Below, one piece after another: positions 1 to 64,000 of a stretch of 64,000 bases of DNA. Position 1 is the first letter of the stretch; the number at the start of each line of letters is the position of its first letter. The stretch lies in the IMG/VR virus record IMGVR_UViG_3300025892_000017. The stretch is one strand, 5' to 3'. The notes beneath the pieces were generated by a model. The model did not search any database and was not told the origin of the DNA. It worked only from the letters and a program-made list of their open reading frames with translations. The stretch is from an uncultured virus (IMG/VR IMGVR_UViG_3300025892_000017). Its lineage: Duplodnaviria; Heunggongvirae; Uroviricota; Caudoviricetes; Crassvirales. Position numbers and translations under genes: made by a program.

Positions 1-814
1 GATTCTAAATAAGGGAATAGATATGCTATTTAGAATGATTCTAGATAAGGGAATTGTTAAGGGGTGATACTGTCCACCGCTTTCAAGTTCCTATCTACTA
101 ACAACATACAATTAACTACCTTAAGCATAACATTAACTAACAACCTCTAACTCATTGAGTATCAACTACATACATACTATATATATATACATATCAACCA
201 TAACTTTAAGTAATGTACTGTAACTCCTTCATAACCAATGACATACCATCAATTACATTAAGTAGGCCTTTATCATATCCTACCTAAGTGATTGAATATC
301 AATGAGATACCGTAAAAAGCTGAATATATACGCGAAAAAAGATAGAATACAGAGGGGACGGGGTTAAAAAATGTTAATTTCGTTTCAGGAATCCAACGCC
401 CTCAGATATATATAATCCCCATTCTAAATATTTCTCACATTTTTTTTCACGATCACTTCATTTTAGCATTTTGCCATCATTTTTACCAAGTGCGCGCGCT
501 ACATTTACTTAAACCTTTACTTTAACCTAACTCTGTAAGTTATTGACTACGTGGGAATTAACCCTTATATACTAAACCTTTATAAAAGGACTTGACTTTT
601 CAAAAAAAAAGTGGTACCTTAGCAGAGTATTTAGCGTCTCACGTACAAAACGGCTAGCGAGTGTATAGGCACTCCGATCTTGTTTTTTTGTATGCTTAAA
701 GAGAGTCTTATGACGCTGACCTCTTGAATGAAGTGATATACGCCAGTACTATACATAAGACTGAGATACCTTCCTTTTTCTTTACTCTTAATATTAATAA
801 AGGATTCTTTTAGT

Positions 815-822
815 TATCTTTG
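815..822 (+). promoter_or_regulatory. Bacteroidota-type -7 promoter element (TATCTTTG)
   Basis: Matches TAnnTTTG; lies 4 nt upstream of the ATG at 827. Confidence 0.6.
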
Positions 823-826
823 CTTT

Positions 827-3800
827 ATGCCTAAAGTCACCAAAACCTCTCCAGATCCACCAAGCATATTACAGAAGCTTGCTAATATATATAACTGGAG
901 GGAGAATTTAGCTGAGAATATTGATCCTTATGGCTACGATGACTTTGGTCGTGATTCATTACAAAGATTATATAATGCTATAATTTTAGATAAAAAAGAA
1001 GGATCGAGGAGAGAGTTTGAAAGAATGGATTATGAAACCACCTCGCCCCAGTACTCGGAGAGAATAGACCTCTTAAATATGCTTTTAGGTAGAGAACAAA
1101 AACATAACACCATAAAAAAATCAGAATATAAACCCACTAAAGCAAAAGATTCTGACGTTGAATATTATAAATCAAATATAACCGAAGAAGAAATAAAAAA
1201 ATACTTACTGCGAAAATCCTATCCACACACGCCGTGGGATGAATTTGAAGGCCCTGAATGGCTTATCGAAGAAAAGCCGTATGGTAATGTTTTAGGTAAT
1301 TACACTATAGATAAAGGGGTGGATGAAAAAGGTCATTACGTTAGCTATTATGATAAGTGGGATTTGCATCCATTTTCTGATGAAGTGAGATCAGAAGCTG
1401 AAATATCAAGAGGTTTAGAAAATAAGATACAGTCTGCTGTTGGTATTAAGCCAGCTGAAATATATGGTAGAGTATATTACGATCCCAAAACAGGTAAACC
1501 TATAGAATCTAAAAAAGATGGGGGTAGAATAAGAAAATATCAAGACGGTGGTGATGTAAATGACTTGCTTAAGATGCTAGGTAAGTATAAAGGTGCGCCT
1601 GAAGATAAAGAGGTGTTATCTAGCTTAGTTTCTGAGAGTACTCAACCATCAGGATATACTCAACCAGTCCTACCTGTAGAAAAGAAAATAGAGTTAATAG
1701 ACAAGCCTGCGCAGATAACGCAAGCCCCAGACGAAGTAAAAAAAGCAGACTGGAGTACTATGTTTGCAAACCCTATGCAAATGCTTAAGTATACAGGTAA
1801 GTATGGGATGACTAGACCTACTAAAGCAGAGTTAGATGCTCAGAAGAGCAATATATACGATTCTATTACTTCTATGTTTAACCCTTCAGCTTATGTAGAG
1901 GCTCTTAAACATATGGGTACTAGTGTTGACGCAGCAGATCAAGCTTTATTACAAGGATTTAAAGATGGTAGGATGTCTCCTGGGGATCTATCTAACGTAG
2001 TAGGGAATCTATCTGATGCTGGGATGCAAGCTCTATTCCTTTCTATGGCACCTATGGGAGGAAGGACTTGGGCTAGCGCTATTAAAGAGCTTAGAAGGCC
2101 CGCATTGGGTGCTCGTATACCTCAAGAGTTTAGAGGTTCTAGGTTACTAGGGCCTACTGCTGAGACTGCTACGACTGAATCTAGTGCTTTACAACAACTA
2201 GCTAATACACAAGAAGCCTTACCAGCAGCAAAGGTAAAAGCACCTAAAGTAAAAAAGAAGAAATACGAACCTGTGAGTGCGTATGAGGAAAGTAATGTGG
2301 CTGTAAGTATTCCTGAACTTCCTGCAAGTCGGGAATTATTAGCCTATGTGCCAGAATTAGCGCTCTCTAATGTTCCTAGTATTCCAGAGCCATTGAAAAC
2401 ACTAGATGATCAAATTGCGTTTCTAGAGAAAATGATGGGGATGATTGAATCACGTACTAGTCTTATTGAACGACAAAATCAAACAGGATATAAAAAATAT
2501 TCAGATGCTCTGGTAAGGGCAAAAGAAATAAAACAAAAAGCTATAGCTTCCTCTAATCCAGGTGTATACCAATACCCATCGTTTATGACGGGTAGTAAGC
2601 TAGAGGGGCAGGTTTCACCTAAAGACGGGACTATAGCTAGATCTGCATTAGAACAGTTAGTAAAGAATAAAAACACTAAACATAGCGAGGCTATAGCTGT
2701 TAAAGATGTTTTAAGTGAATTTGAAGGCAAGAGGATCCCGTATGAAAATTTTAAACAGTCTTTAGCTTTAGATATACGTTCTGCGGAGATTATACCTACA
2801 GATGTATATGCTAATGTAGGGATTGCAGAGTTATCAGGGTCTAGAAAGTGGAAGCATAATATAATTCCAAAAACTAATATTTATAAAGATGCTTCTTTAG
2901 GGTTGACTAAAGAAGGGGAGAGTCATTTCAAAGATACTCCTCATACTTTCTGGATAAGAAGTTTCCCTTATGAAAACTCATTAAGGATTCTAGAGTGGCA
3001 GACAGATATAAAAAAGCTAAAAATCCCTTCAAAAGGCCTTCCAGCATCTGATGAGGCTGCTGATTATTATCCTAGAAGTTTGAGTGGAGAGTATTTTGAT
3101 GGGGATCCAGACATTTCATCACTAACACTTAGTTTAAATGAGCAGATTAAAATATTTAAAAATGAAATAGCTAAATTAAAAGGAAACTTAGAAATAGCTC
3201 ATCTTCCATTAGGTTATACTCAGGAATTAGCGAAAATGGAGAAAGGTTTAAAAATAGCATTAGACCACCAAAAGGAAGTTATAAAAGGACCTAAAGCCGC
3301 TGCAGAAGGTCTCCCACTTAAGTTTGTAAACGAGTCTCTTTTAGATGCTGCGAGACAAGGTAAGAAGTATTTAGACGTCCCTACTCTAGAAACAATATAT
3401 AAGATTGAGGGGTACGAGATTCCTAATCAATATGAGTTAAATGCTTCTAAGAGTTATGTTAAGCAAGTAATAGATAGATATAATGAATTTATCCCAGGTG
3501 AGGGTTATTCTAATGTTGGTTTTATAGACGATGGTGTTAATGAATTAAAGAAAGGTTACGATAAGATTAGAGCTAATCTTGATGAAGGAGGTGTAAATAC
3601 ACCCAATTGGTCTTACCTATTTAAGCATATAGAGTTATCTCACAGTGGAGTACCTGCAAAAAGAATTAGAGACCTTTCTAGACAATGGAATGCAATCTTC
3701 AACTTTCAGAATTATATTGATAGGAATTATATACCTTCAGATACATTTAATCATAACTTCAAGGATGGTTTATCGCTATTTGAAAAAGATGGCAAACTTC

Positions 3801-4819
3801 AATTCGATGTAAACACTACAGGTAGCACTACTCAAATAATTAAGAGCTTAAAACGTCATCTACCTGATATAAAAAAAGCTTTCTTAAAGAATTTAGATGA
3901 TGCAGAAGAACTAACTGTAAGGAATGCTGAATATTATAAAAAGAAATTAAAAGAACATCAAGATATTATTGATAGAATTTACGCTGACGGGATTAAGGTT
4001 TCCGATATGAATGAAAGTAGATTATCTACAACTAGAGATTACAGAAACTTCCCTAAGTTATGGAGTAAAGAGTTCGGGACAGAAGTTATAAAATTTAAAG
4101 ATGAGTTTGGGAATACATACAACCGTGTTGTAGTCCCAGAAAAGTTCTTCCAAACAGACCCATCTAAACTTTTAGAGATTAAGACATATAAAAAAGGGGG
4201 GTTATTAAATAAGCTTGTAAAAAAATATCAAGACGGTGGGGGTATTTTTAAAAAACTAAGAGAAAGAAGAGCTGACCGTAGAATAGAGAAAACACCTGTT
4301 AGAGATGCTAGTAGCCAAGAGGTATTAGAGATGCTTTCTAGTTATGGGGCTGACAGCCCTATGATGCAAGGGGAGTACGATCCTAGAAAGAAAGAGATCG
4401 TTATGTATAAGGATGATGCAGATACGCTTAAGCACGAACAAGTGCATGCAGCACAGTACGGTCCTTTACAGCGTTTAGCTTATAGAATGAATCAAGATAG
4501 GAGCGCTCCAATACAAGACCCAACAAAAAGAAAAGTATATAGAAAACTTTCTGAAAACATATCCCCTGAAGCGTATGCAGCTTTTAATAGAGCTGGGAAA
4601 TTGATATTAGATAAAGGGGAAGAGTTTGAGGCGGTATTAGATACAGGTGTAAATGCAGCAAAAGAAAAAGGTGTTAACTTTAACGTTTCTTTTGAGGAGA
4701 TACTTTCTCAATTAAAAAATATACCTTCCCCTACAAACAACATGATAGGTTTAATGAAGTTTATGGAGAACAGGTTTACTAGAGAGCAAAGGGATTTAAT
4801 ACTTAAGTCTATACGATGA
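827..4819 (+). CDS. Large multi-module (polyvalent-type) putative virion protein with C-terminal zincin-like metallopeptidase
   Basis: 1330 aa; HEQVH (HExxH) at 4433-4447 with a downstream EEFEA; modules separated by KYQDGG motifs. Confidence 0.6.
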   Translation: MPKVTKTSPDPPSILQKLANIYNWRENLAENIDPYGYDDFGRDSLQRLYNAIILDKKEGSRREFERMDYETTSPQYSERIDLLNMLLGREQKHNTIKKSEYKPTKAKDSDVEYYKSNITEEEIKKYLLRKSYPHTPWDEFEGPEWLIEEKPYGNVLGNYTIDKGVDEKGHYVSYYDKWDLHPFSDEVRSEAEISRGLENKIQSAVGIKPAEIYGRVYYDPKTGKPIESKKDGGRIRKYQDGGDVNDLLKMLGKYKGAPEDKEVLSSLVSESTQPSGYTQPVLPVEKKIELIDKPAQITQAPDEVKKADWSTMFANPMQMLKYTGKYGMTRPTKAELDAQKSNIYDSITSMFNPSAYVEALKHMGTSVDAADQALLQGFKDGRMSPGDLSNVVGNLSDAGMQALFLSMAPMGGRTWASAIKELRRPALGARIPQEFRGSRLLGPTAETATTESSALQQLANTQEALPAAKVKAPKVKKKKYEPVSAYEESNVAVSIPELPASRELLAYVPELALSNVPSIPEPLKTLDDQIAFLEKMMGMIESRTSLIERQNQTGYKKYSDALVRAKEIKQKAIASSNPGVYQYPSFMTGSKLEGQVSPKDGTIARSALEQLVKNKNTKHSEAIAVKDVLSEFEGKRIPYENFKQSLALDIRSAEIIPTDVYANVGIAELSGSRKWKHNIIPKTNIYKDASLGLTKEGESHFKDTPHTFWIRSFPYENSLRILEWQTDIKKLKIPSKGLPASDEAADYYPRSLSGEYFDGDPDISSLTLSLNEQIKIFKNEIAKLKGNLEIAHLPLGYTQELAKMEKGLKIALDHQKEVIKGPKAAAEGLPLKFVNESLLDAARQGKKYLDVPTLETIYKIEGYEIPNQYELNASKSYVKQVIDRYNEFIPGEGYSNVGFIDDGVNELKKGYDKIRANLDEGGVNTPNWSYLFKHIELSHSGVPAKRIRDLSRQWNAIFNFQNYIDRNYIPSDTFNHNFKDGLSLFEKDGKLQFDVNTTGSTTQIIKSLKRHLPDIKKAFLKNLDDAEELTVRNAEYYKKKLKEHQDIIDRIYADGIKVSDMNESRLSTTRDYRNFPKLWSKEFGTEVIKFKDEFGNTYNRVVVPEKFFQTDPSKLLEIKTYKKGGLLNKLVKKYQDGGGIFKKLRERRADRRIEKTPVRDASSQEVLEMLSSYGADSPMMQGEYDPRKKEIVMYKDDADTLKHEQVHAAQYGPLQRLAYRMNQDRSAPIQDPTKRKVYRKLSENISPEAYAAFNRAGKLILDKGEEFEAVLDTGVNAAKEKGVNFNVSFEEILSQLKNIPSPTNNMIGLMKFMENRFTREQRDLILKSIR

Positions 4820-5358
4820 ATATAAATAGAAGAACTATTCCAGGTATGAGAGTAAGGAAGTTCCATGAGGGCGGGGAAGTTCACGAACACCCACATTCAG
4901 ATACAACCAACTATGTAAGTAATGCTGCTGAAAGAATCAATAGACAGCTATTTAAAGAATCAGGGGGAGAGAAAAATCCAAACACAGCTGTATCTCCAGC
5001 AGGGGCTATGGGGAAGTGGCAGATAATGCCAAGCACTCAACAAGACTTAGAAAATAGAGGGTTTATACCTGTAGGGTTAGATCCATTTGATGCTAACGAC
5101 AGCAAGATTATGCGAGACGGTAAAATTAACGCTCTATTAAAAACTTCTTTTATATCTAACCCGCCTCAATCTATACCAGAAGTTAACAAGCTAGCCCGTA
5201 TATACGCATCTTATAACTACGGGGAAGGAAACGTTAGAAAAATTTTAAATGAAGCTAAAGAGTCTGGTGTAGATATATATGGTGATCCAAGACTATGGCT
5301 TGATTACCTACCCGAAGAAACAAGTAACTACGTAAAATATATACTTTTTGATGAATAA
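4816..5358 (+). CDS. Lytic transglycosylase (SLT/lysozyme-like), probably virion-associated
   Basis: ESGG...AVSPAGAMGKWQIMPST, ASYNYGEGNV and LPEETSNYV are SLT-family motifs. Confidence 0.85.
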   Translation: MNINRRTIPGMRVRKFHEGGEVHEHPHSDTTNYVSNAAERINRQLFKESGGEKNPNTAVSPAGAMGKWQIMPSTQQDLENRGFIPVGLDPFDANDSKIMRDGKINALLKTSFISNPPQSIPEVNKLARIYASYNYGEGNVRKILNEAKESGVDIYGDPRLWLDYLPEETSNYVKYILFDE

Positions 5359-5503
5359 CAAAACTAACAACCCTAACGAAGAGTTCGATCAACCTTCTTT
5401 CCTCAACCAAACAAAGCTAAAAAAGCAAGAGGATAAAATAGAATCTGGAGAGACAAAATGCAATATAGACTCTCCGCATGAGTGCGAAGGTTGTGGCGCA
5501 TAA
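5351..5503 (+). CDS. 50-aa protein ending CNIDSPHECEGCGA (not in the ORF track)
   Basis: ATG 5351 overlaps the end of the upstream gene; TAA at 5501-5503; fills the gap before the next promoter. Confidence 0.65.
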   Translation: MNNKTNNPNEEFDQPSFLNQTKLKKQEDKIESGETKCNIDSPHECEGCGA

Positions 5504-5508
5504 TACCT

Positions 5509-5516
5509 TATATTTG
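5509..5516 (+). promoter_or_regulatory. Bacteroidota-type -7 promoter element (TATATTTG)
   Basis: TAnnTTTG in the intergenic gap before 5533. Confidence 0.6.
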
Positions 5517-5532
5517 TATAAAATAAGTAGCT

Positions 5533-5763
5533 ATGAGAATTAATAAGTATAATATGGGTGGTCAGATGCAAGGTCAACCAGGCCAGATGCAAGGAGACCC
5601 GCAAGGTGGAGGCGCACCACAAGATGTAAATGCATTGTTAGAGATGTTATCTCAAATCCCACCCGAAGTAACCGTAGGTGAGGTTATGGAGAAACTATTA
5701 AAACGAGGTGGAGAGACTCCTGGGGTAAATATCCCACCGTCTCCTTCTATGCCAATGCAATAA
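5533..5763 (+). CDS. Small hypothetical protein with N-terminal KYNMGG tag
   Basis: In operon context; Q/G/P-rich. Confidence 0.6.
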   Translation: MRINKYNMGGQMQGQPGQMQGDPQGGGAPQDVNALLEMLSQIPPEVTVGEVMEKLLKRGGETPGVNIPPSPSMPMQ

Positions 5764-5766
5764 TAG

Positions 5767-6216
5767 ATGGCTACTTTAAACGTAACTATAACGGAGGAAA
5801 TGACCCTCAATGGTAAGGATCAAGGGAATACTAACACCCTTTCTATACCTAGTGTAACCGCTGTAATCAATAGAATTATGACTATTGACAATACAGAAGA
5901 GGATATACTTAACTTTCAAGCAGCTCGTGAAGCTGCTGGCGCTATAGAAGACGGAACATTACAATACCTTCGTCTTACCCATATAGGTGCGGCTAATACT
6001 GTTAACCTTAGGATTCAATCTACAGGTGACACTAAAGAATATATCGTACAGCTAGCTGCAGGGGAATCCTTTATGTTATTTAACGATAATGCTATGGATG
6101 TAAATACTGGTGGCGATATTGACTCTGCAGCTTCTTTATCTCAGTTAGATACTATAAAGGCTTTATGCTCTAGCGGTGATGGTGCAGAACTAGAGTTATT
6201 TGCAGTAGCAACATAA
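5767..6216 (+). CDS. Putative beta-rich structural protein
   Basis: Starts MATL; YLRLTH...LAAGESFML resembles the 22058-24055 paralogs. Confidence 0.5.
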   Translation: MATLNVTITEEMTLNGKDQGNTNTLSIPSVTAVINRIMTIDNTEEDILNFQAAREAAGAIEDGTLQYLRLTHIGAANTVNLRIQSTGDTKEYIVQLAAGESFMLFNDNAMDVNTGGDIDSAASLSQLDTIKALCSSGDGAELELFAVAT

Positions 6217-6217
6217 T

Positions 6218-6514
6218 ATGAGACCTATTAAAAGATTTGAGCATGGTGGTATGCACTGGGATATTCCAGAAGAAGACCCAACTAAGCGCGAATTAAGACG
6301 TCAGGAGAGAGAGGATAAAAAAGGTATGATTCCTGCTAGATTTAGGAATAGAGGGCAAGAAGGATTAAACGCATATATACTTAAAATGAGAAGTCGCGGT
6401 GGAAAACAATTTAACTTAAAAGATTGGGCTCAACAACTTTTTCAGAAACAAAGAGGATTTCATCAAAAACAAGAAGGTCATTGTGAGGGTGGAAGCTGTG
6501 GACAATTTGGTTAA
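6218..6514 (+). CDS. Small basic hypothetical protein with N-terminal KRFEHGG tag
   Basis: Tightly packed with its neighbours. Confidence 0.55.
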   Translation: MRPIKRFEHGGMHWDIPEEDPTKRELRRQEREDKKGMIPARFRNRGQEGLNAYILKMRSRGGKQFNLKDWAQQLFQKQRGFHQKQEGHCEGGSCGQFG

Positions 6515-6602
6515 TAATTGAATAAGTTCTATTTTAACCCAAGAAGAAAAAGAAGAGACGCGGCTAAAGAGGCTGAGAAAACTAGATTAAATAAAATAAA
6601 AA

Positions 6603-7094
6603 ATGAAGCTAGAAGTAATAAGGTTCAACAAAGGAAAGGATTCAACTAACGGAATATTATTTGACATAACTAATGAAAGAAGATTTTTATGCTATACTCT
6701 CGAAGATGAGAGCCGTGAAAAAAAAGTGCGTGGAGAAACTTGTATACCTGAAGGAGAGTATTGTCTCGGATTTAGAACTGAAGGTGGCTTCGATGCCAAA
6801 TACGCCCATAGGTTTGCTGACATGCATATGGGGATGCTTGAAGTGTGTGATGTCCCAAATTTTAAATATATTCTTATTCATTGTGGTAATACTGACGAGG
6901 ACACTGCGGGATGTTTACTGCTGGGCGATACGCAAGAAAACAACAATATCAAAGAAAACGGATTCATCGGGAGAAGTACCCACGCGTACTACAGGGTCTA
7001 CCAAGAAATCGCGGAAGCGCTCCAAGAAGAAGAAGTAACTATAGTATATAGAGACTTCTCTAAAGCTCTTGTATTAAACCCTTTAGATCTTTAG
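6603..7094 (+). CDS. DUF5675-like protein, putative endolysin (L,D-transpeptidase-like fold)
   Basis: CYTLED, GETCIPEGEY, VPNFKYILIHCGN and DTAGCLLLG motifs. Confidence 0.75.
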   Translation: MKLEVIRFNKGKDSTNGILFDITNERRFLCYTLEDESREKKVRGETCIPEGEYCLGFRTEGGFDAKYAHRFADMHMGMLEVCDVPNFKYILIHCGNTDEDTAGCLLLGDTQENNNIKENGFIGRSTHAYYRVYQEIAEALQEEEVTIVYRDFSKALVLNPLDL

Positions 7095-7513
7095 TGCTCA
7101 AATTCCCTGTAAACTCTTTGCACAAGTAACCTAGCTTTTTGAGTTAAAGCATAACGCACTCTGTAATTATATTTTGTTTCTTCTCGAAAGAGATGATCCT
7201 CAAAAGTACTTGAAGGGGTAAGTTTATCGAAATGTTTATATAGATATCCTTTATTTACTAACGGATATATAAACCTATTTTGAGTATTATTCCTATTCAT
7301 AACTAAGTCTTCTGAAGCATATTTAATCGTAAAGAACTGAAGATCATACCCCCACAATAAAAACTCTACGTGAGAGAAATTTATATCATATTCTTTATTA
7401 ACAAAATGCTTTACAATTTTTAGTTTCTTCAAATAATTCCTACGGATATATTTCTTATCTTGCGGGGAGAACTCTCTAAACAGCCTTTTTTTAGGTACTT
7501 TACTTTTAGGCAT
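7091..7513 (-). CDS. Putative winged-helix DNA-binding regulator
   Basis: Basic 140 aa ending VRYALTQKARLLV (MarR-like wing); fills the gap between + strand genes exactly. Confidence 0.55.
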   Translation of the reverse strand: MPKSKVPKKRLFREFSPQDKKYIRRNYLKKLKIVKHFVNKEYDINFSHVEFLLWGYDLQFFTIKYASEDLVMNRNNTQNRFIYPLVNKGYLYKHFDKLTPSSTFEDHLFREETKYNYRVRYALTQKARLLVQRVYREFEH

Positions 7514-7530
7514 ATAACATATATATAATC

Positions 7531-7848
7531 ATGCAAGATATAACTTTTTTAATGGAGATACAAAAACTAGCTATAGAAATGGACGAACTTGTTGACAAGT
7601 ATGATATGCGAGACAGGTTTGTATCTATATTAGTATCTGGATTTATGGATGAAGATGAGTTTGGAGAGATGAAGATGAATGCTATATATAGTTATCACTT
7701 AACTAATTTTATTGAATTAGAAGAGATATTAGATTTTATAAACGGCACATTTGAATTAGAAATTGAAGACGAAGAGCTCGATACTTTTGAAGACTTTAAC
7801 AATGATGTTGATGATCTTTTAGAGGATATGGGTATAGAAACTGAATAA
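7531..7848 (+). CDS. Acidic hypothetical protein
   Basis: D/E-rich ORF in operon context. Confidence 0.65.
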   Translation: MQDITFLMEIQKLAIEMDELVDKYDMRDRFVSILVSGFMDEDEFGEMKMNAIYSYHLTNFIELEEILDFINGTFELEIEDEELDTFEDFNNDVDDLLEDMGIETE

Positions 7849-7849
7849 A

Positions 7850-8089
7850 ATGGAAGGACTTATTAGAAAAATTGTGGTCGGAAGAGACCCTAAAGACGGT
7901 ATGGCTTATTATATCGGAATGAGAGCTGGAGGAGGTAAGGTGAGTACAATAATACAAGATGACCGACACTTATCTAAATATGGGAGGAATAGATATCTTG
8001 TGTATATGCAAGACGAAGAGGGAGCACAGACATTATGGAAAGCTATAGATGGGATGCCATGTATGTTAGAATTTGACTGTAACTTTTAA
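7850..8089 (+). CDS. Small hypothetical protein (IRKIVVG...YYIG...LWK)
   Basis: Tightly packed, directly upstream of the GroES-like gene. Confidence 0.65.
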   Translation: MEGLIRKIVVGRDPKDGMAYYIGMRAGGGKVSTIIQDDRHLSKYGRNRYLVYMQDEEGAQTLWKAIDGMPCMLEFDCNF

Positions 8090-8092
8090 TAC

Positions 8093-8689
8093 ATGAAAAC
8101 CTTTAATTTATTTGTCGTTAAGTTGGAAAATAGACTTAAGGATACAATTACTTCAGAGAGTGGGTTTGAGTTATACGTTGATGCTAAATTTGACGACTTT
8201 AAAAACAGGACAACAGAAGGGCCTGTTGTATGCACACCGTTTAAATACGACACAGGGGTAGAAGAAGGGGATACACTCTATTTTCATCACTTAGTAGTTC
8301 TAGGTGGGGATAATAACGGTCAGATATTTACTCAAGAAGATAATACTTATATAGTAAACTACGACCCTGACCACGCGATTTCTAATCAAGCTATAGCATA
8401 TAAAAGCCAGAAGGATGGGAAGATACGGTGTCTAACGGGATGGTGTTTATTAAAATCAGTAGAGCAAGAAGAGTTAAGCCTTCAGTCAGATCTTATAGAG
8501 ATAGTAGATTTAACAGAGAAGTTACCTACCAAAGGGGAAGTAGCTTACACATGTAAAGAAGCTGATGAAATAGGAGTTCTCCCAGGAGACGTAGTGGGAT
8601 TTAAACAAAACAGAGACTATCGTATAACTATAGACGGGGTGGAGTATTACCGTACCCGTGCAGAAGACTTAATGTATGTCGAAATCTAA
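8093..8689 (+). CDS. Co-chaperonin GroES-like protein with two tandem Cpn10 domains
   Basis: TSESGFEL...GPVV...GVEEGDTLYF in the first half; GEVAY...GVLPGDVVGF...IDGVEYYRTR in the second. Confidence 0.7.
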   Translation: MKTFNLFVVKLENRLKDTITSESGFELYVDAKFDDFKNRTTEGPVVCTPFKYDTGVEEGDTLYFHHLVVLGGDNNGQIFTQEDNTYIVNYDPDHAISNQAIAYKSQKDGKIRCLTGWCLLKSVEQEELSLQSDLIEIVDLTEKLPTKGEVAYTCKEADEIGVLPGDVVGFKQNRDYRITIDGVEYYRTRAEDLMYVEI

Positions 8690-8966
8690 ATTTACTACCG
8701 TAAGCGCTTCAAAAAGGCTTATGCATAGCATGGAAGTTGCTATAGATAATATGATTGAAGAAGTTAAAAAACCTGTAGATCCTGAAATAAACGGATCCGC
8801 CCGAAAAGCTGAACTTCAATCTATAAAGCAAACCGCTACAGATTGCAAAGAACTTATTATAGAGAGACAGAGGTTAGCCCAGATGGTAAAAGACCTTGAG
8901 GTAAGCGGGAATATAAAAGACATAAAGGACTATTCTGGCGGATTCGCTGAAAGATTTTCAAAATGA
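8676..8966 (+). CDS. Putative terminase small subunit
   Basis: Small helical protein ending GFAERFSK, upstream of the terminase large subunit; assignment mainly positional. Confidence 0.4.
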   Translation: MSKSKFTTVSASKRLMHSMEVAIDNMIEEVKKPVDPEINGSARKAELQSIKQTATDCKELIIERQRLAQMVKDLEVSGNIKDIKDYSGGFAERFSK

Positions 8967-9541
8967 ATCATAAAAAAACAAGTCATCCAGATTATATGCG
9001 TTGGAGAAAAATACTCACTAGATATGGGTTAACAAAAAAACAATATGAGGATAAGCTTAAAAAACAAAATTATAAATGTGGTTTATGTGAACTTACTATA
9101 ATAAATAGAGGTCGTAAAGATTTTTATAACAAACAACACCCTCAAATAGATCATGATCATTCAACAGGTGCAGTTAGAGATTTTCTTTGTAAAAGCTGTA
9201 ATACTAGTTTAGGTCATTTTGAAGTAGGTTTAAAAAAATGGCTTTCTTTGTTTTGTTATATTATAAAGCACAAGTTTAAACACTACATAAATATTAGTAA
9301 CTTTACAGGTATTATGAAAGCTATAAAAAGAGATTATAAAAAAGAGTACGCTAAGTATGGGTCTAAGCTTAAAGCTAAAAAATACCGCGCAGAGCTTAAT
9401 CAAATTAATAGAAAAAAAGGAAACTACGGGAACGGAGATGGATTAGATGAAGCTCACTATAAAAATGGAGGTAAAACGAGAAAACAAAAAGCATCTATAA
9501 ATAGAGCTAACAATAGGCCTAAAAAAAGGAATAGCGTATAA
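8963..9541 (+). CDS. Endonuclease VII-like (His-Me) nuclease, in frame with a basic RDYKKEY-type domain
   Basis: YGLTKKQYE..KQNYKCGLC...IDHDHSTGAVRDFLCKSCNTSLG is the Endonuclease_7 pattern; probable internal start at 9314. Confidence 0.75.
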   Translation: MNHKKTSHPDYMRWRKILTRYGLTKKQYEDKLKKQNYKCGLCELTIINRGRKDFYNKQHPQIDHDHSTGAVRDFLCKSCNTSLGHFEVGLKKWLSLFCYIIKHKFKHYINISNFTGIMKAIKRDYKKEYAKYGSKLKAKKYRAELNQINRKKGNYGNGDGLDEAHYKNGGKTRKQKASINRANNRPKKRNSV

Positions 9542-9565
9542 GCTATTAAATTTAATATATATATA

Positions 9566-9775
9566 ATGAAATATCTTCTTATTCTCATGGCTGCTATATT
9601 ATTAGCGTCATGTTCTGTGCAAAATAAACACAGACGAGCTCAAGCACGTAAGTACAACCAATGTTGGTGTATAGATCCGTGGGGAGGTGCAGGGGAATGG
9701 TGCTGTGATGGCCCAGCCCCGAAATATATGTCCCCATATAAGCACGGGTGGGGTTACGTTAAAGCAAAATTTTAA
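9566..9775 (+). CDS. Small Cys-rich lipoprotein
   Basis: Signal peptide with lipobox LLAS-C. Confidence 0.6.
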   Translation: MKYLLILMAAILLASCSVQNKHRRAQARKYNQCWCIDPWGGAGEWCCDGPAPKYMSPYKHGWGYVKAKF

Positions 9776-9779
9776 TAAA

Positions 9780-9968
9780 ATGGCAGAATATAAATGTGAG
9801 TGCAAAGATGAAATTGTAAGCAAATCAGGGGTTACAATAAGGCACATCGAGGGTAAGGGTGTGATACACGACATTAAGTGTGAGGATTGCGATAAGTATA
9901 TGACGTTAGCCAACCCTAAATCAGGCGCCCCAGGGTTTAGATCTAACAGATATGGTCAGACGTTTTAA
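9780..9968 (+). CDS. Small zinc-ribbon protein
   Basis: MAEYKCEC...KCEDC; start taken at ATG 9780 rather than 9687. Confidence 0.6.
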   Translation: MAEYKCECKDEIVSKSGVTIRHIEGKGVIHDIKCEDCDKYMTLANPKSGAPGFRSNRYGQTF

Positions 9969-12085
9969 TGAGTGTCTTATTAGACATAAAGGACTATGAA
10001 GAACCCGCTATCAAGATTTGTCCCAACGGTACGGAAGGTGAGATTATCGAGCTCGGTAATTTACTCATTTGTCTTCCAAAAAGGCCGTCTAAGAAAGAAA
10101 TTTTCGGATATAAAAAATCAAACGCTTTGCAGGTGTGGGAAAAGCTACCTTTGCCGCAGGAATTGTCTCGTATTGGTTCTATGGATGAGTGGGAAGAGAT
10201 GCCAAGAGAATTCAGAGCAAGGTTTCGTCCATATATCGAAGAAGAGTTTAGGCGTAGGCGTGAGGGTTTTTGGTTTTATAACAACGGTGAACCTATATAT
10301 ATTACGGGGCGGCATTACATGATGCTCCAGTGGACTAAGTTAGATATTGGATACCCTTACTTTTTAAATTTTCAACGTGAGATATTTTTACACATGGCTG
10401 CTTGCGAGGCTGATCCTCGTTGTATTGGTCAGCTTTATACTAAGTGCCGTCGTTCTGGTTATACCAATATATGCTCTGCTGTACTTGTGGATGAAGCTAC
10501 GCAAGTTAAAGATAAGCTTATGGGGATACAGTCGAAAACAGGAAAGGACGCCCAGGAAAACATCTTTATGAAGAAGGTGGTTTATATGTTTAGAAACTAT
10601 CCATTCTTCTTTAAACCTATACAAGACGGTACAACTAATCCACGTATGGAATTAGCTTTTAGAGAGCCGTCAAAAAGAATAACTAAAAGTAATAAAACTT
10701 CTCAAATGGGGGAAGCTCTTAATACGGTTATAAATTGGAAAAACACAACTAATAACGCATACGATGGTGAGAAACTTCACATATTGTATTTAGACGAAGC
10801 AGGAAAATGGGAAAGACCTACAGACATAAGAGAAGCTTGGAGGATTCAGAGGACTTGTTTGATCGTCGGAAGAAAAATCGTAGGGAAGGCTCTAGTCGGA
10901 AGCACGGTAAATCCAATGGACAAAGGCGGAAGCCAATACAAAGATCTTTGGGAAGATTCGGATCCTTTGACCAGGAACAAGAATGGGAGGACTAAAACAG
11001 GGTTGTATAGACTCTTTATCCCTGCGTACGCTTCTTTAGAAGGCTTCTTTGATAAACACGGTTATCCAGTTATAGATGACCCCGTGGAAACTATAGAGGG
11101 TATAGACGATGAATATATATACACAGGAGCTAAGACTTTTTTAAAAAACGAAAGAGATTCTTTAAAAAGCGATGCTTCGGAGCTTAACGAAGTGGTACGA
11201 CAGTTTCCGTTTACTGAGGATGAAGCCTTCCGAGATAGTATATCTGGTAGCGTTTTTAATATTGGGCAGATATATGAGCAAGTAGAATATAACGATGAGC
11301 TCTTCCCGAACCCAGTAGTTATTGGAAACTTTACATGGAAAGGCGGGATGAAAGACACTGAGGTAGTTTTTAATCCAAATCCTCAAGGTAGGTTTAAGAT
11401 TGCTTGGATGCCACCTGCAGAATTCCGAAACCAAAAAAAAACAGAAAGAGGTAAACGTATCCCCCCTCATTCAAATTACGGGGTAGGGGGAGTAGACTCA
11501 TACGATCTTGACGCTACGGTAGACGGACGAGGTTCTAAAGGTGCATTACACTTATACAACAAGTTTCACATAGAGAACCCGTCTAATATGTTTGTCGTAG
11601 AATATGCTTCTAGACCTCCTTTAGCAAAAATTTTCTATGAAGACGTTTTAATGGCGGCGGTGTTCTATGGTTACCCGATCTTAATTGAGAACAATAAGTA
11701 CGGGATAGCAAGGTACTTTGAGTCAAGGGGTTACGATGGTTATCTAATGGATAGGCCTAAACATTTGCTTACCGCTAGCGCAATAAAGTCTAAAACAAAA
11801 GGTATTCCTTCTAACTCTCAAGATATTATCCAAGCTCACGCTCATGCTATAGAGGCCTTTATACATGACCATGTAGGGGTGAACAGAGAGACAGGGGAGA
11901 TGGGGAAAATGTATTTTAACAAGACGTTAGAGGATTGGATAGGATATAAGATAGACGATAGAACTAAATATGACCTTACTATTAGCTCTGGATTAGCTCT
12001 ATTAGGAGCCCAAAAAGCCAAAACAAAAAAGCCCTCTGATTTAACTGAAAAACGATTCTTTAGGAGATATCAAGTAATCGGATGA
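9968..12085 (+). CDS. terL: Terminase large subunit
   Basis: Walker A-like KCRRSGYT, Walker B LYLDEAGKW, GST coupling motif, nuclease-domain GVDSYD and ENNK; adjacent to portal. Confidence 0.9.
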   Translation: MSVLLDIKDYEEPAIKICPNGTEGEIIELGNLLICLPKRPSKKEIFGYKKSNALQVWEKLPLPQELSRIGSMDEWEEMPREFRARFRPYIEEEFRRRREGFWFYNNGEPIYITGRHYMMLQWTKLDIGYPYFLNFQREIFLHMAACEADPRCIGQLYTKCRRSGYTNICSAVLVDEATQVKDKLMGIQSKTGKDAQENIFMKKVVYMFRNYPFFFKPIQDGTTNPRMELAFREPSKRITKSNKTSQMGEALNTVINWKNTTNNAYDGEKLHILYLDEAGKWERPTDIREAWRIQRTCLIVGRKIVGKALVGSTVNPMDKGGSQYKDLWEDSDPLTRNKNGRTKTGLYRLFIPAYASLEGFFDKHGYPVIDDPVETIEGIDDEYIYTGAKTFLKNERDSLKSDASELNEVVRQFPFTEDEAFRDSISGSVFNIGQIYEQVEYNDELFPNPVVIGNFTWKGGMKDTEVVFNPNPQGRFKIAWMPPAEFRNQKKTERGKRIPPHSNYGVGGVDSYDLDATVDGRGSKGALHLYNKFHIENPSNMFVVEYASRPPLAKIFYEDVLMAAVFYGYPILIENNKYGIARYFESRGYDGYLMDRPKHLLTASAIKSKTKGIPSNSQDIIQAHAHAIEAFIHDHVGVNRETGEMGKMYFNKTLEDWIGYKIDDRTKYDLTISSGLALLGAQKAKTKKPSDLTEKRFFRRYQVIG

Positions 12086-12090
12086 TTTAC

Positions 12091-12098
12091 TATATTTG
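12091..12098 (+). promoter_or_regulatory. Bacteroidota-type -7 promoter element (TATATTTG)
   Basis: TAnnTTTG between terL and portal. Confidence 0.6.
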
Positions 12099-12124
12099 CT
12101 AAATAGAAATACCATATCTTAAGG

Positions 12125-14563
12125 ATGTACAATAACAACAGTAAAAGTAAGCAAGGATTCCCTGATCCGTTAGAGTCTACGGAAAAAAAGCAAGGGAAAG
12201 AGTATGGTATTCAGTATGCAAAAGCTATTGAGTCTCAATGGGGGAAGACTACTGATGAGTCCTCTTTAGTAGGTAAAAGGAATAGAGTCTTTGAAAAAGA
12301 TAGAGATTATGCTATTGGGGTTCAGGACACAAGTATATATAAACAGCTATTAAACTCCCTCCAGCCGAATAAAGCTGACGGAGCTTTGTTGAACATGGAT
12401 TACACTCCAGTTCCTATCCTACCTAAATTTGTAAGGGTTGTAGTTAATAAAATTTTATCTGTAAATCCTTATCCCAATCTAGAAGCGGTAGACCCTTTAT
12501 CTTCGTCTGAGAAAAACGAGAAGAAAAAGAAAGTGTTAATGCAAGTGGCTTCAAAAGGGAAGCTAACAGAGTTAAAAGAAAAAACAGGGATTGTATTAGA
12601 TATGGATCCAGATTCTATCCCAGACACCCCTGAAGAAGCCGAAATATTATTTGAAACAAATATCAAGAGCGACGGAGAGATTTCTGCACAACTTGGAACG
12701 GAACTTACTTTAACTTGGAATAATTTCGTAGACAACACCTTTCGTAGGTGTGTTAACGATTTAGCTACTTTAGGTATGTCTGTAGTAAAGAGGTCTAACG
12801 ATCCAAGCGAGGGGATAAAAACATCTTATGTAGACCCTTGTATGTTTATACACAGCTATACAGAAGACCCTAACTTTGATGACCTTATATATGCTGGACA
12901 TATAAAAAAGATTTCTATACAGGAATTAAAACGTATAGCGGGGGAAGAACTTACAGAAGCAGACTTTGAAAAGATAGCGGAAAAATCTAAAGGGAAGAAT
13001 GGGAATGATTCTAGTAGGTATAACAAGAAGAGCTATAACGATTCTTTAGGGGTAACAGGGTTTGGATATGACGAGTATATGGTTGAGGTTTTAGACTTCG
13101 AGTTTATTTCTGTAGATTGTATACATTTTGAAGAGAAAGAAAATCGACACGGGAACACAGGTTTTTATTTTAAAGGCTTTGAGGCTCAGCCTAATAAGAA
13201 TAGCGTATTTGAACGAACCCCACACAAACTAGAAATTTCTACCGTTTATGGTGGTAGCTATGTACTAGGGTGCGAGCAGTTGTTTGGGTATGGGAAGGTT
13301 AAGAATGTACCTAAGAATATCCACGATATATCTAAAGCAAGACTTTCATATTCTGTAACGGCCACTAATATCCGCAACATGATGCCTAAGTCTATGGTAA
13401 ACGGTTGCATAGGGTTTGCAGACATGCTTCAGCTTACTCACTTAAAGATACAGCAGGCTATAGCAAAAGCTAAACCAGATGGATTGATTATAGACATCGA
13501 AGGCTTAGAGAATGTGCAGTTAGGGAAAGGGGGGGAGCTACAACCATTAGACCTTCACGATATATACGAGCAGACAGGTGTCTTTTATTACAGAAGTAAA
13601 AATCCAGAAGGAGGATTCCAAAACCCTCCAGTTAGAGAGATAGGGAATAGTATAAGAAATATCAATGAGCTTATAGGGTTATATAACCACTATTTAGGAT
13701 TAATAAGAGATACAACAGGTATTAACGAGGCTATGGATTCCTCTTCTCCTAAAGGTGATGCTTTAGTTGGGGTTCAAGAGCAAGCTATAGCCGCAGGTAA
13801 TAACGCTATATATGATATAACGAATGCTGCGATGATCTTGTTTAAAAAGGTATGTGAAGATATAGTTAAATGTATCCAGATTATACCTGCTGAGTCTGTT
13901 CTCTATAAAGTATACCAGAATGCTATAGGGGATACTAATATGGAGGCTCTAGCTTCTTTTAAAGATCTCCCTATGTACAACTTCGGGGTGGTTGTTGTGA
14001 AAGATATGGAGGAGAAAGATAAAGTCTATCTAGAGCAAAATATTCAAATGGCTCTTCAGCAACAAGAATTAGATTTAGAAGACGCTATGGCTGTTCGGGG
14101 ATTAAAAGATGTTAATCAGGCAGAAAGGCTTCTTGTTGTCAGACGTAAGAAACGTATGGCTTTACAACAGCAGATAGCTATGCAAAATTCTCAGCAGCAA
14201 GCAGAGATGCAAGCTCAAATAGCTCAACAATCTCAACAAGCTAAAATTTCAGAAATGCAAGCTGCTGCTCAATTAGAGTCTCAAAAGATTCAGATGCAAT
14301 CACAGCTAGATATGAAGATGGAGGCAATGAGGCATGAGTTTAAGAAAGAGATAGAAGTTATTAAAGCTCAAGCTACTCTTGGGTTTAAAGAAGATGACAA
14401 GGAATTTAAAGAAAAGCTAGAGGTTTTAAAAGAAACTCGTAAAGACGATAGATTAGAGCAACAAACTTCTGATCAAAGTAAGCTTATTGCACAAAGGCAA
14501 GGGAAGAGAGATGAGTTGCCTGAAAGCTCAAACAAACTAATTAACGCATTATTAAACGAATAA
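12125..14563 (+). CDS. Portal protein
   Basis: 812 aa directly after terL; PILPKFV, EAVDP and TGINE motifs; Q-rich coiled-coil C-terminus like a P22-type portal barrel. Confidence 0.85.
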   Translation: MYNNNSKSKQGFPDPLESTEKKQGKEYGIQYAKAIESQWGKTTDESSLVGKRNRVFEKDRDYAIGVQDTSIYKQLLNSLQPNKADGALLNMDYTPVPILPKFVRVVVNKILSVNPYPNLEAVDPLSSSEKNEKKKKVLMQVASKGKLTELKEKTGIVLDMDPDSIPDTPEEAEILFETNIKSDGEISAQLGTELTLTWNNFVDNTFRRCVNDLATLGMSVVKRSNDPSEGIKTSYVDPCMFIHSYTEDPNFDDLIYAGHIKKISIQELKRIAGEELTEADFEKIAEKSKGKNGNDSSRYNKKSYNDSLGVTGFGYDEYMVEVLDFEFISVDCIHFEEKENRHGNTGFYFKGFEAQPNKNSVFERTPHKLEISTVYGGSYVLGCEQLFGYGKVKNVPKNIHDISKARLSYSVTATNIRNMMPKSMVNGCIGFADMLQLTHLKIQQAIAKAKPDGLIIDIEGLENVQLGKGGELQPLDLHDIYEQTGVFYYRSKNPEGGFQNPPVREIGNSIRNINELIGLYNHYLGLIRDTTGINEAMDSSSPKGDALVGVQEQAIAAGNNAIYDITNAAMILFKKVCEDIVKCIQIIPAESVLYKVYQNAIGDTNMEALASFKDLPMYNFGVVVVKDMEEKDKVYLEQNIQMALQQQELDLEDAMAVRGLKDVNQAERLLVVRRKKRMALQQQIAMQNSQQQAEMQAQIAQQSQQAKISEMQAAAQLESQKIQMQSQLDMKMEAMRHEFKKEIEVIKAQATLGFKEDDKEFKEKLEVLKETRKDDRLEQQTSDQSKLIAQRQGKRDELPESSNKLINALLNE

Positions 14564-14564
14564 A

Positions 14565-15065
14565 ATGGCTAGCTCAGTAAACTTAGATACTTCAGATGTA
14601 TTAAATATAACGTGTAGGAAAGGAGATACCTTTTCTATTACGATTACTTTAAAAAATTCTGCAGGTACACTACTTACATTATCTACAAGTGGGTATACTT
14701 TTTTAATGCAAGTGAAGTCTAAAAGCGTAACTAAAAGAGGTAGGTCATCTACATCATCTTTAATCTTAGGTACGCCTAACGCTGCAGCTAAAGATCAAGT
14801 GAGAGTTAAATCTAAATCTAAAACTGAAACGCTAAGTATTCCTGCTGCCTCTACGGGTAATACTTTTGAAACCCCTACATTAGACGATGTGGGTAATGTA
14901 ACTATAGAGGCTTCTGCGGAGACTATGAGTCAGGTTCCTTCTGGGAGCTACTCTTATGACCTTCAGTACATACTACCTAGTAGTACTGGCTTAGATACTC
15001 ATAGAACAGTGTTAAGAGGGAAGTTTACTGTCAATCCAGATATAACTGAAGCCTTTGAGAAGTAA
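14565..15065 (+). CDS. Ig-like structural/adaptor protein
   Basis: RKGDTF...GSYSYDLQ...LRGKFTV pattern of BppU-N-like domains. Confidence 0.5.
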   Translation: MASSVNLDTSDVLNITCRKGDTFSITITLKNSAGTLLTLSTSGYTFLMQVKSKSVTKRGRSSTSSLILGTPNAAAKDQVRVKSKSKTETLSIPAASTGNTFETPTLDDVGNVTIEASAETMSQVPSGSYSYDLQYILPSSTGLDTHRTVLRGKFTVNPDITEAFEK

Positions 15066-15235
15066 TGAGTATATCTGTAAGTACATCCCTTGATGATAGT
15101 GTTAGCGTATCTGTTAACAACAGCGTTGTTGCAAATTTTACAAAAAGTAGTTCATCTGTATCTGTAATGCCTCCAGCTGCTTCTTCTACAATATTAACTG
15201 ACAAATTGATTAGATCAATACAAGTGGTCGTTTAG
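15065..15235 (+). CDS. 56-aa S/V-rich hypothetical protein (not in the ORF track)
   Basis: TAATG-coupled start; MSISVSTSLDD...IQVVV. Confidence 0.5.
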   Translation: MSISVSTSLDDSVSVSVNNSVVANFTKSSSSVSVMPPAASSTILTDKLIRSIQVVV

Positions 15236-15248
15236 CAACATAAGAAAC

Positions 15249-16334
15249 ATGAAAAAACTATTATTTTTATTATTCTTTCTACCGATAACTGTTTTTAGTC
15301 AAGGAGCTGTAAAAAAGTTTTTTAAGTACAGCACTTTTTACACTTCGTTTAATCAGTCAAACTCTATGGTTCAAGAGAGTACGTATGCCGTGCGTGACGG
15401 TGTGCTTACTACAATACCTATGAATAATCTACCTAATTACACTTTTTCAATTGGTTTAAGAAAGTTAGCTCGGTTTGACTATGAAAACAAAGCTAGAGCT
15501 TTCTACGATGGTTCTGAGGTGTCAATGACGGAGGAAGTCAACGTGGGGCATGTTAGTGGGTTCGAGTATGTATTTGAACGCTCTGACGCAAGGCTTACGG
15601 GTCGAGAGGCTAAGAATCAAAGATACTTTCTTAGACACCTTTCAAAAAGGTTTGTAGCAGAGATAGATTTTATGGAGGACGGGTTATCAGATATAAAATA
15701 TTTAGAGACCGCTTTAAAACTTAGACTTAAAGCTGGTAAGAAGTTAAATTTTACCGCAGGGGTTGCGTGGCGTAGACACCCTGCATACGGTGTAGATCCT
15801 ATTACGGATTGGATGTCAACCAATAACGGGGCATGGTGGCTTCTTGCTTATGATTACGGGTATACGGATCAATGGATGTACATGGATTCAAACGACAACG
15901 ATGTTTATGATAGCGGTGAGTGGAGCGATTGGGAATGGTATGGACCAGAAGGCAACTTAGTTGCAGAGACCGATTCGGAGTTTAGACGTTACAGGTACGG
16001 GAATATAGTTAATCAATACAACAGGGATATTAAACGTTCTTTACCTCAGCAGTATCAATTTTCAGCAGCGGTAGGTTTAGACTTTTACCACTACTCAAAA
16101 GACTTTTGGTTGCACGCATGGGGGAACGTTATGCCATACCATAAAGAGCTAGGAGCTTACGAATACTCATACGGTAGGCTACATGGCGGTCAATGGGTTG
16201 ACTATAACGTAGGTGTTGTCTTCGGTGCTAAGATTGGTAAACATTTTGGTATCTTTACAGAAGGGAAGTACAACGAGTATTGGGGGAGACCTTACGGAAG
16301 TGCAACTATGGGAATAAATTACGTAATATTATAA
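15249..16334 (+). CDS. Putative outer-membrane beta-barrel protein
   Basis: Sec signal MKKLLFLLFFLPITVFSQ; aromatic amphipathic strands; terminal strand GINYVIL. Confidence 0.65.
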   Translation: MKKLLFLLFFLPITVFSQGAVKKFFKYSTFYTSFNQSNSMVQESTYAVRDGVLTTIPMNNLPNYTFSIGLRKLARFDYENKARAFYDGSEVSMTEEVNVGHVSGFEYVFERSDARLTGREAKNQRYFLRHLSKRFVAEIDFMEDGLSDIKYLETALKLRLKAGKKLNFTAGVAWRRHPAYGVDPITDWMSTNNGAWWLLAYDYGYTDQWMYMDSNDNDVYDSGEWSDWEWYGPEGNLVAETDSEFRRYRYGNIVNQYNRDIKRSLPQQYQFSAAVGLDFYHYSKDFWLHAWGNVMPYHKELGAYEYSYGRLHGGQWVDYNVGVVFGAKIGKHFGIFTEGKYNEYWGRPYGSATMGINYVIL

Positions 16335-16336
16335 AA

Positions 16337-16621
16337 ATGGCTCAAGAAATTGGAGAAAAAACGCAAGTAACGCTAGATCTTAAAACAATAGGGATGGGGG
16401 TTGTAGGATTAGGATCATTAATTGCAATGTGGTTTGCTTTACAAGCTGATATAGCATTAGCAAAAGAGTTGCCTGTAGCTCCCGATCCAGAAATAACTCG
16501 CATGGAGTTTGATATGAAAGATCAGTTAGTCCGTCAAACTATTATGACAACCCAAGAAGACGTTATAGAAATAAAAGCTGATTTAAAAAGCATTGAAAGA
16601 AAAATTGATGAACTAAAATAA
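16337..16621 (+). CDS. Single-TM plus coiled-coil membrane protein
   Basis: IGMGVVGLGSLIAMWFAL followed by a heptad tail; start taken at ATG 16337. Confidence 0.6.
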   Translation: MAQEIGEKTQVTLDLKTIGMGVVGLGSLIAMWFALQADIALAKELPVAPDPEITRMEFDMKDQLVRQTIMTTQEDVIEIKADLKSIERKIDELK

Positions 16622-16627
16622 CTCCTA

Positions 16628-16984
16628 ATGAAAACCTTACTCCTTACTTTTACGCTATTTTTATTTACTACGGTAATGTACGTTTCTACTCCACCTACAG
16701 AATTGATTGAAGGAGTTTGTGTAATAGAGTTTAATGCTAGTTTTAACGCCTCTAATAGCGTTAGCTGGATGGATAATCTTAGCGATTGTAAAGGTAAAAG
16801 AATAGATATATCTTCTAACCCTGATAAGCAAAAAGAACATAATATAGTTGTTGTCCCTACAATTATAATATTCAATAAAGGAGAAGAGGTAAAACGATTT
16901 CAAGCGAATATTATGATGCAGTTAGAGGCCACTCAAGATGATATTCAAGATGCGGTGGATGATATTTTAATGAGTTCGTTTTAA
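16628..16984 (+). CDS. Exported thioredoxin-fold protein lacking CxxC
   Basis: Hydrophobic N-terminus; VIEFNASFN in place of WCxxC; VVPTIIIFNKGEEVKRF. Confidence 0.65.
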   Translation: MKTLLLTFTLFLFTTVMYVSTPPTELIEGVCVIEFNASFNASNSVSWMDNLSDCKGKRIDISSNPDKQKEHNIVVVPTIIIFNKGEEVKRFQANIMMQLEATQDDIQDAVDDILMSSF

Positions 16985-17019
16985 TTGTTATCTTTACACA
17001 ACGGTAATAAACACAAATA

Positions 17020-17778
17020 ATGATAGGTCTAGGATTAAACGCAACGAAAAACCCCACGGTAAAAAAGACTATCGTACGCGATGGTTTAGTCTTGCGTCAC
17101 GATTATAAAGACAGACCTGTAGAGCTTTGTAGTTCTGGTGCGGCGGATATTAACGCTGATGGTGATTCTAACGAATACATAGATGTTGGCCCTATAACAA
17201 TAGGGACTGGAGATGTATCATTAAGCGCTTGGGTTAATGTATCCACATTTGTTAATCTAGGAGGTATTATTTCAAACAGACAAACCGCTTCGACTTACCC
17301 AGGTTTAGAAATTAGGACAAGAGATAGTAGTAAAATAGAAATAGCTATCGACGATGGGGGCAGTAACACTGAATCTATATCAGGTGCTTTGAATACCAAT
17401 CAATGGTATCATGTTTGCGCTGTTTTTGACAGAAGCGATAAGCAGTTTTTATATATAGATGGCGTTTTAGTAGATAGTGATGATATAACTAGTGAAAATC
17501 TAACTTTAAATCATAGCGATAGTGTACTTATAGGAAGGCGTGATACAACAGGTTATGATTTTCAAGGTTACATCTGCAACGTAGGTTACTGGAACGCAGC
17601 TCTAACCCAACCTCAAGTCAAGTCTATCATGAACAAAAACTACGCAGCGTTATCCGCTAGCGAGAAAACGAATTTAGTTAGTTGGTGGAATTTGGATGAA
17701 GAAACAAATGTAGATGGAACAGCAGGTACAGGTGGTGTTAAAGACCACGAAGGATCTAATCACGGAACTTTAGAATAA
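17020..17778 (+). CDS. LamG/concanavalin A-like lectin-domain virion protein
   Basis: SLSAWVN, NQWYHVCAVFD, LYIDGVLV, FQGYICNVGYWN. Confidence 0.8.
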   Translation: MIGLGLNATKNPTVKKTIVRDGLVLRHDYKDRPVELCSSGAADINADGDSNEYIDVGPITIGTGDVSLSAWVNVSTFVNLGGIISNRQTASTYPGLEIRTRDSSKIEIAIDDGGSNTESISGALNTNQWYHVCAVFDRSDKQFLYIDGVLVDSDDITSENLTLNHSDSVLIGRRDTTGYDFQGYICNVGYWNAALTQPQVKSIMNKNYAALSASEKTNLVSWWNLDEETNVDGTAGTGGVKDHEGSNHGTLE

Positions 17779-20735
17779 TGGCAACGACGATACAAAATAT
17801 AGAGCTCCCGAAAAAACCTAGAGCGAGAGATACTTCGGGGAACAACAACCACGGTAAGATATACTCTGGTCGAGGGTTAGAGTTCGATGGGGTTGCGGAT
17901 TATTTGACAGCAGCGGCAAACCCAGATTTGATACTTGGAAAAACTAGTCACACTTTAACCGCGTGGTTTAAAACTGACAGAATAAGCTCTGATTACGATT
18001 ATATAGTAGCGATTGGTAATAACGCTATAGATAAAATGAGCTCTATAGGAGTACAACAAGGAAAGTTGTTTGCATCTAGATACTCTAACTCTGAACTGAC
18101 AACAAACGCTCATGTAGATATAGGTACCTGGTATAGATTTACTGCGGTAATAACAGAAGGTGAAACATATAACACTATTGATTTTTATTTAAACGGAGTT
18201 TTTGTGGAACAAAAAACCTCGTCCACGGCTTATAGCGTTGAAGTTGGTAAATTATCAGTGGGTGTTCACCTTGCGAATGCTATTAACTTTACAGGAGCTA
18301 TTAGTGACGTTCAGGTTTGGGATAAAGCTTGGACAGCTGCTGATGTGGCCTATGATTACGCCAACCCAGAATCTTTAGCGTTAAACGCTTCAGGTACAGC
18401 TTTAACCGAGAGTAACCTTAAGGTTTGGTACCCGATGCAAGATGGTCACAGAGGCCAGCAGTCGCATATTTTAGATGGGGCGAATACTGGACCTGTAGAT
18501 GAAAAAATAGTTAACGGAGATTTTAGTGCTGGATCGGCAAGTTGGACTGATGAGGGACATAATGCAGCTCCTCCTTTAGACGTGGCTACATTTAGCGCAA
18601 ACGGATTGACAATCACAACACTTAATGGAGATGGGAATAACAACCGCGTAAGTCAACCAGGTGTCGCGTATAGTGGTAAATCATACAAAGTGACTTACAC
18701 AATAGATTCAGCGAATCTAACAGGTTCAAATTCGTTACAATATTATAACGGCACAGCTTATGTTACAATACCAACTGCCATAACTGGAGTACCTCAAACG
18801 TTTATATTTACGAGTACGTCGGTTTCTGGGGTTTTGAATATTAGAGTGGTAACCAGTAACGGTTCAACAACCGACTTTGTAACTATAAGCAACATCTCAA
18901 TAAAAGCCATCAACGACAAACACCACGCGACAACGGTGTTTTTAGGGGATGAGATGATTGCTGATGCTAAAAATAGAACTGGATTTGGTAGCTCTGATTG
19001 GGCTGCTCACAATATAGCTGGTGGAAATGTTACCGTTGTTAGCGATAAACTGCAAGTTGTAACAGAAACAGATGCTGTCCCAGAAGGCGCTAAACTCGGT
19101 CCTACTAAATTTACCGACCTTGTTGCGGGTCGTACTTATAGAGTTTCAGTAGATTTACAACAGACAGGTGGCGCAACAACTCCATCTATGAAAATTGAGT
19201 TGGGTAGCACGGAAACATCACCTTTCACCATATCAGATTCAAGTGTTACTTACACAAAAGATATAGTGGCCGCAGATGATGACAACTTGATAATATACAG
19301 CAACTCTAGCTCATCGTCAACAACATTTACCATAGACAATGTTAGCATAAAAGAAGTCGGTGTAGCCTCAGGCTGGACAGACGCAGATCAGCAGTTACAT
19401 ATACCGCAAACGGCGTTGCAGTCGTATAACGAGTTGGCTTGGTTTGATGGAGAAGCGGATTATGTTGACATCAATCCAACGACAGCTATATGGAACGCTA
19501 GTGACGGTGAATGGAACTCCGTAAGTTGTTGGGTTAACGAAACTGGATTAGATTCAGGGATATTTTATTGGAGCGCAACCTTTAACCCTGGTCTGTATGT
19601 TAAAATTAGCGGTAGTAACCACTGGGTAGGTTATAATACTGCTAACGGAGAACTTTTTGGTATCAGTATAGCCTCTACTAGCATAGTTAATAAATGGAAT
19701 CATTGGGTTATGAACTTCAAAAGAAATAGTAATTCTGATGGCACTGTTATTAGTGGCTCAGACGTAGAGCTATTCTTAAATGGGGTAAAGCAAACTCTTA
19801 GCTACCTATCTGGATCTAATAGCAACGGGTGTGAGACAACCGCCACACAAAATATAGATCTAATGAGGGCTGGCACTTCGTATTATACTCAAGGCGTTAT
19901 AACGGAGACATCTGTATGGAAAGACCAATTAACTGATGCGGAAGTTTTAGAATTATTTAACGACGGGAAGGCTTTAGATGCTTTAACTCACTCTAACACT
20001 AATTTATCTGCTTATTGGAGAAACAACGGGTTAAGCGCTTGGACTAACTTAGTGGATCCAGGTACGAACGACGGTACCCCAACTAGCATCACCGAAACAA
20101 TATTAATCCCAGAAGGTGTAGATGCTACACGGGATTCGCAAGGGTTTCTTATGAATAGAGCTAGGAGTACTAGTAGTTTGAATTTCCCTGTTGATAAATC
20201 GTCGCAAACCCCCAGTTTAGATACTGGGTCATACGTGGAGGTAGGTGACCACTCTGGATTAACCTTTGGGACAGGAAACTTCTCTATGGAATGTTGGGTT
20301 AAACCTTCATACAGATCTAAAGGTTCTAGTAGTTTAAATACTATATTCACACTAGGCGGTCAAATAAACGACTCTGATAGCGCTGGTTTATGCACCTCTT
20401 CTGGGTCGATTCTCGCTTATATAGGAGGCGTGAGCATGTCGGAAGGATATAGCTCAAATAACTGGCACCATGTAGTAGCCACAAGGGAAGGCCTTGGCTC
20501 TGGTGAGATGAAGCTATATGTAAATGGCGCTGAAGAGGCAACGGGTACATCGGTAAACGGCACTGATAAATCCACAAATATCAATAATGCACATAATATA
20601 ACTATTGGTGCTGAGGATAATAGGACTAGAGGGTATGAAGAAGCCGTAGATAGTATTAAAGTATACAATAGAGCTTTAGACGAAACAGAAGTACTAAGAA
20701 ATTACAAAGCTACAAAAGGTAGTCACAGAAACTAG
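17778..20735 (+). CDS. Multi-domain LamG/CBM-like adhesin (head or tail fibre)
   Basis: Three LamG-like units (WYRFTAV, WNHWVM, WHHVVATR) and two IDNVSIK-type beta-sandwiches. Confidence 0.8.
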   Translation: MATTIQNIELPKKPRARDTSGNNNHGKIYSGRGLEFDGVADYLTAAANPDLILGKTSHTLTAWFKTDRISSDYDYIVAIGNNAIDKMSSIGVQQGKLFASRYSNSELTTNAHVDIGTWYRFTAVITEGETYNTIDFYLNGVFVEQKTSSTAYSVEVGKLSVGVHLANAINFTGAISDVQVWDKAWTAADVAYDYANPESLALNASGTALTESNLKVWYPMQDGHRGQQSHILDGANTGPVDEKIVNGDFSAGSASWTDEGHNAAPPLDVATFSANGLTITTLNGDGNNNRVSQPGVAYSGKSYKVTYTIDSANLTGSNSLQYYNGTAYVTIPTAITGVPQTFIFTSTSVSGVLNIRVVTSNGSTTDFVTISNISIKAINDKHHATTVFLGDEMIADAKNRTGFGSSDWAAHNIAGGNVTVVSDKLQVVTETDAVPEGAKLGPTKFTDLVAGRTYRVSVDLQQTGGATTPSMKIELGSTETSPFTISDSSVTYTKDIVAADDDNLIIYSNSSSSSTTFTIDNVSIKEVGVASGWTDADQQLHIPQTALQSYNELAWFDGEADYVDINPTTAIWNASDGEWNSVSCWVNETGLDSGIFYWSATFNPGLYVKISGSNHWVGYNTANGELFGISIASTSIVNKWNHWVMNFKRNSNSDGTVISGSDVELFLNGVKQTLSYLSGSNSNGCETTATQNIDLMRAGTSYYTQGVITETSVWKDQLTDAEVLELFNDGKALDALTHSNTNLSAYWRNNGLSAWTNLVDPGTNDGTPTSITETILIPEGVDATRDSQGFLMNRARSTSSLNFPVDKSSQTPSLDTGSYVEVGDHSGLTFGTGNFSMECWVKPSYRSKGSSSLNTIFTLGGQINDSDSAGLCTSSGSILAYIGGVSMSEGYSSNNWHHVVATREGLGSGEMKLYVNGAEEATGTSVNGTDKSTNINNAHNITIGAEDNRTRGYEEAVDSIKVYNRALDETEVLRNYKATKGSHRN

Positions 20736-20740
20736 ATAGA

Positions 20741-21106
20741 ATGGCACATTACGAATTATATGTATGTTTAAGGAAAGCGGATTATGAAGCCGCAGTACCT
20801 AGCGTGTTGCAACCTAAACTTGGTTGGAATAACTACACGTACGAAGCAGACGGAGAGACTATAAAAACTACAACAGCTTATACGCCAACTTGGAAAGAAG
20901 CTGCGTTTAAAGGCAAGCTAGGAGCTCCTAGAGAGAGTTTAGATGGAAACTTGATTATAGTTAAAGGAGAGTTTAGCTTACGCACAGGGGAGTTATCAGC
21001 GATCATAGCTTTAGGTAACGGACTTGCATATCCAAATAACTCTGTATTAACAAAGACAGAGGCACAAACATTAGCATCAGGTGAATTATTCACCGCATCA
21101 GAATAA
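20741..21106 (+). CDS. Hypothetical protein
   Basis: 121-aa ORF in operon context. Confidence 0.65.
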   Translation: MAHYELYVCLRKADYEAAVPSVLQPKLGWNNYTYEADGETIKTTTAYTPTWKEAAFKGKLGAPRESLDGNLIIVKGEFSLRTGELSAIIALGNGLAYPNNSVLTKTEAQTLASGELFTASE

Positions 21107-21109
21107 CAA

Positions 21110-21427
21110 ATGAAAGTTTGCAAATGCGAAAATAAAGATGAGTATAAGAAAGGGGGTAAGACTCCTGCATGGACACGTAAAGAAGGTAAGAATCCTAAAG
21201 GAGGATTAAACGCTAAAGGTGTAGCTTCTTATAGAAGGGCAAATCCAGGTAGCAAACTTAAGATGGCTGTAACGGGTAAAGTTAAAGCAGGGTCTAAAGC
21301 AGCTAAGAGGCGTAAATCCTTTTGTGCTAGAATGAGTGGAATGAAAGGGCCTATGAAAAAACCAAATGGCAAACCTACAAGAAAGGCTTTAGCTTTACGT
21401 AAATGGCGTTGCAGAAAGAAAAGTTAA
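21110..21427 (+). CDS. Highly basic small protein (DUF6321-like)
   Basis: PAWTRKEGKNPKGGLNAKG...RKSFCARM...ALRKWRC. Confidence 0.7.
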   Translation: MKVCKCENKDEYKKGGKTPAWTRKEGKNPKGGLNAKGVASYRRANPGSKLKMAVTGKVKAGSKAAKRRKSFCARMSGMKGPMKKPNGKPTRKALALRKWRCRKKS

Positions 21428-21615
21428 TGAAACCTGTTAAGAAAAATATAAAATTAAAGATATCTAACAAGAAGGTAGAAGTTTCTCCACCTAAAGGTTA
21501 TCATTGGATGGAAGAGCAAGGTAGGTATTACCTTATGGAGGGTTCTTATGCGCCTCACCCTAAAGCTGTAGAAAAAGCAATGTTCAAGCTTTCTAGTCAT
21601 GGCAAAGGTAATTAA
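21427..21615 (+). CDS. Small basic protein (PPKGYHWM motif)
   Basis: TAATG-coupled start at 21427. Confidence 0.6.
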   Translation: MKPVKKNIKLKISNKKVEVSPPKGYHWMEEQGRYYLMEGSYAPHPKAVEKAMFKLSSHGKGN

Positions 21616-21772
21616 GAAATATAAAAAAGGCGGTAAGTCTAGCAGTAAAGACGCTTGTTATCACAAAGTAAAATCTAGATATAGCGTTTGGCCTTCTGCA
21701 TACGCATCTGGCGCTTTAGCTAAGTGCCGTAAAGTTGGTGTTGCAAATTGGGGGAATAAGAAAAAGAAGTAA
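21599..21772 (+). CDS. 57-aa basic protein MAKVIKKYKKGG...KDACYHKVKSRYSVWPSAYASGAL (not in the ORF track)
   Basis: Open from 21599 to TAA 21772 and coupled to the next gene; WPSAYASG motif recalled from marine phage proteins. Confidence 0.7.
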   Translation: MAKVIKKYKKGGKSSSKDACYHKVKSRYSVWPSAYASGALAKCRKVGVANWGNKKKK

Positions 21773-22026
21773 TGCCTAAAGTTCGTAAAACGAAAAAAGG
21801 CTTAGCTTTAAAAAGGTGGTTTAAAGAAAAATGGAGAACCCCTAGAGGTAAGAAAGGATATAAAGGTAAAGACAGAACATTTAGACCTACAAGAAAGGTT
21901 TCATCAAAAACCCCTGCAACCTGGTCTGAGTTAAGCGCTTCAGAAAGAGCTAGGGCTGCGAAAGAAAAACGGACTAAAGGAAGGGTATCTAGATATAAGA
22001 CTAGGAAAAAAAAGACAAAGAAATAA
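21772..22026 (+). CDS. Highly basic small protein (DUF5872-like)
   Basis: LKRWFKEKW...RPTRKVSSKTP. Confidence 0.65.
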   Translation: MPKVRKTKKGLALKRWFKEKWRTPRGKKGYKGKDRTFRPTRKVSSKTPATWSELSASERARAAKEKRTKGRVSRYKTRKKKTKK

Positions 22027-22030
22027 TACT

Positions 22031-22038
22031 TATATTTG
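22031..22038 (+). promoter_or_regulatory. Bacteroidota-type -7 promoter element (TATATTTG)
   Basis: TAnnTTTG at the head of the capsid operon. Confidence 0.6.
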
Positions 22039-22057
22039 CATATAAATAAATCTTAAA

Positions 22058-22489
22058 ATGGCTACGATCACCGCAACAATAAATCTCACTAGTCCAGATA
22101 TTACTGGGGACCCTTTGAATCTCAGTAAGACATCTGTATTAAACAAAGCTGCAACGGCGACAGGTTTGGATCAGTTTACTGGGATTACTACTGTAGTATA
22201 TGCAGCGGCTCAAACAGCAAGGTGTATAGTATTAGCTGATGCTGCTAGCGGTCTTTCTGGATATGCTGATACTTCAGTAGCTCACAAAGTGTATATAAAG
22301 AACTCATCTACAGGATCTAGCGATTTTGTAACAGTGGAGCTTGGGGGTAGTAATGTTTTAATGGGTAGGCTTTACCCAGGAGACTGGTGTTTTTTCCCTT
22401 ATGACGGAACTTTAGATATAGATATTGATACTAGTGCAGCTAACATGAAGGTTGAATACGGTGTTTTCTCTCAATCAACCGCATCGTAA
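22058..22489 (+). CDS. Putative capsid-accessory protein, paralog 1
   Basis: KVYIKN...GRLYPGDWCFFPY. Confidence 0.6.
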   Translation: MATITATINLTSPDITGDPLNLSKTSVLNKAATATGLDQFTGITTVVYAAAQTARCIVLADAASGLSGYADTSVAHKVYIKNSSTGSSDFVTVELGGSNVLMGRLYPGDWCFFPYDGTLDIDIDTSAANMKVEYGVFSQSTAS

Positions 22490-22500
22490 TAATATAAAAC

Positions 22501-22917
22501 ATGGCAACCACAACAGCAACATTAATCCTAAGTAGCGCAGACGTTACAGGTCACAACTTTAGTATGACTCAAACGGCCACTTTAACTAGAGCCGCTTCTT
22601 CAACAGGATTAGACGAATTTACAGGCATTACCAGTAGAAAATATTCCGCAGCACAGACCGATACGGTAGTTGTAGCTGATAGTATATATGTACACTCAGG
22701 CTCTGCTGTAGCTCATAAGGTTTACATTAGAAATACAAGCACAGGAAACAGTGACTATATTTTAGTTGAGCTTGAGGGAAATATTATAATAGGACGTCTT
22801 TATCCTGGTGACTGGATGTTTATTCCTTACGGGGGAACTTTAGACGTTCAGGTAACTACTATAGCTACAAACGTAAGTATAGAGTACGGGGTCTTCTCTC
22901 AATCAACGGTATCGTAA
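22501..22917 (+). CDS. Putative capsid-accessory protein, paralog 2
   Basis: KVYIRN...GRLYPGDWMFIPY. Confidence 0.6.
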   Translation: MATTTATLILSSADVTGHNFSMTQTATLTRAASSTGLDEFTGITSRKYSAAQTDTVVVADSIYVHSGSAVAHKVYIRNTSTGNSDYILVELEGNIIIGRLYPGDWMFIPYGGTLDVQVTTIATNVSIEYGVFSQSTVS

Positions 22918-23648
22918 TGGCAAGAACGGCAACTACAACAGTAAGTTTTTCATTATCTAGTTCTGATTTAACTAGTAGCGCTCTTAATATAAGCGCTTCT
23001 CAACAGTTAAAAAAAGCTGGGAGTAGACTTGGTTTGTCTCAAACTACAGGGTTGGCCATTAAAACTACTTCTTCTGCAAGCGCAGCAGTTATTACTGCAG
23101 AGCCTTTATTCAGAGGTGATGGTGCTGCTGTTGACAAAGCGAACAAAGTTTATTTAAGAAACCTTTCTACAATTGACTCTGAGTACTTTACAGTATACAT
23201 TGATCAAGAAGAAATGGGGAGGCTTTACGCAGGAGATTTTGCGTTCTTCCCTTGGAAAGCTGCAAGTGGAACCAAAGAAACTTTTATTGTCACTTCAGCT
23301 GGAACGGTTGCCGCTGGAGACTCTTGGGATTTTGACGGTGTTACTACTGTAAGTGCTGACTCAAACTCCAACAATTTTGCAGCAGCTGTTAATGCTCAAT
23401 TTTATCCTAACTGGACGACTACGGTTTCTACAGCAGCGGTAACATTTACTGCTAGGCAAGCTGGAGCAGCAGGAGTTGTAACAGGATCTACAGCTATAAC
23501 AGGGGACACTATAACAGACTTAGCTGGCTCTGATTTAACTATGGCTATAACTAGCGCTGCAGCAGGAACCAGATCAGAATCTGACATTTTTGTAAAACCT
23601 AGTGTTCATACCGAGATGTCTATAGAAAACATGTTAATACACGAATAA
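22917..23648 (+). CDS. Putative capsid-accessory protein, paralog 3 with inserted domain
   Basis: KVYLRN...GRLYAGDFAFFPW followed by an A/T-rich insertion. Confidence 0.6.
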   Translation: MARTATTTVSFSLSSSDLTSSALNISASQQLKKAGSRLGLSQTTGLAIKTTSSASAAVITAEPLFRGDGAAVDKANKVYLRNLSTIDSEYFTVYIDQEEMGRLYAGDFAFFPWKAASGTKETFIVTSAGTVAAGDSWDFDGVTTVSADSNSNNFAAAVNAQFYPNWTTTVSTAAVTFTARQAGAAGVVTGSTAITGDTITDLAGSDLTMAITSAAAGTRSESDIFVKPSVHTEMSIENMLIHE

Positions 23649-24055
23649 TGGGGAATCTTAGAGTAGGTTTATCTTTGAATAGCACGGACTTGTTGTCAAG
23701 TGCTTTAAATATCTCTGTAGCTACATCTTTAATAGTAGACTCAGGAAGCCTTATTAGAGCTAAAGTATTAGGTACAGTAGAAGACACTAACGATTTAGCT
23801 ATATATATAGTTAATCAGTGTAGCGATAGAGCGTACTTATATATAAAGAACTTAGATTCTCAATTAGAGAATTACATATACATACATAACGACACAGATA
23901 CTGGATTGGTAGCAAAGGTTGGTGGTGGAGAGTTTGCTTTTATTCCTGTCGCAGTAGATAAAAAGTACGAAGTGTATGGTACTAAAGTAGACACATTAAT
24001 CGAGTACGGGGTATTCGGAAACGATAATTCAGCTGCACCATACGGTGGAAGCTAA
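23648..24055 (+). CDS. Putative capsid-accessory protein, paralog 4
   Basis: YLYIKN...GGEFAFIPV...IEYGVF. Confidence 0.55.
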   Translation: MGNLRVGLSLNSTDLLSSALNISVATSLIVDSGSLIRAKVLGTVEDTNDLAIYIVNQCSDRAYLYIKNLDSQLENYIYIHNDTDTGLVAKVGGGEFAFIPVAVDKKYEVYGTKVDTLIEYGVFGNDNSAAPYGGS

Positions 24056-24067
24056 TAATATAAAGAC

Positions 24068-24409
24068 ATGGCAACATTAGCAAATCAAGGGGTAGCAACT
24101 CAAGCATCCTTCGGACAACTCGGAAGTGGATTTATTGACAGCACTGATAGCTTTGTCCCAGTTGAAGGGAGTGTAGTTGTAGCTATAACGTGCTTAGCAG
24201 ATACAGTTTTTGACGTTTTAACCGCAGAAGATCCAACTACATGTTTTAATTTAAGCTCTGCTAGTACAGGGGCAGGAGCAGGAGCAGGCACGATTGACAC
24301 TTCTAATATATTCCCACAAGGGATTACTATTTACGGGCGATGGACACACGTTGGGATTACAGATGACTCTGCAGGCGGGGTTATATGTTACCTCGGACCA
24401 GCAAAATAA
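24068..24409 (+). CDS. Putative structural protein
   Basis: FPQGITIYGRW...GVICYLG; inside the capsid operon. Confidence 0.5.
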   Translation: MATLANQGVATQASFGQLGSGFIDSTDSFVPVEGSVVVAITCLADTVFDVLTAEDPTTCFNLSSASTGAGAGAGTIDTSNIFPQGITIYGRWTHVGITDDSAGGVICYLGPAK

Positions 24410-24430
24410 AAAACAACTTAATTTAATATA

Positions 24431-25612
24431 ATGGATAATAACGAGCAATTTGAAAAAGTGGAGATCTTTGATACTCCCCAAGAGCTTGCTGCCTCTATGC
24501 AGGCGGACGCACAAACTACAACTACAGAAGAGGCTCCACAACAGGAGTCTCAGCCAGTTGAAGAAACTTCTACCCCAGAGGTAACTCAGGAGGCAACTCC
24601 AGAAAGTGAACCTCAGGTAGAATCAACACAGGAACAGACTTCTGAGCCTGTACAAGAAGAAGAAAGTAAATATCAAGCGACAACGGATGATCTTATTGAT
24701 TATCAAGCGTCAACAGATAACAATGATAATACAACTCAACAGTATTCTGATAATGACATAGAATCGGCTGTATTTAACTACGTAAGCGAAAGGCTAGGAC
24801 GCGAGGTTAAATCATTTGACGAATTTAGTCAACCACAGAACGCTATGGATGAAAGGATTCAAAAGATCGCGGAGTTTGTGCAAAACACAGGCCGCGCTCC
24901 TGAAGACTGGTTCAAGTATCAGTCGTTAAACCCATCTGAAATGGATGACTTAACGGCGGTGAGGATTAAATACTCACAAGATTACCCAGACCTAAACTTC
25001 AACGAAATCAATACTCTAATTAGCGCGAAGTATAAGATGAATCCTGATGAGTTTAGTGAAGATGATATCAAGGTCTCGGCTTTACAGCTAAAGATTGATG
25101 GTACAGACGCACGTAAGAATATTGAAGAGATACGCAATACTTACGCCGCACCTATCCAAAAAGAAACATCTGAACAACCAAAAGAATCTTACTTTACTCA
25201 AGATTGGATGAATAATATGCAAAGAGAAACATCTAGTTTCGAAGGCTTAGAATTTGATTTAGGGAACGGAAAGAACTTTAACTTTGGTGTAGGGGAAAAC
25301 TACAGAAAGACTCTAGTTGACTCTCATCAGAATGCTGAGAATTATTTAGACAGGTATAAAGACACCAATGGAAATTGGGATTACGATACCTTTAATTCTC
25401 ATCAAACGCTTATTGATAATATCGACAACATCGTCGCTTCGGCGTATCGTCAAGGTATGGGAGATGGGCAGAGAGGTTTAGTAGATAAGGCGGCTAACGT
25501 CTCTTCTGGTACACCTTCTCAAGCTCCAAATCAGAACACTAATAGTTCTTTAGCGGAGCAAGTAAAGAGCATCATGGGGGCTAACTCCAATAAGATGACA
25601 TTTAACATTTAA
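24431..25612 (+). CDS. Putative capsid scaffolding protein
   Basis: Acidic, E/Q/T-rich disordered N-terminus; immediately upstream of the capsid gene. Confidence 0.6.
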   Translation: MDNNEQFEKVEIFDTPQELAASMQADAQTTTTEEAPQQESQPVEETSTPEVTQEATPESEPQVESTQEQTSEPVQEEESKYQATTDDLIDYQASTDNNDNTTQQYSDNDIESAVFNYVSERLGREVKSFDEFSQPQNAMDERIQKIAEFVQNTGRAPEDWFKYQSLNPSEMDDLTAVRIKYSQDYPDLNFNEINTLISAKYKMNPDEFSEDDIKVSALQLKIDGTDARKNIEEIRNTYAAPIQKETSEQPKESYFTQDWMNNMQRETSSFEGLEFDLGNGKNFNFGVGENYRKTLVDSHQNAENYLDRYKDTNGNWDYDTFNSHQTLIDNIDNIVASAYRQGMGDGQRGLVDKAANVSSGTPSQAPNQNTNSSLAEQVKSIMGANSNKMTFNI

Positions 25613-25632
25613 AACAAAAAAACTAAGAAAAA

Positions 25633-27054
25633 ATGGCTACATTAGGAAGTACAAGAGGTACAGATCTACCTAATATTGATGGAGCAGCAGGTTCATTTAG
25701 AATCTCTCCTGAATCATACACAACAGTAGATTCTCTTATTAAAACAACTAAAGATGAGGTAATGCCTAACCTCGTTGAGACTTACGGTGATCAAGGTATT
25801 ACTGGATTTCTTAAACTAACAGGGGCAATTAACAGCGGCGGATCGTCTGACCAGATTGACTGGTGGGAGGCAGGTCGTCGTCACAAAGCTTTTGATTATA
25901 CCGCTTCTTCGGACATCGTTTTGTCTGGCGGAAATTTGACGATTGCTGAAACGAGTACAAATGGTGCTCTTCTGTGTGCTGGCGTTCAAAAGAACGACGT
26001 ATTAATGGATTCAGATACTGGAACTCGTTATATCGTTCAAGCTGGTGGATTTGGAACAGGAAGTGCTGTTGCTGTAGTTCTAGTAAAGCTAGACGGAGGT
26101 CAGGCTGCTGCTACAACAAACTACGGGGCTACAGGTAAATTTATCGCTCTAGGTAACATGTATGCTCAAGGAACAAACCAACCTACTGCATTCCAAGATT
26201 TTAATGCTGTAAGAAAGTCTAATCCATTTATGATCGTTAAAGATCGTTACGAGGTTAACGGATCACAGGCTACGAATATCGGTTGGGTAAACGTAGGTGG
26301 TGGTGAGTACCGCTGGTTTATGAAGGGTGAGCAAGAAGCTCGCGCTCGTTTCGAGGATCGTCGTGAAATGATGATGCTTTTAGGTGAGTTACATGACGCT
26401 TCGTCGTCAACAGGTTTAGCTTTAGGTAATGACATCGCTGGATCTGAAGGTTACTTCGCAGCTATCGAGGATCGTGGAATCCAAGTGTCTAACGCAAACG
26501 CTAACCCACTAGATTCATTCTCTGAGTTCGATGATATCATCATGGAGCTTGATAAGCAAGGTGCACCTTCTGAGTACGCTATGTACGTGAACAGAAAGCA
26601 AGACCTAGCTATCGACGATATGTTAGCATCAGGTATTGCAACAGGTGTTACTGCTGGTTTACCAGGACAGTTCGGGGCATTCAATAACTCAGCTGATATG
26701 GCTGTAAAGCTTGGATTTAAATCTTTCACACGTGGAGGGTATACATTCCATAAGCACGATTGGAAGCTATTGAACGATCCTACTCTTCTAGGCGCATCTA
26801 ACTACGTACAGGGGGCTATGATTCCTTTGTCGCAGGTTACAGACGCACGTAGCGGAATGAAGGCACCAGCCTTAGCTATGTACTACAAGGAAGCAGGTGG
26901 GTATAACCGTGAGATGGAGCACTGGGTAACTGGTAGCATCTTGGGTCATACTAACAACGGAGATGTAGGTACAGACAACGCTGTCTTCCACTACCGTTCT
27001 GAGATTGCTCTTTGTACACGCGCAGCTAACCAGCACGTAATGATTAAGGGTTAA
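25633..27054 (+). CDS. Major capsid protein
   Basis: 473 aa after the scaffold; IDWWE, GSQATN and GSEGYFAAIEDRG motifs; C-ending codon bias typical of high expression. Confidence 0.8.
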   Translation: MATLGSTRGTDLPNIDGAAGSFRISPESYTTVDSLIKTTKDEVMPNLVETYGDQGITGFLKLTGAINSGGSSDQIDWWEAGRRHKAFDYTASSDIVLSGGNLTIAETSTNGALLCAGVQKNDVLMDSDTGTRYIVQAGGFGTGSAVAVVLVKLDGGQAAATTNYGATGKFIALGNMYAQGTNQPTAFQDFNAVRKSNPFMIVKDRYEVNGSQATNIGWVNVGGGEYRWFMKGEQEARARFEDRREMMMLLGELHDASSSTGLALGNDIAGSEGYFAAIEDRGIQVSNANANPLDSFSEFDDIIMELDKQGAPSEYAMYVNRKQDLAIDDMLASGIATGVTAGLPGQFGAFNNSADMAVKLGFKSFTRGGYTFHKHDWKLLNDPTLLGASNYVQGAMIPLSQVTDARSGMKAPALAMYYKEAGGYNREMEHWVTGSILGHTNNGDVGTDNAVFHYRSEIALCTRAANQHVMIKG

Positions 27055-27096
27055 TCGTTAGACAATCTATTTACTAACTTTTAAAACTTAAAAATT

Positions 27097-27534
27097 ATGG
27101 CTACATTTAGACACGCAACCCCAGGATCAATTGTCTCTTCAAAGAGAGTTATTGTATCTGATGCGGTTACCTCTGACGGTGACACAAAGTTTACTATTGA
27201 GCAACCAGCAAATTCAGCAATTCACAAAGTTATTGTTAGAAACCTTGACGTCCTTACGTTTGACACCAACGTTACCTTGAAGGTTTCGTGTGGAACTCAA
27301 CTCGACGGCACTGAGGTTTTTGGCTTTGACAATTTGATTGGTGGATCTGCCTTAACCTTGGCTGCTAACACATTGCTTGTTCCTACAATTACTGCGGGCG
27401 TAAGCGATGCTGATACTGGATCGGTTGTAACTGACGAAAGAGATCTACACTTTACCCTAAACGCCAACCAGACTCTAACTGCGACTGGTAACGGTAAAAT
27501 TGAGTTCACTGTTGTTTACAGAATCTTCGACTAA
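27097..27534 (+). CDS. Putative capsid decoration protein
   Basis: Beta-rich; directly after the capsid gene and before a hairpin. Confidence 0.5.
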   Translation: MATFRHATPGSIVSSKRVIVSDAVTSDGDTKFTIEQPANSAIHKVIVRNLDVLTFDTNVTLKVSCGTQLDGTEVFGFDNLIGGSALTLAANTLLVPTITAGVSDADTGSVVTDERDLHFTLNANQTLTATGNGKIEFTVVYRIFD

Positions 27535-27542
27535 CGTAAATT

Positions 27543-27560
27543 GGGCTTCGGCCCTCTTTA
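27543..27560 (+). terminator. Short hairpin GGGC-TTCG-GCCC, weak terminator or stabiliser
   Basis: cUUCGg tetraloop followed by TCTTT. Confidence 0.5.
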
Positions 27561-27602
27561 CACTTAACTTTTTAAAAACAAAAAAAATAATAATAAGAAA
27601 AT

Positions 27603-28160
27603 ATGAATGATTTAATTCTTTCAAAGCTTGACGCAGGAAAGTCTTCTTTAGGTATTACACCAAATGCCCACGGAGGAGGATTTCCAGCAGCTTGCTTATC
27701 AACGTCTGTCGATAAAGTCGGTGGCGTTATTCAAACCACAATTCTAGTAGACCTTGGACAAGGTGCTGGATCTGGTGGATCTGCTAACGACATTATCGGA
27801 ACGGATAATACAACTGACGCAGGTGGTGCTTATATTGCCTACTTGACAAAAGAGGTTAACGGGGTTCCATTTAGCGTTGAGTTATCATGTATAGAAACTC
27901 CAACAGGAGGAGACCCTGACGTTAACGTGGTTACGGGATCAGCTTCATCTGATGTTCATGATGCTGCTGTTACTGGTGCTAATGTATGTGTTAACGGTGG
28001 AGATCAAGCTGACGGAGCTTTTGCTCAGGGCGATCCTACCGATACTGTTACAGACGGGGCTATTGCTTTACCTTATGTTTACTTAACGTCAGGTGATGCA
28101 ACAGATGCTGCTTACACTGCTGGTAAATTAATTATCACCATTTATGGTGCTAACTTTTAA
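27603..28160 (+). CDS. Putative capsid-associated protein
   Basis: G/A/T-rich, ending YTAGKLIITIYG. Confidence 0.5.
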   Translation: MNDLILSKLDAGKSSLGITPNAHGGGFPAACLSTSVDKVGGVIQTTILVDLGQGAGSGGSANDIIGTDNTTDAGGAYIAYLTKEVNGVPFSVELSCIETPTGGDPDVNVVTGSASSDVHDAAVTGANVCVNGGDQADGAFAQGDPTDTVTDGAIALPYVYLTSGDATDAAYTAGKLIITIYGANF

Positions 28161-28181
28161 TAGCTAGCTTTATACTACTAC

Positions 28182-28211
28182 AAGAAAGGCCCTTCGGGGC
28201 CTTTTTCTTTT
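28182..28211 (+). terminator. Rho-independent terminator
   Basis: GC-rich stem around a TTCG loop (aaaggcccttcggggccttt) followed by a T-tract. Confidence 0.85.
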
Positions 28212-28214
28212 GCG

Positions 28215-28222
28215 TATATTTG
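28215..28222 (+). promoter_or_regulatory. Bacteroidota-type -7 promoter element (TATATTTG)
   Basis: 4 nt upstream of ATG 28227. Confidence 0.6.
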
Positions 28223-28226
28223 TAAT

Positions 28227-28538
28227 ATGAAGAAATTTTTGTACTTTGCTAACACTACAGCTGATACGGCACTGCTTCTTGCTGATAGCCTTGTGCTTAT
28301 GGAGATAGATGCTGATGGGGATAGCCTTGAGATGCACTTTAAAGATGTGCATGGTAACTTAGGAGATTCAACAATGATAGCTTTAACGATAACACAGCAC
28401 TCAGGCCCTGAGGTAATGAGCGCTATTACCGAAGAGATAGCTTTTGGTAGCGAGCCGATGATAGTGATAGCTGATGACGTTAACTCAGTTTTTATTGAGG
28501 GTAATGTAACTGCTGTAACTTCAGCAATAACAGTGTAA
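28227..28538 (+). CDS. Small protein similar to the N-terminal domain of the next two fibre-like proteins
   Basis: KFLYF...LADSLVLME...LEMHF...EEIAFG. Confidence 0.6.
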   Translation: MKKFLYFANTTADTALLLADSLVLMEIDADGDSLEMHFKDVHGNLGDSTMIALTITQHSGPEVMSAITEEIAFGSEPMIVIADDVNSVFIEGNVTAVTSAITV

Positions 28539-28539
28539 C

Positions 28540-30696
28540 ATGGCATTATCTCCAGACGAAAAAAAAATATATATAAATGCAGACACAACGGCGGGGCAAG
28601 CCGATGGGTCTATGTACTTCCCAGTTAAATATCTAACAGGGCTAGAGAGTGTTACTAATAATACTGTTACCTTATATTTTAGAGGCCCTAATAACACTAC
28701 TAGCACTTCTGTTATTGTTCTTATTACCACTGATTTTATTAAAGAATTTTATACACAGTTTGTAAATGAAATTAACTTTGGGGATAAAGCGGTTATAACC
28801 TTAGCTGTAAAAAATCTATCAGTATCCACAACACAGGGTGGGTCTGACTTTGTATATGTAAATGCTACTGCAGGAGCTATAATAGCTAACGACGATACAA
28901 CAGCTTATGAAGATTTACAAATTGCTGAGGATTTAGATGTAGGTGGTAATTTAGATGTAGTTGGGACTATTACAGGTGATGTTACGGGTGATGTAACAGG
29001 TAATGCTGACTCGGCAACTTTAGCTGTATCAACGTCAGCTTTAGTAGTGGCTGATGAGTCTACCGATACAACATGTTTTCCTGTGTTTGTCACTGCTGCC
29101 ACAGGAGCAACTCTAGCCGCAAAATCAGGGAGTAACTTAACTTTTAATTCAAACAGCGGGCTTTTAACAGCTACTTTATTAGCGGGTAATCTAACGGGGG
29201 ACGTAACGGGAAATGCAGACACAGCAACAGCTCTAGCAACAGCAAGAGCTATTAACGGTGTCGATTTCGATGGGTCTGCACCTATAACTGTTACAGCCGC
29301 AGGGTCTACTTTATCTGATACAGTGACTGTAGCTAAAGGCGGTACTGGATTAACAACAGTTGGGACGGGCAATATATTAACAGGAAATGGGACTGGCGCT
29401 TTAACATCAGAGGCTAACCTTGCTTTTTCTACTGACCGTCTTACTATTGGAAATGGGGGTGAAGATATTCAGCCTTTCGTGCGTTTTTTAAATGATGAAA
29501 ATACCTTAGAGATAGGTTTATCCAATGCCGCGGATGATTATGTTACTGGTTCAGCCGACGGAGACGTTGTTATAAACTCTGCTGGGGATTACAATGTTAT
29601 TATAGCTCAAAATGACACCGCCGCGTTAACGATAAATACAGACGGTGATGTGGTAATAGCTAACACATTAAAGGTTGCAGATTTAGATATCGACGGAGTT
29701 GCTAACGCTTTGACGGTTGAATCTAACGCGGGTAACGTGGCTATAACGGCAATTAGCGCAGACGCTGACTGTATGATTAGGGTCCAAGATAACGGTACTG
29801 CTGAAACAAACGCTATGGGTATGGTCGCTACGTCGGACGATCTTGTAATAAGAAATGATGAAGGTAATTTTAAAGTTAAGGTAGCTAATAACGCTACAGA
29901 AGCCTTAACTTTATCTCAGGCTGGAAACTTAAGTATTATTGGTAACTTGACGGCAACAACTGGTATTACGCTAGGAGGTCATTCAGTAAACGACATAGAT
30001 GTAGCGGGCGAGTTTGTAGACTCCGATGAGCACTTGATGACATCAGCAGCTATTAATGATCGCATTGCAGCAGCTGGGGGCGGTGTTAGTGTATCAGACA
30101 GCACTGCTAATACAGATTTCCCAGTAGTATTTCATGACGAGTCCAATAATCTTCATGACGATACCGCTGCGTTTGAGTATAACCCTAGTACTGGTAACTT
30201 AACTGTCTCTAAAATTAATGGTAACACTCCAGTTATAGGAGGTAAGATCGCTGTTGCGAGTGAGGCTCAAGCTCCTATAGGTATGCACATAGCTAGAAGA
30301 ACTATAACTACAGCTGAAGCTAACGCGATGAACTCTACACCTATAGAGGTGGTACCAGCGCAAGGTGCAGATACAATAATTGTACCTATCAACTGTTTAA
30401 CCAGGGTAGACAGAGCTGCAAATCAAACCGAAAGTGCGTGTGACATGAACGCTCACTACGCCGATAAAGAACCTGGAGTGTATAACACAGCCTCTCTTTT
30501 CCACTGGAGAAGGTTTATGTTTGGAGAAACAACAGATCATAGTGAAATGAGAGGCACCACTGGAGCAACATCTGGAGTTACTTTAACAGAATCTGTAAAC
30601 AAAGGAATTGAATTAAGTTTTGATTCTGCAGCAACAACAAATTGTTTCACCAGTATAGATATTTTCATGACTTACTATATAATAGATATATCATAA
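28540..30696 (+). CDS. Tail fibre protein
   Basis: TGDVTGNAD repeats, ATALATARAINGVDFDGS, VAKGGTG; duplicated D(E)ST..FPV..FN/YN..G.LT module. Confidence 0.75.
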   Translation: MALSPDEKKIYINADTTAGQADGSMYFPVKYLTGLESVTNNTVTLYFRGPNNTTSTSVIVLITTDFIKEFYTQFVNEINFGDKAVITLAVKNLSVSTTQGGSDFVYVNATAGAIIANDDTTAYEDLQIAEDLDVGGNLDVVGTITGDVTGDVTGNADSATLAVSTSALVVADESTDTTCFPVFVTAATGATLAAKSGSNLTFNSNSGLLTATLLAGNLTGDVTGNADTATALATARAINGVDFDGSAPITVTAAGSTLSDTVTVAKGGTGLTTVGTGNILTGNGTGALTSEANLAFSTDRLTIGNGGEDIQPFVRFLNDENTLEIGLSNAADDYVTGSADGDVVINSAGDYNVIIAQNDTAALTINTDGDVVIANTLKVADLDIDGVANALTVESNAGNVAITAISADADCMIRVQDNGTAETNAMGMVATSDDLVIRNDEGNFKVKVANNATEALTLSQAGNLSIIGNLTATTGITLGGHSVNDIDVAGEFVDSDEHLMTSAAINDRIAAAGGGVSVSDSTANTDFPVVFHDESNNLHDDTAAFEYNPSTGNLTVSKINGNTPVIGGKIAVASEAQAPIGMHIARRTITTAEANAMNSTPIEVVPAQGADTIIVPINCLTRVDRAANQTESACDMNAHYADKEPGVYNTASLFHWRRFMFGETTDHSEMRGTTGATSGVTLTESVNKGIELSFDSAATTNCFTSIDIFMTYYIIDIS

Positions 30697-31244
30697 TGGC
30701 ATTATCATCAGCAAAACACGAGAAATTTTATGAAACATCAGGGAGTGGTGCGGATAAAGTTTCAAGTAAAGACTTAACAAACGTTACCGCAGCTTGGGCA
30801 ACAGAAAAAACAGAGGGGTGCGCTAAGTACATAGCAGACCCTATATTAGGTCCAATAGTATTTCAGTTACAGCAAATGCAAGACGAACTTGATTATCTTA
30901 GGACAGAGATTAGCGCTAATAAAGACAAAGCTACTTTTCCAGGGTTTGGCACATCTGGGAGCACCGCCTTAGTTGGTGATACAGCTTTGCTAGCTTTGGG
31001 TACTAGCGGGTCTACAGCTTTGGCGGGTGATACTAGAGTACCAGCATTTACCGCTGATGATACAAGTGTGGCTAATACCACTAAGTCTACGGCTATCACG
31101 TTTGGTAATTTTACAGCAACAGCAGGTGGTAAAGGTACTACATATACTTTGCCTGTAACCGTAACAGAAACAACCGTGGTTTCATCTGGTAAAGGAGCTG
31201 GTACTACTACTTTAACTAAAACAGCAACATTAACACTAACGTAA
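30696..31244 (+). CDS. Fibre-associated protein
   Basis: Coiled coil plus GTSGSTAL(V/A)GDT repeats; TAATG-coupled start at 30696. Confidence 0.55.
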   Translation: MALSSAKHEKFYETSGSGADKVSSKDLTNVTAAWATEKTEGCAKYIADPILGPIVFQLQQMQDELDYLRTEISANKDKATFPGFGTSGSTALVGDTALLALGTSGSTALAGDTRVPAFTADDTSVANTTKSTAITFGNFTATAGGKGTTYTLPVTVTETTVVSSGKGAGTTTLTKTATLTLT

Positions 31245-31250
31245 TAGCTT

Positions 31251-31258
31251 TATATTTG
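31251..31258 (+). promoter_or_regulatory. Bacteroidota-type -7 promoter element (TATATTTG)
   Basis: 4 nt upstream of ATG 31263. Confidence 0.6.
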
Positions 31259-31262
31259 TATT

Positions 31263-32615
31263 ATGGTTTCTAAAAAGTTTTTCCTGTTTCGTAGAACAGA
31301 CCCGATTGGATCTGACAAAAGGTTTTCTGATGGTGGGGGTGATATACCTATTTTAGGTATCCCAGCTGATCAAGTTGCTTTTATAACTGCGGGGAGAGGA
31401 ACTGTAAATATAACTTTTAATGGGGCAGGGATGTATGAGTCTAATGAAATGTTTATTGGGGATTCTTTAGAGAAAACTAATGTAACGATTTCATGTAAAG
31501 AAGGGAAGGAATTAAAGCTAATTGAAAAAATTATTTTATTTGCTTCTAAAACGGATGGGAAAACTATAATGAGATTTGATGCTTTAGAGCAAAGAGCCGC
31601 ATTTGATGACGTTGTAATATCTAATGTTACTGATATTGTAGCAAAAATAAAGTCTCAACCTACAGAAAGGGTTTCTCAAAAAATTAGTGTAGGGGATCCC
31701 GCGAGTAGATTTAGAAACATCGTTGGGGGAATTAACTTCGGGAGCACGTCAAATAAGCCTTTCTTGGATTACAACCATGAACTGCTTACAGGTTCGGACG
31801 AAAGCAACATAACTGTATGGAGAAATTCAGGCACTGGTTTGTCTACTTACAATTTAAGTGCTGGCACGGGTAACGTAACGGTTGAGACGGATACCACAGC
31901 ACTAACAACAGGGTTAAGTAAAACTTGTGCGCAGTTTGCTGTGGGAACTTTTCTTAATGTTCCTGATGTAACTATAGAAGATGACTACACTATATACTTT
32001 GCTATAGGTGATCCTGGGGTAGGAACAGGGTCTTTTGGACAGTTGTTTGGGGATGATGCAGGGGAGACTCTAGGGTTTTCTAACGAAGGTTATGGGAGTA
32101 TTTTTACAATGAGGCACGATGGATTAACAGGGAAGCCTTTTGAAGTAAATTCAGATACAGATGAAAGCGGTAGCATTAAATATACCTTCCCCGATAAATC
32201 AAGAACTACAGATATTGGTTCGAGGCAATTCTGCTATGTTTTCGTTATCAGAAGGGATAAGGATTTTAATGTATCTTTACATAATCACGAAGGTGAAATT
32301 GTAGCTTTTGTCCCCGCCTTTACGGAGAAAAGCACAAGTAAAGTTGTAAGTAAAATTAAATCTAAACCCACAGAAAAAAGTAAAGGCATATACGAAAAAA
32401 CCACCACCCCTATTACCTCTAAGGTTACTGCGGGTTCTTCAAGCAGAACTGACGGAAACCTTCTTTTACAACAGCTTGGAAGTTCAGGATCAAACACAAC
32501 AAGTAGTTTTGCTGGGACTTTATCAAGGTTTGGAGTTATAAAAAGAGATATAGGTGCAGGTAGTGCATCACAACTAGCAAAAGATTTGTACGAGTTGTAC
32601 AAACCAATTTCATAA
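31263..32615 (+). CDS. Putative tail appendage with C-terminal LamG-like domain
   Basis: WRNSG...YTIYF...FVIRRD...FAGTLSRFGV. Confidence 0.5.
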   Translation: MVSKKFFLFRRTDPIGSDKRFSDGGGDIPILGIPADQVAFITAGRGTVNITFNGAGMYESNEMFIGDSLEKTNVTISCKEGKELKLIEKIILFASKTDGKTIMRFDALEQRAAFDDVVISNVTDIVAKIKSQPTERVSQKISVGDPASRFRNIVGGINFGSTSNKPFLDYNHELLTGSDESNITVWRNSGTGLSTYNLSAGTGNVTVETDTTALTTGLSKTCAQFAVGTFLNVPDVTIEDDYTIYFAIGDPGVGTGSFGQLFGDDAGETLGFSNEGYGSIFTMRHDGLTGKPFEVNSDTDESGSIKYTFPDKSRTTDIGSRQFCYVFVIRRDKDFNVSLHNHEGEIVAFVPAFTEKSTSKVVSKIKSKPTEKSKGIYEKTTTPITSKVTAGSSSRTDGNLLLQQLGSSGSNTTSSFAGTLSRFGVIKRDIGAGSASQLAKDLYELYKPIS

Positions 32616-32631
32616 TTTAATTTAATATATC

Positions 32632-33477
32632 ATGACACAGAAAGTCAAAGCGGCCCCTGAGCGCCCAAAAGCTCAAACAAAAAAAGTCTCACCAGAGACT
32701 CCGACGTTTACTCCAGCTGCTCCAGTAAAGAAGCAGCGTTCTGTTAAGCGTAAAGAGCAAGTCCTTTTTCATGCAGAATATGAGATCCCTAAAAGCGCGG
32801 GTATCGTATATATGCTACCACAAAAAGGCATCACTGTATATGATGGTGATAAAGATACTGTACGTGAAATGCGTTACTGCCCTAATGAGCCTTCTATTTG
32901 GGCTGATGAACAGGGTGATAACGCCCGTAAAGAGACCGTAGCTTTTAGAGAGGGGAAGCTCTTTGTACCTAAAGATAAACCTAATTTACGTAAGTTTATG
33001 GATCTTCACCCTATGAATATAGGTAACGGAGGAAAGGTTTTTAAGCAAGTAGATAAGAAGCAAGATGCAGAGATGGAATTAAAGAGAGAATTCCTTCTTA
33101 CTGACGCTATAGGGATGGTAAGAGATAAGGATATAAACGAACTTCTTCCTATTGCATTATACTTCGGTGTAAATATCAACACTCCTGTAACGGAAATTAG
33201 ATATAATTTGCTGAATATTGCTAAAAAGAAGACAGAAGAGTTTATCCAAGCTTTTGATTCTCCGCAGGTTCAAGCTAGATCTACGGTGCAACAAGCTAAG
33301 GATTACCAAATTATAAGTGTTAACGATAACGGTTGTTACTGGTTCGACTCAAACAGACTTATTGTCTCCGTCCCAGTGGGGCAGGACTCTATGGACGTTA
33401 TGGTAAGGTTTTGCCTTACTGAAAAAGGAGCCTCAGTATTATCAACTCTAGAAGATAGGTTAGATAGATTAGGGTAG
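32632..33477 (+). CDS. Conserved-type morphogenesis protein
   Basis: RYCPNEPSIWADEQ...FREGKLFVP...LHP; lies between head and tail genes. Confidence 0.55.
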   Translation: MTQKVKAAPERPKAQTKKVSPETPTFTPAAPVKKQRSVKRKEQVLFHAEYEIPKSAGIVYMLPQKGITVYDGDKDTVREMRYCPNEPSIWADEQGDNARKETVAFREGKLFVPKDKPNLRKFMDLHPMNIGNGGKVFKQVDKKQDAEMELKREFLLTDAIGMVRDKDINELLPIALYFGVNINTPVTEIRYNLLNIAKKKTEEFIQAFDSPQVQARSTVQQAKDYQIISVNDNGCYWFDSNRLIVSVPVGQDSMDVMVRFCLTEKGASVLSTLEDRLDRLG

Positions 33478-33497
33478 ATATATTCTAACTTGACAAG

Positions 33498-33530
33498 AGA
33501 GCCGCCTTAATCGGGCGGCTTTTCTTTTTC
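33498..33530 (+). terminator. Rho-independent terminator
   Basis: AGCCGCC...GGCGGCT stem followed by a T-tract. Confidence 0.85.
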
Positions 33531-33531
33531 G

Positions 33532-33539
33532 TATATTTG
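33532..33539 (+). promoter_or_regulatory. Bacteroidota-type -7 promoter element (TATATTTG)
   Basis: 4 nt upstream of ATG 33544. Confidence 0.6.
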
Positions 33540-33543
33540 TGGT

Positions 33544-34356
33544 ATGGTTAGCGTACAACAAGTATATGACACATTGAAGGATCTTGCTAATAAAGACCAG
33601 AAGGGCTTTATTACTCCTGCTGTGTTTAATAATTTTGCTGGTGTTGCTCAAATTAACATCTATAACGAGTTGTTTCAAGAACTCGTTAAAGCTAAGCAGA
33701 TACAACGACAAAACTTTGATCCAGGTAGAGATAAATCTGTACGTAAACAGGCTACAGAAGATCTATCTGTGTTTATTGTTAACGATTTAGTGCTTGATGG
33801 CACCAGTAATAGTAATTTATTTTTGAAGCCAAGTAATTTATCTAAGATAATTTCAATATCTTTTTCTGATGAAGACAGAAGTAATGCCGATTTTGATGAC
33901 TGGGTTGACAATTCGTATGACGCAGAAGGGAACCTTGTTGGTAGTGCGGTTACTGTGTCTAGAGCTGAAAGAAGGCCTATTGAGCTTGTTTATGATGTGG
34001 AAAAAATGGATAGAATCCTTACAAGTAATTTATCTACCCCCACTGAAAGTTTTCCTGTAGCCTTAATTAATCAGGATATTGAAGTTTTCCCTTCTACTAT
34101 AGATAATATTAGAGTAACATATTACAGACGACCAGGATCTATTGATATAAATGGTGATGCTACTAATGCACAACCAACATACGCTTCTGTAATGTTAATG
34201 GGTAGTGAGCAATTTAACGCTAATAGTAGTTTAAATTTTATGTTGCCGCCACATTACACTACAGAGTTAGTTATGGAGATGGCTAAGCTAATTGGTGTTA
34301 GACTAAGAGACCCTAACCTAGCTGGATTTGCAGCACAAGAAGAAGCTTCTGAATAA
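33544..34356 (+). CDS. Tail tubular/ring (head-tail adaptor) protein
   Basis: LANKDQKGFITPAVFN, IEVFP and VTYYRRP, typical of P22 gp4-like/crAss-like ring proteins. Confidence 0.65.
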   Translation: MVSVQQVYDTLKDLANKDQKGFITPAVFNNFAGVAQINIYNELFQELVKAKQIQRQNFDPGRDKSVRKQATEDLSVFIVNDLVLDGTSNSNLFLKPSNLSKIISISFSDEDRSNADFDDWVDNSYDAEGNLVGSAVTVSRAERRPIELVYDVEKMDRILTSNLSTPTESFPVALINQDIEVFPSTIDNIRVTYYRRPGSIDINGDATNAQPTYASVMLMGSEQFNANSSLNFMLPPHYTTELVMEMAKLIGVRLRDPNLAGFAAQEEASE

Positions 34357-35237
34357 TGAGTATGAACAAAGTAAAACTTAGCCAGATTATAAAGGATTTT
34401 ATAATAACCTCTGATGGGGATGATTACGCTAATAACGTATCAGATTTTGCTATAAGAAACTTTGCTTTAAGAGGTATACGGGAGATTGGGTTCGATCTAG
34501 GTAAAAAGATTAAATCTATAAAAAGGACTATTGATACTACCAATGATACTATCGCTCTTCCAGACGACTTCGTAGATTTGCTTAAAGTAGGTATTGTTGG
34601 GGCTGATGGAGTAATTCATGTACTTAACCAAAACAAACATATAAACTACTCTAGACAGATATTACAAGATGAAACTGCTGGGACTACTGTTGATAGTGTT
34701 ACTGTAGATGATGATACTATAAATACTAATATAAGCGATGAAGGTCCTTTAAATATTAATTCAAACCTAATATTAAATAGACAAGCATCCAAAAGCTCTA
34801 CTACAGGCTCTACAACCAATTCTGATGACCAAGACTTCTATGTGTTTGAGAATTATCTCTATCAAGGGGGCTCAGGGCGCTTATATGGCATCGGAGGGGG
34901 TCATGCGGTAGGGCAGTATAGGTTGAATCTAGATGAGGACAGAATAGAGCTTAAAATGGGTAGTTCAGGTTCTTCTGAAGTCGTGTTAGAATACATAGCT
35001 GATGAGGCGAGATCTACCGATCCAGAAGTGCATGTTTATGCAGAGGAGGCCTTACGTAGTTATATGTACTATAAGATAGTAGAAAGAAAGTCTAGTGTCC
35101 CATCAAATGAAAAGGCTAGAGCTAGAGCAGAATATTACAATGAGAGAAGAAAAGCGAATGCTAGACTAAGCAACTTCACGAAAGAAGAAGCGCTAAGTAC
35201 TATACGCAGAAACTTTAAGCAAGCGCCTAAGTACTAA
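34356..35237 (+). CDS. Tail ring/adaptor protein
   Basis: RGIREIGFD, LPDDFVD, VVLEYIAD and AEEALRSY. Confidence 0.65.
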   Translation: MSMNKVKLSQIIKDFIITSDGDDYANNVSDFAIRNFALRGIREIGFDLGKKIKSIKRTIDTTNDTIALPDDFVDLLKVGIVGADGVIHVLNQNKHINYSRQILQDETAGTTVDSVTVDDDTINTNISDEGPLNINSNLILNRQASKSSTTGSTTNSDDQDFYVFENYLYQGGSGRLYGIGGGHAVGQYRLNLDEDRIELKMGSSGSSEVVLEYIADEARSTDPEVHVYAEEALRSYMYYKIVERKSSVPSNEKARARAEYYNERRKANARLSNFTKEEALSTIRRNFKQAPKY

Positions 35238-38200
35238 TGGCTATAGATAAAATTACACCAATCAGGCTAGATAAATCGTCTGACTACAAACTAGTACCTA
35301 AAACTAGTATGGTGGATGCTTTAAATATGCTTATTACTGAAGATGAATCTGATGGTGGAGATGTAACTACTGGAAATTTAGGTGTACTTAAGAATTTAAA
35401 AGGAAACCAGGTTATAGAATATGTTTCTGGTAACGGAGTTGGGGGAGAAAATGCTAAGATTATTGGGAGCGTTACAGACACTAAGCTCAAGATAGTATAC
35501 TTTTTTGTTTGGAGTGATAATATTAATGAACACGGTGTATATGCTTACGATCAGCTTGGGAAGCTACCAGGAGTAGGAGATTCCGCAGGGCGAATAGTAA
35601 GAATACATAAGTCTAATCTATACAATTTTCCAGAACACGGGTTTGTAAAGGGGAATATAGTATACACTTCTCAAAGTAGGTTAAATCAAAATCCAGGTGG
35701 ACCTATTAAACCAGGTACAGAAAAAGATTTTGAGAAAGATACTATCTTATACTTTACAGACAATACCAATGAGCCACGTAAAATAAACGTTTATATGGCT
35801 ATGAGTAATGTAGATAATAGCTACAGTCTACCAGATAGAATAGATTTTATCACAGCTTGCCCAAAGACTCCTTTAACTCCGATTGTTTTTGAGTTTGATT
35901 CTGACCAAACTAGAACAACTAGTAATTTTAAATCTGGTCCTGGGTTTCAATTTGCATATCAGTTTATTTCTAAAGACGGGGTGGAGTCTGCTATATCACC
36001 TTATTCAGACATAGCCTTCTCCCCTGGGATTATTAACCAAGGTGGATTAACTACTGTTAATCATGCGCTTCACAATAGATGTGTTCTTACAATACCTGAG
36101 GCTGGGGCGGAGATAGAAAGTATCAGGATATTAGCTCGTCAGTTTAATAACCCAGAATTGGTTGTTTTAGATGAGGTTTCCAATACAGAAGGGCAAGAGA
36201 ATTGGGTTCCTAATGCAAGAGCGTATTTTTTCTATAACGATAGAATAGTTAGAGGTGTCAGTACTAACGAAGTAAATAAACAGTTTGATAACCTCCCAAG
36301 AAAAGCTCAAGCTCAATCTGTGGTTGATAATAGGTTGATGTATGGGAACTACTTAGAAGGCTTCAACAATGTAAAAATTGATCCACCTTGCGGTGATGTT
36401 GTTTCTTTTGAAGAAAGAGGTGTGGAACTTATAGATTTAGTAGTGAAATTAATCCCTGCTATTTCGGAGCAACAGTGGGCGTATAACGTTGAGTATGGGT
36501 CTGATAGTGTTGACCCAAACAATCTAGGTGTTGATGAACCCCAATCAGATGGGGCTAGGAATAAAAGCGCAGGATATATAATAGACTGTCAAGAAATGCC
36601 TTTAGATATTACTACAGGAGATGTATTTAATGTGTCTGTAACGATATCCCCTAATAATAACTTTCACCTTTATCAAGCCACGGACTCTTATCATCAATCT
36701 AGACACAGGGGGGCGTTTCAGCAATTTACTGAATACCAAGTAGATTACTCTATGGGTCCTGAAGATGGTAGCTGGGATGGAGGTGATTTTGGAGGGAACA
36801 CGGGTGATTCTACTCCTTGGGTAAACGCTGAGGGAGAGGATAATGCTTTTTATGGGCATCAAGGATTAGATAGATCTGGAGCTAACTGGATTAAAGATAG
36901 AATTCCTAACCCAATTCTTGAAGGAGAAGGTATGTACATAGGGGGTGAATACGACTCCTGGGGGATACCTTATTCTGGAAATAATCATGGGGTAAGCGGA
37001 AATACAGTAATGGGAGTAGATGGGACGGGGCCAGATGCACCAAAATGGAAAACAGTTTTAGGGGGTGAAGCAGGAGGGATTCCTAAAAGAGTAAACTTTG
37101 GTACTAGCGCAGGAAATCCTTTAATAATCAAAGGGGCTCCTTTAACATTTTCTTGTAAAATTAAAGCCTTGGCAAATATAGAAGGAGATGGAAGGGCAGC
37201 TTTAAGTTCTGCAATATCTCAGGCTTTAACGGGACAGGCTATTACTTGGGGCGGCGGAGGAATTTTAGAAACGGTAGAGGCTGAAACTGAAGTTATTTAC
37301 GATTTAGATTTAGATGAGATAGATGACGGGAAACAAATTACTGAAGATAATTACCTAAGTAAACTTATTGTTGGGGTTGTTGAAGATGAGATCGGCGGGG
37401 AGGAAGGAGGTACTATTTATAAAGCTCCTATAGGTCATTTTATTGTTAAAAAAGCAGATGTGATGTTTTACCTTGAAAAGGATGAACCTTTTTCTGCAAT
37501 TAACCCTAAGTTTGAAATGCTGAGGCTATGTATTGGGGGGATGGAAAACGTAGAAACGTATAGCGTTTTTAAAAAGAAGTTTTACAACTCTCCTTGGTTT
37601 GCTTTTTCAAAAGATTATCTTGAAGATATAAACCTTGAGGTTTTTTTTACTGACACTTCGTATGGGTTTTCTAGCGCTAGCGGTGCTGTACATGGGACGC
37701 TTTTTCAATATGATGAAGAGAACACTTTAGCTGACTGGGATTATATTTTCGATAATATAACCGATCAAAACAATCCAGACGACCTTGATGTAAACAATAA
37801 TTTTTTAGCTACTCCAGTTCAAATAGCTGGTCTTGAAACTAGCTTTACTGGCGAGTCTCTTGGGGATGGAACACCTTATTACACCCTTTTAAATAATCTA
37901 GCTAAATTACAAGAACAACGGTTCTTAGGATATTTAGATTTTGATCAAAGTATTAATCAGTTTTTTAGATTCAATAAATCTCAATATGAAAGTCAGCCTA
38001 GACTATCTGGACTAAAAGAAATATTCCCGTTTTCTCTTGTTGATGGAGAAGGAGGTATGGGAGGAAATTTATCTCACAACTTAGAGAATGGAGCAGGATC
38101 TGTGAATTTATCTTCTCATCCTCGTCGGATGGATTTTGTAGAGACTCTTGTAGATAGTGCTATTGCTGGGGCGACACAAGATCAATTAATCCGAACTATT

Positions 38201-41200
38201 AGGGTTGCTGGGCCTGAATTTACAGGGACTATAAACTCAAGGTATATCATGACGCTTGACGGTTTAGTTTCTTTAAACATCCCTCAACTTCAACCTTCTA
38301 GATCTTTTATCCCTCTTATGCAAGGGGAGCCTACCTTAGGATTAGGGGCGGGTTCAAACCTTAATGATTTTCCTTACTCTTATTATTATAGCCAAGGAGC
38401 AGACTGGCCTTTTGTAATAGATTTCCCTCAAAAACATTCTTATATAGAAATATTAAACCTTGCTTTTCTTTATCTACCTGGAGGCGGAACAGCTGTTTTT
38501 GATCAAAACTCTGCAGCAGATAGGACGTTTAAAAGTAACGCTGACCACGACTTCGGAATAATTTATTATGATGAAAGAGGACGACACGGGTTTGTAAACC
38601 ACCTAAAGACGGTTTATGTACCAGGATATTCTGCAGCAGAAAGATTAGGGGCATTGCACGGGAGAAGCATAATAAACTTAACGCTTAATCACGCTCCTCC
38701 TAAATGGGCTTATTATTATAAATTAGCTTATACAAAGAACACTAGTGTACAGAACTTTGTTCAATATTCAGCTGGAGGAGCATTTGTTTTACCCGATAAT
38801 ACAGGGACTGCAAATGTTAGCAGCACTCTTATATATGTATCTTTAAATTACCTGCAAGAAAGCTCTATATCTTATGTTGCTGAATGGGGGGCTAGATCTC
38901 CAGAAGGGGGGCTAAGTATGTTTAAATATATAGATGGGGTTAATCAAAAATTAAGAATAATCTCTGCTTATACCGACAGTGAAAATAGAGATTTCTTTTT
39001 TAACTACGAGTTTGATATTGTTAATATAGTCCTTCTAGGTGAAACAGACAACCCTTTAGGTGGGGATGAAACTGAACCTGAAAAGTTGGGGGAGTTTGTT
39101 GTTTTAAAAAACAATCCTAATGCAGATGGTTTTAATTATGCTTCTGTAGTTGACGGGTCTTCTAAATGGGATAACAACTGTATAATAGAGTTATTTACAC
39201 CCGCTAGAGATAGAGATGAAGAAAGTAGATTTTACTATGAGATAGGTGATACTTATAATGTTAATAATCCAGAGACAGATAGTGCTACTCACAGTATAAC
39301 AGATATCACATTAGATAAAGGCGATGTATGGTGGAGAAGGGTTCCTGTAAATTTAAGGGAATATAGTAGTGGGGATTTTCAAGATTTAATTTTAGACAAC
39401 ACTACTCTGACTGAAAGTAGTTCATCCTCTAACTTTAAACCTTATTATCTAGAGACAGAAACAGCCTCAGATTTATTTAAAGCGGATGCTACACTAATAG
39501 GGAGGCCTAATATAATTCTTGAAGACGCTGTAGAAACTATAAGAGAGGCTAGTATAACATATTCAGGGCAAAGCAACCCTAACTCTAGTAAGATAAACTA
39601 CTCATCATTTAACCTCACTCTATCTAACTTTAAAGATTTACAAGAGGAATTTGGAGATATTAACTATATGTGCAATATGGAGGGGGACGTATTCGTTATA
39701 CAGTCAGATAGATGCACCCTTGTCCCAGCTAGTAAAACCTTATTCTCAGATGTGTCTGGTACCGATACGGTGGCCGCTTCGAAGAGTCCTTTAGGTCAAG
39801 AAAGAGTATTTGCAGGTAGAGCTGGATGTGATAATAACCCAGAGTCTGTAGTACAAGTCGGGGCGTTTGTATACTTCGCTCATAAAAACCTAGGGAAGGT
39901 CTATAGATTTAACCCTTCTAATGGGGTGCAAGAGATCTCAGACCAAGGGATGGCATCTTACTTCAGAGGTATATTTAAAAACGCTATTTCGCAATCAATG
40001 TATTTAAACTACGATGACGTTAGGGTAGTTGGTGGATTCGATCCAGTAAACCAAGAATATCTACTTACCGTTCTAGACCCTTTAACTTACGGGGTTATAC
40101 CAAGTGGTGGATCAGGTGAATTTGGTGGTAACGAAGGTGATGATAGTGCAAGCTCAATAACGGTAAACTCTTTAGAGCAGCAGGTACGTAATATCCTAGA
40201 GGCTATTCTTACTACAGAAGATGACAACGGAAATCTTATATTTAACGAAGCCGATCTTCCAGTTCCTTTGCTAGACTTTTATAAAGGGGAGGAAGATTTA
40301 GACCTTAATGACGACGGGGTGTTTAGTGCTAACGAAGTAACAGATGTTGCAGTTATTAAAAGCGGTTTAGACAGTGGTATAAGCGAGTTGATAGAAGGTA
40401 TTTCTACGTCTTTAACTAATAATGATTTAAGTCTTATACATGATGCGATTACGGATACTTCTGTCCCAGAAACTGTTGATGGTGTAATAAACTATATAAA
40501 CGGTTTAATATCCGCAGGAAACGTTTCAGAAGATGAAGCTCAGCTTTTCCAGCAACATATAAATTCTATTACAGGAGATATTCAAAATCTTATGGGCAAG
40601 TTATCTACTAAAGGGCAATCTTACTTCCCTTATTCTGTTCCAGGTGGTGGTTTTGGTACGATTGCTGGTGCTTTTAATTCTCCATCCGAGTTTATGAATG
40701 TCTTTAAGGATGGTGGGATTTACCCATTGTCGGAGATATTACAAAACGCAAGTGCCGTTTCAGACGCTTTGGAGACGATTCAGTATGCAGTTGCAAATGT
40801 TAATCCTGATCCACGAGGGTTATATGATCCAAGTAGAACAATCTATCAAGGTGACGATCAAATTAGTTACACACCTTTACATTCCATAGATCAGTTGAAA
40901 TTAAATGGGGATTTCTTTACTGGTTTTGCATCAAAGTTAGGGTTGATTATGACAGAAAGCGTTACTGACGATGAAGGCTCCACCCTTAATGTAGCCGAAC
41001 AGTTTATAGCAGATACATTCTTAAGTGCTGTATCAGCAGAGGCTCTTAGTAACATACAGTATAGCGATATTAGCGGTAATCAGGAGTTATTGGCTCTGGT
41101 ATTCGGAAATATTCCACTTGACCAAATTCCTGAAGGTTTAGTTACTATAATAGAAAATGCTTATCTATCAGGAAATGAAAACCTCGATTATGCCCCAAGC

Positions 41201-41800
41201 AACCCTCCTTTATCTGCAGCTATCTTAGAAGAGCATAGAGGAGACATTGTTACAGATATAATATATAACTATACTCAAATTTACCCAAGTCTTTTACCTG
41301 GCTTACAAGCGTTTATGACTAACAATAATATCACAAGCCAAAACGATTTGGTTATTTACATTCAGGCGTTGCAAGATAACGAAACAGCGTTAAATAATTT
41401 TATAGACGCTTATTCAGTATCTTCACTGGATGAATTAAGTAATTATATTCAAGGGTTAAGCGCAACTGATCAAAGTGTGCAAAATTTACTAAATTCTATT
41501 GACGGTGTAAATACTATAGGAGATTTACAAGGTTATATAGACAATTTAGCAGCAAACCAAGGTGAAGGGTATAGCTCTTTAGAGATGGCTTTACAAGCGG
41601 AGGGGATAAGTATAAGTCAGCTACGCAATCTTATACAGCAAATTGCTATATCTGAAGGCACAACTACAACTACTGTTATGTCTGATTTAAATACTGACGG
41701 ATCAATCGGGAGTGCTGACTTAATAATGTTTTTAACAACAGTTGGGACGAGTACCAATATAGATTATAGTCAAGGTTACACAGATTTAAATTTAAACTAA
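35237..41800 (+). CDS. Tail stabilisation (P22 gp10-like/muzzle) protein, N-terminal part, with helical extension
   Basis: DALN, YFTDNTNEPRKIN, AQSVVDNRLMYGNY, FGIIYYDERGR, GCDNNPES and GGFDP motifs. Confidence 0.75.
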   Translation: MAIDKITPIRLDKSSDYKLVPKTSMVDALNMLITEDESDGGDVTTGNLGVLKNLKGNQVIEYVSGNGVGGENAKIIGSVTDTKLKIVYFFVWSDNINEHGVYAYDQLGKLPGVGDSAGRIVRIHKSNLYNFPEHGFVKGNIVYTSQSRLNQNPGGPIKPGTEKDFEKDTILYFTDNTNEPRKINVYMAMSNVDNSYSLPDRIDFITACPKTPLTPIVFEFDSDQTRTTSNFKSGPGFQFAYQFISKDGVESAISPYSDIAFSPGIINQGGLTTVNHALHNRCVLTIPEAGAEIESIRILARQFNNPELVVLDEVSNTEGQENWVPNARAYFFYNDRIVRGVSTNEVNKQFDNLPRKAQAQSVVDNRLMYGNYLEGFNNVKIDPPCGDVVSFEERGVELIDLVVKLIPAISEQQWAYNVEYGSDSVDPNNLGVDEPQSDGARNKSAGYIIDCQEMPLDITTGDVFNVSVTISPNNNFHLYQATDSYHQSRHRGAFQQFTEYQVDYSMGPEDGSWDGGDFGGNTGDSTPWVNAEGEDNAFYGHQGLDRSGANWIKDRIPNPILEGEGMYIGGEYDSWGIPYSGNNHGVSGNTVMGVDGTGPDAPKWKTVLGGEAGGIPKRVNFGTSAGNPLIIKGAPLTFSCKIKALANIEGDGRAALSSAISQALTGQAITWGGGGILETVEAETEVIYDLDLDEIDDGKQITEDNYLSKLIVGVVEDEIGGEEGGTIYKAPIGHFIVKKADVMFYLEKDEPFSAINPKFEMLRLCIGGMENVETYSVFKKKFYNSPWFAFSKDYLEDINLEVFFTDTSYGFSSASGAVHGTLFQYDEENTLADWDYIFDNITDQNNPDDLDVNNNFLATPVQIAGLETSFTGESLGDGTPYYTLLNNLAKLQEQRFLGYLDFDQSINQFFRFNKSQYESQPRLSGLKEIFPFSLVDGEGGMGGNLSHNLENGAGSVNLSSHPRRMDFVETLVDSAIAGATQDQLIRTIRVAGPEFTGTINSRYIMTLDGLVSLNIPQLQPSRSFIPLMQGEPTLGLGAGSNLNDFPYSYYYSQGADWPFVIDFPQKHSYIEILNLAFLYLPGGGTAVFDQNSAADRTFKSNADHDFGIIYYDERGRHGFVNHLKTVYVPGYSAAERLGALHGRSIINLTLNHAPPKWAYYYKLAYTKNTSVQNFVQYSAGGAFVLPDNTGTANVSSTLIYVSLNYLQESSISYVAEWGARSPEGGLSMFKYIDGVNQKLRIISAYTDSENRDFFFNYEFDIVNIVLLGETDNPLGGDETEPEKLGEFVVLKNNPNADGFNYASVVDGSSKWDNNCIIELFTPARDRDEESRFYYEIGDTYNVNNPETDSATHSITDITLDKGDVWWRRVPVNLREYSSGDFQDLILDNTTLTESSSSSNFKPYYLETETASDLFKADATLIGRPNIILEDAVETIREASITYSGQSNPNSSKINYSSFNLTLSNFKDLQEEFGDINYMCNMEGDVFVIQSDRCTLVPASKTLFSDVSGTDTVAASKSPLGQERVFAGRAGCDNNPESVVQVGAFVYFAHKNLGKVYRFNPSNGVQEISDQGMASYFRGIFKNAISQSMYLNYDDVRVVGGFDPVNQEYLLTVLDPLTYGVIPSGGSGEFGGNEGDDSASSITVNSLEQQVRNILEAILTTEDDNGNLIFNEADLPVPLLDFYKGEEDLDLNDDGVFSANEVTDVAVIKSGLDSGISELIEGISTSLTNNDLSLIHDAITDTSVPETVDGVINYINGLISAGNVSEDEAQLFQQHINSITGDIQNLMGKLSTKGQSYFPYSVPGGGFGTIAGAFNSPSEFMNVFKDGGIYPLSEILQNASAVSDALETIQYAVANVNPDPRGLYDPSRTIYQGDDQISYTPLHSIDQLKLNGDFFTGFASKLGLIMTESVTDDEGSTLNVAEQFIADTFLSAVSAEALSNIQYSDISGNQELLALVFGNIPLDQIPEGLVTIIENAYLSGNENLDYAPSNPPLSAAILEEHRGDIVTDIIYNYTQIYPSLLPGLQAFMTNNNITSQNDLVIYIQALQDNETALNNFIDAYSVSSLDELSNYIQGLSATDQSVQNLLNSIDGVNTIGDLQGYIDNLAANQGEGYSSLEMALQAEGISISQLRNLIQQIAISEGTTTTTVMSDLNTDGSIGSADLIMFLTTVGTSTNIDYSQGYTDLNLN

Positions 41801-42810
41801 TGGGGAAGTACACAGGAAAAACAATAGCATTTTCACATAAAGGTGGGTTCTGGAAAACCAGATATAGCTACACCCCTACTTGCTATGCGGCTATAGATAA
41901 CGTTATGATAACTAATAATACAGGAACTAGCTACAGTAATGAGTTATTCTGGGAGCATGAGGTTAATCCTACACACAATAATTTCTACGGGGAAGCCTTT
42001 TCTTCTTCTTTAACTATAGTCTCTAATCAAGATCCTAGCGCTGTAAAGATATTTAAGGCTTTATCTTTAGAGAGTAACTCTAATGCTTGGGTAGGGCAGG
42101 CAAGCACACATGTGCATCAACTTCCCGATGGAACTAATGAGCTTCAGTTAGGAAACTTACAAGCCTTTATAACTAAAGAAGGTAATCAATATAGCGAACT
42201 CCCTAGATCTATAACTAATTCTAGCAGTCATATAGAATATGTATGTTCACTAGACAGTATAATCGATGAAGATTCTGAAATATTTAATCCAGAGTTCGAA
42301 ACATTATCTAGCGCTTGGGATGTTTCTGTCTTAACTACTCCAAACGTTGCTATTTTAGGTGGGAGTGGATCGACAGCTTTGTTTGTAGATAGTGCTAACG
42401 ATGCTTACTATTTAACTGTTTCTGATAATATTTGGGGGTTATCTCTATTTACAGCAGATTCTTCAGTAAACGGTGCTGCATATATTTATAATTACAACAG
42501 CGATGATACTATAACATTTTCTGTAATCGCGCAAATTAATGCTGAACTTTTTATTGATGCAATAAGCCTTGCGTTTGAGAACACTGGTAACTGGAGTAAC
42601 GGTATTCAACTTTTTAGCGCTTCAGATCCAGCTATAAACGGGGATCCTATGAGAGGGCAATATTTAAGATTGGATTTAGTCAATAACTCAACTACCCCTG
42701 TAGAAACATACGCTATAAACGTAGACTTCGAGAATACCAAGTTAGACCATAGTAAAGTAGCGAAGAAGAAAACTACTGGTAATAAAAAGGCCTCCCCTAC
42801 TAAAAAGTAA
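41800..42810 (+). CDS. Probable C-terminal part of the tail stabilisation protein, encoded separately
   Basis: TIAFS..GFWKTRYSYTP, HE...NNFYG, KIFKALSLES, KEG and GDPMRGQY. Confidence 0.6.
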   Translation: MGKYTGKTIAFSHKGGFWKTRYSYTPTCYAAIDNVMITNNTGTSYSNELFWEHEVNPTHNNFYGEAFSSSLTIVSNQDPSAVKIFKALSLESNSNAWVGQASTHVHQLPDGTNELQLGNLQAFITKEGNQYSELPRSITNSSSHIEYVCSLDSIIDEDSEIFNPEFETLSSAWDVSVLTTPNVAILGGSGSTALFVDSANDAYYLTVSDNIWGLSLFTADSSVNGAAYIYNYNSDDTITFSVIAQINAELFIDAISLAFENTGNWSNGIQLFSASDPAINGDPMRGQYLRLDLVNNSTTPVETYAINVDFENTKLDHSKVAKKKTTGNKKASPTKK

Positions 42811-42823
42811 CCCCTTTTTGTAG

Positions 42824-42831
42824 TATTTTTG
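42824..42831 (+). promoter_or_regulatory. Bacteroidota-type -7 promoter element (TATTTTTG)
   Basis: TAnnTTTG ahead of the ejection-protein genes. Confidence 0.5.
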
Positions 42832-42858
42832 TACAAACTGTAATAACATGAAAAATTA

Positions 42859-44010
42859 ATGTACGATCAAGATGGAAATTACATTGGGAATGCTGGGTTT
42901 AACTATAACACCCCTACTTACACCCCTCAAAATTTTGACTTTAGCGGTGGTAGCAGCGGTGGTAGCAGTGGTGGTAACAGATCTTTTAACGCAAGTGCTG
43001 AGGATTGGAATGCTATAGGTACAGGATTATCTACTTTCGGGAGCGGGATGGCCGATTTGTTTACCTCTCAAGCTGGAATAGATAGACAGAAAGGCTTTAG
43101 AAAGGACGCTAAGTTTGATATAGATAAGTTCTATAAAGACTTCGAGGCGGGGAAGTACGACGCTAAGATGAACCAGAAGATGCTTGATGCCTTTAGTGTA
43201 GGGCGACAAGGCTTAGATATCAATCCTTCTTTAGCAGCACAAGCAACTTCATTAGACTCAGCTCAAAACGATCCTAGAACGATGGCAGCTGTTTTACCTG
43301 GGTTGAATACTTCTGCTACACAAGGGTTGCAAGGGTTGCAGCAACAAGAATTTCAAAACGAGCTTGGTTCGAGGATGACTGAAGGGCAGGCTTATCAAGG
43401 ATTAGATGCTGATAACTTAGCTTTCTCAAGAGGAGTTTACGGGCAGAAACTACAAGGAGACCAAGCGGCATACGCTCAAGCTCAACAGAATATAGAAGCT
43501 TTGAAGGCAGCTAAAGCAGCAGCACCTTACAATATGATAGCTGGGGGATTACAAACCGCAGCTGGAATTTACGGGGGGTTTGCAGAGGATGGGATGAAGA
43601 TACCAGAGTATCAAGAAGGAGGTGACGTAATGCAACAGATACTAGCCTCTCAAGGGCAAGAGCAAGGTGGTGTACCACCAAGACAAGACCTTCCAGGAGA
43701 AGAGAACCACGAGTCTAACCCTATAAGCATGGTTGCTCCAGATGGAAAAGTCGTAGGGGAAGCTACAGGAGGGGAGATAATCCTTAACGGAGAACAAACA
43801 GAAGAGATAGAGAGCGCTGTAGCTGTAGTAGATCAAGCTGTAGAAGCAGGTGGGGAACCTCCTATGGAAGCGCTTATGGCTCTTTACGAAGCAGTAAGCA
43901 AGACTTTATCTCAACCACAATTCCAAGACGGACAACAAGATTCACCTGAAGTTGATCCAGATAAAGAAAGAATGATGATGATGTTAGAGGGTGGAGAACA
44001 AATGGCATAA
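42859..44010 (+). CDS. Putative internal virion/DNA-ejection protein
   Basis: G/A/Q-rich amphipathic helices; FAEDGM..EYQEGG; PGEENHESNP...EATGGE motif. Confidence 0.6.
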   Translation: MYDQDGNYIGNAGFNYNTPTYTPQNFDFSGGSSGGSSGGNRSFNASAEDWNAIGTGLSTFGSGMADLFTSQAGIDRQKGFRKDAKFDIDKFYKDFEAGKYDAKMNQKMLDAFSVGRQGLDINPSLAAQATSLDSAQNDPRTMAAVLPGLNTSATQGLQGLQQQEFQNELGSRMTEGQAYQGLDADNLAFSRGVYGQKLQGDQAAYAQAQQNIEALKAAKAAAPYNMIAGGLQTAAGIYGGFAEDGMKIPEYQEGGDVMQQILASQGQEQGGVPPRQDLPGEENHESNPISMVAPDGKVVGEATGGEIILNGEQTEEIESAVAVVDQAVEAGGEPPMEALMALYEAVSKTLSQPQFQDGQQDSPEVDPDKERMMMMLEGGEQMA

Positions 44011-45659
44011 TGGCTAATTACAATTACGTAGCCCCTATACAGTACAAGAGTTATTCAGACATGAATAAAGAGCGCCTTGCTGCGAAAGCGGCAAAGGAGG
44101 CGGCTGGTCTCAAGCAAAAATCTGCAATAGATACACGTAAGCAGAAGTTTTACGATAAGATGACTGGGTATAAAACAGCTGGTTGGTCAGATTATCATAG
44201 GGATGAATATAATATGCAGGTCCAAAGGGCTCTTTCAGAAGTGGCTTTAAGCCCTAACCCTGATTACGCGGGCATATCTAATGCTATTATACGTATGCAA
44301 GAAATAGGGGATAACCACGCAAAGTTAAGAGACGGACAGACTGAATATAACTCTTATATGGGGGAGAACGCACCTAACTACGATGCTGATTTAGATTGGG
44401 GTATGAGTGCTACTCATGATAAAAAAGGGTACGATGAAAGGCTTAGAACATTTAACACATTAGGGTTGTTAAACTATAGTAACGGAAAAGGAGACTTTCC
44501 TAACCCGAACTACGACCCATCAGCTGCAGAAGGTACAGCAGGGAGTTTTAAGTCTATGAGAGATCTACTTAATAGTGAGGGTGTCGAGATACAAGTTTCT
44601 AACGGACGCGAGGTTTACGCTGATGAAAACGGTCAATTAAAACCAATTAGCGGGAGTGCTTTTGATGTAGCTACCGAACAGTTTTCTGGGTTGTGGAACC
44701 CTACCCTAAGCGCTATTAATAATATAACTGCTGAGGATGCCTTTTTTGGTTACTCCAACATGCCAGGGGGAAAAGCTAAATTTGAAAATCATGCCATTAC
44801 TTTAAATAAACAAGTGGGTGATAAGGAGATTACTTATGAAGCTGCTAAAGAAAACTTAAAGGCGGATATATTAAACTACGTCGATCCAGATGGGGTGAGT
44901 CCAGATAGGGCTCTTATATCTTCTGCTATAACAGCTTACAATGAAGATACTGGACAGACTTGGGATGATGCTGGGACTAATGAAGCTTTGATAAACACAT
45001 ATGGTACTCCATGGGATTATTTTGCGGATAAGATGGTAGCTGTAGCTAACCTTGATGATCCAGATGAACCGTCAGGTGGAAGTATGAGCGAGACTATGAG
45101 ACAAAAATGGGCGGCTTTTTATAGTAAGCCTTTAGATACCCCTAACACAAAGTTCACAAGAACGCCAGTAGGTACAGAAGGGTACAATTGGGGGAAAGCT
45201 TTAGAGTACTATGAAGGAGATGTAGATGTATCTAAAATAGTAGGGAAGATAGATGAAGTTGACGAGGATGGAAATATCACAGGGACTAAAACAGGGCTTA
45301 AAGAAGATTTAGGGGAGGGTGTTAGAATAGGTATGGGGCAAGCAGATTTAAAGTATGATAATGTGCCTGTTCAATCAATAGAAATATTTGATGAAAAGAA
45401 TATAGTTATAGTATATGCTAGTGAATACATTATAGGTGATGTTGGTTTAGATGTAGGTGAAGAAGGTAGCCCGTGGAGATATAATCCATTATTCGGTGGA
45501 AGAGTAGGTGTTGCTCCTTTTAGGATAATAAACCTAACAAATCCAGATGGTACCGAGCATGACGATATGGAAACTCTAAGGAACCAATTTCGAAGAACTT
45601 ACGGAGGATCCGACCCCCTTCAACAAAAAATTATAGAAGCAGAACAAGCTAGAGAGTAA
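44010..45659 (+). CDS. Putative internal virion/ejection protein
   Basis: 549 aa; lies between the tail genes and the giant protein. Confidence 0.5.
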   Translation: MANYNYVAPIQYKSYSDMNKERLAAKAAKEAAGLKQKSAIDTRKQKFYDKMTGYKTAGWSDYHRDEYNMQVQRALSEVALSPNPDYAGISNAIIRMQEIGDNHAKLRDGQTEYNSYMGENAPNYDADLDWGMSATHDKKGYDERLRTFNTLGLLNYSNGKGDFPNPNYDPSAAEGTAGSFKSMRDLLNSEGVEIQVSNGREVYADENGQLKPISGSAFDVATEQFSGLWNPTLSAINNITAEDAFFGYSNMPGGKAKFENHAITLNKQVGDKEITYEAAKENLKADILNYVDPDGVSPDRALISSAITAYNEDTGQTWDDAGTNEALINTYGTPWDYFADKMVAVANLDDPDEPSGGSMSETMRQKWAAFYSKPLDTPNTKFTRTPVGTEGYNWGKALEYYEGDVDVSKIVGKIDEVDEDGNITGTKTGLKEDLGEGVRIGMGQADLKYDNVPVQSIEIFDEKNIVIVYASEYIIGDVGLDVGEEGSPWRYNPLFGGRVGVAPFRIINLTNPDGTEHDDMETLRNQFRRTYGGSDPLQQKIIEAEQARE

Positions 45660-48600
45660 TGCCACATATAGAAGGACACATAGAAGAACCACAGGTTCAA
45701 GGAGATCCACAAGGATTAGATTATCAAGCTATATATCAGAAGTACTACGATAAAGGCTTTGATATAGAGAAAGCTACTAGGAAGATGCGTGTATTGTACG
45801 GTGCTAAGCAGCCTGAACTTGATGCATTAAATGCTTTCTATGAGAGTAAAAAAAAAAGTCAAGACGGTACTACAGCCTCGGACTCCAGTTCGGAGACGGT
45901 TTCTACGGTATCTACCTCAGGTACAGCTACTTCGACAGGGCAAGAGAATGGAGATACGGATTCTCCTTTAGCCGCACCTGAACCTTTATCCCCTCAATTA
46001 TACGATAGTGTAAAAGGTACTCCCGTGCCTTGGACAGGCATTCAAATAGCTCAAGCTGAAGTTATAGGTCAATCCAGACCAGAGAATTGGGAGGATATAT
46101 ATAGAAGTAGGTTTGGAGAGGGTGAAGTACATCAGCTCGATACAAAGAAGCTATTTTCAGAGCAAAGAGATTCTGAGATTATGGGGGATTTAAACCTCCT
46201 TGAGATTGATGCTTTTGATAGGTGGTACAATAAAAAACTAGAGGACGGTAGAACTAAAACATTAGTTGATCAGTATTTAAACTTAGACTCAAAAGAGATT
46301 GTACAACTGAAGGGTCGGCTTGAAAACAATCTCGTTAGCAAGCATGGTATAAAAGACAGTATTATGGAGATGTTTGCTGCTCTAGAGGATGCTCCTGAGG
46401 GTCAACTAACTCACCCAGGGTTTGTAAGGAAGTACCAGCTTGGAGTAGATAAAACTTCAAAAAAGTCCTTAAAGAAAGTAGAGAACGACTTCGGGAATTT
46501 CTATAGAGATATGGTAAAGGCTTCTTTACCTTATAGCGTTCAGCAGAACGAAAGTCAGCTAAAAGACTTAGAGTATTACTTTAAGTACGGTAATGGCGAT
46601 ATGTTTGATTTTACTGAGGATGGAGAGATAGGTAACCAAACGTGGTGGAGCCAGACTCAACTTACTGGTGAGGTAGCTGGGATGACATTAGTCAATAAAT
46701 TGGCTTTTCTAGGTAGTAGAGTAGGTGGATGGATGGCCGATACATTTGCGGATATATCTAAAAATCCCAACCGTATGTCTGGTGTTATGGGGGATGCTAT
46801 AAGAAGCGGTGCAGAAACTGACATACGAAAGAGAGAGAAGGCTTTAGAGGAGATTAGGGAGAAGATGAATGCTTTTGAAGCGGGGATATCTAAAAGTTAC
46901 GGGAAGTTTTTCACAACAGGAGACCTTACAGCTTTAAATAATGCTTTAGAACAATCGTGGTACATGGCGGTAGAAGCCTCTCCGCAGATAACTATGGCTG
47001 TGGCGGGAGGAGCTATGGGTATGGGACCAACAGGCCTTGCTTTACTCTTAACTGCAGACGGGACAATGCAAGAAGCCATGATGATAAGGAATGATATATC
47101 CTTTGATGACTTCGTAAATAAGAAAAGCTTACCTATTATTGAAAAGCTTAAAGAGGATATTGATGCGATACTAAAAGTAAGAGAAGGGGAAGGAGGTGAA
47201 GAAAACTACAAGGGGAAGGAATTACAAGCGTTAAGAGAGCTTTTTAAAAAAGAACTTAAAGAATCAAGATTAAGTTACAGCGAAGCCTTATCTACTATAG
47301 AGGTTGGGGAGGGTGATACTCAAGAAGATATAGAGAATAAACTTAAAGCGATATACAATATAGAGGTTAATCAATCTAACAGAACGATGTACCTAAGTAG
47401 TACGGCTGCTATGGATTTCGCGGCGGATAGAGTTATGTTCGGGATATTTAGACGAGCGTTTAGAGGCGCTGACTTTAAGCAGAATGCTACTATAAAAACC
47501 TACGCTAAAAACCTCCTTAGAGGATCAACCATAGCGTTACCAGAATCTGCTATACCTACATTTCTTAGCATGCTTAACAGAGAGTATCAAAAGGCTGAAT
47601 ATACTGACTCGGATTTCGATGCGCAACAAGCTTTTGAAGCAGCGTTAGATGTAACGTTAGGTATGGCTCCTCTAGGCCCTATGATGCACACTGGAGGTAG
47701 TTCATTGGCTTATACTAAACATCTAGGGAGGTCTAGAATTGGACCAGATGGGACGAATGTTTATCACCGCAAGATAATTGATGAGTTAAATAAAAAGGCT
47801 TCAGATCCTGATGTTAACTCTAAAGACAGAGAGAAAGCTATAAAACTTGCAGCGAAGTTTAAGAAAGACGGGGTGTTGATTTTTGAGAAGAACACAGCTC
47901 TGTATGATTATATAGGTAAGAAAGATCCAGCTTCGTTAGACGAGATAGCTAATCTTAACTTGCAAGCGGAAGGCCTTCTTAGAAGCTTAAAAGATGTAGA
48001 AGACCCTAACGTTAAAATGCTAATGAGGGATGAGCTTGCTAGTATAATAAGCAAGAAGTCCAAAGTAGAAGCAGAGTTTAAAGAAGGCTTTGAAGCTCAG
48101 TACGACCACAGCTATGTACGTCAGAAGTTTGAGGATAAAGGGGGGAAGGAAGGAATAGTGGAAGTTAAAGCTGATGACCCTGTAGTTAAAGCTGACGAAC
48201 CAGATGCCGATCCATTAGTGAAACCTGATGATAGTGAAGCCCCACCCGTTAAAGAGGCTGAAGAGGGTGATGCAAGGATGGGTGACGATACAGAGGGTGT
48301 TGTAGCGGAAGAAAGGAAGTTAGTAGACATTAAAGGTGGGAGAGTAAGACAGTTCCTTAGAAACACCTTCAGGAGCGATGCGGGTATAGGAGGGAATAGA
48401 GGTTTAAAGTTTTGGAAAAAAAGATCAGGGGCGAGAGAGAAAGTTGCTGAGACTATTCGTGGGAGAGAAAGAGAGATGAGAGTCATGACTAATCAATTAG
48501 GTTTAGACCTAAACGTTCTAGACGCTTTATATAAAGATGCTGAGTTTGATATTAACGGGAAGAAAACAGGGAAGAACGAGTACAACAGACGTAAAGAGGA

Positions 48601-51241
48601 GTTAAATAAATATATGAATGGGGAGGAGGCTCGTATAGCGTTTTTAAGCGATGCTCAGAAAGCTAAGTTAGATTACCTAAGGGCAAGAGTAGATGGTTTG
48701 TCTGGTGAGATGATAAGGTTACTGGAAGAGAACCCTACACCTAAAAACAAAGCCTTAATAGAGACTATCAGAAACAATCAAGGACAATACCTTAAAAGAA
48801 GTTATGAGGCCTTTACTGATGATGGGACTTGGATAAAAGATTTCAATAAACCACTCAATAAACTCTCTAAAACAAAAAAGAAACTATACGACGATGCGGT
48901 ACAGTATGTTATGGATAATTTTGCTGAAGGAGACCGCGTACATATATTAGAGGAAACAGTTCCAGGATCAAAAAAAGCAAAAGCAGAAACAATAGTAACT
49001 GGATATCTTCAAGATTTATATAGTAAATTAGACAGTAAAAGTTTTATAACTGGAACTGGCTTAATAGGGGCGTTAGACTCTAAGATTCTTAGCGGGCGGA
49101 AAGATATACCTGCCCCCTTTAGAAAACTATTAGGGGAGGTAGAAAACGTAAGTTTTAACTACGTTAACACAGTACACAGGTTGGCTGGATATGTAGCAGA
49201 CCTTTCTTTTCAAAAAGTATTAAGGGCAGACCTGCTTGAAGCGGGGTTAGCTATAGAAGGTAAAGGGAGACAAGGTTCTGTAGAGTTTTCTCCAGGAGCC
49301 GCCTTTAGCGGGCTGGATGGATTATATGTAGATCCAACTTTTAAATCTATGTACGATAGTATGATGCCTTTAACTTCAAATCCAAGTAAATTCTGGCGTA
49401 CTCTCTCTCAAATTCAAGGTGTGGTAAAGATTGGTAAGACGGTATATTCTCCTACTACAACTTCTAGAAACCTTTTAAGTGGTATTTTCTTAGGGTTTAA
49501 CTCAGGGCATTTATTTTCTACTGACCTAGGGAAAGCTTCCGATGCAATGAAATTAGCTTGGGGGGTAAAAGAAGGGATAGATGTAAACTTTATGACAAGA
49601 GAGAGAGATAAGCTTATGAGGTATGGGGTTATCGGAGATGGAGCTAGAGCTGGAGAGGTTATGGGGCTGATGCGTGACTTCACTGACGCAACAGAAGCAC
49701 AAAGGATAGCACAGAAATCTGGGGGGAGTAAACTCAGAAAGGCAACCAGAAAGGTTAACGATGCAGCTCAGAGACTATATGCTTTTGGTGACGATTTTTA
49801 CAAAGCTACAGGATTTTATACAGAAGCTCAAAGGTTTATGGATAGTGGAATGGATAGAGCTACGGCGGAGAAAAGAGCTGCTGAACGTATTCGCGGGGGT
49901 TACCCAACATATTCTTATATCCCTAGAAATATAAAGTGGTTAAGACGTTTCCCTCTTACGGGTATGTTTGTCTCTTTCCCTTACGAGGTGTACAGAACTA
50001 CAGCTAACAATATGAGGTATGCAGCACAAGATTTTGCGGAGGGAAGGCATAAGATGGGGATGCAAAGGATGGCGGGTATGGCTACAGCTCAAGCTTTTGG
50101 ATTCGGGATGTTTAGTGCAACAAAACAGATCTGGGAATACACTGAAGAGGAGCTTGATGCAATAAGGCTTTTAGGTCCAGAGTACCAGAAAAATTCACAA
50201 CCTATTTTCCTGCCTAGAGGGGATGCTAATGAGATAAAATTCATAGATGCTCAAGCGATACTACCAAATGAGGCTATATGGAAACCTATAAGATCTTTAA
50301 TATTACAAGGAGATCCTAAGGATGAGAACTATGTAGACGGTATAGAATCAGCAATATCTGAAATTCTAGCTCCATTTTATGCTAAAGACGCTACAGCGAA
50401 ATTAGTGCAGGAATTATTGACTAACAGAAGAGAAGGCAGCGATCAACCTATATACTATTGGGATCAAGATATGAACCCTCTTGAGAATGCTTTAAATAAC
50501 ATCCCAGACTTAGGTAGACAGATATTAAAAGGTGTAGGTCCTGGAGCATACAATAACTTAGAGGAGTTTTTCCGAGCTACTGGGATTTCACCTGAGTTAT
50601 TTGGGGAGAAGTCTACAGTATATAAAGAGACTAAAATGAATGAGTGGATACTTGGGTTATTTGGTTTCCGTGTAAACACGTTTGATATGAGAGCAGGAAT
50701 CCTTCCTAAGATATACGAGGATAGCGAGGATCTTAAAAAATACACTAACTTCAACCTAAGCAATAAAGACATAAGGTTACTATCTGATAAACCTGTAGAG
50801 TATTTAAAGAAGGTAGCTGATCAATATGTAAATAAACAAATAGAGGTAGCGAAAAGGGTTCAAGTTTACCCTAACGTAGCTATGGAGGCGGGGCTTGAGC
50901 AAGAGAAATTAATAACTACGTTAGTAAATAGCGGTCTCTCAAAAAAGAACGCAGGTATACTCGTAGCGAATGCTATAGAAGGTACGAACTTACCTCAGAA
51001 CCCGAAGTACATAAGCCTTAGCCGTATAAAAAGTGTATTAACATCTGTAAAAGACGCTCACAGGGGGACCAAAGCAGAGTTAAAAGAAAAAACAGATGCG
51101 GTTATGGAGGCTATGTTCTTATCTAACGTAATGATTATCCAGAAATGGTCTGAGCAATTTGAGGATTACGATATAAAGAATGACGAAGAGGAAGACAATC
51201 AATACTTCCGTGGACAATACTTAAACAGAAATAATGAGTGA
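45659..51241 (+). CDS. Large internal virion (ejectosome-type) protein
   Basis: 1860 aa, helical; TM-like MAVAGGAMGMGPTGLALLL; YLKRSYEAF and PTYSYIP..LRRFPLTGMFVSFPYE motifs; last large structural gene. Confidence 0.6.
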   Translation: MPHIEGHIEEPQVQGDPQGLDYQAIYQKYYDKGFDIEKATRKMRVLYGAKQPELDALNAFYESKKKSQDGTTASDSSSETVSTVSTSGTATSTGQENGDTDSPLAAPEPLSPQLYDSVKGTPVPWTGIQIAQAEVIGQSRPENWEDIYRSRFGEGEVHQLDTKKLFSEQRDSEIMGDLNLLEIDAFDRWYNKKLEDGRTKTLVDQYLNLDSKEIVQLKGRLENNLVSKHGIKDSIMEMFAALEDAPEGQLTHPGFVRKYQLGVDKTSKKSLKKVENDFGNFYRDMVKASLPYSVQQNESQLKDLEYYFKYGNGDMFDFTEDGEIGNQTWWSQTQLTGEVAGMTLVNKLAFLGSRVGGWMADTFADISKNPNRMSGVMGDAIRSGAETDIRKREKALEEIREKMNAFEAGISKSYGKFFTTGDLTALNNALEQSWYMAVEASPQITMAVAGGAMGMGPTGLALLLTADGTMQEAMMIRNDISFDDFVNKKSLPIIEKLKEDIDAILKVREGEGGEENYKGKELQALRELFKKELKESRLSYSEALSTIEVGEGDTQEDIENKLKAIYNIEVNQSNRTMYLSSTAAMDFAADRVMFGIFRRAFRGADFKQNATIKTYAKNLLRGSTIALPESAIPTFLSMLNREYQKAEYTDSDFDAQQAFEAALDVTLGMAPLGPMMHTGGSSLAYTKHLGRSRIGPDGTNVYHRKIIDELNKKASDPDVNSKDREKAIKLAAKFKKDGVLIFEKNTALYDYIGKKDPASLDEIANLNLQAEGLLRSLKDVEDPNVKMLMRDELASIISKKSKVEAEFKEGFEAQYDHSYVRQKFEDKGGKEGIVEVKADDPVVKADEPDADPLVKPDDSEAPPVKEAEEGDARMGDDTEGVVAEERKLVDIKGGRVRQFLRNTFRSDAGIGGNRGLKFWKKRSGAREKVAETIRGREREMRVMTNQLGLDLNVLDALYKDAEFDINGKKTGKNEYNRRKEELNKYMNGEEARIAFLSDAQKAKLDYLRARVDGLSGEMIRLLEENPTPKNKALIETIRNNQGQYLKRSYEAFTDDGTWIKDFNKPLNKLSKTKKKLYDDAVQYVMDNFAEGDRVHILEETVPGSKKAKAETIVTGYLQDLYSKLDSKSFITGTGLIGALDSKILSGRKDIPAPFRKLLGEVENVSFNYVNTVHRLAGYVADLSFQKVLRADLLEAGLAIEGKGRQGSVEFSPGAAFSGLDGLYVDPTFKSMYDSMMPLTSNPSKFWRTLSQIQGVVKIGKTVYSPTTTSRNLLSGIFLGFNSGHLFSTDLGKASDAMKLAWGVKEGIDVNFMTRERDKLMRYGVIGDGARAGEVMGLMRDFTDATEAQRIAQKSGGSKLRKATRKVNDAAQRLYAFGDDFYKATGFYTEAQRFMDSGMDRATAEKRAAERIRGGYPTYSYIPRNIKWLRRFPLTGMFVSFPYEVYRTTANNMRYAAQDFAEGRHKMGMQRMAGMATAQAFGFGMFSATKQIWEYTEEELDAIRLLGPEYQKNSQPIFLPRGDANEIKFIDAQAILPNEAIWKPIRSLILQGDPKDENYVDGIESAISEILAPFYAKDATAKLVQELLTNRREGSDQPIYYWDQDMNPLENALNNIPDLGRQILKGVGPGAYNNLEEFFRATGISPELFGEKSTVYKETKMNEWILGLFGFRVNTFDMRAGILPKIYEDSEDLKKYTNFNLSNKDIRLLSDKPVEYLKKVADQYVNKQIEVAKRVQVYPNVAMEAGLEQEKLITTLVNSGLSKKNAGILVANAIEGTNLPQNPKYISLSRIKSVLTSVKDAHRGTKAELKEKTDAVMEAMFLSNVMIIQKWSEQFEDYDIKNDEEEDNQYFRGQYLNRNNE
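45848..45857 (+). other. A10 homopolymer, candidate slippage or -1 frameshift site
   Basis: The -1 frame opens immediately after TAA 45847 and runs to TGA 45981. Confidence 0.5.
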
Positions 51242-51674
51242 TAAAAAGAAAATAAAATACACTAAGCTAGGTGCTTGGTTAGCAAATAAAGCACCACAAG
51301 TGCTGGGTGTAGTAGGAGACCTTCTACCAGATAGCGGGGCGCTAGGCGTGGTTAAAAACCTTATAGACAAAGATGATAGTGTTGACTCCGAGGAGGCTCA
51401 GCGTATGATCGATGCAGAGGTACGCTTCCAAGAGAACGTTACAGAACGTTGGAAAGCAGACATGGGCAGTGATGTAAAGCTTGCAAAGCTAATACGACCA
51501 CTTACCCTTATCGCTCTGATGACTATGTTTATGTTTACAATGGTAGCTGACTCTATGGATGGGTGGCCTTTTAATGTAAAGGACTCTTATGTAGATCTAC
51601 TACAGATCCTTATGATGACCGCCTTTGGAGCTTACTTCGCAGGTAGAACCATAGAAAAAGCTAAAAAGCCTTAA
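51234..51674 (+). CDS. Holin (3TM/GTA-type)
   Basis: RWKADMGSD..LAKLIRPLTLI...AYFAGRTIEK with hydrophobic helices. Confidence 0.75.
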   Translation: MSDKKKIKYTKLGAWLANKAPQVLGVVGDLLPDSGALGVVKNLIDKDDSVDSEEAQRMIDAEVRFQENVTERWKADMGSDVKLAKLIRPLTLIALMTMFMFTMVADSMDGWPFNVKDSYVDLLQILMMTAFGAYFAGRTIEKAKKP

Positions 51675-52233
51675 CTTCTTTACTGTACACCCCGTTAAAC
51701 ATGGTGTTAATTTTCTTTTGGATTAACTCCTCAGTACCTGGTTTTGTTCGAGTGTTTATAACGCTGTAAATACCACGGTTTTTTATATTCCAACCTTCTG
51801 TTGCCTTAAGAACCCTTTTTCCTTCTGTCTGCAACCAATTCTTCTCTATATTGAGGGTGGCTATATCCTTCTTTAGCATCCTTATGGTTTCCTTCAGGAA
51901 GGTAACTTCCTCTGTATCAACTTCAATCCCTTTGATTCGATTCTTAGCAATTACATATAGCTTTAAGCAATCATCATATCTTTCACGGAAAGACGAATCC
52001 GAGTCCAGAAGGCCTTTAAAAGTTCTTATGTAATGAAGAACCGTAGCGTGATCCTTCTTTAAGAAATCACCTATACTGGTGCTTGTATTGCTTTCATCCC
52101 TTAATATAAAACAAAAGACTCGTCTTGCATCAACGTTTTCTCTTGAGCGTTTTCGGCTTAAGATTTCAGCTTTAAAAGCCTTATTTACAATTCTACCTAA
52201 TGCTTCCGCATACTCTAATTTTAGTTCACTCAT
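51661..52233 (-). CDS. DnaA domain IV-like HTH protein with coiled-coil tail
   Basis: SRKRSRENVDARRVF...IGDFLKKDHATVLH. Confidence 0.7.
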   Translation of the reverse strand: MSELKLEYAEALGRIVNKAFKAEILSRKRSRENVDARRVFCFILRDESNTSTSIGDFLKKDHATVLHYIRTFKGLLDSDSSFRERYDDCLKLYVIAKNRIKGIEVDTEEVTFLKETIRMLKKDIATLNIEKNWLQTEGKRVLKATEGWNIKNRGIYSVINTRTKPGTEELIQKKINTMFNGVYSKEVKAF

Positions 52234-52757
52234 TATATTAAATTTATATTACCCTCTGGAGATATATACTCCTTTGAGTAAGGGATTACACTATAACTAT
52301 TTAATTCTTTAAGATCCTTTATTATTAGCTTAGTTATCTTATCTAAGCGGCCACTCCGTTGGTATATCTTACGATAGGCCTTTTTCTTATTGGTTACCTG
52401 TTCAGGGGAAACGTTTTTATAGCACCAAGCTAACAACTCCTCCCTCTCTACTCTAATAAATCCTCCTACCTCACACATCTCAAAAGCAATCCATTTAGCA
52501 CTCCCTTTCGTCCACCCAGGTTTACCTTGTACGTTGGCAAATTCTACCCAAATTTCGTCAGGCAGGTTATTTCCTTTTACATCTACCCCGTCTTCTCCGT
52601 GCCAGAAATCTACATGAAGGTTTATGTCTTCGTACTTTGTAGATACATGAGCATCAGGTAAAGCCCTTTTATATCTTGTGGCACTGATATTCCCATCTCT
52701 CCAAGACTGTTTATATCTTGACTTACTTACAACTTTAGAATGGTATGTCGTCTTCAT
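52233..52757 (-). CDS. PD-(D/E)XK-family nuclease
   Basis: HVDFW...GVDVKG...IWVEFANVQGKPGW. Confidence 0.6.
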   Translation of the reverse strand: MKTTYHSKVVSKSRYKQSWRDGNISATRYKRALPDAHVSTKYEDINLHVDFWHGEDGVDVKGNNLPDEIWVEFANVQGKPGWTKGSAKWIAFEMCEVGGFIRVEREELLAWCYKNVSPEQVTNKKKAYRKIYQRSGRLDKITKLIIKDLKELNSYSVIPYSKEYISPEGNINLI

Positions 52758-52965
52758 CTTTTTCGTATTCTTTACATATCTCTCTCACTAGGTCTATTTC
52801 TATATTCACCCAGTCTCGAAAGGATTTAATTTGAATTAATACATCTTCTAATTCCGTTAAGGCCTCCCCGTCATCTTCATGTAGGGACTCATACAACATA
52901 TCCGCAGCAGTGTGAATCCTTTCACAAGCTTTGAAGTATGTTTCGCTTACATCACTATTGTTCAT
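52735..52965 (-). CDS. Acidic hypothetical protein ending DDIPF
   Basis: In operon context; SSB-like C-terminal tail. Confidence 0.55.
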   Translation of the reverse strand: MNNSDVSETYFKACERIHTAADMLYESLHEDDGEALTELEDVLIQIKSFRDWVNIEIDLVREICKEYEKDEDDIPF

Positions 52966-53404
52966 TTTTCATGGATTTTTTTATCTCTAAGACACATTGA
53001 TCTACTTGTCTCTTATTTTTAGCCAAATATACGTCATAACCTAGCTTATTATCCATAATATGCTTTAAAAATATCTTCCACCTCATAGGAAAATCATGAT
53101 GAGAAGGTAAATACCCTTTTGTTTCTATGATCCACTTAGAATCCTTACCTACAAAATCAGGTGTATACCTAATAGGCTGTTGAATAGAATTACTTCTATC
53201 AATCATATCCTTTTTCTTTGCAGTCATTTTAAAATACTTATGTTCAAATCTAAAGGAATCCATTAGAACAAACTTGTCTTCTTCATAAGTGAAAGCTATC
53301 CCAGATTCACGTAACTTATCTGAACAATACTTCTCTAGAGAGCTCTTAAACTTTCCTAGAGATTTTTTTTTAGATTTAAGTTTCTTTTTTAGTTTCTTTT
53401 GCAT
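52955..53404 (-). CDS. T7 endonuclease I-like Holliday junction nuclease
   Basis: FKSSLE, FTYE, YTPDF and IIETKG. Confidence 0.75.
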   Translation of the reverse strand: MQKKLKKKLKSKKKSLGKFKSSLEKYCSDKLRESGIAFTYEEDKFVLMDSFRFEHKYFKMTAKKKDMIDRSNSIQQPIRYTPDFVGKDSKWIIETKGYLPSHHDFPMRWKIFLKHIMDNKLGYDVYLAKNKRQVDQCVLEIKKSMKNEQ

Positions 53405-53408
53405 ATAG

Positions 53409-53416
53409 CAAAGTTA
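53409..53416 (-). promoter_or_regulatory. Bacteroidota-type -7 promoter element (TAACTTTG)
   Basis: 4 nt upstream of ATG 53404 on the - strand. Confidence 0.55.
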
Positions 53417-53442
53417 CACCCCAAGTATCTACCCTTCCAAAT

Positions 53443-55257
53443 TTATTTAGATAAAAAATTAGAGAAAGGTAAGGCCTTTTGCTTATCTGCTTGAAGATCA
53501 ATAGATTTAAATAAAGGCTTTTTATCTAACCAAGAGATAAAACCTGTATGAGAGAGGTTCATAAGGATCTTATAAGGCTCATCTATAGGGGTTGGTTCAC
53601 CCCCAGTCTCTACTTCTCGTACTTTTCTAACGTGTAACTCACTGAGTTTGCGTATGTTATAGTCGGTTGATTGAACCTTTCGATGAAGTGTGAGGAAACA
53701 GTCAGCTCTATTCACGAACTTTCCTCCCCCCTCTGTATCCTCAGCATACGGGGCAACTGGCAATCCGTCTGGTCCTTTGCGTCTCTGAGCCTCAGTAAAG
53801 GCATGCATGTTTAACCACACAGCTACGTCGTGAGACTTTGAGAACGTAAGGAACTGACTAGCAGCCTCATAATGGTAGTCATGTACACCAATGTTTGAAT
53901 TAGTCATATCTAACCTTAGTGAGTTATAGGGATCTACGAAGATAGCGTCTACAGGTTGCTGCCTCATAACCTTTTCCATAAAGAGAATTATATCTGAGTA
54001 GCTATATACCTGATTATTGTTTATGATAGTGAAGTGTTCTTGCACCCACTTGTAAGAAGCTCTACGTTGAGCGTAATTCATATCTTGCACCTTCTTATCC
54101 GTAGCAAACTGCATGAGATGCATCTTAACGGAGGCTGTACGATTCTCCGAGGAGTATATCACCCACTTCCATTTATGACGCATGACGGAGTTGGCTATAA
54201 GATATAGAGCCGTGGTAGTCTTACCTACATTACTATGACCGTTTATAATAACAAACTCCTTCTTATATCTAAAGAACTTATCTAAGTTAGCGTCTCCAGT
54301 ATCTAAGCCTATAGCTATCTTACCTTGAGAGTAGTCGTCTATCCATCTAAAGTCTTCATCATCTGAAGATATGAATGACATATCCCCATCGTTAATAAGC
54401 AGCTCTCTCTGCGCTGACTTCTCACTGTTTATCACCTCCTTAATAGGTAAGGCCTTCCCTTTCTCTACCCCCGCGATGATCGTTTGCTTAGCATGGTCTT
54501 CAGAATCTATCTCCCTCTTCTCTATCTCTCTAAAAAGGATTCTAAACACCTCCTCCTCCTCCATCCTCCCAGCAGCAATATACCCACCGCAAAGCATAGC
54601 AGCTTTATTCAGTGTCACCCACTTCTCACCATCCTTAGCATTCCGTATCATACGGGCAGCTAGGTTAAGCTTCATGTAGTCCGTGTAAGAATAAGATGCG
54701 TTAACTGGGGTTTGAGCCTCAGCATGTTCCGTGGTAAATGCCCCGAACTTCTTGTACTCATCCTTGATTATTATGTCAGGATCCCAAGACTCAAAACAGG
54801 CCCTAGATTCATTTATACCTGACTCGTCAACCTCCAGTCCGTATTGACGGTTAAAGTACGTTATAAGGGCTCTAAAGTGGTCTCTGTGGCGTTCTGGGTT
54901 GGTTAGCCTAACAAGCGCTTTAATCCCATCACCACTTGGCGATACCCAACATGAATAAATAAAATCATCCGTAGCAAGGGCTGTCTTGGTCGTCTTAACA
55001 TCAACGTGATCAAAGTCCAGAATAATAAATTCTGAATGTTCGAATAAACCCTCATCAGTTCTAGACGAAAACTCCCCGCTAAAACAAATAACAGGGAGCT
55101 TAATCTTCTTTTCTTTATTTCCTTTCCTGACCTCACGTATCAGTTTCTTGCTGTGACCTTGTTGTATACGCAACAGCGCGGTTTCCAGATGTATGTGATG
55201 TGGCTCCTTTATGAGCTTTATGTCTTGAAATATTGTTACTTTCTTCATCTTTCGCAA
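53443..55257 (-). CDS. Primase-helicase (BT4734/VirE-N-like primase domain plus DnaB-like SF4 helicase)
   Basis: KLPVICFSG, LDFDH, SPSGDGIK and RACFESWDP; Walker A GHSNVGKT; FVDPYN; GGKFVNRAD. Confidence 0.85.
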   Translation of the reverse strand: MRKMKKVTIFQDIKLIKEPHHIHLETALLRIQQGHSKKLIREVRKGNKEKKIKLPVICFSGEFSSRTDEGLFEHSEFIILDFDHVDVKTTKTALATDDFIYSCWVSPSGDGIKALVRLTNPERHRDHFRALITYFNRQYGLEVDESGINESRACFESWDPDIIIKDEYKKFGAFTTEHAEAQTPVNASYSYTDYMKLNLAARMIRNAKDGEKWVTLNKAAMLCGGYIAAGRMEEEEVFRILFREIEKREIDSEDHAKQTIIAGVEKGKALPIKEVINSEKSAQRELLINDGDMSFISSDDEDFRWIDDYSQGKIAIGLDTGDANLDKFFRYKKEFVIINGHSNVGKTTTALYLIANSVMRHKWKWVIYSSENRTASVKMHLMQFATDKKVQDMNYAQRRASYKWVQEHFTIINNNQVYSYSDIILFMEKVMRQQPVDAIFVDPYNSLRLDMTNSNIGVHDYHYEAASQFLTFSKSHDVAVWLNMHAFTEAQRRKGPDGLPVAPYAEDTEGGGKFVNRADCFLTLHRKVQSTDYNIRKLSELHVRKVREVETGGEPTPIDEPYKILMNLSHTGFISWLDKKPLFKSIDLQADKQKALPFSNFLSK

Positions 55258-55498
55258 TCATTAGCAGAATTATATACCCTGCTATATCTATTAGTGTATC
55301 CTCTGTGTCTTCTACTACTCCCGCATTAGCTATGCGTTTCAGTTTGTCATCTAAACGCACCTTGATAGAAGTTGATGCGTTACACGATGAGAAAATATGC
55401 AATGGATCCAAAGCGGAATCCCCATATTTATTATTTTTATCAATAAGCAAAGCCTCTAGCTCTTTGCATTTCATTTTTATTTTATCCTTGGTGCTCAT
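55133..55498 (-). CDS. DUF1599/nucleotide-modification-associated domain protein
   Basis: KNNKYGDSA...RLDDKLKRI...EDTLIDIAGYIIL. Confidence 0.75.
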   Translation of the reverse strand: MSTKDKIKMKCKELEALLIDKNNKYGDSALDPLHIFSSCNASTSIKVRLDDKLKRIANAGVVEDTEDTLIDIAGYIILLMIAKDEESNNISRHKAHKGATSHTSGNRAVAYTTRSQQETDT

Positions 55499-55760
55499 CT
55501 ATAGTTAGGTTTGAATAATTTATAAGCTTCTTACTTGTTATCCCCCTTATTATTATCTCCTTATTCTTATCCTTGCTTTTCTTACCATACACCTCGTTAA
55601 TTAACCTACTCATGGTTCTTTTATCGTGCTTCATGATATCGAAAGGCTTATCATATATAGAGACTATCCACGATGAACGCTCAGATACAGACTTATTTTT
55701 CTTATAAGCGATCCGAGCGTTCATGTAGTAGATAGGGGGCTTGCTAGAACGGCAAGTCAC
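55482..55760 (-). CDS. Hypothetical basic protein
   Basis: In operon context; start uncertain. Confidence 0.5.
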   Translation of the reverse strand: MTCRSSKPPIYYMNARIAYKKNKSVSERSSWIVSIYDKPFDIMKHDKRTMSRLINEVYGKKSKDKNKEIIIRGITSKKLINYSNLTIDEHQG

Positions 55761-56055
55761 TCGCTACAGCTTCAGCAGCTTCAGAAGCAGCTTGCTTTGC
55801 AGCGCGTCTCTCCTTAGCAGCTTCGCTATTCGGATCAAACACCGAACAACAAGCCTTTCCACTCTTAGACATAAAGAGCTTGAAGTAGACGTTACCGCCT
55901 TCTCCCGCATCATTACGCCTAGTAGCGTACTTATCAATCATCTCTTTCAGCTCGGTATCCTTAATACGGACACTCCAACTAGAAAGGTTTTCCTCGAAAT
56001 AACGAGGCTCTTCTGCGTACCCTACGAGTACTGAATCATATTTTACATCACTCAT
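55744..56055 (-). CDS. Putative single-stranded DNA-binding protein
   Basis: Short beta-rich core, flexible tail ending SDLPF, in the replication module. Confidence 0.65.
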   Translation of the reverse strand: MSDVKYDSVLVGYAEEPRYFEENLSSWSVRIKDTELKEMIDKYATRRNDAGEGGNVYFKLFMSKSGKACCSVFDPNSEAAKERRAAKQAASEAAEAVASDLPF

Positions 56056-56176
56056 GATAATAAAAATTTAAAGGTTAGAAAAAAAAGTATAATATAAACC
56101 TGCAACAAAACTGAATATCGCCATTGCATAAAATAATATATGGCTAAATATTTCGATTATTTTACAGAACACCTAC

Positions 56177-56959
56177 TTAAACAGTAAAAGACGCATAGCA
56201 ATTAAGCTCTGGCTGCTTCTTGTCTAAGTAAGCCTTTATATTCTCCAGGGCTTGATGAAATTTCATCTCCCCCTTGAACAGGGTTTCCTCCGAGCATTTT
56301 ATCTCTGCGGGGTAATAAGGGAACGTCTTTTCTTGGACGACCCAGTAATAGTCTTTTATATTAAAGACTTTCGTATATATATATGCTTGTATGTCGTAGC
56401 TAAAACTATTAACATCATAGCGGAACTTCTCTACACTTCTTGAACTCTTGCTGTCTGTGATATACCCATCACCTAAGCAATCTAAGAATCCTCTTAACGG
56501 TACACCATCGATATCTTCATTGAACTCGACTTGATACTTACCCGTGAGTCTCTTCTGAAGCAAACCACATGTGGCTAATCTCTCAACCATATCGTTAGCT
56601 TTCTTCCAATCCTCACTATTAGTCAGCGTCTGTCCTTTAGCTTTGTATTCCTCTTCCATAGTAGCCTTAACCTCCTTGTAGTCTTTAGTTAACTTAGGGT
56701 TCTTTGCTTCTAAAGTTTTACTCTGGCAACGATCTAATATATCACCCTCGTTAAGGATAACATATTCACTCATCGCTTTATCACGCTCAAATAAGAGCAT
56801 GTCGTACATAGTACCGAATATTAAAGCATCGGAAGTGTAAGGCGCTTCACCTTTCATCTTCATCTCCCATAACTGCATGTCTCCAAGAGCATACTTTATA
56901 GAAGAATAAGAGAGGTGGCCTTTACCTGTAGCGGCTGTTAACTTTTCCCTTAAAGTCAT
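56177..56959 (-). CDS. RecE/DUF3799-like PD-(D/E)XK exonuclease
   Basis: HLSYSSIK, ALIFGT, LRGFLDC..ITDSKS and YDIQAYIY. Confidence 0.8.
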   Translation of the reverse strand: MTLREKLTAATGKGHLSYSSIKYALGDMQLWEMKMKGEAPYTSDALIFGTMYDMLLFERDKAMSEYVILNEGDILDRCQSKTLEAKNPKLTKDYKEVKATMEEEYKAKGQTLTNSEDWKKANDMVERLATCGLLQKRLTGKYQVEFNEDIDGVPLRGFLDCLGDGYITDSKSSRSVEKFRYDVNSFSYDIQAYIYTKVFNIKDYYWVVQEKTFPYYPAEIKCSEETLFKGEMKFHQALENIKAYLDKKQPELNCYASFTV

Positions 56960-57192
56960 TTCTTCTTTTTCTTAGGGAAGTAAATTGCATCTTTCTGATT
57001 AACACATATTTCTTCAATCTCATATAAAGCTTTGCTTTGATCTTTATCGACACCATCAAATGTGCGAAAGAAATGAGTAAGTTGTATTAATTCAGTCCAA
57101 ACCTGAATAGGAGTATAGTTTTTATACTTTTCTCTATCCTTTTTAGCTATATCGACTAACTCGTCTATACTGTGTTCTGTAAAATATTCCAT
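56956..57192 (-). CDS. Hypothetical protein
   Basis: Coupled to its neighbours. Confidence 0.55.
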   Translation of the reverse strand: MEYFTEHSIDELVDIAKKDREKYKNYTPIQVWTELIQLTHFFRTFDGVDKDQSKALYEIEEICVNQKDAIYFPKKKKK

Positions 57193-57563
57193 TATTTTAT
57201 TGTATTTGTTATTAATTTTTTAAGCGGTCTTAGTTTTAGTTTTTTCCATATAGGAGATCCTTTTATTCTAGTTTTTAAGCTAGCTGCGGAGATATACATT
57301 AGCGTCCCATTATTATTTTCAAGGAGATATACTGATGCTGAGATTTCATCACTTAAATCAACTTTCCATTTAAGAAGTTTCTTAATATTTATGTATCGTT
57401 TTAAGCGCTTTTTATGTTCTTTGTCACAGGAGCATATACCACGATGATCACAGTTTTGCATCCAAGTATCCTTTAAAAATTGTTCACCACCTTTAGACTC
57501 AAAGTAATAAAACTCCATCAGGGTGTCACCTTTAAGGGGTCCGTTGTTGCTATACCAATGCAT
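57192..57563 (-). CDS. Hypothetical protein
   Basis: Coupled to its neighbours. Confidence 0.5.
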   Translation of the reverse strand: MHWYSNNGPLKGDTLMEFYYFESKGGEQFLKDTWMQNCDHRGICSCDKEHKKRLKRYINIKKLLKWKVDLSDEISASVYLLENNNGTLMYISAASLKTRIKGSPIWKKLKLRPLKKLITNTIK

Positions 57564-57565
57564 GC

Positions 57566-58165
57566 TTATCGCACAAACTTCATTATACCTTCAACTTGCT
57601 TCTCGGTAAGCTGGTCACCCTTCTTACTCATGATAAAGTCAAAAGCCTTTTGTTTATCTGTTTGAGATTTTATATACCCGATAACCTTACTCATAAGCTC
57701 TGGGTCTTTATCAGCTGTCTTAGTGCTTCGGGTAGACTTAGCAGCTCCTTTACTGGGGGTGGCTTTAGCAGGTTTTGATGATAGTGTGCCGTTTGTCATG
57801 CCGCCACCTTGCTTAGCAATAGCCTCGGTCACTTCATTAGCAGATGCAATAGAAGCATCGATACCTATACCCATCATAGCCAAGGCTCTACCTATAGCAG
57901 ATGTTTCGCAGTTCTCAACATAACTTGTTTTGTTAATGTTACTGCTACCTTGAACCTCATGGGCATGACCACTCGCTATTATTCGTTGAGCAGGATCTGC
58001 AATGATCGCTCTACATACACACATTTCTGAATCCAACGCTGTGAATTCTGTGGATATAGTCCAGTTTTTATACTCGTCTTCTTGGCGGAAGAATTTGATA
58101 CGCTCGTTTACTTCGACGTACTGTTTGCCACGGATGTTCGTGGTCTTGAATTTGTAATTAGACAT
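57566..58165 (-). CDS. Rad52/Sak-like single-strand annealing protein
   Basis: GKQYVEVNERI...GHAHE...ENCETSAIGRAL; sits next to the exonuclease. Confidence 0.7.
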   Translation of the reverse strand: MSNYKFKTTNIRGKQYVEVNERIKFFRQEDEYKNWTISTEFTALDSEMCVCRAIIADPAQRIIASGHAHEVQGSSNINKTSYVENCETSAIGRALAMMGIGIDASIASANEVTEAIAKQGGGMTNGTLSSKPAKATPSKGAAKSTRSTKTADKDPELMSKVIGYIKSQTDKQKAFDFIMSKKGDQLTEKQVEGIMKFVR

Positions 58166-58188
58166 GTATTAAATTAAATTAGGGTTTA

Positions 58189-58196
58189 CAAATATA
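58189..58196 (-). promoter_or_regulatory. Bacteroidota-type promoter for the recombination/replication operon
   Basis: TATATTTG on the - strand with a TTTG about 20 nt upstream (58217-58220). Confidence 0.65.
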
Positions 58197-58876
58197 AGCA
58201 AAAGTCTGTTAGAAACCAAACTTTCTTGCATTTTCATATAGATTGTGCATAGATTTCTCAAACTGCTTAGGGGTTTGAGAGGTGTTTCTGCAGACCTTCA
58301 TAAAGCCACCTATTAAATGTACAGCATCTATATGTTCGGGTTTTAGTTCAAGAGAACTGTTAAGCGTTTTTTCTGTTATTTTACTCATTGTATTGATTGA
58401 TTAAATAGATTAATAATATTATATTGATTATCCATAAGGTAATACTTATGTTTTTTTGTTTTTTAGTTAGTTTATGTATCATTCGTATCTGATTGATCTT
58501 CAACTAGTTATTGAAGTTTATATCAAGCTTTAGTTTAAGACAGAAAGCTTCGATCACCCACTCTACAGCTTCGGTATCTTCACTAAAAGTGAAGTTTACA
58601 TATGCTGTTGAGAGCTCGTCAAGGGATAGATCGTGAAAAGGATTCTTTATGTATGTCATCTACTTAAGGTTCTGGTGTTCAAGATATATACCCATAACGG
58701 TTGCTGCTGCAATTATTATTATTAGTGTCATGTTGTTTTTACTTTAGTTTTTACTTGATTCTTTTTTTCTAATCTCTCTTGTTCTCTTCTCCACCTTCTA
58801 GATGCGGAGCCTGTGTTTAATTTTACAGATTTTGCTGATTTTACGTAACTGCTACCCATTGTGTATATATTAAATG

Positions 58877-59074
58877 TTATTTTGTTTTAGAACTTTCGTT
58901 ATCCATATTCATCATCAACTCATTGTATATATATTTAAACTCTTCTGCTTTTAACCTCCATTGCATAGCAATAATAAGAAGGTCTTTCTTGCTGTGAGCC
59001 TTGAGGGCAGACTTAACCTGCTCTTTAGACCACATAGCTAGTGGGTCGTTTATACTTTCTTTTTTTAAACTCAT
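58877..59074 (-). CDS. Small hypothetical protein
   Basis: Coupled to the upstream ORF. Confidence 0.5.
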   Translation of the reverse strand: MSLKKESINDPLAMWSKEQVKSALKAHSKKDLLIIAMQWRLKAEEFKYIYNELMMNMDNESSKTK

Positions 59075-59295
59075 ATCTTTATAAATGTATTTGTTTTGTT
59101 TTTAAGTTTCTTTGTTACCTCCACTCTCTCACGCAGCTTCCTAGCGCTTGTGTTAACCTCTTTCTGTATCACAGCGAGGGTAGCTTCAAAAGCATACGTA
59201 GTAGCCTTCTGATTGATCTTATCTACGATCTCATATACATCATCGCTATACGCTAGTATATCTCTCATTTCTCTTACACCTAGTAGTCTTTTCAT
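59071..59295 (-). CDS. Small hypothetical protein
   Basis: In the - strand early cluster. Confidence 0.5.
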   Translation of the reverse strand: MKRLLGVREMRDILAYSDDVYEIVDKINQKATTYAFEATLAVIQKEVNTSARKLRERVEVTKKLKNKTNTFIKI

Positions 59296-59490
59296 ATTAT
59301 TCTTGTTCTTTAAATATCACCCAGGATCCATCTTCGTCAGGGGAAGCCTTTACTATTTCTTCAGCTTTCTCTCTTGTCAGATCTGTGTATAAAGTGTATT
59401 TTTGTTTAGTAGAGTTATAAACGCGTTGTACTATGTACTTCTTCATGATGATGTGATTTGTTTTGTGTACCTAAATGTACGCCAATACTT

Positions 59491-59578
59491 TGGAACCTAG
59501 CGGAGGATTCGAACCTCCCGAAGTCTACCCCCGAACCAACAGTAGCAGCTTTCTCCATCTTCCAATCGTGGGCTAGGA
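59491..59578 (-). ncRNA. tRNA-like RNA with acceptor stem, T-arm and CCA but no canonical anticodon arm
   Basis: On the - strand: 5' TCCTAGC ... GGAGG-TTCGAAT-CCTCC GCTAGGT T CCA 3'. Confidence 0.6.
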
Positions 59579-59803
59579 TATTTTTCATTTTATTTTGTTT
59601 TGTATTTCTCTCCATGCTTCTGGGTACTCATCGATCAGTATGCGCTTGAGTGTTTGTAACTCACTCCACATCTCTTTGATTACCTTAGCTTGGTTCTTAA
59701 TTGTTTTAGCTCTGTCTATTCTTTCTCTGTTTTTAGCTCGTTCTTGTATTCCCATTTGGTTATGCTATTAGGTGAGTTGATTCACTTATTTACACTCGTT
59801 TAA

Positions 59804-60196
59804 TTATATACAGTCCATACATTCATTTATATCTTTATCCTCATTGAATGCTACCGTATTTACACGATCACCACATGATCCGCATATATATTTACTCAAG
59901 TCTACTAAACGATTAACTTCGTTGTGTTCTTTAATAAATTCTACTACTCTATCGTACACTACCTCTATCTTCATTGTCAATAATGATTCATTAATAAAGT
60001 AATGCTGACCTTCTGAGGGTTGTTGTGCGTCAAAGCATTTCTGTACTACAGGCATCAACCAATCCCATGAAGTGTGGTATTGTAAGAGTATATGATGTGT
60101 TAATTCTCTATTACCCTCTTTTGTTAGATGCTCAAAGTAACACCCATCGGGTGTTTCCAATCCCATAAATTCTGCTATTAGTTTATTGTATTTCAT
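59804..60196 (-). CDS. KLIAEFMG...SWDWLMPVV family protein with C-terminal Cys cluster
   Basis: Paralog of 62663-62932. Confidence 0.7.
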   Translation of the reverse strand: MKYNKLIAEFMGLETPDGCYFEHLTKEGNRELTHHILLQYHTSWDWLMPVVQKCFDAQQPSEGQHYFINESLLTMKIEVVYDRVVEFIKEHNEVNRLVDLSKYICGSCGDRVNTVAFNEDKDINECMDCI

Positions 60197-60785
60197 ATCC
60201 GTTTATTTGTGTATCGCTTATCAATTTATGCTTGATTGTGTAGCCGAGTTCATCTACTACCTCTTGTATCTGCTCGTCAGTCAAGTCGAGTTCGAAGTAC
60301 ATACCTATATTTAGGTAGGCAACTCCATATTTGTTTTTAGTCATAATGTTATAGGTTTTTAGTTATATCTTCTATAGTTTCTTTTGCTTCGGGATTTAAG
60401 TTGCTTATAAGCCACTCTATCTCATCAATAGGTGTGCTTGATTCGTTAAGTATGTATAGAGCATACTTGGTTAGTTCTTCTTGTTTCATTGTAATCCATA
60501 TTTATCTATGTATTCTCCTATCGTTCGTCTTAGTCTACCTACTTTGAGTTCATACATATTTACTCTTGCTGAATAAGCAAGTATGGTTTCTTGTAGACGC
60601 TTGTTCTTTTCTGTTAGTTTTTCTATATCAGTCATGCTTTCTTATTTCATTTAATTGTCTGCCTATATCGAGAATGTTCTCGCCCTCTGCCATACCTAAG
60701 TTATAGTGTTGCCTCCATGCATCGCATGAAAGGAAGTTGTTGAACCAATCAAGGTACATAGCTTCTATTTGTGTGTTAGTGTAGT

Positions 60786-61007
60786 TCATCTTATTTTTTC
60801 TCTTATTGTGTCAGCTATTTCTTCGTTAATGAATTGCATTATAGCTTCGTTATCCTCAAACGTAGCTATGAGTATGCTCTCGGCTTCCTCTTCGGTTAGC
60901 TTTACGTCTAGATGTTCAGCATTAAGCATTACATCATCAGTACTCCATTTGAGTTCGTTTCCGTTGTAGTATTTCATCTTATTCATCTTCTTCATATGTA
61001 AATTCAC
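60786..61007 (-). CDS. Small acidic hypothetical protein
   Basis: In the early cluster; true start probably further downstream. Confidence 0.5.
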   Translation of the reverse strand: MNLHMKKMNKMKYYNGNELKWSTDDVMLNAEHLDVKLTEEEAESILIATFEDNEAIMQFINEEIADTIREKIR

Positions 61008-61101
61008 AATGCTCTAAACATTCAGGGCATATACCCATATCCGTTTCTATTGTTTCTGCGCCACAGCAGTCGCTGGACAGTAATCCATCTTCTTTATTCA
61101 T
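60979..61101 (-). CDS. 40-aa Cys-rich mini-protein (SDCCGA...ICPECLEHC; not in the ORF track)
   Basis: Open frame from ATG 61101 to TAA 60979 with an A-rich leader. Confidence 0.6.
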   Translation of the reverse strand: MNKEDGLLSSDCCGAETIETDMGICPECLEHCEFTYEEDE

Positions 61102-61111
61102 TTTATTATAT

Positions 61112-61708
61112 TTAATTTAACATCCATCTATTTCTAATTGTTACCCATACTATAGCTTGTAAAGTAGAAGGGAGTATATCATACTTCTTAGCTACCTTCT
61201 GACAATCCTTTTCTAAGTTCTTATATTGTAATGGGGTGACTGTAGTCTTACATTCTTTAGGTGATTTACTGCTAGTCTGTATCGCTCTTAAGTGCCATTT
61301 ATCTATAGTGACCTGATATGTATCCTCACCGCTGATATTCCTAGCGAAAGCATACGTCTTAGGGGATTGTTTTAATATCCTCATATCCCCATGAGCAATA
61401 GAAAAGGCTTTGTATTTATTATTATTATACGTACACACCTTAACTTCATCGGGTGGGATACCTTTACTTACAGCATCGAGTACAGCATGAGCATCTATCT
61501 TATTCCTACCCCACTTATTGTTAGGGGAAAGTGCTGAAATTACACCCGCACATATAAGCTTTGGTACATCGAACCGCAACGATAATACATTAACGTAGTC
61601 CTTCGCTTCATCGTACCACGTACTGCCTGATTCACGCTCTTCGTGTGTTGATTCATTATACCAGAACTTTAATAAGGCTCTACCTTTAGATCTCTCTTGT
61701 CGTGTCAT
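61112..61708 (-). CDS. DUF7178-like protein, possible HhH DNA-glycosylase-related fold
   Basis: WY...ISALSPNNKW..N...KTYAFARNI...VTIDKW...LQAIVWV. Confidence 0.55.
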   Translation of the reverse strand: MTRQERSKGRALLKFWYNESTHEERESGSTWYDEAKDYVNVLSLRFDVPKLICAGVISALSPNNKWGRNKIDAHAVLDAVSKGIPPDEVKVCTYNNNKYKAFSIAHGDMRILKQSPKTYAFARNISGEDTYQVTIDKWHLRAIQTSSKSPKECKTTVTPLQYKNLEKDCQKVAKKYDILPSTLQAIVWVTIRNRWMLN

Positions 61709-61880
61709 GATGTTATTGTGTTTTAATATTATACATCTAATTTTAATACAGTTTTCTTCCGTTTCGGTAATCCTTTTAATCTTCTTTGTTCATTCTCAAC
61801 CCAATTGAGTAATTTTTTAATAGTTTCACGCCGAATCCTAATAGATACGTAGTCGTCAGATATTTGGTTTTTTTTCATAA

Positions 61881-61912
61881 TGTTGTTAGTTTTGTACACT
61901 TAAGCGTACATT
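61881..61912. repeat. 32-bp repeat, copy 1, with palindromic core TGTACACTTAAGCGTACA
   Basis: Near-identical to 63415-63446. Confidence 0.75.
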
Positions 61913-62163
61913 TATATTCGTGGTAAGAAGTGTTCGTCTTTGTTAAGCAACCCTTTTATGTCATGTACTATATCATTAGTGAACAGTAAGTCGATCTGAT
62001 CTTTCTCAACTAGTCGTTCACACCAATCCTCATGGTCTATACATGTTTGTATAACATACCATAAGTTTTCTTTAAACCATTCAGGTAGGTTATCCCTTAT
62101 TATAGCTATAGCTTGTGTTGATACCTCTGTGTTAGGTATTCCTTCTAATGTTTCTTGATTCAT
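61912..62163 (-). CDS. Small hypothetical protein
   Basis: In the early cluster. Confidence 0.55.
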   Translation of the reverse strand: MNQETLEGIPNTEVSTQAIAIIRDNLPEWFKENLWYVIQTCIDHEDWCERLVEKDQIDLLFTNDIVHDIKGLLNKDEHFLPRI

Positions 62164-62175
62164 ATTGTATTGGTT

Positions 62176-62676
62176 TTAGTATTCAGTGCCGTAGCAATTC
62201 TCACATTCACAGTTGTGATTATCTTCGTTGTAGTTTAGTCCGTCATTGTTAAAGTATTCTTCACACCCATCGCATTGTACTCGGTCAGCGTTATGGTCTA
62301 TGGTTACTCCCATTTTCTTAGCGCACTCATCGAGGTAGCTATCAGTCCAATCTATAAACCCTAAGGTTACTTCCATTCGTTCATCCGTAGTTAGTTCGGG
62401 CATGAAGTATTTTTTAATAAAGTCCTTACGTGTCATAGTCGGTGGCTTGGTGTACTCATCCACCATCTTACATATGTCCTCGTATATCTTTTCCTTGTTA
62501 CCTTTAAGTCCGAAGTACCGCTTGACATCAGTAACTTTCCAGTGTCTATGCGGTTTCATCCCCGCTTTCCATAGCCCCAAGTCGCGCTTGGATACGATCA
62601 GGTTGTACATACCTTTGGATGATGCGGATCCGTTGATGCTCATGTCTTGCTTTAAGTCTTGTTCAAATTGTGTCAT
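62176..62676 (-). CDS. Hypothetical protein with C-terminal Cys cluster
   Basis: GMKPHRHWKVTDVKRYFG...CDGC...CECENC. Confidence 0.6.
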   Translation of the reverse strand: MTQFEQDLKQDMSINGSASSKGMYNLIVSKRDLGLWKAGMKPHRHWKVTDVKRYFGLKGNKEKIYEDICKMVDEYTKPPTMTRKDFIKKYFMPELTTDERMEVTLGFIDWTDSYLDECAKKMGVTIDHNADRVQCDGCEEYFNNDGLNYNEDNHNCECENCYGTEY

Positions 62677-62932
62677 TGTTATATTCTTTAATGAATCTTA
62701 CTACTTCTTTATGGGTTTTGCCTATATCGGTTGACAATATATGTGCGCCTATTAACTCGTTCTGCTCTTCAATCTTCTTAACTACAGGCATCAACCAGTC
62801 CCATGAGGAGTGGTATTGTAGTTCGTGAGGTAGATACTCATACAATCTAACTCCTTCTGAATCTTCCATAAAGAATCTATCATCTTCATATACATATCCC
62901 ATAAATTCTGCTATTAGTTTATTATCGTTCAT
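62663..62932 (-). CDS. KLIAEFMG...SWDWLMPVV family protein
   Basis: Paralog of 59804-60196. Confidence 0.7.
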   Translation of the reverse strand: MNDNKLIAEFMGYVYEDDRFFMEDSEGVRLYEYLPHELQYHSSWDWLMPVVKKIEEQNELIGAHILSTDIGKTHKEVVRFIKEYNNDTI

Positions 62933-63201
62933 GATGTGTATGAGTTATAGGTTAATACTTCTTCGTACTTCTCTTGCATAGCTTCGATTAACTCCCTACC
63001 ATTCCTAGTATGGAAGCCGTAGCTATGTGTGTATAGAGAGGGTATCGGTGTGTTGCATAATAGCAACTCCATTAGAGCATAGCTATCGTGTCCAACCTCT
63101 TCGGCTACCTCGTTGATAGCTGATGCGAGTGCCGCACAGTTGTGTCGTGGTGTACTATCTAGGTCTTCCCTGATGTACATTTCTACTTGGTTTTTAGTCA
63201 T
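62929..63201 (-). CDS. Small hypothetical protein
   Basis: Coupled to the downstream gene. Confidence 0.55.
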   Translation of the reverse strand: MTKNQVEMYIREDLDSTPRHNCAALASAINEVAEEVGHDSYALMELLLCNTPIPSLYTHSYGFHTRNGRELIEAMQEKYEEVLTYNSYTS

Positions 63202-63205
63202 GTTG

Positions 63206-63433
63206 TTATTGGTTTTGGTGTTGATGTTGGTTATCCTCAGTCATAGCATCGTATTCATTTGCGTAATACTCGACTTCTTGTTGTGATATAAGGAAATCAT
63301 ATACCTCTTCAAGGTATATATCCCATACGTTAAGAACGATTGCCTCGCCCATTATGTCATGCCCTATGTTACGTGCATCTAGTCTATCTGATGCTTTCTC
63401 TACTTGTGTCATGATGTTATTAGTTTTGTACAC
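63206..63433 (-). CDS. Small hypothetical protein (likely start MTQVEK near 63412)
   Basis: In the early cluster. Confidence 0.5.
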   Translation of the reverse strand: MYKTNNIMTQVEKASDRLDARNIGHDIMGEAIVLNVWDIYLEEVYDFLISQQEVEYYANEYDAMTEDNQHQHQNQ

Positions 63434-63446
63434 TCAAGTGTACATT
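63415..63446. repeat. 32-bp repeat, copy 2, with palindromic core TGTACACTCAAGTGTACA
   Basis: Near-identical to 61881-61912. Confidence 0.75.
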
Positions 63447-63708
63447 ATTGTATCTCGATTAGTTTTCCGTTTATCTCTTCGTATTGGTGTTCGCTCTCAT
63501 CCTCCCACACAGTCCAATAAAGGACATCGTGTTCGACTGCCTCTTCAAGCATTAAGGCATCACTTTGATTATCGTATGTACCAAACTCAACCTCTCGTAG
63601 CCAAGCAATTACATCCTTCAAGTACTTGAAGTATTGTTCGCCATCGCCTTGTAGCCAACCTCGATTCATACCTTCGCCCGTTATCGAGCATCGTCTTGCG
63701 TATTTCAT
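63445..63708 (-). CDS. Small hypothetical protein
   Basis: ARRCSITGEGMNRGW...YWTVWED. Confidence 0.6.
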   Translation of the reverse strand: MKYARRCSITGEGMNRGWLQGDGEQYFKYLKDVIAWLREVEFGTYDNQSDALMLEEAVEHDVLYWTVWEDESEHQYEEINGKLIEIQ

Positions 63709-63711
63709 TTG

Positions 63712-63957
63712 TTATTGGTTATTATCTACTCCGTAAAGCATATCACACGCTTCATCTTCGGTGTACTTACGTTTTGGTTTACCTAGTGGTATGCGGTAGT
63801 CATAAGGGAAGGCTTCTTCTAACCTACGCTTGTTTTCGTTATCGGCTCTACGCCATGCTTCTACGAGGTAGTGTTGAAATCCTCCCCCGTATTTCTGATT
63901 CTCTAGCACCCAGTCGATATGCTCTATCTCGGTGCAGTCGTGTGTTAATTTATTCAT
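63712..63957 (-). CDS. Small conserved-type phage protein
   Basis: YGGGF..LVEAWRRADNENKRRLEEAFP. Confidence 0.6.
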   Translation of the reverse strand: MNKLTHDCTEIEHIDWVLENQKYGGGFQHYLVEAWRRADNENKRRLEEAFPYDYRIPLGKPKRKYTEDEACDMLYGVDNNQ

Positions 63958-64000
63958 TTTAATTCGTCTTGTACGTTTTCTAGTGCTATCTTGTAGCCGT

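What the first reader, a model, noticed from the sequence alone, without database searches (positions are those of the whole stretch)
45659..45981. Hidden frameshift product of the giant ejection gene: A10 slippery run opens an aromatic three-beta-strand tail
Seen: codons 64-66 (KKK) lie in an A10 run (45848-45857). The -1 frame is closed by TAA at 45847, contains no ATG, and from 45850 reads KKKSRRYYSLGLQFGDGFYGIYLRYSYFDRAREWRYGFSFSRT-stop (45981). 13 of the 40 residues after KKK are aromatic, arranged as three alternating strands with turns, like outer-membrane beta-hairpins. The 0 frame here is a low-complexity S/T linker with six TCG/ACG codons, which look unusual in this AT-rich genome; five of them supply the first G of -1 frame Gly codons, suggesting dual-coding selection. 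Established: A9-A10 runs cause transcriptional slippage and A-AAA-AAA can support -1 ribosomal frameshifting. Inference: one gene makes both the 1860-aa protein and a ~106-aa isoform sharing its N-terminus. The isoform might oligomerise into a membrane beta-pore for DNA ejection or act in exclusion. Caveat: S/T-rich linkers tend to give Tyr and Phe in the -1 frame anyway.
Basis: partly seen in the sequence, partly recalled or inferred. Interest (0 to 1): 0.85.

Follow-up and report, generated by a model that had tools for sequence, protein, structure and literature searches.

The report
Poly-A slip site hides second protein
A run of ten A's near the start of a giant phage-particle gene is kept in dozens of related marine phages together with a second, overlapping reading frame, so the gene very probably also makes a short protein with a basic, aromatic tail that normal annotation misses.

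Summary
An A10 run (45848-45857) codes KKK at codons 64-66 of the 1860-aa virion gene, and the start-less -1 frame stays open to 45981.

I examined 45 homologous loci from uncultured marine phages and cultured Pachyviridae and Pervagoviridae. Of these, 38 carry exactly A10 in two codon registers, 3 carry A11 in a third register, and 4 related isolates carry A9 with the gene split at the run. The 11 other KKK sites in 14 of these genes are all broken by an AAG.

Over the roughly 40 codons after the run, 0-frame synonymous variation collapses. The 0-frame pN/pS is 1.00 and the -1 frame pN/pS is 0.62. Every flanking window shows the opposite pattern. The -1 peptide keeps a motif (G-x-Q/S-F-G-x-G-F-Y-G-x-Y-L ... 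W-R-F-G-F) and a stop soon after it. No conserved RNA structure explains the conservation.

The best reading is programmed slippage at the run, probably by RNA polymerase. It would give a product of about 107 aa: the N-terminal module plus a polybasic, aromatic tail.

No RNA or protein evidence could be obtained. The tail's function is unknown, and the pore idea is untested. This is a new member of a known kind of recoding.

The parts
45659..51241 (+). Giant virion-protein gene (1860 aa), 0 frame. Its ATG overlaps the stop of the upstream 549-aa ORF by one base.
   Evidence: ORF list and translation. PHROG 22602 'virion structural protein', E=1e-126 over residues 1029-1761. No Pfam family and no PDB relative. 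32.5-32.9% identical over residues 884-1761 to virion structural proteins of Cellulophaga phages.
45659..45847 (+). N-terminal module (63 codons), shared by the long and the proposed short product.
   Evidence: Alignments A1, A2 and A3. Non-homologous N-modules of 31-79 aa sit before the run in other lineages. No Pfam family reached its cut-off in 8 N-modules tested.
45848..45857 (+). A10 slippery run (KKK codons 64-66 plus the first base of codon 67).
   Evidence: A10 in 38, A11 in 3 and A9 in 4 of 45 homologous loci. 0 of 11 other KKK sites in the same 14 genes are all-AAA (Fisher P=2.2e-7, ignoring relatedness).
45850..45981 (+). -1 frame ORF: KKK, then a 40-residue basic aromatic tail, then TGA. 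It has no start codon and is closed upstream by TAA at 45847-45849.
   Evidence: Motif and stop position are conserved. pN/pS is 0.62 in this frame against 0.94-1.81 for the same frame in the flanks.
45857..45978 (+). Dual-coded zone: 0-frame codons 67-107. The Ser/Thr-rich 'linker' of the giant protein overlaps the -1 tail.
   Evidence: Synonymous differences fall to 0.15-0.21 from 0.27-0.58. The most variable position is 0-frame position 2, which is -1-frame position 3. 0-frame pN/pS is 1.00 here against 0.41-0.69 in the flanks.
45831..45971 (+). +1 frame ORF (46 aa from an ATG; 37 codons after the run). It is open but shows no coding signature. It would be read from transcripts one A short.
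   Evidence: pN/pS is 1.10 in the overlap.
51234..51674 (+). Context: holin-like gene directly downstream. The giant gene is the last gene of the structural block.
   Evidence: PHROG 3427 holin, E=8e-23. Terminase, portal and structural genes lie upstream.

Best explanation
The A10 run is a programmed slip site kept by selection. Most transcripts carry ten A's and give the 1860-aa virion protein. On a fraction of transcripts the RNA polymerase reiterates one A, giving A11. Ribosomes then read KKKK and pass into the -1 frame. They add a 40-residue polybasic, aromatic, glycine-rich tail and stop at 45979-45981. The product is about 107 aa and shares the 63-residue N-terminal module with the giant protein.

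The Ser/Thr-rich 'linker' of the giant protein is largely the 0-frame shadow of this tail-coding sequence.

Shown: the run, the frames, their conservation, and the selection signature on the -1 frame.

Inferred: that the shift happens during transcription rather than on the ribosome (my split is about 3:1), how often it happens, and what the short form does.

My guess for function is a small partner that uses the same N-module as the giant protein (same docking or packaging partner), with a cationic aromatic tail that binds membrane or DNA. This guess is weak.
For: (1) Run conservation. 45 homologous loci were found with patterns that did not include the run or in isolate records. Of these, 38 have exactly A10, 3 have A11 and 4 have A9. 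The run sits in three codon registers: AAA AAA AAA A, xxA AAA AAA AAA G and xAA AAA AAA AAA G. This is not expected if only the amino acids KKK mattered.

(2) Codon-usage control. It holds even in genes that prefer AAG. The AAA share of Lys codons is 0.20 in L012, 0.36 in L003, 0.38 in L018 and 0.35 in L022. The 11 other KKK sites in the same 14 genes are each interrupted by AAG (Fisher P=2.2e-7).

(3) Rarity of such runs. In 13 loci of 13-21 kb the run is the only A-run of 9 or more.

(4) Synonymous constraint. Synonymous differences drop to 0.15-0.21 exactly over codons about 56-105. Pairwise differences by 0-frame codon position are 0.266/0.336/0.276 in the overlap against 0.47-0.49/0.39/0.59-0.62 in the flanks.

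(5) pN/pS in the overlap. Frame 0 is 1.00, frame -1 is 0.62 and frame +1 is 1.10. The -1 value is below all 213 windows outside (minimum 0.77). The 0-frame value is above all of them (maximum 0.77). Bootstrap P(-1 >= 0) is 0.028. In 5 of 5 separate pairs the -1 ratio is lower in the overlap than in the flanks.

(6) Replication in other clades. L005/L006 give 0.21 (-1) against 2.17 (0). L007/L013 give 0.38 against 1.28. L002/L009 give 0.55 against 1.31. An anchored block of 11 further loci gives 0.76 against 1.05.

(7) No own start. The -1 ORF has no ATG/GTG/TTG and opens only 3-42 nt before the run in 13 of 13 register-2 loci. In 16 of 16 register-1 loci a T before the run makes TAA in that frame.

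(8) Conserved tail. The tail has 16 invariant columns against 6 in the N-module. All 41 tails are basic (+5 to +10) and 15-37% aromatic.

(9) No RNA structure. RNAalifold gives -3.85 kcal/mol, with 1 of 16 pairs compensatory.

(10) Precedent. Poly-A tracts in tssM1 (11 A's) and tssM3 give two length variants by transcriptional slippage at about 15-25%, and in tssM3 the recoded product is the shorter one (PMC4256274, passages). The RNA-DNA hybrid is 9-10 bp (PMC5009743, figure legend passage).
Against: There is no direct evidence of slipped transcripts or of the peptide. All runs on offer were contigs, and the RNA contigs do not cover the run.

The selection statistics are rough. They use uncorrected NG86 proportions with pS up to 0.77, and the pairs are related to each other. 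The bootstrap intervals overlap (-1: 0.42-0.89; 0: 0.69-1.61). In 2 of 5 separate pairs the -1 ratio was not lower than the 0-frame ratio within the overlap (0.59 against 0.58; 0.77 against 0.66).

In the register-2 group, plain peptide identity does not separate the frames (0.31, 0.33, 0.27). Poorly aligned pairs give no signal. In the third group a 0-frame-guided alignment gave 0.89 for both frames.

The loci were chosen by a tail pattern, so they are biased towards a conserved tail, though not towards a run.

The +1 frame is open too.

Four isolates have A9 with the gene split. That fits a slippery site, but it could also be a sequencing error or DNA-level variation.

Nothing here separates polymerase slippage from ribosomal slippage by experiment.
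Confidence: 0.6

Rival explanations
1. The products are the same, but the shift is made by the ribosome: -1 programmed frameshifting on A_AAA_AAA, or sliding on the poly-A stretch, on ordinary A10 transcripts.
For: An A_AAA_AAA heptamer lies in the correct 0-frame register in all three run registers. All the comparative evidence for a translated -1 ORF fits this equally well.
Against: Seven A's would be enough, yet 41 of 41 intact loci keep 10-11 unbroken A's and none uses A_AAA_AAG. That this heptamer is the more efficient one in E. coli is my recollection, not a call. No conserved downstream RNA structure was found. The run length matches the 9-10 bp RNA-DNA hybrid.
Confidence: 0.2
2. The run is mainly a DNA-level switch (replication slippage, phase variation). 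Phage populations would mix A9, A10 and A11 genomes, which uncouple the N-module from the giant body or swap tails.
For: Four related isolates (phi13:2, phi18:3, phi19:3, phi46:3) are recorded with A9, and there the N-module ORF runs into the +1 frame and the giant frame has no upstream start. Long homopolymers are mutable (general knowledge).
Against: 41 of 45 loci are in the 'on' register. The one DNA contig laid across the run showed no gap there. A pure switch does not need a -1 ORF under purifying selection with a conserved motif and stop. A9 may be a homopolymer undercall. I recall, but could not verify, that these 2013 genomes were pyrosequenced (papers not held). However, phi38:1, which I recall (not verified) comes from the same sequencing project, has A10.
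Confidence: 0.08
3. The conserved block is a nucleic-acid element (RNA structure, recombination linker for swapping N-modules, or another DNA signal) and the -1 frame is never translated.
For: The nucleotide block after the run is far better conserved than either flank. N-modules are exchanged exactly at the run between phi13:2 and phi19:3/phi18:3.
Against: No consensus structure and almost no covariation were found. Variation is periodic, with its maximum at -1-frame third positions. pN/pS is below 1 only in the -1 frame. The -1 stop follows the motif by 3-6 codons in all 41 loci, although the nucleotide sequences differ widely between groups. Recent transfer of the block would lower divergence but keep the usual 3rd>1st>2nd pattern, which is not what is seen.
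Confidence: 0.08
4. Chance and composition. KKK is needed in the giant protein, AAA is the common Lys codon, and Ser/Thr-rich linkers give open, Tyr/Phe-rich -1 frames anyway.
For: AAA is 66% of Lys codons in this gene. A simple base-composition estimate of mine gives about 0.5 A10 runs per 64 kb. Both alternative frames are open.
Against: A10 is kept in AAG-preferring genomes and in three registers, while the other KKK sites avoid it. Four-fold degenerate third positions are invariant across sequences that are 27-28% identical as proteins. Rare NCG codons are enriched.
Confidence: 0.02

Closest known systems
Yersinia pseudotuberculosis tssM3 and Citrobacter rodentium tssM1 (transcriptional frameshifting on a poly-A tract; PMC4256274, abstract and passages read)
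   Same: A run of A's coding Lys inside a long gene, RNA polymerase adding A's, and two products that share the N-terminus. In tssM3 the full-length form is the unshifted product and the shifted one is shorter, as proposed here. The reported frequency is about 15-25%.
   Different: There the shifted frame soon meets a stop and is not described as a conserved coding sequence. Here about 40 codons of the shifted frame are under purifying selection and are the best conserved part of the gene's 5' end. This case is a phage virion gene, found in 45 loci rather than two species. Nothing is shown experimentally here.
Thermus thermophilus dnaX tau/gamma (PMC5009743, passage read)
   Same: The long product is encoded in one ORF. 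Transcriptional slippage on an A-run gives mRNAs with extra bases, which end at nearby stops in the other frames and yield the short product.
   Different: In dnaX both non-zero frames simply terminate nearby. Here the -1 frame adds a conserved 26-52-residue tail.
Potyvirus P3N-PIPO (PMC5009743, passage read)
   Same: An overlapping, start-less ORF reached only by polymerase slippage at a short A-run. It was recognised by suppressed synonymous variation in the main frame.
   Different: That is an RNA virus polymerase with a GA6 site and a plant host. Here the genome is DNA, the run is A10-A11 and the host is bacterial.
Phage tail assembly chaperones G/GT and other phage -1 frameshift pairs (PMC5009743, passage read)
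   Same: Two structural-module products share an N-terminus in a fixed ratio, and the arrangement is conserved across many phages.
   Different: Those use a ribosomal heptamer, and the shifted product is the longer one. Here the run is 10-11 A's, the shifted product is the short one, and the gene is a giant virion protein, not a chaperone.
Earlier notes of this scan on conserved A9-A11 slip sites in phage genes (e1-5349958, e1-5374676, e1-3346602, e1-5660641)
   Same: Conserved poly-A runs in uncultured phage genes, read as deliberate slip sites giving short and long forms.
   Different: Those are different gene families, and there the run ends or splits an ORF. Here it lies inside a continuous giant ORF with true dual coding. 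Those notes were not checked by me.

Membership tests
Programmed transcriptional slippage site (dnaX of Thermus, tssM1/tssM3, IS elements) | Homopolymer run of about 9 or more A/T in the coding strand | tested here: met
   A10 at 45848-45857.
Programmed transcriptional slippage site (dnaX of Thermus, tssM1/tssM3, IS elements) | Run kept at the nucleotide level among homologues although synonymous codons would break it | tested here: met
   38 A10, 3 A11 and 4 A9 among 45 loci, in three registers. 0 of 11 other KKK sites are all-AAA.
Programmed transcriptional slippage site (dnaX of Thermus, tssM1/tssM3, IS elements) | mRNA population heterogeneous in run length while the DNA is not | tested here: inconclusive
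   Only contigs were available. The RNA contigs of X17 stop at 45489 and resume at 45989, X16 gave none, and the DNA contig of X10 has A10.
Programmed transcriptional slippage site (dnaX of Thermus, tssM1/tssM3, IS elements) | Two protein products with a common N-terminus are detected | not testable with these tools
   No proteomic data were reachable. The phi18:3 record marks only the giant protein as found by MS/MS.
-1 programmed ribosomal frameshift cassette (X_XXY_YYZ plus stimulator) | Slippery heptamer in the 0-frame register | tested here: met
   A_AAA_AAA is present in all three registers.
-1 programmed ribosomal frameshift cassette (X_XXY_YYZ plus stimulator) | Conserved stimulatory RNA structure a few bases downstream | tested here: not met
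   RNAalifold on 11 sequences gave -3.85 kcal/mol, with 1 of 16 pairs compensatory. An upstream SD-like stimulator was not tested.
Overlapping (dual-coding) ORF reached by recoding, PIPO-like | Suppressed synonymous variation of the main frame exactly over the overlap | tested here: met
   0.15-0.21 against 0.27-0.58. Third-position difference is 0.276 against 0.59-0.62.
Overlapping (dual-coding) ORF reached by recoding, PIPO-like | Purifying selection in the alternative frame, with conserved length and stop | tested here: met
   pN/pS in the -1 frame is 0.62, below all 213 outside windows. The result is replicated. Tails are 24-52 residues after KKK and end 3-6 codons after the motif.
Phase-variable homopolymer (contingency locus) | Run length varies between closely related genomes and switches the ORF on and off | tested here: inconclusive
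   A9 with a split gene occurs in 4 related isolates, and A10/A11 in 41 other loci. No read-level data were available.
Giant virion structural proteins of Pachyviridae-like marine phages (PHROG 22602) | Sequence match to the family profile, and presence in virions | tested here: met
   PHROG 22602, E=1e-126. About 33% identity to phi18:3 gp123 over residues 884-1761, which the record marks as structural by MS/MS. Virion presence of this window's own protein was not tested.

The most novel reading that the evidence does not exclude
Across a large group of marine Flavobacteriia phages, spanning at least two ICTV families and several uncultured lineages, the giant virion proteins carry a portable cassette. 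It consists of a swappable N-module, an A10-11 run, and a hidden -1 gene for a polybasic, aromatic tail. The tailed short form would be an obligatory partner of the giant protein, for example a membrane-inserting or DNA-binding factor that is packaged or acts at ejection through the shared N-module. In the Baltivirus and Bacelvirus isolates whose genomes read A9, even the fusion of the N-module to the giant protein would depend on polymerase slippage. One run would then feed three frames.
Probability: 0.25. Interest if true: 0.85.

Novelty: new member of a known kind. Interest (0 to 1): 0.72.

Why it matters
It adds a protein that no annotation of these phages lists. None of the five records with an annotated giant gene that I opened marks a slippage product.

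It also shows that a stretch anyone would dismiss as a low-complexity linker is shaped by an overlapping gene.

The cassette is widespread in abundant marine phages of Flavobacteriia. It sits in cultured, non-pathogenic systems (Calle_1, Gundel_1, phi38:1). Infection RNA-seq is already public for phi38:1 (PMC5335546, passages). So the claim can be tested directly.

The short form may also be a handle on how these giant virion proteins are recruited or act.

It is a warning for gene callers and for dN/dS scans of phage genes. It also raises the question of whether the split gene in four isolate genomes is an error or a real dependence on slippage.

My searches found no paper describing it. The 2013 genome paper was not held and may bear on the A9 question.

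Tried and rejected
- **blastn** of the 5' 742 bases against the phage records found no match.
- **The search for related loci** with the window's first 300 residues alone found no confirmed relative in viral contigs.
- **Whole genome:** none is held for this window.
- **RNA evidence:** 24 runs were listed, all kept as contigs. Of four laid, X16 gave nothing. X17 (RNA) covers 45300-45489 and 45989-46137 only. X15 (probably DNA) starts 15 bases before the run. X10 (DNA) spans the whole stretch with A10. This says nothing for or against slipped transcripts.
- **Fold of the trans-frame product:** I dropped the fold, the fold search and any complex prediction, so the beta-hairpin or pore idea stays untested.
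- **Peptide identity by frame** in the register-2 group does not separate the frames.
- **A 0-frame-guided alignment** of the third group gave equal ratios, until an ungapped anchored block was used.
- **Pfam on eight N-modules:** nothing reached a curated cut-off.
- **PDB by sequence:** no match.
- **Earlier scan notes** by place and by sequence: none.
- **Two look-ups of the 2013 Cellulophaga phage paper:** not held. My recollection that those genomes were pyrosequenced is therefore unverified.
- **Script faults of mine:** the figures printed for register-1 loci are wrong, apart from the base before the run, because the TAA at the run start stopped the walk. In one search the frame labels for the other A9 runs are shifted by one. 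Neither is used.
- **Three of the 18 tail-pattern hits** (L053, L056, L059) have no run and no tail motif, and were dropped as chance matches.
- **Nine more distant homologues** of the C-terminal half (L015-L017, L019-L021, L023-L025) have no KKK or A-run near their starts. The cassette is therefore not universal in the wider family.
- **L026-L032** were partial matches and were not examined.

Full report
**1. What is in the window**

ORF 45659..51241 (+) codes an 1860-aa protein. Codons 64-66 are AAA AAA AAA, and with the first base of codon 67 they form an A10 run at 45848-45857. It is the longest homopolymer in the 64 kb.

The -1 frame has TAA at 45847-45849. It then reads KKK plus 40 residues and stops at 45979-45981. 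It holds no start codon. Thirteen of the 40 residues are aromatic, and the stretch carries a net charge of +7.

The 0 frame here is a Ser/Thr-rich stretch with six TCG/ACG codons. Five of them give the G of a -1-frame glycine codon. Such codons are rare elsewhere in the window: 8.6% of Ser+Thr codons, against 6 of 19 here (P=0.004).

The +1 frame is open for 37 codons as well. Openness is therefore not the argument.

**2. What the gene is**

The window is a phage genome piece with these features:
- terminase (9968-12085), portal (12125-14563) and a GroES-like gene (8093-8689);
- structural genes, including a protein with a Crassvirus muzzle C-terminal domain (41800-42810);
- two giant ORFs;
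- a holin-like gene directly after the giant gene;
- replication genes on the other strand.

The giant protein matches PHROG 22602 'virion structural protein' (E=1e-126). It has no Pfam family and no PDB relative. Its C-terminal half is about 33% identical to virion structural proteins of Cellulophaga phages phi18:3, phi13:2 and phi19:3. The phi18:3 protein is marked in the record as found by MS/MS in virions. 'Ejection protein' is thus an inference. 'Virion protein' is reasonably grounded.

**3. The run in homologues**

Twenty-five protein homologues (38-100% identical over the first 330 residues) all keep KKK. DNA was obtained in four ways, none of which used the run as a search pattern.

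- *Viral contigs by C-terminal peptide patterns*. All 13 loci that have a KKK near the start code it as nine A's and have exactly A10. In these 13-21 kb loci it is the only A-run of nine or more, also at 45-48% G+C.
- *Metagenome contigs by N-terminal patterns*. 12 of 12 have A10.
- *Viral contigs by a 21-base pattern from the tail*. Of 18 hits, 3 are chance hits without run or tail. 3 are the contigs already held. 9 are new A10 loci. 3 are new A11 loci reading CAA AAA AAA AAA G. All 12 new loci lie 31-70 codons into giant ORFs of 1471 to over 2749 aa.
- *Isolate records*. Calle_1 and phi38:1 (Pervagoviridae) and Gundel_1 (Pachyviridae) have A10 in an intact ORF.

The tally over 45 loci is 38 A10, 3 A11 and 4 A9. 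The 38 A10 loci split into 16 where the run starts at codon position 1 and 22 where it starts at position 3.

The control is sharp. The 14 genes with full sequence hold 11 other KKK sites, and every one is broken by an AAG. The AAA share of Lys codons in these genes ranges from 0.20 to 0.88 (Fisher P=2.2e-7, ignoring relatedness). Nine more distant homologues of the C-terminal half have no such site. The cassette therefore marks a clade, not the whole family.

**4. The -1 frame is a coding frame**

In 13 sequences of the window's own group, the share of identical-residue pairs that differ in codon falls from 0.27-0.58 to 0.15-0.21 over codons about 56-105. It then returns to the baseline.

Pairwise differences by 0-frame codon position are shown below.

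| Region | Position 1 | Position 2 | Position 3 |
|---|---|---|---|
| Flanks | 0.47-0.49 | 0.39 | 0.59-0.62 |
| Overlap | 0.266 | 0.336 | 0.276 |

In the overlap the most variable position is the third position of the -1 frame. Four-fold degenerate third positions such as those of S74, S78, T80, T83 and T100 never vary.

Nei-Gojobori proportions give the following pN/pS values.

| Region | Frame 0 | Frame -1 | Frame +1 |
|---|---|---|---|
| Overlap | 1.00 | 0.62 | 1.10 |
| Six flank regions | 0.41-0.69 | 0.94-1.81 | 0.92-1.08 |

Among 39-codon windows, the overlap has the lowest -1 ratio and the highest 0-frame ratio when compared with all 213 windows outside it. Bootstrap over columns gives P=0.028. 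In 5 of 5 separate pairs the -1 ratio is lower in the overlap than in the flanks. Within the overlap, however, it beats the 0 frame in only 3 of 5 pairs.

The result repeats in other groups:
- Well-aligned pairs of the second group give 0.21 against 2.17, 0.38 against 1.28 and 0.55 against 1.31.
- An anchored block of the third and fourth groups gives 0.76 against 1.05.

Cruder measures did not separate the frames.

The peptide keeps a motif. In the window's group it is G-[LI]-Q-F-G-x-G-F-[YW]-G-x-Y-L-x-Y ... W-R-[FY]-G-F. In the second group it is a shorter F-G-I ... W-F-F-G form. The frame stops 3-6 codons after the motif. All 41 tails are basic (+5 to +10) and 15-37% aromatic.

The frame cannot be entered on its own. 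It has no ATG/GTG/TTG and opens 3-42 nt before the run in 13 of 13 register-2 loci. In 16 of 16 register-1 loci a TAA overlaps the start of the run.

A conserved RNA fold does not explain the block: -3.85 kcal/mol, one compensatory pair of 16. Recent transfer of the block would not invert the codon-position pattern.

**5. How it most likely works**

The products are a long form from A10 transcripts and a short form of about 107 aa when one A is added.

I favour polymerase slippage over ribosomal -1 shifting, about 3:1, for four reasons:
- Ten or eleven unbroken A's are kept in three registers, where seven would do for a ribosome.
- No locus uses a G-ending heptamer.
- No downstream stimulator is conserved.
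- The length fits the 9-10 bp hybrid.

Poly-A tracts (11 A's in tssM1) give 15-25% shifted product in tssM1 and tssM3. In tssM3 the shifted product is the shorter one.

This part is inference. The only RNA material on offer was contigs that do not cross the run.

The function of the tail is unknown. A cationic aromatic tail suggests membrane or nucleic-acid binding, and the shared N-module suggests a common docking partner. These are guesses.

**6. The A9 isolates**

phi13:2, phi18:3, phi19:3 and phi46:3 are recorded with nine A's. There the N-module ORF runs into the +1 frame. It is annotated as a separate small protein: gp126 in phi13:2, gp122 in phi18:3 and gp119 in phi46:3. The giant frame opens just before the run without a start. 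The aromatic tail sits in the third frame.

One added A would restore the arrangement seen everywhere else. This is either a homopolymer undercall or a real state that depends on slippage. The sequencing chemistry is my recollection and I could not check it. phi38:1, which I recall (not verified) comes from the same sequencing project, reads A10.

Between phi13:2 and phi19:3 the sequences are unrelated up to the run and nearly identical after it. N-modules are therefore exchanged at this point.

**7. Comparison and novelty**

The mechanism is of a known kind. Known examples are dnaX of Thermus, tssM1/tssM3, potyvirus PIPO and the phage G/GT pair. Earlier notes of this scan list other conserved poly-A sites in phage genes (unchecked).

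What is new:
- the gene family;
- the true dual coding, in which the hidden frame is the more constrained one;
- the three registers;
- the breadth, covering two ICTV families and several uncultured lineages.

Eight literature searches found no description of it.

I file it as a new member of a known kind. It is well supported by comparison, unproven by experiment, and readily testable in cultured phages.

Noticed in passing
L009:4677-4685, L010:5028-5036, L011:4842-4850, L048:1375-1383: Four related Cellulophaga phage isolates (phi13:2, phi19:3, phi18:3, phi46:3) are recorded with A9 instead of A10. The gene is therefore annotated as a small N-module ORF plus a giant ORF with an internal start. 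This is either a record error or a real dependence on slippage.
   Followed up: partly
L009 versus L010/L011, at the run: The N-terminal modules of phi13:2 and of phi19:3/phi18:3 are unrelated up to the run, while the sequence after it is nearly identical. Module exchange therefore happens at the run. Across all lineages the N-modules are of several unrelated types (31-79 aa). Many are built from a repeated 'Y..sFdEF'-like helix motif with no Pfam family.
   Followed up: partly
L069, L084, L086 (run about 50 bases before the tail pattern): A small clade carries A11 (Gln codon CAA followed by three AAA). The tail is again in the -1 frame, and the N-module is only 31 aa, ahead of an ORF of more than 2700 aa.
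   Followed up: partly
window 11433-11441, 28559-28567, 602-610 and 53363-53371 (T9): There are other runs of nine. One lies inside the terminase ORF. One lies 19 bases into the listed start of the 718-aa tail-fibre-like ORF. One lies upstream of the first large ORF. One is a T9 that is an A9 near the start of a minus-strand ORF. My quick frame check of them had an indexing fault and is not used.
   Followed up: no
window 41800-42810: A 336-aa protein carries a Crassvirus muzzle protein C-terminal domain (PF25729, E=2.2e-10). This links the tail module of this marine phage to Crassvirales.
   Followed up: no
window 35237-41800: There is a second giant ORF (2187 aa, PHROG 14478 virion structural protein) three genes upstream of the one studied. 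It has no Pfam family.
   Followed up: no
window 8093-8689: A GroES-like co-chaperonin gene (PHROG 13932, E=8e-45). Chaperonin cpn10 is listed as a core gene of Pervagoviridae in PMC8776804 (passage).
   Followed up: no
phage record NC_021806.1 52119-52571: The crAss-like Cellulophaga phage phi14:2 shares a 150-residue segment, 75.7% identical, with the phi13:2 giant protein. This suggests a mosaic module shared between unrelated phages of one host genus.
   Followed up: no
phage record OR779980.1 34918-37461: The homologous C-terminal half in Pseudoalteromonas phage vB_Pun_Y3 is annotated as ADP-ribosyltransferase. No such domain was detected in the window's protein by Pfam.
   Followed up: no
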